NCBI GenBank assembly: GCA_963841935.1 | Contig: CAWJEP010000005.1 | Span: 230,003 to 268,473 of the forward strand | Source: an uncultured bacterium | GTDB taxonomy: Bacteria; Patescibacteriota; Minisyncoccia; Phycocordibacterales; UBA6065 | Reading direction: 5' to 3' | Length of the DNA stretch: 38,471 nucleotides | Part shown: positions 1-38,471 of the stretch, piece after piece | Numbering within the stretch: position 1 is the first letter of the stretch | Layout: each line of letters opens with the position of its first letter | Notes under the pieces: generated by a model | Told to the model about the DNA's origin: nothing | The model's input: only the letters and a program-made list of their open reading frames with translations | Databases searched by the model: none | Translations under genes and position numbers: made by a program

Positions 1-525
1 AAGACCTCCGCGGCGTATTTTTTTGGTACCGGGCTCATAAGCGATCCTTCTGCCCAACCTCGGTTCACGTGCCCTATTTTCGTCCCAACCGAATTCCTCA
101 ATCTTTTTTAGCCGGTATCTGAAATGGTCCGTTGCTAATTGTCTATTCACGCACAAACAAGACAACGCGGTCAAGGGATCGTAGGTAATAGCCAGATTGC
201 TCGGATAATGCCACCTCCAAACGTTGGTATTGTAATAGAAAACATCGTTTCTGGGAGGAATAAAATCAAAATGAGACGGATGATACAAAACGTCGTGCTC
301 GCAGAAGAATATGACGTCTGCCGAGCTATTTTCAAGAGCGGTTAAAATTTGTCTAAGCATCGTCGGATAGCTTGGAACCAAATTAAAAACGGTATTGGCC
401 CCGAATTCAATCGGCTTGAGTGAGGTGCTGACGATAGGTAAATTGGCTTTCAATATTTGACTTTGAACGATGGAGTATATCGGTTCTCGGAGCCTATTGT
501 CGGTGTAATATATGATGCCTTTCAT
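1..525 (-). CDS. GT-A-like putative glycosyltransferase, C-terminus cut by the window edge (paralog family A, copy 1)
   Basis: Not in the ORF track because it runs off the window. Hand translation of the minus strand from ATG 525..523 stays open to position 1: MKGIIYYTDNRLREPIYSIVQSQILKANLPIVSTSLKPIEFGANTVFNLVPSYPTMLRQILTALENSSADVIFFCEHDVLYHPSHF... It has an ATGA start/stop overlap with gene 522..1133. The N-terminal layout matches 2614..3264 and 3261..3938. Confidence 0.6.
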   Translation of the reverse strand, partial: MKGIIYYTDNRLREPIYSIVQSQILKANLPIVSTSLKPIEFGANTVFNLVPSYPTMLRQILTALENSSADVIFFCEHDVLYHPSHFDFIPPRNDVFYYNTNVWRWHYPSNLAITYDPLTALSCLCVNRQLATDHFRYRLKKIEEFGWDENRAREPRLGRRIAYEPGTKKIRRGGL

Positions 526-1133
526 GTTTTTATCCACATCCACGACCTATGCTTGTCTCTTGTCTCTCCTTCTTTCGGATATTTTTGTCCGAGTACATAC
601 CAATTTCTTATGCCATAGGCTTGTGTATAGGCGTGAACCACATAGGCAATGTGGTGCGCAGTCATAAGTCCTTTGGCTTTAGTAAAAAAATAATCATGAC
701 CGGAAACCACTCCGCCTTTTCTAACTTTTTTCGACCATTCGCAAATATCCTCGGCTACATATCTGAAATGATGATTGCCGTCAATGTACACGAAGTCGAG
801 CGATTCGTCGGCAATGTTTGCCAAAGCATCCATCGAGGTCTTCCTGATTATCGTGCAGTCTTTATATGGAGTTAAAATCCTTTTGGTATTTTCATAATAA
901 CCATCCATCTGGCTTTGACGATGGGGATAATCGCCGTAGTAGAGCCAAGGGTCTATGGCGTAAAGTTTCAGGCCGGCTTTGCAAAACTTTTCGGAAAATT
1001 CGCCCATGGCGACGCCGATTTCCGCTCCAACCTTAAAACCCATTCCCGTGAAGAATTGGGGTAAGTCGTCTCTAGAACAGTCCGGTATTTCGGCTGGACT
1101 TCCTTGCAGTTTCAATCCGTCGATTATTTTCAT
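522..1133 (-). CDS. Class I SAM-dependent methyltransferase (Methyltransf_24 / O-methyltransferase-like)
   Basis: 203-aa ORF. It has a glycine-rich SAM-binding stretch (GAEIGVAMGEFS) and FVYIDGNH...GGVVSGHDY, typical of this MTase group. It is translationally coupled to both neighbours. Confidence 0.7.
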   Translation of the reverse strand: MKIIDGLKLQGSPAEIPDCSRDDLPQFFTGMGFKVGAEIGVAMGEFSEKFCKAGLKLYAIDPWLYYGDYPHRQSQMDGYYENTKRILTPYKDCTIIRKTSMDALANIADESLDFVYIDGNHHFRYVAEDICEWSKKVRKGGVVSGHDYFFTKAKGLMTAHHIAYVVHAYTQAYGIRNWYVLGQKYPKEGETRDKHRSWMWIKT

Positions 1134-1147
1134 ATATTCTGAATTAT

Positions 1148-1819
1148 TTATAGGGGTATTCTTACGTATTCTTTATCACGTCCGTCTGGTATCCATAATT
1201 CTTCCGGACGATTATCCTCAACACCAAATTTATGGAATAGGTCTTTTCTGACAAAAATCGCATTGAATGACATAGCGCATATCAACTCATATCCTTTAAG
1301 CTTACCGAGCGCGACCATGGTAGATAACGAAGTGCCCCCAAACCCGTCTACGGGCTGGAGATAATCGGCAAACTTAAAAGTCGGATTAAACTCTATCACA
1401 ACAACGCGCGGCGAATAATCTTTTAAAGATTCCCAAATGTAATAATCGTTTCCGTCAATATCGATGGATAAAAACTCAAAATCTTTGGGAAGTGGAGTGT
1501 CTTTGAGTAAATTGTCCAAAGATTTATCTCCCGACGGCTCAATGTGAGCGCAAATACAATGAGCATCACGACGAGCGCGTTTGTGATATCCTTCGAGCTT
1601 CGAAAGCCTTTCTTTGTTTGACTCAATCAAAACTCCAGACCAACCGTTGGATATCAATTCGTAAGTATTGCTCAGATTTTTACCGTAAGCCCCGACGTCA
1701 ACGCACCAACCGCGTTTTATTTCAAGGACTTCAAATATTTTTGCCAAAATTCCATCTTCGCCTCTTTGCGAGTTTATATTCTTCTTGTGTTTTAAGAGCC
1801 ATCTGTTATCCGTGTTCAT
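1148..1819 (-). CDS. FkbM-family-like methyltransferase
   Basis: 223-aa ORF containing SQRGEDGILAKIF...CVDVGAYGKNLSNTYELISNGWSGVLIESN and LSIDIDGNDY. This is the SQxGED / DVGA / SNT pattern I associate with Methyltransf_21 (FkbM) proteins. Confidence 0.55.
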   Translation of the reverse strand: MNTDNRWLLKHKKNINSQRGEDGILAKIFEVLEIKRGWCVDVGAYGKNLSNTYELISNGWSGVLIESNKERLSKLEGYHKRARRDAHCICAHIEPSGDKSLDNLLKDTPLPKDFEFLSIDIDGNDYYIWESLKDYSPRVVVIEFNPTFKFADYLQPVDGFGGTSLSTMVALGKLKGYELICAMSFNAIFVRKDLFHKFGVEDNRPEELWIPDGRDKEYVRIPL

Positions 1820-2617
1820 TTATTTCCCGCTTACGAACCTATAATCCGTCTTTAAAAAACAATTTTTCGCTCTAGAAGCTTTTTCTTTTATGTCTTCCAG
1901 TGATAATTTCTCCCCTTTTAAAAATCTCTCCTCCAATTCTTTGACCGACACGCCGGAAGTTCCGCAAGGAAAATCCGCCTGAACTTGATTGGCTAAATTA
2001 TTTATAATCTTGGCTTTACCGAAACACATCATCAAGGGCCGATTCGGGATATTCGCGTTTAACGCTCCTTCTAGATAATTCGGCGTTTTTATTTCTTTTG
2101 TCGATATTATTACGGGAAGAATATCTTCCCGTCTGAAGATGTGAGAACCTACCGACATCGGATATCCCCAATTGCGAAGGTAGTAATTATATTCTTGACC
2201 GCCGCGCCTGTAAGTCCTCCATTCCCACTTGTTATCTTTTAAAATCGGAAGTCCTTTGTAAAGATAATCCGGCGACATTCTCAAGCTTAAACAAAGAATG
2301 TCGGAATTTATTTTGAATTCACTGAACTCGGAGCAGTTCTCATGGAACGGCTCTATCATTATATCGTCGTCCACCAGAAACATTATGTACTCGCCGCCTT
2401 CGTTTATAATCTCCAACAATTGTTTTTTGAAATCGAGCTCCAAAACAAATCTAACGGACGGATACATTTTGATTAATTTGTCGTATCCGGCTTTAAATTC
2501 ATCGTCATAGCGATAAAGGACGACGGCCGGCATGCTGAGACTTCTCAAAAGCAATTCCAGTTGACAAGCTCTATTTTTACTAAAGATTATTGTGTTTACC
2601 TCTCTAGGCATGTTCAT
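1820..2617 (-). CDS. Putative GT-A fold glycosyltransferase
   Basis: 265-aa ORF. N-terminal IIFSKNRACQLELLLRSL is followed by a DXD-type motif (FLVDDDIMIEPF). It abuts 1148..1819 with no gap and overlaps the next gene by 4 nt. The family assignment is tentative. Confidence 0.45.
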   Translation of the reverse strand: MNMPREVNTIIFSKNRACQLELLLRSLSMPAVVLYRYDDEFKAGYDKLIKMYPSVRFVLELDFKKQLLEIINEGGEYIMFLVDDDIMIEPFHENCSEFSEFKINSDILCLSLRMSPDYLYKGLPILKDNKWEWRTYRRGGQEYNYYLRNWGYPMSVGSHIFRREDILPVIISTKEIKTPNYLEGALNANIPNRPLMMCFGKAKIINNLANQVQADFPCGTSGVSVKELEERFLKGEKLSLEDIKEKASRAKNCFLKTDYRFVSGK

Positions 2618-3264
2618 CTTGAGTATTTGCTATGGATGTCTTTGCCAGATCCCCAATACGGCAACTCGTTAATCGGCGTTCTATCGGAGTGAGTATAGTG
2701 TCTCATGCTTCGACCCGTCTTTATTTGAACTACGGGATTCTCCGACTTCCAGTATTCAATCTTATCAAAAACGTCTTCTTTGCGGTGTCGCTCTTTGGGA
2801 AAATTCTTTTCTTCCACGGACCACATCGGGGCGTCCTTGAATAATTCTTTCAGTTTTTTGATGTAATACTCTCTGCCGACTATTTGAGCGTGGGTCGCGC
2901 CTTCTTCCTTTTTATAGAAATAATCCCTTCTGCGCCCCATGACGTACAAGTTGCTGTCGCGGTAACAAACATCTTTTTTAGGCGGAACAAAAGTAAAATA
3001 GTCCGGCGGATACAGGCAGTCCGCTTCCGCTGAGATGATAAAATCGGTTGTAGCCGCTTCGCATCCTATCAAAACTTGCCTGAACATGTTGAACCCAGAC
3101 GCGCCGACATCGCCCACGACAATGTTTCTTCCAAGCGCGATCGGTTTTTGAGAAATGCTTATGATTGGAAGGTCACCGCAAACCTTGAGAAGATTATCTT
3201 TTATCCTCTCCTCAAATTCCGGAGATTCGCGATTGCTCGTGTAATACAAAATTGTTGCGTTCAT
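2614..3264 (-). CDS. GT-A-like putative glycosyltransferase (paralog family A, copy 2)
   Basis: 216-aa ORF: ILYYTSNRESPEFEERIKDNLLKVCGDLPIISISQKPIALGRNIVV...DFIISAEADCLYPPDYF. It aligns by eye with copies 1 and 3. 4-nt overlaps at both ends. Confidence 0.55.
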   Translation of the reverse strand: MNATILYYTSNRESPEFEERIKDNLLKVCGDLPIISISQKPIALGRNIVVGDVGASGFNMFRQVLIGCEAATTDFIISAEADCLYPPDYFTFVPPKKDVCYRDSNLYVMGRRRDYFYKKEEGATHAQIVGREYYIKKLKELFKDAPMWSVEEKNFPKERHRKEDVFDKIEYWKSENPVVQIKTGRSMRHYTHSDRTPINELPYWGSGKDIHSKYSR

Positions 3265-3938
3265 TTGAAATTTGTCACTAACTTATCGGCCCTGCCCCAA
3301 TGAGGTATATCATAAGACCTAAGTGAGCCGGGTTTTTTGACGTGTTTCCTCTGCCATTCTTCCGAAGCGAAGTCGTGGTTGAAATGGACGACTGAGACAT
3401 CCGTGAAAAAATAATCTATCTTGCGCGGCGATACCCTCAAGTTGCGATCGACCATCGGCTTGCCCAATTCTCCGACTATTTTATCAGGTATCCCGTTCGG
3501 ATATCTTTTGAATCTTTCTTCGAGCGCCTCTATGGCCAACTCTCTGGGCGCGATTAGTGTGGCGTTGCTTATTCTGTCTTTCCATGAATACATCGGCTCT
3601 CCCCAGGTAAATAAAAGCAACCTGTTTTTATTATAAGCAAAAGTGTCTTTCGTCGGTCTGTATTTTTTGAAATGCTCTCTCGGATACAGGGCATCGTCTT
3701 CGGCCACGGCGATGAAATCCGTTTTCGCCAGTTTGGCCGCTCTAAGCATTTGGTAATAGATGTTCGACAAACTTCGCTTTTCCGTGTCTACGAGGTTTAC
3801 TCCGAAATCAATCGGTTTTCTGGAAACGCTTATGAGAGGCGTATCGCCTATGGCCTCAAGCAAAACTTTTCTTTGATACTGCGCGAATTGTTCCGGAATA
3901 AGGCTCGCGGTCAAATAAATTATTGTTATGTCATTCAT
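3261..3938 (-). CDS. GT-A-like putative glycosyltransferase (paralog family A, copy 3)
   Basis: 225-aa ORF: ITIIYLTASLIPEQFAQYQRKVLLEAIGDTPLISVSRKPIDFGVNLV...DFIAVAEDDALYPREHF. Same layout as copies 1 and 2. Confidence 0.55.
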   Translation of the reverse strand: MNDITIIYLTASLIPEQFAQYQRKVLLEAIGDTPLISVSRKPIDFGVNLVDTEKRSLSNIYYQMLRAAKLAKTDFIAVAEDDALYPREHFKKYRPTKDTFAYNKNRLLLFTWGEPMYSWKDRISNATLIAPRELAIEALEERFKRYPNGIPDKIVGELGKPMVDRNLRVSPRKIDYFFTDVSVVHFNHDFASEEWQRKHVKKPGSLRSYDIPHWGRADKLVTNFK

Positions 3939-3975
3939 ATTTTTAAATTTACCATACCTTTACGGACGCGGCACC

Positions 3976-4581
3976 CTATTTAAGAACCCAGTTTTCCCAA
4001 ACAAATTTATATTGGTAGGTCAATTTGTGGGTCTTTTCAAGCTCTGATTGTATTTTCTTCATTCTGTCTTCGGCATTTGGCACAAAATTATGAAATTGTA
4101 CTTGTATGTTCTTTATTTTCTTTACCAGATTCGTCCTGATAAGTTCTTCCAGCAAATCGTATTCCCCGCCTTCTATGTTGATTTTCATCAAATCAATAAA
4201 ATTTATGTTGTTCTGCGAAAAAAAATCGCTAAACTTGACCAATTTTATTTCCGTAGCGTTGCCTTCCTTTTTAAACAAAGAAGATTTATAGCCGTTTGAA
4301 TAAATTTCTTCATTTGAATTTTTGTCTGACAAGCCAAACGAATATACCTGAATTTTTTTGTTGTCAGAAAATCTTTTCCTTATATTTTCCGCGAAACTCG
4401 GTACGGGCTCAAAAACATGGATATTGCAACCATATTTGAGAAAAATATCATATGCCCACTGACCTTCATAACCCCCAAGATCGAAAACGACCGAATCCTT
4501 ATTCAAATCGTAATTTACTCTAAGTGTTTTATCGCCATTGGCCTCAAGATATGCCCTGACTCTCAATTGTTTTTTATTCAT
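3976..4581 (-). CDS. FkbM family methyltransferase
   Basis: 201-aa ORF containing VVFDLGGYEGQWAYDI...HVFEPVPSFAENIRKRF...SFGLSDKN...IDLMKINIEGGEYDLLEELI, the classic Methyltransf_21 pattern. Confidence 0.7.
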   Translation of the reverse strand: MNKKQLRVRAYLEANGDKTLRVNYDLNKDSVVFDLGGYEGQWAYDIFLKYGCNIHVFEPVPSFAENIRKRFSDNKKIQVYSFGLSDKNSNEEIYSNGYKSSLFKKEGNATEIKLVKFSDFFSQNNINFIDLMKINIEGGEYDLLEELIRTNLVKKIKNIQVQFHNFVPNAEDRMKKIQSELEKTHKLTYQYKFVWENWVLK

Positions 4582-5285
4582 TTGATTCCGTGGCGACTGA
4601 ATATTTCCTTAAATCGCTCGGACATTAAAGGCCTGAAAGAATCTATAACCGCTCTCTTGTTCGGATGAAAATGGACGACCTTTAACGGTTTCACGGCTTT
4701 TTCGTAGTTAGATTCGACACGCCTTTGTCCCAAATTATAGGTAATATTCAATCTTTTGCTTCTTTCGTTGACGTTATTTATGTTGCCGCCCGTGAGTCTC
4801 ATCATAACCGTTTCATCCTCGATGTTTTTAAAAATATCGTCCCTCAGAAGTTCAAAAATATCTTTGGCGCTTTCCTTGAAGAAATAACTCCCCATGCACC
4901 ATCTATCCCTCCACCCGTAATCCGTAAGCCCCAAATCAAGCGCCTCGAGTCCCAATTCCGATTCCTCTATGACATTCATTTGAAAAGCGTCGAAATCGTG
5001 ATTCCAATATATTTTTCCTTTTTCTATGATTCCCTTCTCAATCAAATGAGGTACGACGGAAGTTTTGATTGACCTCGGCCTGACGGCGCAAAAATTATCA
5101 ACGGAAACGACTACTGCTTTAACCCCGTTGTATTCGTAGTCAAAACTGGTTACCAAAAGGATGTCCTCTTTCTTCCAGCCCAGACTAAGACTATTATCTA
5201 TCTGGATTTTAGCCAAAACGCTGCACTCCTCGTCAAATTTTTTTGCCGGACTTATATAAACCAAAAGGTTTTTCATATTTGCCAT
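4578..5285 (-). CDS. Hypothetical protein, possible nucleotide-sugar transferase
   Basis: 235-aa ORF with 4-nt and 13-nt overlaps to its neighbours. The only motif I can point to is a DXD-like WNHDFDAF. I recognise no family. Confidence 0.45.
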   Translation of the reverse strand: MANMKNLLVYISPAKKFDEECSVLAKIQIDNSLSLGWKKEDILLVTSFDYEYNGVKAVVVSVDNFCAVRPRSIKTSVVPHLIEKGIIEKGKIYWNHDFDAFQMNVIEESELGLEALDLGLTDYGWRDRWCMGSYFFKESAKDIFELLRDDIFKNIEDETVMMRLTGGNINNVNERSKRLNITYNLGQRRVESNYEKAVKPLKVVHFHPNKRAVIDSFRPLMSERFKEIFSRHGIK

Positions 5286-6172
5286 TCAAATTTATTCAGA
5301 TATTCTTTCAGACACTTTTGCCAATCGTTAACGAGAGACGGGTCCATCGATTTGATTTTGGAGTTGATTAATTTTTCCGATAATGGCCTCGGAGCGAAAT
5401 AATCTTTACGAAAATAGTCCGAACTCACGACTTTGATGCTTATTTTTTTATTCAATCCAAAATTTTCCAGTATAGATTCGGCCACATCGAACCTGGAACA
5501 GCCGCCATTGCAAGCCGCGTTATAAATCCCGTACAGATTATTTTTTAAAAGATAGTGTATTGTCTTGGCGAGGTCATAGGTGTAGGTCGGAGTACCCATC
5601 TTATCTTTAACTACGGAAAGTTCTTTTGCTCCAGAGCGAATTTGTTTGATTATCTTATTTATGAATTTTTTATCCTTGGCCGGACCGCCTCCCATCATCC
5701 AGCCGGCTCTTATCACGATTGAATTTGGAACGGCAAGAGCCGAGAGTTCTCCGGCAAATTTCGACCTCGCATACACACTCAAGGGGTTCGGAACATCGTC
5801 CTCAACGTATTTATCTTTTTTTCCATCAAATATACCAGCCGAAGATATATAGACAAAGGGAATCTTGTTTTTTCGGCAAGCGCATGCCAGGTTGTATGTT
5901 CCAATGAAATTAACGTTGTACGCATGTTCGGGATTCGACTGACAATATTCCATATCTGTAAGAGCCGCGAGATGGATGACCGCGTTCGGTTTTATTTTTT
6001 TAAAATATTTATCTATACCGTCGGAGGACCTCACGTCGAGAAACTCTAGCCAATGCTCGTTTAAATCTATGTCAGTCGCGTAAATCTTATATCTATCTTT
6101 GAGTTCGGCATATACGGCTTCGCCCAACATGCCTCCGCAACCGGTTATTAAAATTTTAGAATTTTTATTCAT
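5273..6172 (-). CDS. NAD(P)-dependent sugar-nucleotide reductase/epimerase, RmlD (dTDP-4-dehydrorhamnose reductase)-like
   Basis: 299-aa ORF. Rossmann motif ILITGCGGMLG, then AVIHLAALTDMEYCQSNPEHAYNVN and the catalytic YARSKFAGE (YxxxK). Length and layout fit the RmlD substrate-binding family. Confidence 0.8.
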   Translation of the reverse strand: MNKNSKILITGCGGMLGEAVYAELKDRYKIYATDIDLNEHWLEFLDVRSSDGIDKYFKKIKPNAVIHLAALTDMEYCQSNPEHAYNVNFIGTYNLACACRKNKIPFVYISSAGIFDGKKDKYVEDDVPNPLSVYARSKFAGELSALAVPNSIVIRAGWMMGGGPAKDKKFINKIIKQIRSGAKELSVVKDKMGTPTYTYDLAKTIHYLLKNNLYGIYNAACNGGCSRFDVAESILENFGLNKKISIKVVSSDYFRKDYFAPRPLSEKLINSKIKSMDPSLVNDWQKCLKEYLNKFEWQI

Positions 6173-6176
6173 ATCT

Positions 6177-6965
6177 TTAAATCCCCCACTTTGGCCGTAT
6201 TTCTTTATTGTAATAGTCTCCCCAAATATCGAGAGAATATTTCCAACCCGGCGTGGCTTCCGCCGTTCCGTAGTTGTGGGTGCGCGGAAAATCTCTGTGT
6301 TTGTGAGCGTGCCAGGTGTTTTTGTTTACCATCAATTTTCCGCCAGCTTTCCAAGTTTTGAAAACCATCTCGTGCGAATCCTGATAAAGCGGTCCGTAAC
6401 CCTCGGTTTGGAGTTCTCCTATGACTTCGTCCCACCACTTGCGAGGCATGAGCCAGCACGAACCTTGCATAGCCATCGTTTCGTCTATCATTATGTCCTT
6501 CCTCTCTTTGGTTCGACTTCTCCATTCCGAGCCGGCGAATTTATGAACGCCGTTTCCGCAGTCTTGGATGGTCAATCTGGCATAATCCACCGGCGGCAAG
6601 TCCATCACTTCCCACTTTACCGGGTCAAGAAAATATCTTCTGGGAGTGACTATCCAGTTTGGCTGGCAAGTTTCGGTCAAGACCCGGTCGTAACCTTTGG
6701 CAAACGAGCAGTGCTCGTCGGTCCGCATGATATATTCGCCGCTAGAGATTAGGACCCCGGCATTTATCGCGCCTCTCATGCCTCTATTCTTGCCTAAATG
6801 AAGAACTCTGACCCTCGGGTCTTGTTTGATTTGAGTCCAATAACCGTCGAGTACGGCAATAATTTCCAATTGGTCGCCTAACTCCGAATTATCCAATAGT
6901 GAATCTATTGTTTTATGGAGTAGCGGGTCTTTCCAACTTGGGATTATTACTGATAGTTTAATCAT
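6177..6965 (-). CDS. Family 2 glycosyltransferase (paralog B1)
   Basis: 262-aa ORF: LSVIIPSWKDPLLHKTIDSLLDNSE...IIAVLDGYW...LGKNRGMRGAINAGV...MRTDEHCSF. This is a GT2 / ppGalNAc-T-like catalytic core. It is a paralog of 6962..7858. Confidence 0.8.
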   Translation of the reverse strand: MIKLSVIIPSWKDPLLHKTIDSLLDNSELGDQLEIIAVLDGYWTQIKQDPRVRVLHLGKNRGMRGAINAGVLISSGEYIMRTDEHCSFAKGYDRVLTETCQPNWIVTPRRYFLDPVKWEVMDLPPVDYARLTIQDCGNGVHKFAGSEWRSRTKERKDIMIDETMAMQGSCWLMPRKWWDEVIGELQTEGYGPLYQDSHEMVFKTWKAGGKLMVNKNTWHAHKHRDFPRTHNYGTAEATPGWKYSLDIWGDYYNKEIRPKWGI

Positions 6966-7858
6966 AATTTATGAGATTCCAGCATTTCTTTCCAATTTTC
7001 CGGCCAGGTGGGCACGGGCCAGAATTTCTCTATGAGCCATGAGAACGGATGTATCATATTCGGTTCTTCGTCATTTATCCAGTGTTTGGCAGACCAAGTA
7101 TGGCTCGCAATAGTATGAGGATTCGTCTTAAAAGACCTGTCATATAATCCCGTCTGATAATGGCCCCTGCGTTTTGAAAGATGAGCGTACCAGGTTTTTT
7201 TAATGATCTTGAGTTCTCCCCCACTCAACCAATACTTCAGACCTATCTCATGCTGTGTCCCCGCGAAAGCGCCGTAAGTTTCTACCCGATTGTCCATAAA
7301 TCCGATATGTTCCATAAAATATTTTCTATTCGCCAGCCAGCAACTTTCTTGAAGAGCCATAAGATCGTCTATGTCGTATTTCGGATCTCGGCGTTGCATG
7401 GTCATGTGGTGCCAATCTATGGCCCACATGCCATAACCGTATTTGGTTTTCTGAGGAAAACTCATGTAAAAATAATCCCGTATGGGTCTTGATTCGTCCC
7501 TTTTCCAATTTGTGTCATCAAGTGAATAGCATCTGGGGACCATAAGCCAATTGGGAGCGCAGTTTTCAATCATAATTCTGTCGAAGCCGGGCCCAACCAT
7601 ACAGTGAGAATCGATTTTCATCACAAAATCTCCTTTGGCCTCTTTTAGACCGTCGTTCACAGCGCCTCTCATTCCGCGATTCTTTTCCGAATGTAAAATC
7701 CTCACTCTGGGATCTTCTTTAATCGGTGTCGTCAGCCAATTTCCGTCTATCATAACAAGAATCTCAATTTCTCCCTCGGAATTTTCCAAAAGAGAATCCA
7801 CGGTCTTTTGAAGCAACGGGTCTTTGTAACTCGGTATTATTATCGACAACATAGACAA
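6962..7858 (-). CDS. Family 2 glycosyltransferase (paralog B2)
   Basis: 298-aa ORF: LSIIIPSYKDPLLQKTVDSLLENSEGEIEILVMIDGNW...SEKNRGMRGAVNDGL...MKIDSHCMV. It aligns along its length with 6177..6965. Confidence 0.8.
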   Translation of the reverse strand: MSMLSIIIPSYKDPLLQKTVDSLLENSEGEIEILVMIDGNWLTTPIKEDPRVRILHSEKNRGMRGAVNDGLKEAKGDFVMKIDSHCMVGPGFDRIMIENCAPNWLMVPRCYSLDDTNWKRDESRPIRDYFYMSFPQKTKYGYGMWAIDWHHMTMQRRDPKYDIDDLMALQESCWLANRKYFMEHIGFMDNRVETYGAFAGTQHEIGLKYWLSGGELKIIKKTWYAHLSKRRGHYQTGLYDRSFKTNPHTIASHTWSAKHWINDEEPNMIHPFSWLIEKFWPVPTWPENWKEMLESHKL

Positions 7859-7859
7859 T

Positions 7860-8459
7860 CTAAATGTGCGTCAAGTATATTGTCGACGGGGTAAAGTAGA
7901 TGCAATTACTACCCAAGGCCCATCCGATAGGTTGGATGACCTGGTCAGTGCCAGAGGGCTGAATCTGGGTAAGTGTACCGGAGCCCGTGGACACGTAAAG
8001 TAAACTGGCATTCCCCGGCCCGATTGTCCAATTCCAAGTGTCGACCCTTAAAACGCCTTGGACAAGAACTCTCACGCTGCCTGTTCCTGTATCGATTGCC
8101 AACGCCACGCAGGGAGAAGTCGCATTTGAACTGGCGTCAGCCGTACTCAGATGTCCGTTCGCGGTCATGAAAAGAGGCGCCCCGATGCCCACGTTATTCG
8201 TATCCACGGTGGCCATTATAATCAATCCGGACGCGGTATTATCGACTGTCGGCGTATTCATGAGTCTTATGCCGGCCACATTATTTATGGGTAATTCGCC
8301 CATATCCATGCGGAAGCGAGAAATTTTGATGGTTCTGGTTCCCACTTTCAGGTCCCCGCACCGAAGACAGGTAAAAAGAGAAGTGGGAACGTATTTTTCC
8401 TTATCAAATCCCAAAAGAGGAATCCATTTATGTCTTTTGCATTCTTTTTTTTCTTTCAT
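7860..8459 (-). CDS. Hypothetical protein: N-terminal Cys/His zinc-ribbon-like motif plus beta-rich Gly/Thr/Ser C-terminal domain
   Basis: 199-aa ORF: ECKRHKW...FTCLRCGD, followed by a low-complexity beta-rich region that ends LLYVSTGSGTLTQIQPSGTDQVIQPIGWALGSNCIYFTPS. Its stop lies 1 nt from the start of the GT2 gene at 7858. Confidence 0.55.
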   Translation of the reverse strand: MKEKKECKRHKWIPLLGFDKEKYVPTSLFTCLRCGDLKVGTRTIKISRFRMDMGELPINNVAGIRLMNTPTVDNTASGLIIMATVDTNNVGIGAPLFMTANGHLSTADASSNATSPCVALAIDTGTGSVRVLVQGVLRVDTWNWTIGPGNASLLYVSTGSGTLTQIQPSGTDQVIQPIGWALGSNCIYFTPSTIYLTHI

Positions 8460-8470
8460 CTGATTTTATT

Positions 8471-8701
8471 TTATCCTTCCTTATCGATATACAGCACTTC
8501 GGCGCCGGAGCTGTCATAAATGGCCAAACTTTTTTCGTCTTCAGAAATTTTGAACGCCGTAGAATCCTTTTTGGTCGATGAGCCGGTTGAGAACTTCGAA
8601 TACAATGGGCCCAGGATCTTTCCTACCATGAAAGACGCTCCCCCAATCAATAATATTTTCACAAATTTCCTTCGGCCTTCATTCAATTCAGACTTCTCCA
8701 T
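8471..8701 (-). CDS. Small protein with twin-arginine (Tat) signal/anchor
   Basis: 76-aa ORF. N-terminus MEKSELNEGRRKFVKILLIGGASFMVGKIL fits the S/T-R-R-x-F-L-K consensus plus an h-region. It lies 11 nt downstream of tatA. Confidence 0.6.
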   Translation of the reverse strand: MEKSELNEGRRKFVKILLIGGASFMVGKILGPLYSKFSTGSSTKKDSTAFKISEDEKSLAIYDSSGAEVLYIDKEG

Positions 8702-8712
8702 TTATTGGAATT

Positions 8713-8898
8713 TTAACGAGACTTTAATTCCTCTTTGGTTTTTTTCACTTCTTTTTCCACCTCTTCTTTACCTTTTTTAAATTCCCCCGTAAATCTGCCC
8801 AACCCCCTTCCGACTTCGGATAATTTGTCTCCACCAAAGAACAGAAGAAAGACCACTATCAGGATAACTGCTATTTCTGGAAGTCCTAGTCCAAACAT
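8713..8898 (-). CDS. tatA: Twin-arginine translocase subunit TatA/E
   Basis: 61-aa ORF MFGLGLPEIAVILIVVFLLFFGGDKLSEVGRGLGRFTGEFKKGKEE. It has a TM helix, an FG hinge and an amphipathic helix, the canonical TatA architecture. Confidence 0.85.
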   Translation of the reverse strand: MFGLGLPEIAVILIVVFLLFFGGDKLSEVGRGLGRFTGEFKKGKEEVEKEVKKTKEELKSR

Positions 8899-8968
8899 AT
8901 CTTTGTATCTGATTTTTATTAATTCGACCTTTACGTTACCATCCCTCCAATATATTTCCTTGTTTTTT

Positions 8969-9064
8969 CTACTTTACCTTGTTTTTGGATTCTTTGTAGA
9001 CAAAATAAAGGATTGCCGCCACGAGGACAATGATTATTATTTCTGGAATTCCTATGCCAAACAT
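8969..9064 (-). CDS. 31-aa TatA-like TM-only minigene (copy 1)
   Basis: Below the ORF-track cutoff. Hand translation: MFGIGIPEIIIIVLVAAILYFVYKESKNKVK*. The N-terminus is homologous to TatA (MFGLGLPEI...), but the hinge and amphipathic helix are missing. The upstream leader resembles that of tatA. Confidence 0.5.
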   Translation of the reverse strand: MFGIGIPEIIIIVLVAAILYFVYKESKNKVK

Positions 9065-9114
9065 ATTATTGTTACGTTTAATTTTCTAATAATCCGACTC
9101 CTTCAATCAGTTTC

Positions 9115-9210
9115 CTATTTCATCTTATTTCTGGATTTTCTGTAAATAAAATACAGAATTGCCGCCACGAGAACAATGATTATTATTTCTGGAATTTCTA
9201 AGCCAAACAT
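9115..9210 (-). CDS. 31-aa TatA-like TM-only minigene (copy 2)
   Basis: Hand translation: MFGLEIPEIIIIVLVAAILYFIYRKSRNKMK*. It sits 146 bp from copy 1. Both the coding sequence and the upstream leader (...ggtcggattattagaaaattaaac...) are repeated. Confidence 0.5.
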   Translation of the reverse strand: MFGLEIPEIIIIVLVAAILYFIYRKSRNKMK

Positions 9211-9256
9211 ATTATCGTTGTGTTTAATTTTCTAATAATCCGACCTTTCCATGTGA

Positions 9257-10072
9257 TCACGCGCCCGCGCTAAACTTTTTAGCAAAAAAACATCCTGCAA
9301 AATAAATCCCTATGAGAGGAATGAACAACGCAATCATAGCGATCACATCCGGAGTTATTATAGCAGACAAGATCAAAAAGAACATGACCGCAAATCGCCA
9401 CTTTTTTATCCAAAAATCAGCTTTTATGATCCCCAGAAAACTCAGTAAAATCACGAACAAAGGCAATAAAAACATCAGTCCGACACCGATCATCAAACCA
9501 AAAACATACTGGATAAATTTATCCATTGCAAAAAACGGAACTACGCCCATGCTCGTGGCGAACGGATAAAGGATTTTAAAGGTTTCTGGAATCAGAAGAA
9601 AATAAGAAAACGCGCAACCGGAAAAAAACAAAAGAATAAAAAGCGGTAAAGACCATAGAACCACCTTCTTTTCACGAGGAAGGAGCGCGGGGTTAAGATA
9701 TGTAATAATTTTATAAATAAGCAACGGGGTAGTTAGTAAAAACCCAAGTAAAAGTGACAAAGATATTTGCGACGAGAAAGCGCTCGTTGGGCTGGTAACG
9801 ATTAATTGAACATTCGGCGGAAGAAGATTTTCCCTGATTCTGTTAAAAACTTGAACCGAAAAAGAATTTTCGGAGAGTAGCGGCAAATATAAGCTTCTTC
9901 CGAAAAGCAGAGAAAAAGAGTTTTCAGACGGAAGCGGTAAATACAGACTTCTTCCGAAAATCATCACATCTTTCGAACCAAAAATAAAAAAGAATAGAGA
10001 GAAACCGACAAAAAAATAAATCCAATAAAGAATATTACTTACAAATATTTTGAATTCCGCAAGAAAATTCAT
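9257..10072 (-). CDS. tatC: Twin-arginine translocase subunit TatC
   Basis: 271-aa polytopic ORF. TatC-like segments include LIVTSPTSAF..., YLNPALLPREKK, FSGCAFSYFLLIPETFKIL and ITPDVIAMIALFIPLIGIY. Confidence 0.85.
   Translation of the reverse strand: MNFLAEFKIFVSNILYWIYFFVGFSLFFFIFGSKDVMIFGRSLYLPLPSENSFSLLFGRSLYLPLLSENSFSVQVFNRIRENLLPPNVQLIVTSPTSAFSSQISLSLLLGFLLTTPLLIYKIITYLNPALLPREKKVVLWSLPLFILLFFSGCAFSYFLLIPETFKILYPFATSMGVVPFFAMDKFIQYVFGLMIGVGLMFLLPLFVILLSFLGIIKADFWIKKWRFAVMFFLILSAIITPDVIAMIALFIPLIGIYFAGCFFAKKFSAGA
9853..9960. repeat. 54-bp tandem duplication inside tatC (18-aa repeat)
   Basis: Protein reads FGRSLYLPLPSENSFSLL / FGRSLYLPLLSENSFSVQ. The DNA units aaaagaattttcggagagtagcggcaaatataagcttcttccgaaaa and aaaagagttttcagacggaagcggtaaatacagacttcttccgaaaa are offset by 54 nt. 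Confidence 0.8.
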
Positions 10073-10084
10073 TGAGACATTTTA

Positions 10085-11101
10085 TTATTGTCCCTCATCA
10101 AACTCAAATATCGGATCACCCGTGGTGTCATACATAACTGTCGTCGACGCGTCGACTTGTTCAAGTTTGAATTTATTATCAAAAATAACCGAGTTTTCCA
10201 CTATTATATTTCCCTCGCCCGGCGGGGTGTCCACGCCGCAGCTGCCGCCAGAACACACCCACAGGTTTTCATTTTGCATCCTAAAGTTTCCGCCAGGTGA
10301 AGAAAGTTGAACATCGCCGGTGGGGTCAACGTAAAATTCGGCGGGAGGAGAACTTGGTTGGCTTAGATTTAATTGAGCGTTAACACCGGACACGTTTAGC
10401 GTCGACGAAGCAAAGACATTGCCCGCTGAATCTACGGAAAATAGATTATTACCGGCTGAATCTTGTATTTGAAAAATATTCGCTATTTGGCCAAAGAAGG
10501 CCTGCAATGAAAGCGCCGGAGTGGTTGGCGATGTTGCTTGAACGGAAACAACAGCTGTGCCGAGTGGTGTTGTTGTGCCAAATGTAGATTGTCCTGTTCC
10601 CCTGACGGCGCCTGATACTTGCGCGAAAGCGGAAGAGGTAACGGACTGACGCGGCGATAGTGTTTCAAAGCTACTTCCATTCAATGACACCTCTACCTGA
10701 AGATAAATCGTCGAGGAACTGAAATTATAGTTGAGTGCGTCCGGGTAACCGTTGGCTGTGTCACCGATGTTTACATTGAAAACACCCTGCTTGACCGTCA
10801 CGGCAGTCGCGCTTGGAGCATATGATGGCCAAAGTCGTGTGCCCGAACCGACTACCGAGCTGTCCCACAGAGAAAATTTGAAATAATACGTCGTGCCCGA
10901 ACCGCCCAAAAGATTTCCTGATACATCGGTCAACCGCCCTTGATAGCTTAGTATCGTCGGCACCCCAGCCGCGTTCGCGATAAGGGGTGAGACAAAGATT
11001 AAGAAACCTAAAAGTATCACGGAGAAAAAACAGAGAATCTTTTCTCCATATAAATGTTTATATACAGGAGAGATGTGTGCCATTATGTTTTGTGTATACA
11101 A
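10085..11101 (-). CDS. Secreted/surface protein with N-terminal signal or anchor, Gly/Ser/Thr-rich beta-rich domains
   Basis: 338-aa ORF. A hydrophobic segment ILCFFSVILLGFLIFVSPLIANA is followed by AGVPTILSYQGRLTDVSGNLL...YYFKFSLWD...VKQGVFNVNIGD, a pattern common in uncultured-bacteria surface / fibre-like proteins. The start codon is uncertain (M1 or M7). Confidence 0.65.
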   Translation of the reverse strand: MYTQNIMAHISPVYKHLYGEKILCFFSVILLGFLIFVSPLIANAAGVPTILSYQGRLTDVSGNLLGGSGTTYYFKFSLWDSSVVGSGTRLWPSYAPSATAVTVKQGVFNVNIGDTANGYPDALNYNFSSSTIYLQVEVSLNGSSFETLSPRQSVTSSAFAQVSGAVRGTGQSTFGTTTPLGTAVVSVQATSPTTPALSLQAFFGQIANIFQIQDSAGNNLFSVDSAGNVFASSTLNVSGVNAQLNLSQPSSPPAEFYVDPTGDVQLSSPGGNFRMQNENLWVCSGGSCGVDTPPGEGNIIVENSVIFDNKFKLEQVDASTTVMYDTTGDPIFEFDEGQ

Positions 11102-11186
11102 GACCGCGTTTCTCTACAGGAATCATCGACTATTCTAGCATACGCACGACTAAAAGTGGGAACGACCGTAAATTGAGGGGGAAACT

Positions 11187-12188
11187 CTAGATTTTAAACT
11201 CAACAACGTCGCCGTCCTTGACGACATACTCTTTTCCTTCCGTTTTAACTAGGCCTTTTTCACGAGCGGCGGCATAAGAACCGGCTTTTAAAAGCTTGTC
11301 CCACTCGACGACTTCGGCTTTGACAAATTTGTCCTTGAAATCTCCGTGAATGGCCGTGCCCGCCATGGGCGCGGTCCAGCCGCTTGGAATTGTCCAGCCA
11401 CGAGTTTCGTCTTCGCCGGTAGTGAAAAAAGTAATGAGTCCTAAAAGTTTGTAGGCGGCGGCGATAAGTCCGTCCATCCCCGTTCCGAATATCGGGTCAA
11501 CAACCACGAACTCTCCGGGAACCTTGCCTTTTACTTCTTCCAGAGCGTTTTTCGTCGCCGCCGAAGAATTCAAAACATAAAGGATTTTTTTCGCCGTAAT
11601 GAGATGAAGACTTTTCAAAATATTTTTTTCTTCTTCGTGAAGCGAGAGCGCCGAAACGAGTTTGCCTTCTTCCAAAGTTTTTTTGACTTTTTCGAGGAGC
11701 GCCGACTCGGCTATGGCTTCTTTTTTTCCGCCTTTAACTTCTTTCAAAATATTTCCCGCGCGTTTCGTCACGGTCTCGAGGTCGGCGAGGACGAGTTCCA
11801 AGTTTATGACATCGATGTCTTTGAGCGGATTTACTCTGTTGTCCACGTGAATGATGCTGTCATCTTCGAAAATACGCACGACTTCCGCTATAGCGTCCGT
11901 CTCGCGAATATTGCTTAAAAATTTATTGCCGAGGCCTTCGCCCACCGATGCGCCTTTGACAAGTCCGGCAATGTCAACAAACTCGACCGCCGCAGGCACG
12001 GTCTTTGCCGATTTTGAAAACTCCGAAAGTTTCCAAAGCCGCTCGTCCGGCACGGCGACGACGCCGACCGACGGATCAATCGTGGCGAAAGGATAATTCG
12101 CCACCAGGACACTTTTCTTCGTAAGCGCGTTGAATAGCGTGGACTTCCCCACGTTCGGCAATCCGACGATTCCGATTGATAAAGACAT
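11187..12188 (-). CDS. ychF: Ribosome-binding ATPase YchF (Obg-like GTPase family)
   Basis: Motifs: G1 GIVGLPNVGKSTLFNALT, ANYPFATIDP, FVDIAGLVKGAS.GEGLGNKFL, and the C-terminal TGS-like end ...KTEGKEYVVKDGDVVEFKI. I place the start at MSLSIG (ATG 12188) rather than at the ORF-track start 12242. Confidence 0.9.
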   Translation of the reverse strand: MSLSIGIVGLPNVGKSTLFNALTKKSVLVANYPFATIDPSVGVVAVPDERLWKLSEFSKSAKTVPAAVEFVDIAGLVKGASVGEGLGNKFLSNIRETDAIAEVVRIFEDDSIIHVDNRVNPLKDIDVINLELVLADLETVTKRAGNILKEVKGGKKEAIAESALLEKVKKTLEEGKLVSALSLHEEEKNILKSLHLITAKKILYVLNSSAATKNALEEVKGKVPGEFVVVDPIFGTGMDGLIAAAYKLLGLITFFTTGEDETRGWTIPSGWTAPMAGTAIHGDFKDKFVKAEVVEWDKLLKAGSYAAAREKGLVKTEGKEYVVKDGDVVEFKI

Positions 12189-12242
12189 AGAGTTACAACT
12201 TACCGCAAAGCGCCGACTATGACAAATAAAAAAGTCCGCCAC

Positions 12243-12509
12243 CTATGCGGTTTTGGACTTGCGCGTGAAATATTTCCCGACGAAAGCGAATCCTTTGAGT
12301 ATTTCACAAGCGAAACTGCCGATTAGAGCGCTCACGGAAACGAGCAACGCGCCGCGAGGATCTGCGATTATATTCTGCCAGGACGTTTGGAGCAAGCGAA
12401 ACGTCACGACAAGAACAATAATCACGAACCCGATTATAGAAAAAATGTCGCGGATTTCGGCGAGTCGGGATTGACCGCGCTCTTGGGAAGTCGGTTTGTT
12501 TGCATTCAT
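12243..12509 (-). CDS. Small membrane protein, hypothetical
   Basis: 88-aa ORF with two hydrophobic segments (IFSIIGFVIIVLVVTF, LLVSVSALIGSFACEIL). It abuts the extended ychF ORF (stop 12243, 54 nt upstream of the ATG at 12188 that I prefer). No family recognised. Confidence 0.45.
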   Translation of the reverse strand: MNANKPTSQERGQSRLAEIRDIFSIIGFVIIVLVVTFRLLQTSWQNIIADPRGALLVSVSALIGSFACEILKGFAFVGKYFTRKSKTA

Positions 12510-12543
12510 AGTTTAAACAACAGGTCTTGCCGTCACTCTAAAC

Positions 12544-13122
12544 CTATTTCCCTTTCCTGCCAAGCCGTTCGACTTTTGCAAGCAGACGTTTTATTTTTTC
12601 CGGAGACGGCTTGTTCATTCCGTGAAACCAAGTTTTGTGAACGGGCGCGAAGCCGGAGAATCGGAGGACTCCGCGGACCCAATTATTTATATTGCCTCCG
12701 AAAAGAAACCAAAGAATAAAAGGGCTCTGGTCGCTCGTAACGATGACGCGCGCGCTTCTGCCTTTTAGACGACGATACCAGCCGGGAATAATTCCCTTTC
12801 TCATATTGAAAGCAAAACCTGGCATCCAAACGCGATCAACTAGACCTTTCATAAGAGCCGGCATATCCGACCACCAGATAGGATAAATCGAAACGAAATG
12901 TTCGCACCATTTGACGTCTTCCTGAAATTTTGAAATATCCGGCTCGTAAGCTTGGACAACTTTGTAGCCTTTGTGGAGAATCGGGTCGAATTTCATGTCG
13001 GCAATCCGCGTCAGGCGCACGTCATGTCCCGCCGCTTTGGCGCCTTTGGCGTAAGCGTCGGCCAAAGCGGCGGAGAAAGAATCGTTGTCAGGATTTCCCA
13101 CGAAGATAAATATTTTTTTCAT
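12544..13122 (-). CDS. Flavodoxin-like fold NAD(P)H dehydrogenase (quinone) family protein
   Basis: MKKIFIFVGNPDNDSFSAALADAYAKGAKAAGHDVRLTRIADMKFDPIL...VSIYPIWWSDMPALMKGLVDRVW fits the Flavodoxin_2 / MdaB-KefF-like family. I place the start at ATG 13122, which avoids overlap with zwf. Confidence 0.8.
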   Translation of the reverse strand: MKKIFIFVGNPDNDSFSAALADAYAKGAKAAGHDVRLTRIADMKFDPILHKGYKVVQAYEPDISKFQEDVKWCEHFVSIYPIWWSDMPALMKGLVDRVWMPGFAFNMRKGIIPGWYRRLKGRSARVIVTSDQSPFILWFLFGGNINNWVRGVLRFSGFAPVHKTWFHGMNKPSPEKIKRLLAKVERLGRKGK

Positions 13123-13127
13123 TTGAT

Positions 13128-14318
13128 TTAGTATATTTCGAGTTTGGCTTTTTTCAAACGCGGCAAAACGGTGTCCACAAATTTCCAAGCGGCGAATATT
13201 TCTTTGCCACCGACGAAAAGCTCCCGCCTGTCTTCCGCAGCCGCTTCGAGGATGCGCCCGTAAGCTTCTCCTTCAACCGGAATATCGAGCGTTTCCCCGT
13301 TTTTGAATTCGATTTCAATCGAAGCTTCGCGTTTTGCCAGTTTTTTTCCCGACTGAAGAGTTACCGGAACGCCTTTCAGCTTGCCCTTGTTGAAATACGA
13401 TTCGATTGAGAAGAAAGTTTCAGTCTTGGAATCTTTCGCCACATTTTTCTCGTCCGTATAACCCCTGTATTGGCCGCGATAAATTTTTATTTTTTTCGTC
13501 TCGAGAGATTCCACGACATTGGCGCGGGCGCTGTGCCACGCCGTAGCGGACAAAGTCCGCGGAGGCGTGAGAGCCACGGCCGAGAGCATTTGCAAAATAT
13601 GATTTTGTCCGACGTCCCGGAAAGCACCCACACCATCGTAAGACGTGCCTCGGTCTTTCACGCCGAAATCTTCGGAAATCCACACGCTTATCGATTCTAC
13701 GGTTTTGTTCGAAACGATATCCGAAAAGGTTCTCGATTTCTCGTGGATTTCGGTAAGCGCGCGAAGCGCGCTTTTGCCGAGATAGTGGTCCACGCGATAG
13801 ATTTGCTTGTGTTCGAGAAAAGAAGTGGCGAGAGCGTTTAGCTTTTTCGCCGATTTCAAATCGAGACCGAAAGGCTTTTCGATGAGAATCTTGGGGTCGC
13901 CGACTTCGAGAAGGCGATTTTTTTTCATACAGCGAAGCGCCGTCTCGTAGAGAGTCGGCGCCACAGATACATAAAAAATAAACTTGGCATTGCCGAAAGT
14001 TTTAAGGAATTTTTTCAGTTCCGGCGAGCCGAGACACGAATCGAAGAAAACCGTCTTATAAAAAACTCGCGAGAGAAATTCTTTGCCGTATTTTTCTCGG
14101 CCGAGGAAGTCCCTGAAGTCATCGTCCGACCAAGGACGACGGGAAACGGCGACGACGGAAAAATTCTGATTCTGGAGCGCGTAGTCGGAGCGAAGCGCAC
14201 AAGCGACAGAATCAGAGTTTTTCCGGTGGAGCTCGGCCAGTGCCGGAAATATTTTCCCCGTGGACAAATCTCCCGTCGCACCCAAGATAACGAAAACGAT
14301 TTTTTTATTCTTTCGCAC
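13128..14318 (-). CDS. zwf: Glucose-6-phosphate 1-dehydrogenase (short form)
   Basis: NADP-binding motif ILGATGDLSTGKIFPAL, active-site motif IYRVDHYLGKS, and FRDVGQNHILQML. At 396 aa it is shorter than typical Zwf proteins. Confidence 0.85.
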   Translation of the reverse strand: MRKNKKIVFVILGATGDLSTGKIFPALAELHRKNSDSVACALRSDYALQNQNFSVVAVSRRPWSDDDFRDFLGREKYGKEFLSRVFYKTVFFDSCLGSPELKKFLKTFGNAKFIFYVSVAPTLYETALRCMKKNRLLEVGDPKILIEKPFGLDLKSAKKLNALATSFLEHKQIYRVDHYLGKSALRALTEIHEKSRTFSDIVSNKTVESISVWISEDFGVKDRGTSYDGVGAFRDVGQNHILQMLSAVALTPPRTLSATAWHSARANVVESLETKKIKIYRGQYRGYTDEKNVAKDSKTETFFSIESYFNKGKLKGVPVTLQSGKKLAKREASIEIEFKNGETLDIPVEGEAYGRILEAAAEDRRELFVGGKEIFAAWKFVDTVLPRLKKAKLEIY

Positions 14319-14345
14319 CTCTGGAGTATATCAAATCGTATATCC

Positions 14346-14353
14346 TGTATAAT
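14346..14353 (+). promoter_or_regulatory. Candidate extended -10 promoter element (TGTATAAT)
   Basis: tgtataat lies about 29 nt upstream of ATG 14382, in the divergent zwf / membrane-protein intergenic region. Sequence match only. Confidence 0.3.
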
Positions 14354-14381
14354 AGAAAAATATCAGATTAATCAAAGACAT

Positions 14382-14720
14382 ATGACAAAAAAGTGGCTCT
14401 TGTGGACAGGCCTTGTTCTTTTTCTCGGAGGAATCGTATCTTTCATACCCAATCCCGTTTTCGGCGCGTCTTCCTTTTTCCAATTTACTATGTTATCCGC
14501 CGTAGTGAGCATACTTGTCGGCGGCTATTTCATCTACGCGGCCTACGACCACAACGAAAAACACAACAAGCTTTTCAAAGTTTGGAGTGTGATATTTCTC
14601 GTTCTCGCGATTGTCGGTTTTCTCTTTGGTTTTTCTCTCAATGCTCCCGACTCTTGGCTCTGTCTCATAGTCGGGGTCGCCTTCACTTGGCTTTCGGAAA
14701 AAACAAAAACTGTGATATAA
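14382..14720 (+). CDS. Small integral membrane protein, hypothetical
   Basis: An in-frame ATG at 14382 gives a 112-aa protein (MTKKWLLWTGLVLFLGGIVSF...) with about 4 hydrophobic helices. The longer track ORF (14226) would overlap zwf. Confidence 0.6.
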   Translation: MTKKWLLWTGLVLFLGGIVSFIPNPVFGASSFFQFTMLSAVVSILVGGYFIYAAYDHNEKHNKLFKVWSVIFLVLAIVGFLFGFSLNAPDSWLCLIVGVAFTWLSEKTKTVI

Positions 14721-14729
14721 ATTCACGCA

Positions 14730-14800
14730 CGGGGTGTAGTATAGTGGTAGTATACACGTTTCGGGTACGTGAGGCGGGAGTTCGATTCTCCCCTCCCCGA
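14730..14800 (+). tRNA. tRNA-Pro (anticodon CGG)
   Basis: Hand-folded cloverleaf. Acceptor CGGGGTG/CTCCCCG has one U:U mismatch at 6:67. Anticodon stem CACGT/ACGTG, loop TTCGGGT. T-arm GGGAG-TTCGATT-CTCCC. No encoded CCA. Confidence 0.8.
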
Positions 14801-14813
14801 CATGAGCAAACGA

Positions 14814-14887
14814 GGACGATTAGCTCAGCTGGTTAGAGCGCGCGATTCACATTCGCGAGGTCACTGGTTCGAACCCAGTATCGTCCA
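14814..14887 (+). tRNA. tRNA-Val (anticodon CAC)
   Basis: Acceptor GGACGAT/ATCGTCC. D-arm GCTC-AGCTGGTTA-GAGC. Anticodon stem CGCGA/TCGCG, loop TTCACAT. T-arm ACTGG-TTCGAAC-CCAGT. Confidence 0.9.
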
Positions 14888-14889
14888 CT

Positions 14890-14960
14890 GGGCCTATAGT
14901 CTAGTGGTACGACGCGTCATTCGCATTGACGAGGCACCGGTCCGATTCCGGTTAGGTCCA
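14890..14960 (+). tRNA. tRNA-Ala (anticodon CGC)
   Basis: Acceptor GGGCCTA/TAGGTCC with the G3:U70 alanine identity pair. Anticodon stem CGTCA/TGACG, loop TTCGCAT. T-arm ACCGG-TCCGATT-CCGGT, where the T-loop has C at the position normally occupied by U55. Confidence 0.75.
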
Positions 14961-14994
14961 CCGAATTATAAAATTAAATAATTCAAAAAATATT

Positions 14995-15486
14995 ATGGAA
15001 GACCATATCAAACAAAAAATTTTAGTTCTTGCCGTGTTGGTCGTCATTGTGTTTGTCGGTTTCTGGATATACGACTCTCAAGGGCCAAAACCCGCGCAGT
15101 CACAGACTGATTCCGAGCACGCTTGCGCCGTAAATTTCTTGAGCACATTCCTCAACAACGCGACCACCACGAACAAACAAGTGATAGCCAAAACGCTTTT
15201 GAGTCAACTGCTTTCCGCTTACGAACAAATACCAAACTGCCCAGCTCTCGACTTGAGCGATTATGCTATTACCTCCGTCAGTAACATAAAAAACGTTCAG
15301 GGAGATTTCACCGCGGACGCGGTATTCAACGTTCTGCCGATTTCGAAAAGCCAGACCGCTTGGACGACCGCGAGCACCACTTGGAACGGAAACTGGATAG
15401 ACGGAAGATATATGCACTTGGGAATTCACGCCACGGTCGGCGCCACTTCCACGTCGTATTGGCTCGTCGTGCCGGTAAATCTATAA
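14995..15486 (+). CDS. Hypothetical membrane-anchored/exported protein
   Basis: 163-aa ORF with an N-terminal TM segment (ILVLAVLVVIVFVGFWIY). It sits between the two converging tRNA groups. No family recognised. Confidence 0.55.
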   Translation: MEDHIKQKILVLAVLVVIVFVGFWIYDSQGPKPAQSQTDSEHACAVNFLSTFLNNATTTNKQVIAKTLLSQLLSAYEQIPNCPALDLSDYAITSVSNIKNVQGDFTADAVFNVLPISKSQTAWTTASTTWNGNWIDGRYMHLGIHATVGATSTSYWLVVPVNL

Positions 15487-15489
15487 TTG

Positions 15490-15560
15490 TGGACCTAAGG
15501 GGAATCGAACCCCTACCTCATCCATGCCATGGATGCGTAATACCATTTTACTATAGGCCC
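15490..15560 (-). tRNA. tRNA-Ala (anticodon GGC)
   Basis: The reverse complement folds: acceptor GGGCCTA/TAGGTCC (G3:U70), anticodon stem CATCC/GGATG, loop ATGGCAT, T-arm AGGGG-TTCGATT-CCCCT. Confidence 0.85.
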
Positions 15561-15611
15561 TTGAGAGAAAAATCTTACATTATTTTTCTCTTTTTGGAAA
15601 ATTAAAAACTT

Positions 15612-15682
15612 TCGGGCTGCCGGGAGTCGAACCCGGACCGCACCCACCCCATGGGCGTATACTACCGCTATACTACAGCCCG
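15612..15682 (-). tRNA. tRNA-Pro (anticodon GGG)
   Basis: The reverse complement folds: acceptor CGGGCTG/CAGCCCG, anticodon stem CGCCC/GGGTG, loop ATGGGGT (G37), T-arm CCGGG-TTCGACT-CCCGG. Confidence 0.85.
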
Positions 15683-15699
15683 TCGTGCATTTGAGCTTA

Positions 15700-15825
15700 A
15701 CATTTCTAAAACGGTTGGGAAATAATTTTCTGTTCCAGAGTCGGAATGTCGACGTAAGCGGAAAGTTTCGGTTCTCTCTCCGCCAAATATATGAGAAGCC
15801 GAATCGTGGATTTTTCCGTCGGATG
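15700..15825. repeat. 126-bp near-identical direct repeat, copy 1 (3' end of DltD-like paralog 1)
   Basis: acatttctaaaacggttgggaaataattttctgttccagagtcggaatgtcgacgtaagcggaaagtttcgg[t]tctctctccgccaaatatatgagaagccgaatcgtggatttttccgtcggatg. It differs from copy 2 at one position. Confidence 0.9.
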
Positions 15826-16800
15826 AGACCCGTCGTAGAGCTCGCTGTCCGACGAACCGATTAGCGAAATATCGCGCAAGTCGTAAAAGCCGTAACCGTA
15901 TTTTGAAAATAGCGAGTTTAAAACATTCGGCACTTCCCTATACGTGGCGCCATGAATGTCATTCAACGACTCTAGCTTCTCGTAAACCTCCAGAGCGTAG
16001 GGAGACAAATATCCTATGACGTATATGTTTCTGGATTTGCACAGCGACAAAAATTCCTCGACGCGAGCGAGGTTTGCCTCCAATATGGAAGTCTCGTACT
16101 CCGTCGAACCCTGTATGTCCGACACGGTCTCCGCTATTTCGCTCGGAATGGTTTTTTGCACCTCTTGTATTTCGGCCGGCGTACCCCTGTCGAGACTGCC
16201 GTCGGCTCTATATCCGTGTCCAGATATAACGGCGTTGAGACCTATGTTGTCGTCGCTTTTCCTGCCCGCGAGAAATTTTTCAAGAGAAAAATAGCCGCTG
16301 AAATAATCCACGTAAAAGTCGCGCCATCCTGTTGTTATGAAGTAAGTAAACGGATTGTAAGTAAAAGAGTTTTCCGAAGCCAAATTGGTGCTCGTTAAAT
16401 AGCTGGAAGCGTCGAAGAGTATGATTTTCGGGTCGCTGCCACTGGGCAGAGCGTTTATGTACTGCGATAAATCATCGGCGTTGAGAGTGTAGTCAGCGGT
16501 ATAACCGGCGTTGTAGAAAGTGCCGGCCTTGAAAAAATCGGAATCGAACGTCAATGTTCTGGATGTTCCCACCACAATAACGTCCGATTTATGCGAAATC
16601 GTCCCGGCTAATTTGTACGGCTTGTCGGTAAAGGACGTGGCGCTCGAAAGATAGAGCACGTCGGGATTTTTTTCTTGAATGTTCACCACTTGTGACATTG
16701 GCATATATTCCCCGCTCATGACAAATATCACAAGCGGCGGCACGAAGAACAGAGATATCGGAATAACAAACAAGAGAGATTTGATAATGAAATTTTTCAT
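15706..16800 (-). CDS. DltD-like / SGNH-type extracytoplasmic acyl-transfer protein, N-terminal TM anchor (paralog 1)
   Basis: An in-frame ATG at 16800 gives 364 aa (MKNFIIKSLLFVIPISLFF...). Candidate nucleophile block VVGTSRTLTF and a C-terminal DxxH block (LYDGSHPTEKS). Size, single N-terminal TM and position downstream of an MBOAT gene match DltD/AlgJ-type partners. Confidence 0.6.
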   Translation of the reverse strand: MKNFIIKSLLFVIPISLFFVPPLVIFVMSGEYMPMSQVVNIQEKNPDVLYLSSATSFTDKPYKLAGTISHKSDVIVVGTSRTLTFDSDFFKAGTFYNAGYTADYTLNADDLSQYINALPSGSDPKIILFDASSYLTSTNLASENSFTYNPFTYFITTGWRDFYVDYFSGYFSLEKFLAGRKSDDNIGLNAVISGHGYRADGSLDRGTPAEIQEVQKTIPSEIAETVSDIQGSTEYETSILEANLARVEEFLSLCKSRNIYVIGYLSPYALEVYEKLESLNDIHGATYREVPNVLNSLFSKYGYGFYDLRDISLIGSSDSELYDGSHPTEKSTIRLLIYLAEREPKLSAYVDIPTLEQKIISQPF

Positions 16801-16801
16801 G

Positions 16802-16927
16802 ACATTTCTAAAACGGTTGGGAAATAATTTTCTGTTCCAGAGTCGGAATGTCGACGTAAGCGGAAAGTTTCGGCTCTCTCTCCGCCAAATATATGAGAAG
16901 CCGAATCGTGGATTTTTCCGTCGGATG
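16802..16927. repeat. 126-bp near-identical direct repeat, copy 2 (3' end of DltD-like paralog 2)
   Basis: Same sequence as 15700..15825, offset by 1102 bp, with a single t/c difference. Confidence 0.9.
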
Positions 16928-17926
16928 TTCCGAATCATACAATTCTGAATCGGAAGACCCTATGGCAGTTAAATTTCTCACGTCATAAAAATCGTACTTG
17001 TATTTCATGAAAAGCGGTTGGATGACGGATGGAGCATTTCTATATGTTTCGCCGTAGGAATTTTGCTCCGATTCCAAAGCGTCATACATTTCAACGGCGT
17101 AGGGAGATAGGTATCCTATGACATAAATATTTTTTGACTTGCAAAGAGCCAATAATTTATCTATCCCGGCAAGATTGCTTTCCGAAAGGGACGCGCCGTA
17201 ATCCAGAGAGGATTCTTGTCCCGCCTTGATGATCGACGTGTAATAAGATATTTCCGACGGAATGCCTTCCTGCATGGTTTGTATTTCTTCCGTTGTCCCC
17301 CTGTCCAAACTGCCGTCTTTTCTGAAGCCGGCTCGATGCAGGATGGCGTCAAGTCCTATGTTTTGATTATCTTTTTCCCCGCTGGCTTGGATCAAAGCGC
17401 CAATAGAAAATCGTCCATTTAGATAATCGGTATATATGTCGTGCCAACCGGACGTCAAAAAAAATGTGAGCGGATTATAAGATGTGACAATATCCGTTCC
17501 CAGCGCGTCAGGACTGTCTATTTTCAAATAACCGGACAAATCAAGAAGTATCAACTTGAGTTTGCTATCCGAAGACAAATCTTTCACGTACTCGTACATA
17601 TCGTTTGCGTTAAGAGTCACCCCTCCGGAATTGTAGAAAACTGTCGGGTCTTTAAAGAAACCGGACTGAAAGGTTACCGACCTGGACGTCCCGAGCACGA
17701 TTATTTCCGGGTCTTCCCGCTTGGCCGAAATGAGTTTGTAAAGCCATTCGGAATCCTTGGGAGACTCCGGCAGATAAAGAATATTGCTCTGACTTTGTTG
17801 CTGGCGATTTATGATGGTTGATAAGGGAAGATATTCTCTGTCGAGAAAAAATACCCCGAAAAATAAAAGAAAAAACAAGGCAATCGGGATACCGAACAAG
17901 AGACATTTGACTATAAAACTTTTCAT
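16808..17926 (-). CDS. DltD-like / SGNH-type extracytoplasmic acyl-transfer protein, N-terminal TM anchor (paralog 2)
   Basis: An in-frame ATG at 17926 gives 372 aa (MKSFIVKCLLFGIPIALFF...). Blocks LGTSRSVTF and LYDSEHPTEKS. It aligns with paralog 1 throughout, and the last 39 aa are identical. Confidence 0.6.
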   Translation of the reverse strand: MKSFIVKCLLFGIPIALFFLLFFGVFFLDREYLPLSTIINRQQQSQSNILYLPESPKDSEWLYKLISAKREDPEIIVLGTSRSVTFQSGFFKDPTVFYNSGGVTLNANDMYEYVKDLSSDSKLKLILLDLSGYLKIDSPDALGTDIVTSYNPLTFFLTSGWHDIYTDYLNGRFSIGALIQASGEKDNQNIGLDAILHRAGFRKDGSLDRGTTEEIQTMQEGIPSEISYYTSIIKAGQESSLDYGASLSESNLAGIDKLLALCKSKNIYVIGYLSPYAVEMYDALESEQNSYGETYRNAPSVIQPLFMKYKYDFYDVRNLTAIGSSDSELYDSEHPTEKSTIRLLIYLAEREPKLSAYVDIPTLEQKIISQPF

Positions 17927-17930
17927 TTTT

Positions 17931-19412
17931 TCAGAATTTAAAATAGATGAACGGCTCGGCACCCAGATAGCCGACTACAAGTATGCTAAAGACGAGTCCA
18001 TAATACGCGCTCCATCGCACTAGACGGCTTTTGTTTTCCAGAATAAATCTCGTGCCTTTTTTCGCCTGAAGATATTGGACGAATTCCATAAATATTATTG
18101 CGACTATTATAATGAGAAAGAATTTCGTCGTGATACCAAGACTGCTATAGCTGAAGATACTCGCGCGAGACGCGTATTCTTCAACCGGATGAGCTATCGC
18201 GTACCACGCCTTTCCGAAAACTTGAAAAGCCTGCGGCATGTCTGCCGCCCGGAAAAAAACAAGACTCACGGTAAAGAGAAAAAAAGTCACGCCGGTCTGC
18301 CATATTTGCCGCAAAGCTTTATGGTTGACCAGACGAGCGGCGCGCGAAATAAAATTTCGCGCGCTCGCCGTCCAGGAAGAAAAAATCATGTAGACGCCTT
18401 GGAGGGTTCCAAAGATTACGTATGTCCAGTTGGCTCCGTGCCAAAGACCTATCAAAACGAAGGTTATGAAAATACTCAAATATATGCGCGCCTTAGTTAT
18501 TTTTTTTCCGGCAAATGCCAATGGATAATAGAGATAATCTTTGAGCCAGCTCGATAGCGATATATGCCATCTCTGCCAAAGTTCCGCGATGGAACGAGAC
18601 GCGTACGGGCGTTCAAAGTTGTTGACCAAATCGTAACCGAAAACCAAAGCCGTACCAACGGCAATGTCGGAATAACCGGAAAAATCGCAGTAAATCTGGT
18701 AGGCGAAGAATACGGCGGCGATTATGACGCTCACGCCGTTTGTGCCGCTTATATTTGAATATATGTGGTCCACCAGAAGTCCTATTCTGTCCGCGATAAC
18801 CAGTTTTTTGAAAAAACCCCAGAGCATGAGTTCGAAACCCCTTCGGATTTTCGCGTAATCGAAAGAGTGCGATTCATGGAACTGGTGTAACAGCTGTTGT
18901 GGCCGCTCGATCGGACCGGCGACGAGCTGAGGAAAAAACATCACGTACAAAGCGTATATTCCGTAGTGCCGCTCCGGCTCCTGTTTGCCTTTGTAAACCT
19001 CAATGACGTAACTAAGACTTTGAAACACGTGAAATGAAAGTCCGAGGGGCAAAGCTATGTCCAAAAGAACCAAAGGATAATTCCAGTGGATGAGCTGGGC
19101 TATGACCGCCACGTTTTCGTTGAAGAAATTAAAATACTTGAAAAAAAACAAAGTGCCGAGATTGGCGATGATACTCATCACGAGAAAAATTTTTCTCCTG
19201 TGTCCGGTGGCTTTGGATATTTGGATTCCCAGGACATAGTCGACGGTTATGAGAAAAAACAGAATCAGAATAAATTTCGGAATGTAGGCCATGTAAAAAT
19301 AACAGCTGCCTAAAAGCAAAAGAAGCCAGCGGTAACGGTCTGGCACGACGGAATAATACAAAAAAAACATCACCACGAAGAAGACGAGGAATTGTAATGA
19401 ATCGAATGACAT
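17931..19412 (-). CDS. Membrane-bound O-acyltransferase (MBOAT; DltB/AlgI-like)
   Basis: 493-aa polytopic ORF. Hallmark motifs are SIAELWQRWHISLSSWLKDYLYYPL and VLIGLWHGANWTYVIFG, which contains the conserved His. Confidence 0.9.
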   Translation of the reverse strand: MSFDSLQFLVFFVVMFFLYYSVVPDRYRWLLLLLGSCYFYMAYIPKFILILFFLITVDYVLGIQISKATGHRRKIFLVMSIIANLGTLFFFKYFNFFNENVAVIAQLIHWNYPLVLLDIALPLGLSFHVFQSLSYVIEVYKGKQEPERHYGIYALYVMFFPQLVAGPIERPQQLLHQFHESHSFDYAKIRRGFELMLWGFFKKLVIADRIGLLVDHIYSNISGTNGVSVIIAAVFFAYQIYCDFSGYSDIAVGTALVFGYDLVNNFERPYASRSIAELWQRWHISLSSWLKDYLYYPLAFAGKKITKARIYLSIFITFVLIGLWHGANWTYVIFGTLQGVYMIFSSWTASARNFISRAARLVNHKALRQIWQTGVTFFLFTVSLVFFRAADMPQAFQVFGKAWYAIAHPVEEYASRASIFSYSSLGITTKFFLIIIVAIIFMEFVQYLQAKKGTRFILENKSRLVRWSAYYGLVFSILVVGYLGAEPFIYFKF

Positions 19413-19435
19413 AATGTATGTTTAGGGTAACGAAA

Positions 19436-20194
19436 TTATTTTATATTCAACTCAGGAGCGACAAATATTAGGAAATCGGCTTCTTTTCCAACGTTTGAAC
19501 AAAGGAGTGATACCGCCTCAGCCACGTCCGAGGCATCGGCCAATTTATTGTTCGGACTTTTCTTCATCGCCATTTCAATAAAGGCCTTCGGAATTGAACT
19601 GTTCATTCCTCCAGACATAAATCCCGGAGCGACAGCGTGTACGCGGACGCCATATGGAGCCAACTCTTCCCTAAAAATCGAAAGAGTCTCTTGAATCGCC
19701 GATTTGGCCGGAGCGTATGCTCCGAGACCTTGTGCCAAAGAAGCGGAAGCAAGCGCGGCAGTCGTTATGCCCACCATGACTCCAGCTCCGTGTATTTTTT
19801 GAGCTCTCGCGCACACCGAGAGAAAATTGAAACATCCGAAGAAATTTACTTCGAATTGTTTCCTCGCTTCTTCGGCGGAAGAAAGATAAAGACGTTTTCG
19901 GTCAGGGCCCGTGCCGGCGGCACAGATAGAAACATAAATTGGACCCATGTCTTTCTCGATAGCGGCAATAGTTTTATCGACTTCCTCGGCAGAACAAATG
20001 TCGCATATATATGTCTTATGACCGGAACCGGGAAGCGTCGTCAAGAAATCACCTATAACGGACTTTGAGAATCCGTGTATGAGGGCCGCGACGCGGAAAC
20101 CATCAGCGGCAAGCTTCTCTATAATCGCCTTCCCGACATAACCGCTCGCGCCGGCGACGACTGCGACTCTTTTTTTTGAATCGGTTTTTGACAT
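19436..20194 (-). CDS. Short-chain dehydrogenase/reductase (FabG-like)
   Basis: An in-frame ATG at 20194 gives 252 aa: MSKTDSKKRVAVVAGASGYVGKAIIEKL (TGxxxGxG-type Rossmann motif), ...YAPAKSAIQ (YxxxK), ...VRVHAVAPGFM. The track ORF start 20323 would overlap the upstream gene. Confidence 0.85.
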   Translation of the reverse strand: MSKTDSKKRVAVVAGASGYVGKAIIEKLAADGFRVAALIHGFSKSVIGDFLTTLPGSGHKTYICDICSAEEVDKTIAAIEKDMGPIYVSICAAGTGPDRKRLYLSSAEEARKQFEVNFFGCFNFLSVCARAQKIHGAGVMVGITTAALASASLAQGLGAYAPAKSAIQETLSIFREELAPYGVRVHAVAPGFMSGGMNSSIPKAFIEMAMKKSPNNKLADASDVAEAVSLLCSNVGKEADFLIFVAPELNIK

Positions 20195-20204
20195 TTTATG
20201 ACGG

Positions 20205-20621
20205 TTATAAAACCTGAACCAGAGCGTTACCGGAGAGAACCTCCTTATTATCCACCAACACCGATATTTCCACCTCAAGTGTCTTGGTGGAAATGCTCTT
20301 CGAAACGACCTTGCCCGTGACAACCATTCTGTCGCCTATGAATACGGGATTTCTAAAAACCAAATCTTGCTTTAGATAAAGACATCTCTTCCCCGGCAAA
20401 TACATTCCCACCACGCGCGAACACAGCGAACCAACCAGCATGCCGTGGACGAGTCTGCGCTTAAACTTGGTTTTCTCCGCGTACACATCGTCTAGATGAA
20501 GCGGATTCTCGTCTCCCGAAAGTTTGGCGAAATCCGTTACATCGCTTTCGGTAAAAGTCCGTTCGAAGGAAATTGAATCGCCGATTTTGATATCGTCGAT
20601 TGATAAATCTCTGGCTTTCAT
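20205..20621 (-). CDS. MaoC-like (R)-specific hotdog-fold dehydratase/hydratase
   Basis: 138-aa ORF: FAKLSGDENPLHLDDVYAEKTKFKRRLVHGMLVGSLCSRVVG, the MaoC dehydratase signature. ATGA overlap with the ACP gene. Confidence 0.85.
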   Translation of the reverse strand: MKARDLSIDDIKIGDSISFERTFTESDVTDFAKLSGDENPLHLDDVYAEKTKFKRRLVHGMLVGSLCSRVVGMYLPGKRCLYLKQDLVFRNPVFIGDRMVVTGKVVSKSISTKTLEVEISVLVDNKEVLSGNALVQVL

Positions 20622-20848
20622 ATTTTTATACCCTTAGCTCGAAGCATTTTCTTTACGTCGCCTATGGAACCGGCGTGAATGACCTCGTCCATGCCCAGAG
20701 AAACGTCAAACTCCCTCTCCAATTCGGCGATAAAAAGCAAATAATTCATCGAATCCCAATCGGGAATGTGTTTCGAGGTCATGTCGTCGCGGATGTCGGC
20801 TTCTTTGACCTTGAACATCTTGGAAACTATCTCGTTGAATTTATTCAT
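20618..20848 (-). CDS. Acyl/peptidyl carrier protein (phosphopantetheine attachment DSM motif)
   Basis: 76-aa ORF: ...HIPDWDSMNYLLFIAELEREFDV... The Ser lies in a D-S-(L/M) context at the start of helix 2. Its size is like ACP/DltC. Confidence 0.8.
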   Translation of the reverse strand: MNKFNEIVSKMFKVKEADIRDDMTSKHIPDWDSMNYLLFIAELEREFDVSLGMDEVIHAGSIGDVKKMLRAKGIKI

Positions 20849-21884
20849 AAATTGTCTTTATCCACGAAGGCGAATGTGGTGATTTATTTATTTTTGTTTC
20901 CTTGTTTTTGAAATTTTTCTCGACAAATTCTTTTGCCGGAGCGTTTTTCGGCGTTTCTTCGAAAGCAATGGAGATTTTCGAGATTTTTTCTTTCAAAGCC
21001 TGCTTGCGTATGACCGCGAAAAAAGCATCTTCCACGCCCCTGACAAATGCTCTGCAGCTGAGTAGCATGGAAGAAATCCGCCAAGAATCTTTTGATTTGT
21101 CCGTCAGAGCGAAAGCGATGATTCCGTAATCTCCGAATTTGTCGGACAACTTTCCGAAAAACACGTGATGATCCGGACTTTCAATATAGCGCCTCAAGTC
21201 TCCTTCCGTCAAAGGTTTTTTCATCGTGTTGAATTGGTTGGTTTTTTCCGTGAGCTGCGAGAGGCGCGGCAAGCACGAATCATCGTCGCAAAAAACTTCA
21301 AGCTCCAAAGAAAGACTTTTTAAAAAATCTTCTTTAGAAACGAATTTTTTCTCTTCTTCTTTTCTCAAACGTTCCGTGACGTAGAGATTGCCGCGCATTT
21401 TGTCTTCGTCGGTGATGAAACTGGAATCAAAAACGCCCAAAGAATTTAAAAACCTGGCATACTCCGCCGGGTCTTTCGGCAAATCGGGCGTGAGAACTTC
21501 CGGAAGCATGGCGCGGACCGCCGCGCGGTTCGTCTCGTCGTCGTCGAGAAAGACCATGGAGTCGAGACCAATATTTAATTCTCTCGCCAATTCTTTTAGG
21601 TTGTCAACTTTGTCGTTCCAGTTGATGCGCGCGGCGGCGAAATGTTTTTCCCTCAAAATCATGTTCGGATGCGTGCGGATGACCTGCCACGCGTCGTCGG
21701 GGTTGTTGCGGCTGTTAATCGCCAGAATTACTCCGCGGTCAAAATGGTCCATTATCGCCTGCTGAAAAGCCAGAAAACCGTTGCCTGGCGGTTGAAGAGA
21801 CAAAGCCAAGTTTTCCATGCCGTCTTCGCCGACAACTCCTCCCCAGAGCGTATTATCAAGGTCTAGTACTAAGCATTTTTTCAT
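20841..21884 (-). CDS. HAD-superfamily subfamily IIIC / FkbH-like loader enzyme
   Basis: An in-frame ATG at 21884 gives 347 aa. HAD motif I is CLVLDLDNTLWGG. Then ILAINSRNN...INWNDKVDNLKELARELNIGLDSMVFLDDD, and a C-terminal GNAT-like half with the SCR motif (MLLSCRAFVRGVED) characteristic of FkbH-type glyceryl-S-enzyme formation. Confidence 0.75.
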   Translation of the reverse strand: MKKCLVLDLDNTLWGGVVGEDGMENLALSLQPPGNGFLAFQQAIMDHFDRGVILAINSRNNPDDAWQVIRTHPNMILREKHFAAARINWNDKVDNLKELARELNIGLDSMVFLDDDETNRAAVRAMLPEVLTPDLPKDPAEYARFLNSLGVFDSSFITDEDKMRGNLYVTERLRKEEEKKFVSKEDFLKSLSLELEVFCDDDSCLPRLSQLTEKTNQFNTMKKPLTEGDLRRYIESPDHHVFFGKLSDKFGDYGIIAFALTDKSKDSWRISSMLLSCRAFVRGVEDAFFAVIRKQALKEKISKISIAFEETPKNAPAKEFVEKNFKNKETKINKSPHSPSWIKTIYE

Positions 21885-21888
21885 ATAT

Positions 21889-22230
21889 TTAGGCGACGGC
21901 AACGGCGACGGCGAATTTTCCGGCATGAGTTATGGAAATGTCCACGGGCAATTTTTTATTGCTTTTCCAGACTTCGGGTTTGCCGTTTTTGGCGCGGCGG
22001 ATTTCGAGCGACACGAAGGGAAACTTGTCTGTGCCCAAAGCTTTGCTCGCCGCCTCCTTGGCGGCGAAAGTTCCAGCCAAATGCTCTTCCGGACGTTTGT
22101 AACCGAAGCAATAAACTATTTCTTTTTTCGTAAACAATTTATTCAACAAACGCGATTGAGACTTGCTTTTGAGTCCGCGAAATTTCGCGACTTCCGTCAT
22201 GTCCACGCCGATGACGTATTTTTTCGACAT
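21889..22230 (-). CDS. acpS: Holo-[acyl-carrier-protein] synthase (4'-phosphopantetheinyl transferase)
   Basis: VIGVDMTEVAKFR...FTKKEIVYCFG...LAGTFAAKEAASKALGT...LEIRRAKNGKPEV...DISITHAGKFAVAVAVA, a canonical AcpS layout. I place the start at ATG 22230 (MSKKYVIG). Confidence 0.85.
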   Translation of the reverse strand: MSKKYVIGVDMTEVAKFRGLKSKSQSRLLNKLFTKKEIVYCFGYKRPEEHLAGTFAAKEAASKALGTDKFPFVSLEIRRAKNGKPEVWKSNKKLPVDISITHAGKFAVAVAVA

Positions 22231-22355
22231 ATGTGGACTCATCATATAGAAGTTTGAACCGTTTGAAAACCTACCTAATGCGAATGCTACAAAAACAAAA
22301 TGCCTGACATTTTTCGCGCCAAGCATTTTATTTTTCCCCGTAGTCTATCGAGAAA

Positions 22356-23050
22356 TTATTTATTCTGGTCTGATCTTCGAACGTATATCCACCAAACGAC
22401 AACCGCCGCCACGAGGATAAGCAGTATCCACCACAACCAAGAGTAACTCGAAGCGCCTGCTCCGGCCACGGCCGCTACTTGGGTAATCGGTGCGGATTGC
22501 GTCACTTGCGTAGGCGTATTCGTCGCTACTTGAACTACCGGTGCCGTTGTCTTTGGCGTAACAGCGGCCGCGGCGGATACAACAAATGTCGTTCCGTTTC
22601 CGTTGACAACATTTTGGCTGTTGGCTTCAAATGCCAGCGAACTATTCCCTATCTTGATAGCTCCATTTCCGGAATTTTTTGCGTAGAAAGTGATGGTTCC
22701 AAATGTTGTGGCTCCTGAAAATCCATCTGGATATCCGGCGGTTTTCACGAGTATGCCATTAGTATTATTTGTCAAATCATAGCCTGTTTGCGTTAGTGCC
22801 ATCCAATTGCTTCCCAAAGTGAAAGCCGTCACCTCAAATTATTGGCCGGAAAATCAACCTCCAACTTTTCCGCGTAGTTACTCACGCCTTGAGGATCCAC
22901 GGCGACTGTGACAGTGAACGATTTTCCCGCAACAACGCTAACATTCGTCGGAGAAAGTGACGCCGTCGTCGCGGCCAATGCCGGTATCGCTAAAGCGAAG
23001 ACTCCGATGATTGCCACCGCTATACCCACTATTGATGTGTATTTTTTCAT
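22356..23050 (-). pseudogene. Cohesin-domain-like, C-terminally membrane-anchored protein split by a -1 frame break at about 22829..22834
   Basis: ORF 22829..23050 carries a signal peptide plus ASLSPTNVSVVAGKSFTVTVAVDPQGVSNYAEKLEVDFPANNLR*. ORF 22356..22832 (GTG start, frame -1) carries VTAFTLGSNW...GTITFYAKNSGNGAIKIGNSSLAFE..., a Thr/Pro/Ala linker and a TM anchor WLWWILLILVAAVVVWWIYVRR. Joined together they read as one continuous cohesin-like beta-sandwich. Confidence 0.55.
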
Positions 23051-23055
23051 GTTTT

Positions 23056-25632
23056 TTATTTAGCCCAGTTGGTCATTAACCATACGAAGTCTTGAATACC
23101 GACAACCGCGTCACCGCTAAAGTCAGCGGCATTTCCGATTCCCGTCTGACCCCAATTAGCCATTAGGAGCACGAAATCCGAGATACCGACATTGGTCGCG
23201 GCAACATTGGAAGATCCGCCGCCACTACTGTAAAAGTGAACAGTGTTAACGGGGCTTGCCGGAGTTGGAACCGGTGTCTCTGTGTAAGTTACGAATGTCG
23301 AGAAGTGCTTCGTCCAGACGATGAGGTCGCTTCCTGAATCGATTTTACAAGACGCGCCTGCGGCAAGAGAGGCATTCTCTGTCGTTTGGTCGTTTGCCGC
23401 GCACGTGTCCGTAATTTCAGTGAACACGTTCGCGTTGTTATACCAGCCAGCAAGCGTTCCTGCCTGACCTGCGAAGGTGAGCTCTACGGCATTGTTGAAG
23501 GTGAGATCGCTCTCGCTTGAGCCGACGGTGGCTGCGGACGTCACTGTCGTGTCAAAGCCCGGAACCACAACGGTCGGTGTCGTTGCCGGCGGAGTCGGTG
23601 CAGAGATAACACCATCCCACGTTGCATTGCCGGTTGCCGTCGTCCCGGAAGGAATGACCGCCGTAATGTTGATATTTGTATTTGCAGTACTCGTGCCGAT
23701 TAGTGTCGTGATACTCGGAAGCGTCGCTGTCTGGTTGCCATTACTGTCCGGTGTCGTAGAGCTCTGAAGCGTCGTCATTCCTGCGTCGGTGTACCAGGGC
23801 GAGACGTTGATGGCGCCACCGCCGGGACTTGCAGTGAACGAGAACGGGTTCGTGGTACTAGTGTTCCAATAGTTGGATGAGGCATCGATATTCGTTGGCA
23901 GGCTCGAGGTGACCCCATCTTGCATGGATGAACTGTCGAAGGAGTTGTGATTGAGGCTGACCGATGCCGAATCAGGATTTGAATCGAAGTTGACTGCCGT
24001 AGCGTAGCCACCCAAAGCGGTAAAGTTGCTGAAAGAGTTGTTCTGAACAACCGCGTTCGGCGTGTCCCCCTCGAGTCCGAGTCCATGGGCGTAATAGCCC
24101 GAAAGATCAGTCACTGAGTTACCTGTAATCTGCGCAGCAGCTATTGAACCACCGACTTTTGCACCGTAATTAAGGAGGATGCCGTAAGCAATCTTGCCTG
24201 TAGGCCACGTCGACGTGTTGTCAGAAACATTCGAGATAGTGTTGTTGCTGATAACCAAGCCCGACAGGATGCCGGTAGCGTTGGAATCTCCAATGCCGAT
24301 CGCACCATTCGAATTCTCCAAGTTAGCGGTGTCACCAACGCCGTTGATGGTGTTGTTGCTGATGGTAACACCAGAAACGCTGCCAGTCGTGTGACCCTGG
24401 AAGTAAATGCCGTAGGCATTGTTCGGAATCAGAGGGTTCGTAGCAGCGAGGGTCGTACCGATGTCAGTAACCGAGTTGTTGGTAACCGATACGTTGCCGA
24501 CACCGTTGATGAGGATTCCGAAACCGCCGCTTGGATTCGTGACCGTGAATCCCGAAAGATTAGTCGACGCAGCATTGATTTGGACTTCGCCATTGATTGT
24601 CGTGTCGGTAGCGCCTGCGCCCTTGAGTGTGATCCCCGTCGGAATCGTTATGTTTTCGTCATAGGTCCCCGCGCTGACAACAATCGTGTCGCCAGAAGAG
24701 GCAGCATTAACCGCAGCTTGAATAGTTGCAAATGGACAGGTCTCAGAGCCATTGTTCGAATCGTTACCACTTGTTGATGATACGAAAACAGAAGTACCAA
24801 CAGTGCCAGTGCAAGAAGTAGGAGTCGAAGTGGTAGGAATCGTAACGGTATTGGCATCGAGCGTCACTTGAGTTTGTGCCAATGCTCTACCATTCAGTAC
24901 TGCACCAGTTTGCATTACAATCTCTGTTTGATCTAGAATATTTCCTACAAACGTGGATGTCGTTTGAAGTGTCGTCGCGCCAGCTACTGCCCAGAAGACG
25001 TTTGCAGATACTGCGCCACCGGTTAGAAGAACACTCGTGGCGGAGCTTATATTGAGAGTTCCCGGTACGATGAATATCCACACATCGGTTGGACCACCAT
25101 TGAGGGTGACATTACCTGTTATTTTCACATTGCCGGGACCAGAAAACGTATAGACACCGGGAGAGAGTGTAAGTCCGGTAAGGTCGCAAGTGCCAGCAAC
25201 ACATTGAGCCGGCGCGGCGACCGAAAGATTTGTTTCATTGACCGATCGGCCAGTGGCATCAGTGTATGCCGCCGCCATATCGGATACAGCCGTACCCAAT
25301 GTGGTCGGAGTGGGAGTCGTGTAGTCGGCCGCGTACAACTTTCCAACTACGTAGATCGATGTTGAAAATTGATTCGAGCCATCCATTGTTTCTGAAAATC
25401 CTGTTAGGGCGGTGTGGTCAATCGGACTTACCCCAATATCTCCGGTAATCAAAGTGGTCCCGGAGGTTGAGATCCCCGATTTTGATAAAATCGCGAAGTT
25501 GCCCGATGTCCCAAGATCGACTGGTGCTGGACTTGCGAACGCGAATGCATTTCCCGCAAACGCGAAAAGGGCGAACGCGACAATACCGCTTACGACGGCC
25601 AGCTTGTAGGCTGACGTTATTGAATATTTCAT
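23056..25632 (-). CDS. Large secreted surface protein: ice-binding-like (DUF3494) domain, right-handed beta-helix repeats, dockerin-like C-terminus
   Basis: Signal peptide (start taken at MKYSIT, ATG 25632). VDLGTSGNFAILSKSGISTSGTTLITGDIGVSPI...TAVSDMAAAYTDATGRS...LSPGVYTF...TDVWIFIV...NVFWAV...GNILDQTEIVMQTGAVLNGRALAQTQVTLDANTVTIP matches the IBP/DUF3494 fold pattern. Repeated NNS/T-V/I-T/S-x-V/I-G units are PbH1-like. The C-terminal pair is GISDFVLLMANWG / GIQDFVWLMTNWA. Confidence 0.8.
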   Translation of the reverse strand: MKYSITSAYKLAVVSGIVAFALFAFAGNAFAFASPAPVDLGTSGNFAILSKSGISTSGTTLITGDIGVSPIDHTALTGFSETMDGSNQFSTSIYVVGKLYAADYTTPTPTTLGTAVSDMAAAYTDATGRSVNETNLSVAAPAQCVAGTCDLTGLTLSPGVYTFSGPGNVKITGNVTLNGGPTDVWIFIVPGTLNISSATSVLLTGGAVSANVFWAVAGATTLQTTSTFVGNILDQTEIVMQTGAVLNGRALAQTQVTLDANTVTIPTTSTPTSCTGTVGTSVFVSSTSGNDSNNGSETCPFATIQAAVNAASSGDTIVVSAGTYDENITIPTGITLKGAGATDTTINGEVQINAASTNLSGFTVTNPSGGFGILINGVGNVSVTNNSVTDIGTTLAATNPLIPNNAYGIYFQGHTTGSVSGVTISNNTINGVGDTANLENSNGAIGIGDSNATGILSGLVISNNTISNVSDNTSTWPTGKIAYGILLNYGAKVGGSIAAAQITGNSVTDLSGYYAHGLGLEGDTPNAVVQNNSFSNFTALGGYATAVNFDSNPDSASVSLNHNSFDSSSMQDGVTSSLPTNIDASSNYWNTSTTNPFSFTASPGGGAINVSPWYTDAGMTTLQSSTTPDSNGNQTATLPSITTLIGTSTANTNINITAVIPSGTTATGNATWDGVISAPTPPATTPTVVVPGFDTTVTSAATVGSSESDLTFNNAVELTFAGQAGTLAGWYNNANVFTEITDTCAANDQTTENASLAAGASCKIDSGSDLIVWTKHFSTFVTYTETPVPTPASPVNTVHFYSSGGGSSNVAATNVGISDFVLLMANWGQTGIGNAADFSGDAVVGIQDFVWLMTNWAK

Positions 25633-25823
25633 ATTTTTATGAGTTAGCTGTTGCATCTCGCTGCCGTTCATGCAGCTACTTTATTACAACTTATAATAAA
25701 CATATACCGCTGGACTAATAGTTTTATTGCCAACTCGGACACTATGGTACTTCCCCATCAAAATGTCAACGAGTCAAAGGGGGTAACTGGTGGACAAAAA
25801 GTGGATAAACAAAAAGACAGCTG

Positions 25824-25896
25824 TGGACCCGAGCGGACTTGAACCGCTTGCCTCCTCATTGCAAATGAGGCGCTCTACCAGATGAGCTACGGGCCC
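25824..25896 (-). tRNA. tRNA-Ala (anticodon UGC)
   Basis: The reverse complement folds: acceptor GGGCCCG/CGGGTCC (G3:U70), D-arm GCTC-ATCTGGTA-GAGC, anticodon stem CCTCA/TGAGG, loop TTTGCAA, T-arm AGCGG-TTCAAGT-CCGCT. Confidence 0.9.
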
Positions 25897-26884
25897 AGCC
25901 AAAAAATACTAGCTTTATTTTTCCGTTTATCGCAATTGTGATGACATGGTCGAGAAATTCCGGAAGCGACGAGCCGACGGCGCGGATGGCTTTCGGGATT
26001 AGAGATTCTTTGGTATGCCCCGGCAAAGTGTTCACTTCCAGAAAATAAATCCCGCGTTTCGGATGGACGATAAAATCGGAGCGCGAATAATGCGACAAGC
26101 CGAGGGTTTTGTGAATTTCTATTGCCAGTCGCGCGAGCTCTTTTTTAATATCGTCGGGAAAATTGCTCGGGCAAATTTCTTGCGAACCGCCGCCGTATTT
26201 CGCCTGATACGAGAAAAAATCGGAGGGCGGAGGAATTATCTCTATGGCGGGCAGTGCGTAAATATCTTCGCCGCGGAATTTTTCCACGACGCCGACTGTC
26301 GCTTCTCTGCCCTCTATATATTCTTCAATCATAATGACGTCGGCTACGGCGAAGGCCGCGGCGAGGGCGGCGGGCAAATCGAAAAAAGTTCTGACGATGG
26401 AAACGCCGACCGACGAGCCGGAAGCGGCGGGTTTTACCACCGACGGATTAGAAATGATTTTGAAAAGTTCGCTTGGGTTTGAAACCAAAGCGTCGCCTTT
26501 TTTAAAAACTTTGTGACCGGCAAGCTTTACATCCACTTCGGCGAGAGCTTTTTTCGTGGCGACTTTGTCCATGGAAAGCGCCGAGGCGGCGACGCCGGAG
26601 CCGGTGTAAGACACGCCTATATCTTCCAGAATCTCTTGGACTTTTCCGTCCTCGCCATACTGTCCGTGAAGAGCATTCCAGACTACATGAACGCCGAGAA
26701 GCGCGGTTTCCGGTTTCTTCGGAACGCCGCCCAAATGCCAGAGACCGTCTTTGTTTATAAAAATATCCACCGGTTCGTATTTTTCTTTGTCTAGAGACGA
26801 GAGCACGGACTCGCCGGTATTTAGCGAGACTTCATATTCGGAGGATGGTCCGCCGCGGAGCACCGCGACTTTTGTCTTTGTCAT
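25856..26884 (-). CDS. ddl: D-alanine--D-alanine ligase
   Basis: KVAVLRGGPSSEYEVSLNTGESV...VWNALHGQYGEDGKVQEILEDIGVSYTGSGVAAS...VVKPAASGSSVGVSIV...FFSYQAKYGGGSQEICP...SRSDFIV...IYFLEVNTLPG: ATP-grasp Ddl. The last 41 nt of the ORF run into tRNA-Ala(UGC). Confidence 0.9.
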   Translation of the reverse strand: MTKTKVAVLRGGPSSEYEVSLNTGESVLSSLDKEKYEPVDIFINKDGLWHLGGVPKKPETALLGVHVVWNALHGQYGEDGKVQEILEDIGVSYTGSGVAASALSMDKVATKKALAEVDVKLAGHKVFKKGDALVSNPSELFKIISNPSVVKPAASGSSVGVSIVRTFFDLPAALAAAFAVADVIMIEEYIEGREATVGVVEKFRGEDIYALPAIEIIPPPSDFFSYQAKYGGGSQEICPSNFPDDIKKELARLAIEIHKTLGLSHYSRSDFIVHPKRGIYFLEVNTLPGHTKESLIPKAIRAVGSSLPEFLDHVITIAINGKIKLVFFGWARSSSGRAPHLQ

Positions 26885-26910
26885 ATGCTTTTAGTATAAC
26901 CCAAAGAAAA

Positions 26911-28199
26911 TCAGAAGAGGTTCCTAATGCCCGCGCCGCGAAGCTTCCTGTGATACGCAATGGCGAATCTGTGAGCTTCGGCGTTGGCGAGCAAAATAGA
27001 TTTTTCCAAATTTTTGTCCGCGTTTTTCATTCCGAGAATAGCGCGAGCTTTGTGGCGGTCGTCTTTTACAACGGAAACAATGGTCGGCAACGGCGAGAGA
27101 CGGGCATTTTCTCGCTTGTGCGCTTCGGTCGGACTTAGCGCGCTCGAAAATGCTCCGTCTCTCCGCTAGCCGTTATTGCCTTGCGAGCGACATTCAGTTG
27201 TCCTTTTCCGCCATCAATGACAATCAATTCGGGCATTCCCCATTCCGGATGATTGGCGCGGCGGCGCAAGATTTCGGCGAGACTTTTCGTGTCATTGTTG
27301 CCGATATTTTTGTCCAAACGGAATTTTCGATACTCACTAAACGCCCTTGCGCCGTCTATGATGACGGTCATTACGCCAACGCTTTCCTTTCCCGACGTGT
27401 GTGCGACGTCGTAAGCTTCGATACGCAGTTGCGGCGCGCCCAAAGGGCGCGCCGCCTCATCCTCTTTTATAAGTGCGATGTCCTGAATGTGCTCAAGAGC
27501 GAAAATTTTCCTCTTTATTTCACCGGCTTTTTCGAATTCGCGGGCTTTGGCGAAAGCTTTCATTTCTTTTTGGAGCGATTTTATGACCGCGCCCTTTTTT
27601 CCTTGGAAGAAGAGCCGGATGTGGCGGATATTTTTCAAATATTCCTTTCGCGACTCTTCGCTCGCCGTCTCCGGAGAAAGTCCAATCTGACGATAAAACG
27701 GCGACTGTCTTTTTTGATACGAACGCTCGTCGAGAAACGGAAACATTTTCCGAATAATGCGAAGCGATTCTCTCAAAGCACCGCCGGATGTGAATGGTCC
27801 GAAAGAATCCTGTATTTTGTACGGCGTCGACGCAAGATTTCTTTCCCTCACGACCACAATTCTCGGAAATTTTTCCTTCGTAATCAAAACGAAATTGAAA
27901 CTCTTGTCGTCTTTTTCCTGAACGTTGTAATAAGGCTGAAGTTTCTTTATAAGATTGGCTTCGAGAATGACGGCTTCCAGCACGCTATCAGTCTCTTGCC
28001 ATTTTATCGTCGCGGATTTCGTCACCATATCGACGATTCTCGGCCCGCGTGTGACGATAATATCCGCAGAAAAATAACTCCGCACGCGGTCCTTAAGCGA
28101 TGTCGCTCGGCCGACATACAGAGTCTTTTTCCCTTGTTTCCAGAAATAGACTCCTGGGCCATCAGGGATTTTGAGTTTTATTAAATCTCGAATTTTCAT
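26911..28199 (-). pseudogene. uvrC: Excinuclease ABC subunit C, frame-broken; lacks the C-terminal (HhH)2 region
   Basis: ORF 27135..28199 carries the GIY-YIG domain (GVYFWKQGKKTLYVGRATSLKDRVRSYF), a UVR-like helix region and IVIDGGKGQLNVARKAI, then stops. The next conserved UvrC block (LPTIVSVVKDDRHKARAILG...LLANAEAHRFAIAYHRKLR) is encoded in another frame, 27165..26914, with its stop at 26911..26913. Confidence 0.8.
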
Positions 28200-30834
28200 T
28201 TTTTATCCCTGTCCAAAACTTTTTTCAAATATTTCCCCGTGTAGGATTTCGAATTCCCCGCGACGTTTTCCGGCGTGCCTTTGGCGACGAGAAGTCCCCC
28301 GCCGTTTCCGCCTTCCGGTCCCATATCGATGACCCAATCGCAGGATTTGATGAGGTCGAGATTGTGCTCGATGATGACGACTGTGTTGCCGTGATTTACC
28401 AGGCTTTGCAAAATTTCAATAAGTTTTCGCACGTCTTCGTAATGAAGCCCGACTGTCGGCTCATCGAGAAGATAAATAGTTTTCTGCGTGTGCGGACGAT
28501 AAAGTTCCGAAGAAATTTTCACGCGCTGGGCTTCGCCGCCGGAAAGCGTCGTCGCCGACTGGCCGATTTCCAGATATTCGAGACCGACTTCCGACAAAGT
28601 CTTGAACCTATCGGCAATCGACGGAATGTCCTCGAAAAATTTGAGGCCTTCCTCGACGGTCATTTGGAGGACGTCCCAAATATTTTTTCCTTTGAACGTT
28701 ACTTCGAGCGTATCCTTGGTAAATCGTTTTCCGCCACAGACTTCGCACGGCACGTAAACCGTGGGCAAGAAATGCATTTCGACGGCAATTTCTCCGTTGC
28801 CTTCGCAGGCTTCGCATCTGCCACCTTTGACGTTGAATGAAAAACGATTCGACTTCCAACCGCGAGCACGGGCTTCGGAAGTTTCCGCGAACAAATCGCG
28901 AATATGCGTCCACGCTCCCGTATATGTCGCGGGATTTGTTCGCGGCGTGCTCCAATCGGCGACTGGTCGATGAGAACCGCGCGGCCGGCGTATTCCGTGC
29001 CAGTAAAAGATTTGCAATTGTAGGCTTCGACGGCTTTTCTTCCTCGTTCGTATCTCGACTGCAAATTTTTATACAGAATTTCGTAAAGCAAAGAAGATTT
29101 TCCCGAGCCTGAGACGCCGGTGACGGCGACGAATTTGCCGAGCGGAATATCGACATCCAGATTTTTGATATTGAAAATATTTCCTCCGCGAATCATAATT
29201 TTTCCTTTGTCCTGCTCGCGTCTTTCGTCCGGCATTTCTATTTTTTTGTCGCCGCGGAGATATTCAAGCGTCAGTGAGCCCGATTTATTCGTCTTCGCCG
29301 TGAGTAATTCATCGAGCCAGCCGGAAACGACGACTTTGCCGCCGTGGACGCCGGCTCCCGGACCGATATCGATGATGTAATCGCTCGCAAAAATCGTGTC
29401 TTCATCGTGTTCGACGACGAGGATTGTGTTTCCGAGATTTCGCAAATCAAGAAGTGTTTTGATAAGTCTGTCATTGTCTCTTTGATGAAGTCCTATCGTC
29501 GGCTCGTCGAGAACGTAGAGAGCGCCGACGAGGCCGGAGCCGAGCTGGGACGCGAGACGGATGCGTTGAGCTTCGCCGCCCGAAAGCGTGTAGGCTTTTC
29601 GGTCGAGCGTGAGGTAATCGATGCCGACGTCGAGCATAAAGTGAAGCCGGGACTCGATTTCTTTGAGCACAACCTTGGAAATATTTTTCTCCGTTTCGGT
29701 CAGTTTGAGGTCGCTGAAAAATTCCGCCGCCTGTTCGATCGACATACTCGTGACATCGACGATATTTTTCTCGTTAATCAAAACGTGCAAAGCTTCCTCG
29801 CGCAAGCGTTTGCCTCCGCAAGTCTCGCACGGCTCTTCGCTCCAAATATTTTTCGTTCCGAGACCGTTACAGGCGCTACAGGCGCCATAGGGCGAGTTGA
29901 ACGAGAAAAGTCTCGGCTCGACTTCCGGATACGAATATCCGTCGTACGGGCACATAAATTTCACCGACATCAGTCGCTCTTCTTTGTTGGCTTCAACTTT
30001 GAGAAGTCCATCAGACGCCTTGATTGCGTGTTCGCACGCTTCTGAAAGTCTTTCTCGCGCGTCTTTTGGCTTGGTCTTGAATTCGCTGACGTAAATTTCG
30101 TCAATCAAAATATCAATTGTGTGATGTTTGTTCTTGTCGAGCTCGATACGTTCGCGGAGTCTCTGCATTTTGCCGTCGACTTTCGCCCATTCGTAACCTT
30201 TGCCGAGGAAATCATAGAGCATCTGATAGTATTCGCCCTTCCTACCGACGACGACGGGAGAAAATATTTTTATTTTCTCGGTGCTCGTCGAAACGCCCAT
30301 GACTTTTTTCTCCGATTTCGAAACATCGCTCGTCGTGACCGTCTTCAAAATCGTTTCAATGATTTCTTCGTGCGAAAGCTTCTTTATTTCCCTGTTACAG
30401 ACGAGACAATGCGGTCGGCCGATGCGCGCGTAGAGGACGCGGAGATAATCGTAAATTTCCGTGATGGTGGCGACAGTTGAACGAGGATTGTTGGACCGGC
30501 TCTTCTGGTCGATAGAAATCGCCGGCGAAAGACCGCTGATTTCGTCGACGTCGGGCTTCGACATCTGCCTCAAAAATTGTCTCGCATACGACGAAAGCGA
30601 CTCGACGTAGCGGCGCTGACCTTCGGCGAATATGGTATCGAATGCGAGCGAGGATTTGCCCGAGCCGGAAAGTCCGGTAAATACGACCATCTTGTTTCTC
30701 GGCATTTCGACCGTGATGTCCTTCAAGTTGTGCGTACGCGCGCCTTTCACCACAAGCTTGCCCGCGTGCTCGTCAAATCCCGTTTTGGTTGTTTCTTTCC
30801 CAGTAGTGATTTTTTTATTCGTCAAATTTTTCAT
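28196..30834 (-). pseudogene. uvrA: Excinuclease ABC subunit A, frame-broken once
   Basis: ORF 28699..30834 is a UvrA N-terminus through ...[12 protein letters not shown] and then becomes nonsense. ORF 28196..29017 in another frame resumes ...[31 protein letters not shown]...[18 protein letters not shown]...[15 protein letters not shown]...[10 protein letters not shown]...[12 protein letters not shown]. The junction is at about 28948..28956 (attgga|gcacgccg). Confidence 0.85.
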
Positions 30835-31084
30835 TGAAGTATTCTTTTAACCTTAGTTTCATCATTCGCCTACCTTGCGTCGTTTTTAGATAACCTTCGC
30901 GACGTTTCGCGTCCTGTTCGTTTAAACATGCTTCGTAATAAATAAGTTTCCATGGCGCGTATCTTTTCGTAGAAAAATTTGACTTCTGATTATGTTCTTT
31001 AAAGCGCCGCTTGAGATCCGCCGTATATCCAAAATACAGCTCGGTTGGATACTTTTTGCTTTGTAAACAATATACGTAGAACAT
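30815..31084 (-). CDS. Stand-alone GIY-YIG nuclease-superfamily protein (UPF0213/YhbQ-like)
   Basis: [32 protein letters not shown]...[26 protein letters not shown] carries the GIY...YxG...R...E signature. I take the start at ATG 31084. Its 3' end overlaps the uvrA start by 20 nt. Confidence 0.8.
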
Positions 31085-31134
31085 AATCAAATGAAAAAAA
31101 CTACTACTGGGTTTGTTATATCCATAGCAACTTG

Positions 31135-31195
31135 CCCCAGCGTTTGCCGCTAGGGTGATAGTGGGAGTCTATCACAATGGATATTTTTAGGAAAA
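31135..31195. repeat. 61-nt twin-hairpin intergenic repeat, copy 1
   Basis: ccccagcgtttgccgctagggtgatagtgggagtctatcacaatggatatttttaggaaaa. It contains two adjacent stem-loops: ccccagcg/cgctaggg and gtgatag/ctatcac. 57 of 61 positions are identical to copy 2. Confidence 0.8.
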
Positions 31196-31197
31196 CG

Positions 31198-31219
31198 AAA
31201 ACCGCACGAATGCGGTTTT
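31198..31219 (-). terminator. Rho-independent terminator-like hairpin downstream of gene 31266..31670
   Basis: aaaaccgca-cgaa-tgcggtttt, with T-rich flanks on both strands. It lies 47 nt after the minus-strand stop at 31266. Confidence 0.5.
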
Positions 31220-31265
31220 AGAAAGTATTTAGCCAGACTTTCAGTTAACTGGTAGGCGTAAAGCT

Positions 31266-31670
31266 CTACTTCCTGAAGCATTTGAAGTCTGACTTTATCT
31301 GGTAGGCCACAGATGACTGCGAGTATGGATAGCGGCCACGGACTATCATTCCTCGCTTCGAAAGAGATTCCATGAGCGGGGCGAAAAAATTCCCGGGCAC
31401 TTCTCTCTCTGTGTCAGACATCACCTTACAAATGAGGCCTCCGATTTCCGCGACACTCGAACGTCTGCCATCGATTGCCTTTACAGCAACCTCAATTGTG
31501 ACGTCCGGGGGATAAAGACCTGGGCCAAGAACCAATCCCGTGTAGGACGAATTCGCCTTGAGAAAAGAAGCCAGCGCTTCTCTGAGTTCTGGCATGATGG
31601 CCTCGACAGCCCGTTCCGCGGCCTTAAAATCAATGCCAGCCCAACGACCCTTACCAGTGGACATATTCAT
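31266..31670 (-). CDS. Hypothetical protein
   Basis: 134-aa ORF that is followed by the terminator hairpin. No family recognised. It looks more GC-rich than its neighbours by eye. Confidence 0.5.
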   Translation of the reverse strand: MNMSTGKGRWAGIDFKAAERAVEAIMPELREALASFLKANSSYTGLVLGPGLYPPDVTIEVAVKAIDGRRSSVAEIGGLICKVMSDTEREVPGNFFAPLMESLSKRGMIVRGRYPYSQSSVAYQIKSDFKCFRK

Positions 31671-31829
31671 AGTAAAAAGAAAATCATTGAGATTAAAACA
31701 TGCGCAACCGCGCGCTTTATGTGAGAGGATCTCACATAATAAGCTTGTTTTAAATCTCTAGACTCCGCCGTGTATTATATATGGTGTGGATTATTTGTCA
31801 AATCTATTTTCTTATATCCCTCAATTTCC

Positions 31830-32081
31830 TCACAAATCTTTATACGCGCTGTCTCGTTTCATAACGAGAAGCACGTAAATCAAATCTCCGGAAACTTGAA
31901 AAATAATTCTCATATCCCCTATTCGAAAACGATATGCGTCATAGCCGACGAGTGGTTTCGCGTGCGCCAAAGGATCAGCCAAAGAAGCGAACCAGCGCAT
32001 TTTTAATGCGATTCTTTTTTGAACAGTTTTTGACAGAGCTTCAAACTGTTTCTCCGCCGCCGCGGTATAAAATATTTTCAT
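31830..32081 (-). CDS. RelE/ParE-family type II toxin
   Basis: 83-aa ORF: MKIFYTAAAEKQFEALSKTVQKRIALKM...YRFRIGDMRIIFQVSGDLIYVLLVMKRDSAY, the typical plasmid-stabilisation / ParE-RelE pattern. It lies 3 nt downstream of a small antitoxin-like ORF. Confidence 0.75.
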   Translation of the reverse strand: MKIFYTAAAEKQFEALSKTVQKRIALKMRWFASLADPLAHAKPLVGYDAYRFRIGDMRIIFQVSGDLIYVLLVMKRDSAYKDL

Positions 32082-32084
32082 AGT

Positions 32085-32318
32085 TTACAGACCGAGACGC
32101 TTGAAAAGTTTTTCTTGTGAGATAATCCTACCCGCTTTAACGTCCGTTCTCGCTTCCGTTAATCCGCGTTCAAAAGCGCCAACCTGAAGATTGCCTTGAA
32201 CAAAAGACTGCGCGGCAAGATTGAGCACAGCGCTTAACGAAAGACCCTGCGCACGGGCTTTTTTCATCGCGGCTTTCTTAAGCGACATATCCATATTAAA
32301 AATGGTTTTTGTTGTCAT
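32085..32318 (-). CDS. RelB/DinJ- or RHH-type antitoxin
   Basis: 77-aa ORF: FNMDMSLKKAAMKKARAQGLSLSAVLNLAAQSFV... (beta-strand then helix-helix). It sits in the upstream position of a canonical TA pair. Confidence 0.7.
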   Translation of the reverse strand: MTTKTIFNMDMSLKKAAMKKARAQGLSLSAVLNLAAQSFVQGNLQVGAFERGLTEARTDVKAGRIISQEKLFKRLGL

Positions 32319-32324
32319 AGAAAT

Positions 32325-32352
32325 AGTATATACCCTATATATACGCTGTCAA
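32325..32352 (-). promoter_or_regulatory. Candidate sigma70-type promoter of the TA operon (TTGACA-N16-TATACT)
   Basis: The minus strand reads ttgaca gcgtatatatagggta tatact atttct ATG. The -10 ends 6 nt before the antitoxin ATG, which would give a near-leaderless transcript. Sequence match only. Confidence 0.35.
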
Positions 32353-32392
32353 TTATATTACCTTCGTATATCCCAAAATATTTACAAAAATA

Positions 32393-32453
32393 CCCCAGCG
32401 TCGGTCGCTAGGGTGATAGTGGGAGTCTATCATAATGGATATTTTTAGGAAAA
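32393..32453. repeat. 61-nt twin-hairpin intergenic repeat, copy 2
   Basis: ccccagcgtcggtcgctagggtgatagtgggagtctatcataatggatatttttaggaaaa. Three of the four differences from copy 1 fall in the loop of hairpin 1. The fourth is at the terminal pair of hairpin 2. Confidence 0.8.
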
Positions 32454-32475
32454 TAAAAAGACTATAAGTGATAGA

Positions 32476-32730
32476 ATGAAACGGATGAAAGAGATATATC
32501 GCATGTGGAAACTAATTTGTTTTTTCAAGGGGAAACAATTGTTTCTAGCTGAGCCCGATCCAATTGACCAATCAATAATTGCGAGTAAAAAAATGCCTGA
32601 ACTCATGGTCAGATCAATTTCTGTTTTAGTTCATAAAAATGACCCAAGAGTTAGAAGGGATAAACTGATGGCATTTTTTACTTCCTATTATTTTTCTGAA
32701 TACGCAGGAGAAGGTAGGGTGTCATTGTGA
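32476..32730 (+). CDS. Hypothetical protein
   Basis: 84-aa ORF in an AT-rich patch. Its TGA overlaps the GTG start of the next ORF (GTGA). No family recognised. Confidence 0.4.
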   Translation: MKRMKEIYRMWKLICFFKGKQLFLAEPDPIDQSIIASKKMPELMVRSISVLVHKNDPRVRRDKLMAFFTSYYFSEYAGEGRVSL

Positions 32731-32993
32731 ATCAACATCCTAATCATCCAGAGCATTTAGCGGAATCAAAATCAATTATAAATAGTTGTGTTACGAATGG
32801 TTTTTTGGCGGAAGATGGAGATGAATTGGTTTATATAACAGGAGAAGGAAAAAAGTTTGCTGATATGGGAGGGTTGATTAGAGAATGGGCAATATACTCA
32901 CAACCTATAAGAGTCTTAATAGGCGTTGGTATTGTTACTTTAATTGCCGATATAGTAGCTATAATTATCTGGATAATAAGGCTATTTTTTTGA
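32727..32993 (+). CDS. Hypothetical protein with C-terminal TM anchor
   Basis: 88-aa ORF that ends IRVLIGVGIVTLIADIVAIIIWIIRLFF. It is coupled to the upstream ORF. No family recognised. Confidence 0.4.
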   Translation: MNQHPNHPEHLAESKSIINSCVTNGFLAEDGDELVYITGEGKKFADMGGLIREWAIYSQPIRVLIGVGIVTLIADIVAIIIWIIRLFF

Positions 32994-33061
32994 AGTTAAG
33001 CGTCTGTCAATGGTGCTACAATGTGAATATCTAAAATTAAAAGTTAAGAAGAAATAAACTT

Positions 33062-33325
33062 ATGTGGAAAAACTGGTATGTTTATGTCATAGGAGTAATT
33101 ATCGGAGCAGTTCTTGTCGCTCTTAATCTTAGTTTTATATGGTTTGTCGTTGTCATAGTTGTGGCATAACTGATTGGTACCCAAATAGATGGTACAAGAA
33201 CAGATGTTAGGGTTGATGAATTGGAAAAAAGAATTGGGGACTTAGAGAATCAAACCCGTCATCTTCGTAAAAGAGCTTCAGAGCAGTATGATGAATATGA
33301 AAGGATAGACCCTTCAATGCCTTAG
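33062..33325 (+). pseudogene. Small TM peptide (35 aa) continued in-frame after a TAA by a 51-codon coiled-coil-like segment
   Basis: Hand translation: MWKNWYVYVIGVIIGAVLVALNLSFIWFVVVIVVA*LIGTQIDGTRTDVRVDELEKRIGDLENQTRHLRKRASEQYDEYERIDPSMP*. The TAA is at 33167..33169. The second stop is at 33323..33325 in the same frame. Confidence 0.3.
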
Positions 33326-35470
33326 GGTAACGTTGTATATAGTTCCCTTAAAATATTTCCTTATATCCCTCAATTTCCTCACCCTCGTTAATTTTTCTTC
33401 CGCCGTTTTGATTTTCTTTTCGGCTTTTTGGATTTTGCCGAATTTCATTTCGAGAGTAGCTATTTCGTCACGAAGAATCGCCGCCGTTTCGAAGTCGAGG
33501 TCTTTCGCCGCATCGTTCATTTGTTTTTCTTTCTGCTTTATCAAAGCTTGCGGATTGTCGGCAAACATTTTCTCGTCGAGAGCGAGCAGGCCTTTCACCG
33601 TTTTCTGATGGTCGCTTTGCATATGCTCGGTGATATCTTTTATGCCCTTGATGATGGTCGTCGGCGTGATGCCGTGTGTCGTATTGTATGCGATTTGAAT
33701 ACCGCGGCGGCGATTGGTCTCCGCCATAGCTCTCTCTATCGAGCCGGTGATGTGGTCGGCGTAAATGATGACACGGCCTAGACTATTTCTCGCGGCGCGG
33801 CCGATGATTTGGATAAGAGACGTCTCGGAACGCAAGAAACCTTCCTTGTCGGCGTCGAGAATGCCGATGAGCGTCACTTCCGGCAAGTCGAGTCCTTCGC
33901 GCAGGAGGTTTACGCCGACGAGAATATCGAATTTGCCGCGGCGAAACTCGGTGAGTATCGTGATGCGGTCTATGGTTTTGATATCGCTATGCAAATATTC
34001 GGCTTTTATTTTTTTCCCCTCCTCATCGGCGGGCAGGCCTTTGAGATAGTCAGCCAAATCTTCCGCCATCTTTTTCGTCAGCGTTGTGGCGATGACACGG
34101 TGACCGTCTTTGACCGATTTTTCCGCCTGAGCGATAAAATCAAAAATCTGTCCCTTGTAATTCCCTTTTTCCGAGACACCGCGCACTTCTATTTCCGGGT
34201 CAAGAAGTCCCGTCGGGCGGATGACTTGCTCGACGATTTGTGTACGATGACTTGCCTCTCATAATCCGCCGGCGTCGCTGACGTGTAGACGACTTGGCCG
34301 ACGCGTTTGTCGAATTCTTCGAATTTGAGCGGTCTATTGTCTCTCGCCGACGGCAAGCGAAAGCCGTGCTCGACGAGCGTTTGCTTTTCGGCTCTGGTCG
34401 CCCGCATACATACCGCGAATTTGGGATACGGTGACGTGGCTTTCGTCGATGACGGTAAGGAAATCCGGCGTGCCGTCGGCTTTGTGCGGAAAATACGCAA
34501 GCAGTGAATCCGGCGGTTCGCCTTCTTTTTTGCCCGAAAAATGTCTCGAATAGTTTTCAATGCCGTTTGTGTATCCGATTTCGCGAATCATTGCGAGGTC
34601 GTATGTCGTGCGGCGTTTCAATCGTTCCGCCTCCAAATTTTTGCCGGCTTTTTTGAGTTCTGCGAGGCGTTCATCAAGCTCGAGCTTTATCGACTCGACC
34701 GCGCGCTTCACATCGTCGTCGGCGGTAATGAAATGTTTCGCCGGAAAGAGAAAGAAAACTTTTTCTTGCTGTATCAGTCGTCGCGTCGTCGGATCTATTT
34801 TTTCAATTGATGCTATAACGTCGCCTTCTATGGAAACGCGGTAAATCATTTTCTCCGACGTCGGCATAATTTCGATTTTATTGGCAATGGCGCGAAAATT
34901 TCCCGGTGAAAGGTCGGCGTTCGTGCGTTCGAAATGAATATCAACTAGTCGGTGGATGAAATCCGTACGGGAAATTTTCGCGCCGACTTCGAGCTTCATA
35001 TTTTCCTTTTCGTATTCGGCGGGAGAACCCAAGCCGTAAATGCAGGAGACCGACGCGACGATTATGACATCTTTGCGCGTAAGCAAAGCTTGCGTCGAAG
35101 CGTGGCGCAGTCGGTCTATTTCTTCGTTTATCATCGCTTCCTTCTCTATATATGTATCGGTCACCGGCATATAGGCTTCGGGCTGATAGTAGTCGTAATA
35201 CGAAACGAAATAATGCACGGCGTTCTCGGGGAAAAATTCCGCGTACTCCTGCGCGAGCTGGGCGGCGAGAGTTTTGTTGTGGGCAATGACGAGTGTCGGC
35301 TTACCTATTTGTTGTATGACATTCGCCATCGTAAACGTCTTGCCCGAGCCCGTGACGCCGAGAAGCGTCTGGTGCCTGTCGCCCTCTTTGAGGCCTTTGA
35401 CAAGCGCCTCGATGGCTTTCGGTTGGTCGCCGGCAGGCTTGTAATCACTATGAAGTTTGAAAACTGACAT
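33314..35470 (-). pseudogene. uvrB: Excinuclease ABC subunit B, frame-broken twice
   Basis: Three consecutive ORFs in different frames together give a collinear UvrB. (1) From ATG 35470: MSVFKLHSDYKPAGDQPKAIEAL...GVTGSGKTFTMANV...YFVSYYDYYQPEAY...[23 protein letters not shown]. (2) [24 protein letters not shown]...[10 protein letters not shown]. (3) [21 protein letters not shown]...TTLTKKMAEDLADYL...YLHSDIKTIDR...VGVNLLREGLDLPEV...DADKEGFLRSETSLIQIIGRAARN... Confidence 0.85.
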
Positions 35471-35498
35471 AAAGGCAAATATACATTGAATATCGGAA

Positions 35499-35528
35499 AT
35501 AAAAAAGCCGACCTCGGGAGGTCGGCTT
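35499..35528 (-). terminator. Rho-independent terminator (minus strand)
   Basis: The minus strand reads aagccgacc-tcccga-ggtcggctt followed by ttttttatttcc. It comes immediately after the stop of the 54-aa ORF and just upstream of uvrB. Confidence 0.65.
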
Positions 35529-35534
35529 GATTTC

Positions 35535-35699
35535 TTACACTGACCTTGCGCGAGCGCGGAAGTCCTGAAGCGAACGGCAGCCGAGGAAAGCAATGAGAGG
35601 AGGGAGAGCGACATTGAATCTGCCGCTGAGCCTTCCATTGCGCCCCACCTGCCGCCCACGCGGAGTTTCGCGCTTCTTTGTGGCGGTTGTGGTTTTCAT
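35535..35699 (-). CDS. Candidate 54-aa basic small protein (alternatively part of a structured ncRNA)
   Basis: Below the ORF-track cutoff. AGGAG lies 6 nt upstream of ATG 35699. Translation: MKTTTATKKRETPRGRQVGRNGRLSGRFNVALPPLIAFLGCRSLQDFRALARSV*. A strong terminator follows. The region is visibly GC-rich with long-range complementarity, so a coding status is uncertain. Confidence 0.3.
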   Translation of the reverse strand: MKTTTATKKRETPRGRQVGRNGRLSGRFNVALPPLIAFLGCRSLQDFRARARSV

Positions 35700-35733
35700 G
35701 TTTCTCCTAGAAGAACATTATCTTTTTCGTCCT

Positions 35734-35775
35734 AAAACGAAACAAGCTCTCGATCTGGTCGAGAGCTTGTTTTTA
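35734..35775. terminator. 12-bp perfect hairpin with T-runs on both strands (bidirectional terminator- or attenuator-like)
   Basis: Stem acaagctctcga / tcgagagcttgt (35742..35753 with 35759..35770), loop tctgg, flanked by aaaacgaa and ttttag. Confidence 0.5.
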
Positions 35776-35821
35776 GTATCGTGTGAAATTTTATTTAGTT
35801 TCCCCTTTTGTTCACAATGCC

Positions 35822-35853
35822 AAAAATAAGCCCTCGACTTATTAGTCGCGAGG
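35822..35853 (-). terminator. Probable tgt terminator
   Basis: The minus strand reads cctcgcgac-taataa-gtcgagg followed by gcttattttt, about 80 nt after the tgt stop. The stem has a 2-nt bulge. Confidence 0.4.
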
Positions 35854-35930
35854 ACCCACTTCGTAATAAACTGTGAACAATATCTTGGCATTGCGCTATT
35901 AATCATATACCCGTCGTTTTTACCTTGCAA

Positions 35931-37127
<1,197 letters not shown>

Positions 37128-37688
37128 TTATTGAGCGGAGGGTGCGGAAGCCGGTGCCACCGATAGAAGTTGAATGGTAAATACCAAAGTCGAGTTCGGA
37201 GGAATCGGACCAACCTGATTTCCTCCGTAGCCGAGGTCCGGAGAAATCACGAGTTCACGCGTGCCGCCGACTTTCATTCCCGCAACTCCTTCATCCCAGC
37301 CCTTGATAACTTGACCGGCGCCAAGCGTAAAAGTAAACGGCTGTCCGTGCGATTGAGAGCTGTCGAAAACCGTGCCGTCGGAAAGCGTGCCGACATAATT
37401 GACCGTCACCTGCTCGCCGGCGACAGCCGGAGTGCCGGTACCGACAGCGGTGTCATAAGCCATAAGCCCCGGAATCGTTGAAATATTTTGCATATTTGTT
37501 GTTTGTGAAGTGGAAGTCGCCGTCGAAGCGTTGAGCGCGGCGGAAGTGGCTTGGTTTTGGGCTTCCGGAGAAGCATTTGAAGGAAAGAATAGCGAGCCGA
37601 ACCACGACGGAAAAACAAAAATAGAAATGACCACGAGAGCGGCGACAACGGCAATCCATTCAATGAATGTTAATTTTCTCATCGGCAA
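37128..37688 (-). CDS. FKBP-type peptidyl-prolyl cis-trans isomerase with N-terminal membrane anchor
   Basis: TM segment IAVVAALVVISIFVF, a Ser/Thr/Ala linker, then GEQVTVNYVGTLSDGTVFDSS...PFTFTLGAGQVIKGWDEGVAGMKVGGTRELVISPDLGYG...IPPNSTLVFTIQLL. Confidence 0.85.
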   Translation of the reverse strand: MPMRKLTFIEWIAVVAALVVISIFVFPSWFGSLFFPSNASPEAQNQATSAALNASTATSTSQTTNMQNISTIPGLMAYDTAVGTGTPAVAGEQVTVNYVGTLSDGTVFDSSQSHGQPFTFTLGAGQVIKGWDEGVAGMKVGGTRELVISPDLGYGGNQVGPIPPNSTLVFTIQLLSVAPASAPSAQ

Positions 37689-37760
37689 TTTTAAATTATT
37701 TATACGCTTTGCATTTTACTACAATAGACCAAAAGAGCAAAGCGCGATAAAATAAGCATT

Positions 37761-38450
37761 ATGTGGAAAAAGAAATCTAATGAAGCCGAGGCGGAGGAAG
37801 AGCCGGTAAAGGAAATAAGTCACGCCGCGGAAAAAAGAATCTCGACGATTTTAAAGGAAGTCCGCGCCGCTTTCACCCTCCTCCACCGCTATCCGAGGCT
37901 CGTGACTTTTTTCGGTTCGTCGCGCGCGACGGAAGACGATAAATATTATCAAGCGGCGCGGCACCTCGCCCACCGCGTAGCCGAGGAACTCGGCTACGCG
38001 GTCATTACCGGCGGCGGCCCCGGTATTATGGAAGCCGCGAACCGCGGAGCCTTTGAAGCCGGCGGCGAAAGCATCGGAATGCAGATCGTCCTGCCTCACG
38101 CCCAAATTCTCAACAAATTCCTGACCGATCATCTGACTTTTTATTTTCTTTTCGTCCGCCGGCTCTCGCTTTCGTTCACGGCGGAAACTTACGTATTCTT
38201 CCCCGGCGGCTACGGCACACTCGACGAATTCTTCGAAGTCATCGAGCTCATTCAAACGCGCAAAATCCATCCTTTGCCCGTGATTCTCTGGGGCAAAGAA
38301 TATTGGGAGCCACTCGATGCTTTCATCAAAGAGCATCTGCTCGGCAAATTTAAAATGATAGACACCGAAGACTGCGATATTTACACCATCACGGAAAACG
38401 AAGACGAAATTCTCGCCATCATCAAAAAAGCTCCGCTAAGAAAAGAGTAA
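37761..38450 (+). CDS. LOG family protein (TIGR00730; cytokinin riboside 5'-monophosphate phosphoribohydrolase-like)
   Basis: VTFFGSSRATEDDKYYQAARHLAHRV...AVITGGGPGIMEAANRGA...GMQIVLPHAQ...VFFPGGYGTLDEFFEVIELIQT: the GGGxGxMxA and PGGxGTxxE signatures. Confidence 0.85.
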   Translation: MWKKKSNEAEAEEEPVKEISHAAEKRISTILKEVRAAFTLLHRYPRLVTFFGSSRATEDDKYYQAARHLAHRVAEELGYAVITGGGPGIMEAANRGAFEAGGESIGMQIVLPHAQILNKFLTDHLTFYFLFVRRLSLSFTAETYVFFPGGYGTLDEFFEVIELIQTRKIHPLPVILWGKEYWEPLDAFIKEHLLGKFKMIDTEDCDIYTITENEDEILAIIKKAPLRKE

Positions 38451-38471
38451 ACCATATCGTCTTTTACTTCA

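Follow-up and report, generated by a model that had tools for sequence, protein, structure and literature searches.

The 38,471 nt stretch of DNA analysed here (the window) carries, on its minus strand between positions 15706 and 22230, an eight-gene operon (Table 1) which on balance we believe encodes an envelope-polymer O-acylation system of the MBOAT-SGNH type that draws its acyl groups from a dedicated carrier protein and not from acyl-CoA. If this is true, the operon is a second relative of the D-alanylation (Dlt) pathway to depend on a carrier protein; in it a glycolytic intermediate would be turned into a C3 acyl group on a small carrier and passed to a cell-surface polymer by a membrane acyltransferase. 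A literature search found no paper describing such an FkbH/ACP-MBOAT system, in agreement with the remark in the first-pass annotation that it knew of no characterised MBOAT system with this donor chemistry.

The gene order is acpS, fkbH, acp, maoC, sdr, mboat, X1 and X2, and all eight ORFs are present. The junctions are gaps of 4 (acpS/fkbH), 10 (maoC/sdr), 23 (sdr/mboat), 4 (mboat/X1) and 7 nt (X1/X2) and overlaps of 8 (fkbH/acp) and 4 nt (acp/maoC), which bears out the eight tightly packed, co-directional genes of the first-pass annotation. The motifs it quoted (DLDNTLW, SCR, DSM, RWHISL, WHG, GTSR, DSEH and DGSH) are all found in the translations, and profile-HMM searches agree with its AcpS, FkbH, PP-binding (marginally), MaoC, SDR and MBOAT assignments. 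Judging from sequence, no part of the system is missing and each could plausibly be catalytically competent; the analyses below directly support the gene identities, the conservation of catalytic residues and of synteny, and the predicted folds.

Table 1. Genes of the putative acylation operon
Gene	Product	Position	Strand	Basis
acpS	holo-ACP synthase, 113 aa	21889..22230	-	TIGR00516, PF01648
fkbH	short-form FkbH, 347 aa, HAD-IIIC + GNAT-like domain	20841..21884	-	TIGR01686, AlphaFold2
acp	acyl carrier protein, 76 aa	20618..20848	-	PF00550 (marginal), PDB sequence matches
maoC	MaoC-type single hot-dog dehydratase, 138 aa	20205..20621	-	PF01575
sdr	SDR, FabG-like reductase, 252 aa	19436..20194	-	adh_short_C2
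mboat	MBOAT, 493 aa	17931..19412	-	PF03062
X1	membrane-anchored SGNH-like predicted acyltransferase partner, 372 aa	16808..17926	-	AlphaFold2, Foldseek
X2	tandem paralogue of X1, predicted second transferase, 364 aa	15706..16800	-	alignment with X1

The AcpS protein matches TIGR00516 with 67.4 bits (cutoff 59.8) and PF01648 with 47.6 bits; its gene adjoins the FkbH gene in all ten CPR-type loci, and the enzyme would attach phosphopantetheine to the carrier encoded in the same operon. TIGR01686 covers residues 2–326 of the 347 in FkbH (296 bits, cutoff 146.65), and D8, D10, T12, S58, N60, K92, D114, D115 and S276-C277-R278 are at least 94% conserved in 48 homologues that range down to ~28% identity. 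The SCR cysteine, Cys277, is present in 98% of these and precedes an RxxGxG-like pantetheine-binding motif; the window protein has a valine at the position where 94% of the homologues carry Gly281. In the AlphaFold2 model the N-terminal half (low confidence, pLDDT ~46–69) matches the HAD domain of BF1531 (3SLR) and the C-terminal half (mostly pLDDT >85) matches GNAT acetyltransferases. The full FkbH-model match, the GNAT-fold domain and the conserved cysteine rule out a plain HAD phosphatase and uphold the FkbH-type loader recognised in the first-pass annotation. The established product of the FkbH family is glyceryl-S-ACP, and the short-form FkbH is predicted to make it from 1,3-bisphosphoglycerate. 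The carrier protein match is marginal (PF00550, 21.6 bits against a cutoff of 20.8) and the generic ACP NCBIfam models fall below their cutoffs; among PDB sequences it matches type II ACPs best. In 67 homologues from the retrieved loci, nearly all of them next to an FkbH gene, W31 and S33 reach at least 90% conservation, and phosphopantetheine is predicted to attach at Ser33 of WDSM.

The MaoC protein matches MaoC_dehydratas (PF01575) with 74 bits, and its hydratase-2 motif G36-D37-x-x-P40-x-H42 is conserved among 32 homologues. The SDR matches adh_short_C2 with 97 bits, FabG-type NCBIfam models score below their cutoffs, and G15/G18/G21 and Y160-x3-K164 are conserved. MaoC is predicted to dehydrate glyceryl-S-ACP to enol-pyruvoyl/pyruvoyl-S-ACP, which the SDR would then reduce to lactyl-S-ACP. 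That a DH and a KR turn glyceryl-S-ACP into lactyl-S-ACP is established for FR901464 and lankacidin (He et al. 2014, as cited in PMC4765723). Because FkbH, dehydratase and ketoreductase make up this characterised route, the transferred C3 acyl group is, by analogy, probably lactyl, although the window MaoC, a single hot-dog protein, differs from the PKS-type DH of the precedent. The glycerate-derived C3 unit that the first-pass annotation put in place of D-alanine is thus retained as a prediction and narrowed to a probable lactyl group.

The same machine might carry another cargo, such as a glyceryl (2,3-dihydroxypropanoyl), pyruvoyl or other C3 derivative, with MaoC and the SDR in another role, for example in epimerisation, in editing or in oxidation of the 3-OH. 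This would agree with the established FkbH product, with the glyoxalase/VOC protein that replaces MaoC in other FkbH-ACP cassettes, and with the MBOAT-linked operons that have no SDR (L116 and the metagenome loci L039, L054, L058 and L075); since such operons exist, lactyl cannot be the universal product. A glycerate-derived acyl group is also documented on a bacterial glycan, as Pse5(di-O-methylglyceroyl), di-O-methylglyceroyl-pseudaminic acid, on C. jejuni flagellin (PMC3068675). However, MaoC and SDR genes always lie between acp and mboat in CPR-type loci with adequate flanks (5/5), both enzymes retain their catalytic motifs, and the sole FkbH+DH+KR combination known to be characterised yields lactyl-S-ACP (PMC4765723); we consider a different cargo rather unlikely.

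The MBOAT protein matches PF03062 with 83.5 bits. Its best PDB sequence match is DltB (6BUG, 1.6e-26), with WHG aligned to WHG, and His325 of this motif is the catalytic-type histidine; against the DltB equivalog TIGR04091 it scores 152.6 bits, far under the cutoff of 375. Hydrophobic segments 419–451 and 471–491 lie past the DltB-homologous core, and the C-terminus is FIYFKF (including Tyr490), the fused FXYXXF acyl-shuttle motif of PatA/AlgI-type MBOATs (defined in PMC12148441). The sequence F[IVF]YF[KQR]F terminates all intact full-length MBOAT orthologues that adjoin FkbH cassettes. Experiments have established how this shuttle works in DltX/DltB/DltD and in PatA/PatB (PMC12148441). Given the two extra C-terminal helices with the fused motif, we reject a DltB-like architecture for this MBOAT. 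Because a carrier-protein operon here includes an MBOAT with a fused PatA/AlgI-type shuttle, the system is therefore a hybrid of a Dlt-style carrier and a PatA-style shuttle. The idea in the first-pass annotation that it keeps the DltC/DltB/DltD logic is right as to a carrier-fed, Dlt-style scheme, but not as to the MBOAT architecture or to the partners, which are not DltD by sequence.

X1 and X2 have no significant Pfam or NCBIfam match (the sole match is DUF1574, E = 0.009). DltD models do not match them, and matched only one of 12 relatives (E = 0.006), so we reject DltD family membership by sequence. The X1 AlphaFold2 model (pLDDT 87) has DltD (6PFX) as its top, though weak, Foldseek match in the PDB (E = 5e-4, TM ~0.39), followed by SGNH esterases, and G79, S81, N99, D331 and H334 are invariant in the X1/X2 family alignment. 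X1 has one N-terminal hydrophobic segment, and by the positive-inside rule (K2 and K7 before the helix, LDRE after it) its main domain is likely outside the membrane and not in the cytoplasm. These features fit the single-TM, SGNH/DltD-type proteins first proposed. By hhalign (probability 97.9%), X1 and the partner protein that accompanies an unlinked Nitrospirota MBOAT are homologues. The catalytic order of X1/X2 (Ser first, DxxH last) is like that of DltD and canonical SGNH enzymes; in AlgX/AlgJ the order is permuted. X2 is ~53% identical to X1, and by analogy with AlgJ + AlgX (PMC4148444), which the two paralogues recall, the pair suggests two acceptor positions or polymers. We note that the last ~120 nt of X2 differ from their X1 counterpart at one position only.

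The order acpS-fkbH-acp-maoC-sdr-mboat-partner is kept in Jorgensenbacteria, Sungbacteria, other Patescibacteria and metagenome-assembled genomes, and in more distant loci the cassette recurs with shuffled gene order. Each of the five CPR-type loci whose flanks extend 5 kb or more on either side has all six core genes. Three MBOAT-first look-ups, picked on contig size alone, all found the cassette, and 20 contig sizes (a proxy only for co-location) are common to the top-120 FkbH and top-120 MBOAT lists. The arrangement is more than chance, since genomes independent of one another carry this gene set in an unchanged order. The operon is common in Patescibacteria (CPR), not a rarity, and usually lies within glycan-synthesis clusters (glycosyltransferase, methyltransferase, NDP-sugar, Wzm/Wzt and TagF-like); the FkbH, ACP, MBOAT and SGNH-like co-occurrence that the first-pass annotation proposed to look for is found in the same order in many of these genomes.

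It is conceivable that two unrelated modules share one glycan cluster, the MBOAT/SGNH pair being an acetyl-CoA O-acetyltransferase and AcpS-FkbH-ACP-MaoC-SDR serving a transferase elsewhere, for example a cytoplasmic one. PatA-type MBOATs with the fused FXYXXF have been shown to use acetyl-CoA, in pathways described without a carrier protein (PMC12148441). Moreover, MBOATs ~50% identical to that of the window (Eubacterium, Nitrospirota, Kapaibacterium) have an SGNH-like partner only, and neither FkbH nor ACP lies within 8 kb of them; a small neighbour-joining tree places them among the linked CPR MBOATs, and no donor-specific residue signature splits linked from unlinked among the MBOATs compared (the sole candidate, F160 versus Y, involves only 3 unlinked sequences). 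FkbH-ACP pairs also work with other partners, such as a GNAT in a Paenibacillus nonulosonic-acid cluster, and because most longer-form FkbH-ACP pairs have no nearby MBOAT (just 3 of the 17 adequately flanked loci have one), the cassette can serve transferases other than MBOAT. On the other hand, the linkage is tight, with fixed order and near-zero gaps across divergent Patescibacteria, and a divergent MBOAT clade (31–34% identity to the MBOAT of the window) keeps its linkage to FkbH-ACP-MaoC-acpS in spite of several gene orders. The operon itself encodes no other acyltransferase, and a change of donor needs little alteration because acyl-CoA and acyl-ACP offer the same phosphopantetheine thioester. 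We regard two separate modules as distinctly unlikely. A fragment of a secondary-metabolite (polyketide, tetronate, methoxymalonyl-ACP) or lipid pathway is highly improbable: an FkbH, an ACP, a dehydratase and a ketoreductase are typically found with PKSs, but no KS, AT, adenylation, condensation or thioesterase domain was found in the 38 larger ORFs scanned (most, not all, of those listed for the 38-kb window) or in the called genes of related loci, and the constant neighbours are MBOAT, SGNH-like ectoprotein and glycan-synthesis genes. The first-pass annotation had likewise excluded a PKS/NRPS fragment.

For the favored carrier-fed O-acylation system we infer the donor, acyl group and acceptor as follows. 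AcpS would convert the carrier to its holo form, and FkbH would take 1,3-bisphosphoglycerate from glycolysis to form a 3-phosphoglyceryl thioester on Cys277, which its HAD domain would dephosphorylate before the glyceryl group is moved to the carrier's phosphopantetheine arm. MaoC would then remove the 3-OH to give enol-pyruvoyl- and then pyruvoyl-S-ACP, and the SDR would reduce the 2-keto group to give lactyl-S-ACP, following FR901464/lankacidin starter-unit logic. Synteny suggests an ACP-to-MBOAT hand-off, in which the MBOAT would accept the acyl thioester at the cytoplasmic face and use His325 to shift the acyl group onto its own Tyr490 (the FIYFKF shuttle) at the outer face; Ser81 of X1/X2 would accept it there, and a surface glycopolymer would then be esterified.

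The operon resembles the Dlt system of teichoic acid D-alanylation (DltA, DltC, DltB, DltX and DltD) in its small carrier, predicted to be phosphopantetheinylated and charged in the cytoplasm, its MBOAT with a conserved histidine (DltB being the best PDB sequence match), its putative tyrosine shuttle as acyl relay, and its predicted membrane-anchored SGNH-type final transferase (~370–390 aa, Ser...DxxH, with DltD the top Foldseek match). It differs in having predicted FkbH loading from a glycolytic acyl phosphate and on-carrier tailoring (MaoC, SDR) in place of a DltA-type adenylase, a carrier that is not DltC-like, an MBOAT below the DltB equivalog cutoff, partners unmatched by DltD models, and a shuttle motif that the MBOAT itself carries, on two additional helices, and not a DltX microprotein. 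Because the predicted cargo is a hydroxy acid and not an amino acid, no positive charge would be added. With PatA/PatB (peptidoglycan), AlgI/AlgJ/AlgX/AlgF (alginate) and WssH/WssI (cellulose) it shares an MBOAT of ~490 aa with a fused C-terminal FXYXXF, a separate SGNH-like transferase (here predicted to be extracytoplasmic) and placement in polysaccharide gene clusters. Those systems are described as using acetyl-CoA without a carrier protein (PMC12148441), whereas here the MBOAT's operon also encodes a dedicated AcpS, a carrier, a loader and two tailoring enzymes.

Natural-product pathways of the FkbH type (methoxymalonyl-ACP, tetronates, FR901464/lankacidin) also have an FkbH, here well above the family cutoff, with a dedicated ACP, and in FR901464/lankacidin a dehydratase and ketoreductase accompany them. 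The operon proteins are instead free-standing, without PKS or NRPS, with a single hot-dog MaoC and FabG-like SDR in place of PKS DH/KR domains, and the acyl group is predicted to end up, via the MBOAT, on a cell-surface polymer. The window FkbH has no N-terminal FkbH_N domain (PF21211), which is present in the ~580-aa long form of locus L040. Cassettes of the nonulosonic-acid/glycan type (Paenibacillus sp. EC2-1, locus L008) likewise have an FkbH-ACP pair among sugar-modification genes; because they carry VOC/glyoxalase and GNAT genes in place of MaoC, SDR, MBOAT and SGNH, their gene content points to N-acylation of a nucleotide sugar in the cytoplasm and not to O-acylation outside it. The C. 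jejuni di-O-methylglyceroyl modification is, we presume, possibly linked to an FkbH-like gene as well.

The eight genes of the operon are consecutive minus-strand ORFs in the order acpS, fkbH, acp, maoC, sdr, mboat, X1 and X2, the last two encoding paralogous, putatively SGNH-like membrane-anchored partners of the MBOAT. This is the gene set of the first-pass annotation; its family assignments are upheld by profile searches, and all of the motifs that it quoted are found in the ORF translations. Neighbouring genes of the operon overlap by up to 8 nt or are at most 23 nt apart, and the boundaries are taken from gene spacing only because a promoter/terminator scan scored the region no higher than shuffled sequence. 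Besides the glycan genes in the table, the window encodes TatC, YchF, a flavodoxin-like protein, G6PD, an ice-binding-like surface protein, Ddl, UvrABC, Tgt, FKBP and a LOG-family protein, and an Rfam scan of it finds six tRNAs and nothing else. A scan of 38 larger ORFs of the window turned up no ketosynthase (KS), acyltransferase (AT), adenylation (AMP-binding), condensation or thioesterase domain, and on this ground we reject a PKS/NRPS fragment, as had been argued from the sequence at the outset.

Features of the operon, the window and the homologous loci fetched for comparison (L numbers)
Feature	Location	Strand	Details
Operon, eight ORFs	window 15706-22230	-	
AcpS		-	TIGR00516, 67.4 bits (cutoff 59.8)
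FkbH domain		-	TIGR01686, 296 bits (cutoff 146.65), end-to-end match
Carrier protein		-	PF00550, 21.6 bits vs 20.8, marginal
MaoC		-	PF01575, 74 bits
SDR		-	97 bits (profile search)
MBOAT		-	PF03062, 83.5 bits vs 27
X1	window 16808-17926	-	372 aa
X2	window 15706-16800	-	364 aa
Near-identical ends of X2 and X1	window 15706-15825 and 16808-16927	-	
FkbH residue 281	window 21042-21044	-	Val
Methyltransferases, RmlD, two GT2 glycosyltransferases	window 522-8459		
tRNA genes downstream of X2	window 14730-14962 and 15489-15682	+ and -	(+) Pro-CGG, Val-CAC, Ala-CGC; (-) Ala-GGC, Pro-GGG
871-aa protein region	window 22356-25671		PF11999 (214 bits) and DUF1565
uvrA and uvrB	window 28196-30834 and 33314-35659		
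Low-G+C stretch	window ~31700-33300		G+C 0.37 vs ~0.47 for window
Operon region on a contig from a close relative	L004 20-3178		
SDR-less operon	L116 5215-10671		
FkbH-ACP cassettes with VOC/glyoxalase protein	L008 3527-14585; L040 5081-17823; L083 16520-17926		long-form FkbH with FkbH_N, GNAT

The TIGR01686 match of the putative loader covers its residues 2-326 and profile positions 3-319 of 323, and the protein also scores 71.5 bits against the HAD-IIIC model TIGR01681 (cutoff 35.75). Among 48 homologues, down to ~28% identity, the HAD motif residues D8, D10, T12, S58, N60, K92, D114 and D115 are at least 94% conserved and S276-C277-R278 is present in 98%, the lone exception being a masked sequence; C277, which we take to be the catalytic Cys of the FkbH family, is the only cysteine conserved at that level. 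The sole PDB match by sequence is the HAD domain of the uncharacterised protein BF1531 (3SLR), which the low-confidence N-terminal half (pLDDT ~46-69) of an AlphaFold2 model (mean pLDDT 77) also resembles structurally. The C-terminal half, mostly above 85, is modelled as a GNAT fold that matches GCN5-type acetyltransferases. In the family consensus, SCRVFGRGVE, the Cys directly precedes an RxxGxG-like motif; the RxxGxG motif of GNAT enzymes binds pantetheine pyrophosphate, and the modelled domain fits acyl hand-over to a phosphopantetheine arm. The full-length FkbH match and the conserved Cys before such a motif in a GNAT-type domain thus set this 347-aa protein apart from plain HAD phosphatases, in line with the first-pass annotation, and by its sequence it is a bona fide FkbH-family member, used outside polyketide biosynthesis, with a predicted loading activity that would turn 1,3-bisphosphoglycerate into glyceryl-S-ACP. 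It has no N-terminal FkbH_N domain (PF21211), which is present in the ~580-aa long form of locus L040. We note that it reads SCRAFVRGVE around residue 281, with Val at a position that is Gly in 94% of the 48 homologues.

Conservation of S33 of the carrier protein is at least 90% across 67 homologues that the fetched loci encode, and the PDB matches of this protein by sequence are type II ACPs. The hydratase-2 Asp/His motif of the MaoC protein, G36-D37-x-x-P40-x-H42, is kept in 32 homologues, and the SDR retains its glycine-rich loop and YxxxK. From 2,3-dihydroxypropanoyl-S-ACP a 3-hydroxyacyl-thioester dehydratase produces the pyruvoyl-S-ACP enol, which a ketoreductase converts to lactyl-S-ACP. 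DH-KR proteins are described in a review as turning glyceryl-S-ACP into lactyl-S-ACP for the FR901464 and lankacidin starter units (He et al. 2014, as cited in PMC4765723). The free-standing FkbH/MaoC/SDR set reproduces this logic, and lactyl is for that reason our best guess, by analogy, for the cargo of the operon. Several linked operons (those with an FkbH-ACP cassette near the MBOAT) contain no SDR (L116, L039, L054, L058 and L075), and at L116 and similar loci acpS, a long-form FkbH, ACP and MaoC genes are followed directly by the MBOAT; these variants may export pyruvoyl or another C3 unit, or their reductase may be encoded elsewhere. In further FkbH-ACP cassettes a VOC/glyoxalase protein takes the place of MaoC, and the C3 product probably differs between systems.

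The closest solved relative of the MBOAT is DltB (6BUG; 1.6e-26, by sequence), and His325 of the window's MBOAT, in a WHG that aligns with the catalytic WHG of DltB, is invariant in a 20-sequence alignment. The MBOAT scores 152.6 bits against the DltB equivalog TIGR04091, below the cutoff of 375, and extends about 100 aa beyond the DltB-homologous matched region, with hydrophobic segments at 419-451 and 471-491. The extreme C-terminus is FIYFKF, whose F488 and Y490 are invariant in the 20 sequences, and F[IVF]YF[KQR]F ends every intact full-length orthologue that adjoins an FkbH cassette. FXYXXF is known as the "acyl shuttle" motif; it lies on the microprotein DltX in the Dlt pathway and is fused C-terminally, on two additional helices, in PatA, AlgI and related MBOATs, and its Tyr is acylated and then passes the acyl group to the SGNH partner (PMC12148441). 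The same paper describes the non-Dlt MBOAT/SGNH pathways as users of acyl-CoA, and so without a carrier protein, and states that Dlt is the only MBOAT/SGNH system that has one.

X1 and X2 are ~53% identical, and G79, S81, N99, D331 and H334, a GTS(R)...DxxH pattern, are invariant in both and in their relatives. DltD is the top PDB structural match of the X1 AlphaFold2 model (pLDDT 87), at a modest level (E = 5e-4, TM ~0.39), and the other PDB structural matches are solely SGNH esterases and acetyltransferases. Profile searches return no significant family match for X1 or X2, DltD models of Pfam and NCBIfam included, and PF04914 (DltD) matches one of 12 X relatives (E = 0.0056). The original description of this pair as SGNH/DltD-like therefore holds at the level of fold, through a weak top match to DltD, and fails as a sequence family assignment. 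Two lysines lie before the single N-terminal hydrophobic segment of X1 and LDRE lies after it, so that by the positive-inside rule the N-terminus is predicted to be inside and the domain outside. An exhaustive profile search (E <= 1e-3) places 4031 cluster representatives in the X family, for which Pfam offers weak DUF1574, GDSL or DltD hints only; the family is large and effectively unmodelled, and the idea that X1 is a rare protein, based on 13 matches in a first search, was dropped as a word-index artefact. In all fetched loci X-like ORFs were found only beside an MBOAT. Over their final ~120 nt X1 and X2 are identical except at one position, in contrast to much greater divergence in the ~70 aligned bases before that stretch; this suggests that the 3' ends underwent gene conversion recently, or possibly that the assembly collapsed them.

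More than 6700 FkbH relatives are found, the best 120 of which are 63-73% identical and, where named, are all labelled Patescibacteria group, Sungbacteria or Jorgensenbacteria; the best MBOAT matches give the same taxonomic picture. Neighbourhood look-ups find acpS-fkbH-acp-maoC-sdr-mboat in this order, with a gene for a 317-389-aa protein without Pfam match next to it downstream, in Candidatus Jorgensenbacteria (a 635-kb contig), Candidatus Sungbacteria, two other Patescibacteria assemblies and three more large contigs chosen from the MBOAT list on size only, so the co-occurrence of FkbH, ACP, MBOAT and partner recurs across Patescibacteria genomes. An Adlerbacteria genome has the MBOAT upstream instead. 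All six core genes are present in five of five CPR-type (Patescibacteria) loci that were retrieved through FkbH and have at least 5 kb on each flank, and 20 contig sizes are common to the best-120 FkbH and best-120 MBOAT lists, a rough proxy for co-location. A second MBOAT clade, 31-34% identical to that of the window, still adjoins FkbH-ACP-MaoC-acpS in several gene orders. From this recurrence across genomes, in a divergent clade and in shuffled orders, the linkage of FkbH cassette and MBOAT is real and old and no chance juxtaposition. The usual surroundings of the operon are glycan-synthesis clusters with glycosyltransferases, methyltransferases, NDP-sugar enzymes, Wzm/Wzt, a TagF-like protein and NeuB.

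The proposed flow from carrier protein to MBOAT, Tyr shuttle, SGNH protein and polymer is that of Dlt, and to this extent the Dlt-like logic first proposed for the operon stands. As a Dlt operon, however, it fails on every count: there is no DltA-type adenylase (neither the 38 larger ORFs scanned in the window nor the related operons encode an AMP-binding domain), no DltC or DltD match and no separate DltX microprotein with FXYXXF, and the MBOAT falls below the DltB cutoff. With the PatA/AlgI/WssH class it shares a conserved-His MBOAT, a C-terminal FXYXXF on two extra helices and an adjacent Ser/Asp/His SGNH partner, but unlike that class it co-encodes a carrier system. We therefore regard the operon, by its gene content, as a hybrid of a Dlt-style carrier and loader with a PatA/AlgI-style MBOAT in which the shuttle is fused, and the co-encoded carrier, AcpS and loader argue against a carrier-free acyl-CoA donor. 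No FkbH/ACP-fed MBOAT system was found in the literature, in agreement with the first-pass annotation; most subscription journals were outside the scope of this search, so this is no proof. The papers that came up for FkbH together with MBOAT concern the aeruginosin/suomilide clusters, presumably cyanobacterial NRPS clusters.

The most far-reaching reading, to which we give slightly less than an even chance, is that Patescibacteria and some other uncultured lineages attach lactyl, or a different C3 group derived from glycerate, in ester linkage to a glycopolymer of the cell surface by a second, evolutionarily independent carrier-dependent MBOAT-SGNH pathway. FkbH would draw the acyl group directly from glycolytic 1,3-bisphosphoglycerate, and the group would be tailored on the carrier and relayed through the Tyr shuttle fused to the MBOAT. 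The rival view that the MBOAT and its partner are an ordinary acetyl-CoA O-acetyltransferase, with the cassette serving another enzyme, draws on unlinked MBOATs of ~50% identity in Eubacterium, Nitrospirota and Kapaibacterium, which have an SGNH-like partner only: no FkbH or ACP was found near them, the small ORFs beside them (L112-L114) have no ACP similarity, and the Nitrospirota partner belongs to the X family (hhalign probability 97.9%). A small neighbour-joining tree places the unlinked MBOATs within the linked CPR sequences and does not separate the two groups, and no residue signature distinguishes them; the only candidate for a donor-specific signature, F160 versus Y, compares 17 linked with 3 unlinked sequences, too few of the latter to mean anything. 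Against this, the linkage is tight and repeatedly preserved, the operon contains no other transferase, and acyl-CoA and acyl-ACP present an identical pantetheine thioester, and on these grounds we consider a two-module arrangement improbable.

If carrier-fed esterification is correct, PatA/AlgI-type MBOATs are not confined to acyl-CoA donors, and a lineage about whose cell-surface chemistry next to nothing is known has an envelope modification that is widespread but has gone unrecognised. The existence of a second carrier-fed MBOAT/SGNH system whose shuttle is fused would mean that the type of donor can be separated from the architecture of the shuttle, making MBOAT donor recognition directly testable by comparison. 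Through the operon, glycolysis would supply envelope decoration, with no need for ATP-dependent activation or a pool of acyl-CoA. This would be an economical arrangement for organisms of minimal metabolism that have no fatty-acid synthesis, and it would explain why such organisms retain AcpS and an ACP. The predicted chemistry is ester-bound lactate or glycerate on Patescibacteria cell-surface polymers.

The FkbH-ACP cassettes in other glycan clusters, including nonulosonic-acid clusters, point to a general, largely unrecognised role of FkbH in glycan acylation outside natural products. The second cassette type, with long-form FkbH, VOC/glyoxalase and GNAT proteins, lies in Paenibacillus sp. 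EC2-1 (L008) within a nonulosonic-acid cluster with PseB-like, NeuB, CMP-transferase, PglD-like and aminotransferase genes. Two metagenome loci also have a VOC-type cassette in glycan clusters, one of them with a DUF4910/DUF2172 aminopeptidase-like protein. The Campylobacter jejuni flagellin glycan carries glycerate-derived acyl groups, and C. jejuni Cj1295 has been described as having an aminopeptidase-like domain (PMC3068675). By analogy, this suggests that VOC/GNAT-type cassettes may N-glyceroylate nonulosonic acids.

Directly downstream of X2, five tRNA genes flank a 163-aa ORF with no family match. Directly upstream of the operon is an 871-aa ice-binding-like protein, followed by 73-aa and 158-aa ORFs with hydrophobic, membrane-anchor-like stretches; all three are probably cell-surface proteins. 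The low-G+C stretch contains no ORF of at least 110 aa and no Rfam match. uvrA and uvrB each appear to be split, with UvrA domains over overlapping 711-aa and 273-aa ORFs and UvrB over 441-aa and 290-aa ORFs, and these may reflect frameshifts, pseudogenes or assembly errors. At L004 the MBOAT is in at least four ORF fragments, some of them up to 94% identical to that of the window, MaoC abuts the MBOAT with no SDR between them, there is a single X gene, and, as in the window, genes for G6PD and a flavodoxin follow downstream; the state of this locus is probably due to assembly indel errors, with real decay the lesser possibility.

Follow-up and report, generated by a model that had tools for sequence, protein, structure and literature searches.

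Introduction

DNA-repair genes are known to disappear from genomes undergoing reduction. In Rickettsia, palindromic repeats termed Rickettsia palindromic elements (RPEs), said to have been described by Ogata et al. in 2000, reportedly lie in frame within protein-coding genes. Frameshifting indel errors in the consensus sequences of long-read genomes and MAGs are the problem addressed by tools such as proovframe (bioRxiv 10.1101/2021.08.23.457338), and for bacterial assemblies they have been discussed in Trycycler (PMC8442456).

The window analysed here is a stretch of 38,471 nt from a Patescibacteria assembly of 630 kb in 6 contigs (G000), in which the nucleotide excision repair (NER) genes uvrA, uvrB and uvrC all have broken reading frames. 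Taken at face value, this would be a CPR/Patescibacteria bacterium losing NER, a case that would feed ideas on episymbiont mutation rates and genome reduction. A previous sequence-only reading of the window had offered two explanations, indel errors of sequencing or assembly and ongoing decay of the pathway. The apparent loss of NER is most probably a quality artefact of one assembly; the three genes are very probably intact and functional, and their 4–5 breaks would be single-base indel errors in the MAG consensus.

Materials and Methods

Frame breaks were located with a custom three-frame dynamic-programming aligner (frameshift-aware), using the proteins of relatives as queries. Two of the relatives, G001 and G002, belong to the same genus as G000, and G004 is a further relative used for queries and as a control. 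For the rate census, queries were run against G000 and, as controls, against G001 and G004. When ORFs of G000 were used as queries, 57 apparent frameshifts of G001 were obtained and rejected; these are mirror images of the breaks of G000 itself, because the out-of-frame tails of its ORFs match G001 in another frame.

An earlier census by chaining of tblastn HSPs was an undercount and detected 0 breaks in the uvr genes. Those of uvrB were missed because tblastn read straight across two close shifts, and that of uvrA because the internal ABC repeats of the protein confuse chaining. The presence of uvr genes was searched for in 31 genomes (G000 and 30 relatives).

Two metagenome scans for DNA of the same strain, using the uvrA site and the uvrC hairpin with optional bases allowed, gave no match, nor did an exact-protein look-up in the searched collections, where the best non-self UvrA was 96% identical (protein).

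Frame breaks in uvrA, uvrB and uvrC

Alignment and direct reading of the sequence show that the frame breaks once in uvrA, twice in uvrB and once or more in uvrC, in agreement with the numbers read from the sequence alone. The genes and the breaks of the first two are as follows:

28196–30834, minus strand: uvrA, split into ORFs 28699–30834 (711 aa) and 28196–29017 (273 aa)
28951–28953, minus strand: uvrA frame break, where a short run of G lacks one base (ATTGGGAGA in the relative, ATTGGAGC in the window)
33314–35470, minus strand: uvrB, in three ORFs (34334–35659, 34189–34560 and 33314–34186)
34385–34388, minus strand: first uvrB break, one extra A compared with relatives (CGAAAAG; AAA to AAAA)
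34255–34261, minus strand: second uvrB break, within GATTATGAGAGG, one base missing or an extra AG
26911–28199, minus strand: uvrC, split into 27135–28199 (354 aa) and a tail reaching the stop at 26911

Direct reading of the sequence and alignment to a relative place the single frame change of uvrA at about 28951–28953, where the frame containing ...IDQSPIG is left and the GGG of the relative is GG in G000. Alignment to the UvrA of G004 (882 aa) covers residues 14–882 with one frame change, at 78–81% identity. The Pfam domains are UvrA_inter (UvrB-interaction, PF17760, 3.1e-21) and, on both pieces, ABC_tran. The closest intact relative (P0002/L109) shares 96% amino acid identity, with 97% on either side of the break, and the nucleotide alignment of the uvrA region to L109 shows 87% identity across 3.5 kb. 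In the comparison with the closest intact relative, dN/dS comes to 0.052 for the part upstream of the break and 0.024 for the downstream part, ratios that indicate strong purifying selection on either side and no relaxation downstream.

The uvrB gene aligns to the UvrB of G004 over residues 2–685 with two frame changes. The second of these had been read at 34237–34239, but homology (relatives read ...ATPG.YE[RK]E.S...VEQVIRPTG) puts it at about 34255–34261, some 20 nt upstream; the aligner puts a deletion at about 34268. Across its pieces Pfam recognises ResIII (PF04851), UvrB_inter (PF17757), Helicase_C (PF00271), UvrB (PF12344) and UVR (PF02151).

In uvrC, at least one frame change occurs between ...KAITASG and LSPLPTIVSVVK. 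The protein has GIY-YIG (PF01541), UVR (PF02151) and UvrC_RNaseH_dom (PF08459) domains by Pfam, and the tail beyond the break carries the motif AEAHRFAIAYHRKLR. Amino acid identity to G002 is 81% for the tail and 67% for the head. No Pfam HhH match representing a C-terminal (HhH)2 domain was found in G000. The open frames of UvrC in relatives are 403–494 aa long, and a short UvrC lacking (HhH)2 is a trait of the lineage rather than damage.

The other conserved genes of the window had been described as reading through cleanly, and this held up. No frame breaks were found in those with an ortholog in G001 or G004, and none of ychF, zwf, tatC, the GT2 genes, the RmlD-like gene, the MBOAT gene, ddl, tgt, the FKBP gene and the LOG gene has its Pfam match split across neighbouring ORFs. 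Three ORF pairs considered as split genes (12544–13188/13128–14318, 19436–20323/20205–20621 and 20841–21926/21889–22326) were rejected, as they belong to different Pfam families or have separate orthologs. The overlapping pair 15706–16938/16808–17962 has no homolog and no Pfam match.

A hairpin repeat at the uvrC break

Two features coincide at the break in uvrC:

27138–27165, minus strand: frame-error zone, after the frame-0 TAG (27166–27168) and up to the TAA (27135–27137) closing the upstream frame
27095–27163, minus strand: hairpin repeat of 69 nt, with arms GAGAGACGG(A)GCATTTTC and GAAAATGCCCGTCTCTC and a 34 nt core, GAGCGCG(C)TAAGTCCGACCGAAGCGCACAAGCGA

The uvrC break lies inside this inserted repeat and is not a plain homopolymer slip. 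The breaks had been described as sitting at short homopolymers; the runs in uvrA (GGG/GG) and uvrB (AAA/AAAA) are very short. The hairpin insert was absent from the sequence-only reading. By alignment, the uvrC of G000 has 62–68 extra bases compared with G002, G004 and eight other relatives. The hairpin folds at -38.5 kcal/mol (z = -6.4) and matches no Rfam family; a scan of the window found six tRNAs and nothing else.

The uvrC copy was aligned to 21 other copies, and its core matches about 25 others in G000. Members of the family share an apex of about 33 nt (32–34), GAGCGCGTA(A)GTCGGAGCGAAGCGCACAAGCGA, on arms that are copy-specific and complementary. A search with the core seed motif gave 26 matches in G000, nearly all in such elements, 12 in the examined 397 kb of G001, and none in G004. 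Judged from these matches, the family is dispersed and genus-specific. Copies occur in G000 both between genes and within ORFs, and those in five ORFs (521, 684, 533, 430 and 400 aa, of which the 400-aa one is zwf) are in frame; in-frame copies read ...FERVSRSEAHKR... Within the window, uvrC and zwf each carry a copy.

In the assembled sequence, one or two bases put the uvrC copy out of frame. Exactly two bases set it apart from the family, a C added where the core does not otherwise vary and a bulged A in otherwise complementary arms, and these are the candidate extra bases of the frame-error zone (at 27138 and 27154, respectively). Without both, the element would have the usual frame of the family (GIFERVSPTEAHKRENAR) and join the uvrC tail in frame. 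Whatever the errors, uvrC does contain a hairpin of about 66 nt, in the linker preceding the conserved ...VVSVVKD... strand of the RNase-H-like endonuclease domain, and in the true sequence this would probably be read through in frame, as are family copies in other genes. The uvrC hairpin is more diverged than the other copies, and the extra C could be real, in which case the break needs another single-base explanation.

The insert also raises a mixed case, with assembly errors behind the breaks in uvrA and uvrB but a true disruption of uvrC by an out-of-frame hairpin bringing in a TAA stop. The upstream frame of uvrC does run into the TAA of the element, and the excess of 62–68 nt over relatives is not a multiple of three; yet each of the two single bases by which this copy departs from its family is an extra one, and among the errors of this assembly insertions occur most often. 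The family is a real one that has moved over evolutionary time, being found in G000 and G001 and not in G004, but its other copies within long ORFs are in frame. The uvrC copy looks old and diverged, and an out-of-frame insertion would hardly survive in a gene that relatives keep; the tail past the element is well conserved (81% amino acid identity to G002). A genuine disruption of uvrC is considered unlikely.

At this site of uvrC, G000 has the conserved 33-nt apex on 17-bp arms; G002 lacks the apex there, and its palindrome, perfect over 18 bp, encloses a loop of just 5 nt. The palindrome is absent in eight other relatives from other genera. It is possible, if doubtful, that the locus represents a natural before/after pair for an undescribed mobile hairpin, whose apex cassette would move into or out of palindromes that already exist, or leave a palindromic scar behind. 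If this were so, the arms would have been rebuilt from local coding sequence, with UvrC still functional. As a by-product, uvrC joins the genes documented to contain a copy of the genus-specific hairpin, and the congener G002 supplies an informative case of the empty-apex state.

Frame breaks across the genome

Frameshift-aware alignment with queries from G001 and G004 located at least 102 distinct frame-breaking indel sites in conserved genes of G000, and with identical queries the rate is 10–20 times that of the same-genus genome. With G004 queries, 56 breaks fell in the 284 G000 orthologs (1.86 per 10 kb) and 4 in the 201 orthologs of G001 (0.19 per 10 kb); G001 queries gave 80 in G000 versus 3 in G004. 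The cruder HSP-chaining census, an undercount, stood at 28 versus 1. About 10% of the conserved genes of G000 are split, compared with some 2% in G001, so that calls of pseudogenes or pathway loss from this assembly are unsafe until it is polished.

Essential genes are among those broken, some at several sites: secA (5), valS (5), obg (4), trpS (3), dnaG (2) and tig (2), as well as rpoC, dnaB, ligA, tsaD and the gene for glycyl-tRNA synthetase. A cell with these indispensable single-copy genes broken together could not live, which points to errors in the data. Since one-base indels across the genome also break indispensable genes, the uvr breaks are most likely a data-quality problem.

Redundant parts of the assembly disagree with each other. 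The ends of contigs C1 and C3 overlap by 6.1 kb at 99.4% identity, with 6 indels between the copies; at C1:222867 the longest ORF reaches 582 aa in C3 against 187 aa in C1, and at C1:225903 it reaches 923 aa in C3 against 851 aa in C1. Contig C6 repeats 10.3 kb of C3 with 57–65 indels, and the longer ORF is in C3 at 43 of 57. These disagreements, along with the broken essential genes and the number of sites, support the first explanation of the sequence-only reading, indel errors of sequencing or assembly.

Fifty-two sites were placed at nucleotide resolution, and 45 of them are +1 or -1 lesions; the relatives used for this are only 75–90% identical, and exact positions and homopolymer contexts are approximate. 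Insertions match or outnumber deletions. With the G004 query set, the only interpretable one, in-frame stops are not in excess in G000; the G001 set was swamped by antisense shadow ORFs. Errors at long homopolymers were rejected as a full account, most of the indels lying in runs of 1–3 bases. This profile of mostly isolated +1 and -1 changes suggests an insufficiently polished long-read assembly as the cause.

The breaks are clustered and unevenly spread, with several clusters close to contig ends, and 14 of 284 genes in G000 have two or more. The uvr cluster is 4–11 kb from the end of contig C5, and its 4–5 breaks per ~6.1 kb are about three times the genome-wide mean density, a figure compatible with clustering but no proof. 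The sequence-only reading had noted an apparent enrichment in these genes, in part an effect of ascertainment; 10% of all 8.56-kb stretches of G000 hold at least 4 detected sites. The lesions are neither specific to NER genes nor enriched in them. A single error-rich patch near the end of C5 has probably struck all three genes, which would be affected together because uvrB, uvrA and uvrC are adjacent.

Retention of uvrABC in relatives

Among the 31 genomes, uvrA was found in 28, uvrB in 28 and uvrC in 27. No internal stops were present in the copies listed for relatives, and most open frames were full length. None of the uvr breaks of G000 recurs in the listed relatives, where all are single open frames, and the uvr genes of G000 have no nonsense mutations or deletions. 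Such a distribution indicates that the lineage retains uvrABC.

Ongoing decay would mean that real indels have recently inactivated uvrA, uvrB and uvrC in a reduced, host-dependent lineage. Loss of repair genes is known from reduced genomes, but each gene is present in 27–28 of the 31 genomes, listed without internal stops, and the uvr genes of G000 itself carry frame changes without nonsense codons or deletions. Selection on uvrA is not relaxed downstream of its break (dN/dS 0.05 and 0.02 on the two sides). All three genes of one pathway are affected and the rest of the genes recognised in the 38-kb window are spared, a pattern that adjacency within an error-rich patch explains, given the share of stretches of the same size with four or more sites. 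Like lesions break secA, valS, rpoC, dnaB, ligA, trpS and others, and the duplicated contigs disagree by indels. The sequence-only reading had named equally frequent split genes across the genome as the observation that would speak against decay, and in substance this is what the census found. Decay is very improbable.

Programmed recoding (ribosomal frameshifting, transcriptional slippage or translational bypass of the hairpin) can be practically dismissed, since the very stable hairpin followed by a stop codon at the uvrC break recalls bypass signals only superficially, an X XXY YYZ slippery heptamer is absent from all uvr break sites, as had been noted before, the shifts are mixed in direction (+1 and -1), none of the listed relatives has any of these breaks, and more than 100 similar ones occur at unrelated sequences across the genome.

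Discussion

The hairpin of G000 looks RPE-like in being dispersed, with some copies in intergenic stretches and others within ORFs, where they would be read through. It differs in being much shorter, about 67 nt, and in this family the 32–34-nt apex alone is conserved, while the arms differ from site to site and stay complementary.

The proteins encoded by the broken genes resemble the canonical UvrABC of E. coli and Bacillus. Their domain content matches: two tandem ABC modules and a UvrB-interaction domain in UvrA; an SF2 helicase core with UvrB-interaction, UvrB-motif and UVR domains in UvrB; and GIY-YIG (N-terminal), UVR and RNase-H-like endonuclease domains in UvrC. The differences concern UvrC, which is short in G000 and in all relatives and in which no (HhH)2 domain was detected at the C-terminus; in the genus of G000 its gene carries a hairpin or palindrome insert.

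With reduced symbionts that have lost repair genes, G000 shares a small genome (630 kb) and a lineage that is probably host-dependent. Unlike them, the lineage keeps uvrABC, selection is strong (dN/dS 0.02–0.05 in uvrA), and the uvr lesions are indistinguishable from those of essential genes.

The closest likeness is to the consensus errors of long-read assemblies. Many isolated one-base indels split conserved and even essential genes of G000, their density is uneven, redundant loci disagree, and there is no excess of nonsense codons. G000 differs from that model in that most of its indels lie outside long homopolymers, and it is the pattern of the lesions that points to the cause.

Frame breaks in the uvr genes

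The window is the final 38.5 kb of contig C5 (C5:230003-268473) of an assembly (G000) of 630,097 bases in six contigs, with a G+C of 47-49% and a listed completeness of 96%. The closest named homologs of its UvrA are from Paceibacterota/Patescibacteria MAGs. Six-frame translation and Pfam searches placed the three nucleotide excision repair (NER) genes on the minus strand:

26911-28199, minus strand, uvrC
28196-30834, minus strand, uvrA (its stop overlaps the uvrC start)
33314-35470, minus strand, uvrB

Frame changes were located with a frameshift-aware protein-to-DNA aligner, using as queries the orthologs of G004, a genome of the same family but another genus. One was found in uvrA (~28949), two in uvrB (a base gained at 34384-34388 and a base lost at ~34268) and one in uvrC (~27157), recovering every break counted by the sequence-only reading. 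The closest intact uvrA lies on a JGI metagenome contig (L109; 96% protein and 87% DNA identity to the window), which reads CCGATTGGGAGAACT where the window has CCGATTGG-AGCACG, and the lesion is therefore a GGG lacking one G. Judged by the protein encoded by relatives, the first break in uvrB (CGAAAAG) has one A too many. Direct reading of the DNA against relatives' protein places the second within GATTATGAGAGG, at about 34255-34261, since relatives go on ...YE[RK]E.S...VEQVIRPTG and the window's other frame resumes exactly there. The first uvrB site originally proposed is correct, while the second is really ~20 nt further upstream. The proposed association with short homopolymers holds for uvrA (GGG to GG) and the first uvrB break (extra A), but not for uvrC, where the break differs in kind and falls within an inserted hairpin.

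The other recognisable genes of the window had been said to read through, and ortholog alignments and Pfam bear this out. No frame change was found in the remaining window genes with an ortholog in G001 (same genus) or G004, and ychF, zwf, tatC, two GT2 genes, the RmlD-like gene, MBOAT, ddl, tgt, FKBP and LOG are unbroken by Pfam. Two minus-strand ORFs of 410 and 384 aa (15706-17962) overlap by 130 nt, have neither a Pfam hit nor an ortholog in G001 or G004, and could be two genes or a single gene cut by another indel. A probable surface protein of 871 aa (23056-25671) has an ice-binding-like domain at its N terminus (PF11999, 1.9e-63) and a pectin-lyase-like DUF1565 region.

Frame breaks across the genome

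The frameshift rate of the whole genome was compared with that of G001 (397 kb fetched) and G004 (entire), using non-overlapping ORFs of at least 150 aa, each aligned in frameshift-aware mode to its best locus.

Frame breaks by query proteins and target genome
G004 to G000: 56 breaks, 284 orthologs, 1.86 per 10 kb
G004 to G001: 4 breaks, 201 orthologs, 0.19 per 10 kb
G001 to G000: 80 breaks, 273 orthologs, 2.92 per 10 kb
G001 to G004: 3 breaks, 194 orthologs, 0.15 per 10 kb

Merging both query sets gave 102 distinct sites in G000. They hit secA (5 sites), valS (5), obg (4), trpS (3), dnaG (2) and trigger factor (2), and also rpoC, dnaB, ligA, glycyl-tRNA synthetase, tsaD and pyrD; null alleles in all of the listed essential genes at once are incompatible with any living cell. 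Comparison with G001 allowed 52 sites to be placed at nucleotide level, 27 of them +1 and 18 of them -1; most lie in runs of just 1-3 identical bases. The census found no excess of in-frame stops. Clustering of the sites is strong: C5:10-30 kb contains 23 of them, C5:40-60 kb 11 and C1:190-210 kb 10. Four or more occur in 10% of all 8.56-kb stretches, and at least two in 14 of 284 genes. The uvr cluster is near the C5 end, at a distance of 4-11 kb, and NER is not singled out among the genes of G000.

Duplicated DNA shows directly that the consensus makes ORF-breaking indel errors, since copies disagree by indels. The ends of C1 (C1:220072-226187) and C3 (C3:20714-26832) overlap by 6.1 kb at 99.4% identity with six indels, and could be joined there. 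Two positions that the first census had called frameshifts, C1:222867 and C1:225903, have ORFs of 582 and 923 aa in the C3 copy versus 187 and 851 aa in the C1 copy. C6 duplicates 10.3 kb of C3 (C3:2210-12512) at 97.3% identity with 57-65 indels, mostly of one base, and the ORF is longer in C3 at 43 of 57; C6 is a low-quality copy of this part of C3, and the assembly is redundant.

The alternative put forward, an ongoing decay of NER, is unsupported: besides the lack of any focus on NER, uvrA is under strong constraint and relatives keep uvrABC. In the comparison of uvrA with L109 (dS 0.6-0.8), dN/dS is 0.052 upstream of the break (618 codons) and 0.024 downstream of it (251 codons). Past its own break, uvrC has a tail with 81% identity to that of G002 (same genus), the figure for the remaining protein being 67%. 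Across 31 genomes (G000 and 30 relatives of the same order), uvrA and uvrB were each found in 28 and uvrC in 27, with full-length open frames in relatives of about 840-916, 675-759 and 403-494 aa, respectively.

Indel error, the other explanation originally offered, is upheld by the 102 sites, the broken essential genes and the disagreeing duplicates. Neither the metagenome collection nor a search for exact protein matches yielded same-strain DNA, and the errors at the uvr sites themselves are inferred from the genome-wide pattern. The uvr breaks are real in the deposited sequence but almost certainly absent from the organism.

A hairpin repeat in uvrC

Between ...KGQLNVARKAITASG and LSPLPTIVSVVKDD, the window uvrC exceeds that of G002 by 62 bases and those of other genera by 68. 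This excess is accounted for by a 69-nt hairpin (27095-27163) with arms of 18 and 17 nt and an apex of 34 nt (-38.5 kcal/mol, z = -6.4). It belongs to a dispersed family with a nearly invariant apex, GAGCGCGTA(A)GTCGGAGCGAAGCGCACAAGCGA, and arms that vary from site to site yet pair within each copy. The core seed motif was matched 26 times in G000, nearly always within such elements, 12 times in 397 kb of G001 and nowhere in G004. Many copies are intergenic and resemble terminator hairpins; others sit in long ORFs, reading through as ...FERVSRSEAHKR... or ...GERVVGAKRTSE... Within the window a second copy sits inside zwf, whose ORF is intact:

13128-14318, minus strand, zwf (glucose-6-phosphate dehydrogenase)
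14152-14226 (apex 14170-14208), opposite orientation, hairpin copy, in frame, reading ...SVACALRSDYALQ...

Compared with the family, the uvrC copy has an additional C in the apex (27138) and, in the left arm, an A with no partner (27154). Removal of both gives GIFERVSPTEAHKRENAR in the family's usual frame, which continues into the uvrC tail; one missing base between 27138 and 27165 would also restore the frame. By either repair, the break is one or two single-base indels within a real insert, which is probably translated. This repeat is the sole real biological feature beneath the frame-break finding.

At the same site, uvrC of G002 (L031, on contig G002:C39) carries a perfect palindrome of 18 bp that has a 5-nt loop and lacks the conserved apex (CGGCGCGGAAAGTTTTTT cggac AAAAAACTTTCCGCGCCG), in codons around ...NTARKVFSDKKLSAPPT..., and still encodes a native-like linker; all 8 other relatives examined, each of another genus, lack a palindrome there. 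A 21-nt mini-palindrome, CCTGCCTGCCGGnnAGGCAGG, is an in-frame insert in the L109 uvrA (aligning at ~29771) and the G002 uvrC, adding ...DLPAGQAG... to the protein. Three similar copies occur in G000 (C1:59760, C5:43044 and C5:193985), and this may represent a further small hairpin repeat. In the L109 uvrC (aligned to ~27425-27467), ~72 additional bases form a different long hairpin, whose apex is distinct and whose arms are ~GTTGCGAATGTGTTTTTTGAA / TTCAAAAAACACATTCGCAAC. Hairpin inserts seem common among the uvr genes of this lineage.

The uvrB-uvrA spacer

The genes uvrB and uvrA are separated by 2.5 kb of lower-GC DNA (30815-33313), versus about 550 nt in G002:

30815-31090, small GIY-YIG protein
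31830-32318, ParE-type toxin and upstream partner
31135-31201 and 32393-32459, 67-nt direct repeats, 91% identical, bracketing 1.26 kb

G002 has a single copy of the repeat, upstream of uvrA, and the spacer resembles a toxin-antitoxin cassette that was inserted or duplicated.

Comparison with known systems

Frameshifting indel errors of long-read assemblies are a known phenomenon (bioRxiv 10.1101/2021.08.23.457338; PMC8442456), to which the G000 breaks would be assigned by their pattern in the consensus. The hairpin family is like the Rickettsia palindromic elements in behaviour but unlike them in architecture.
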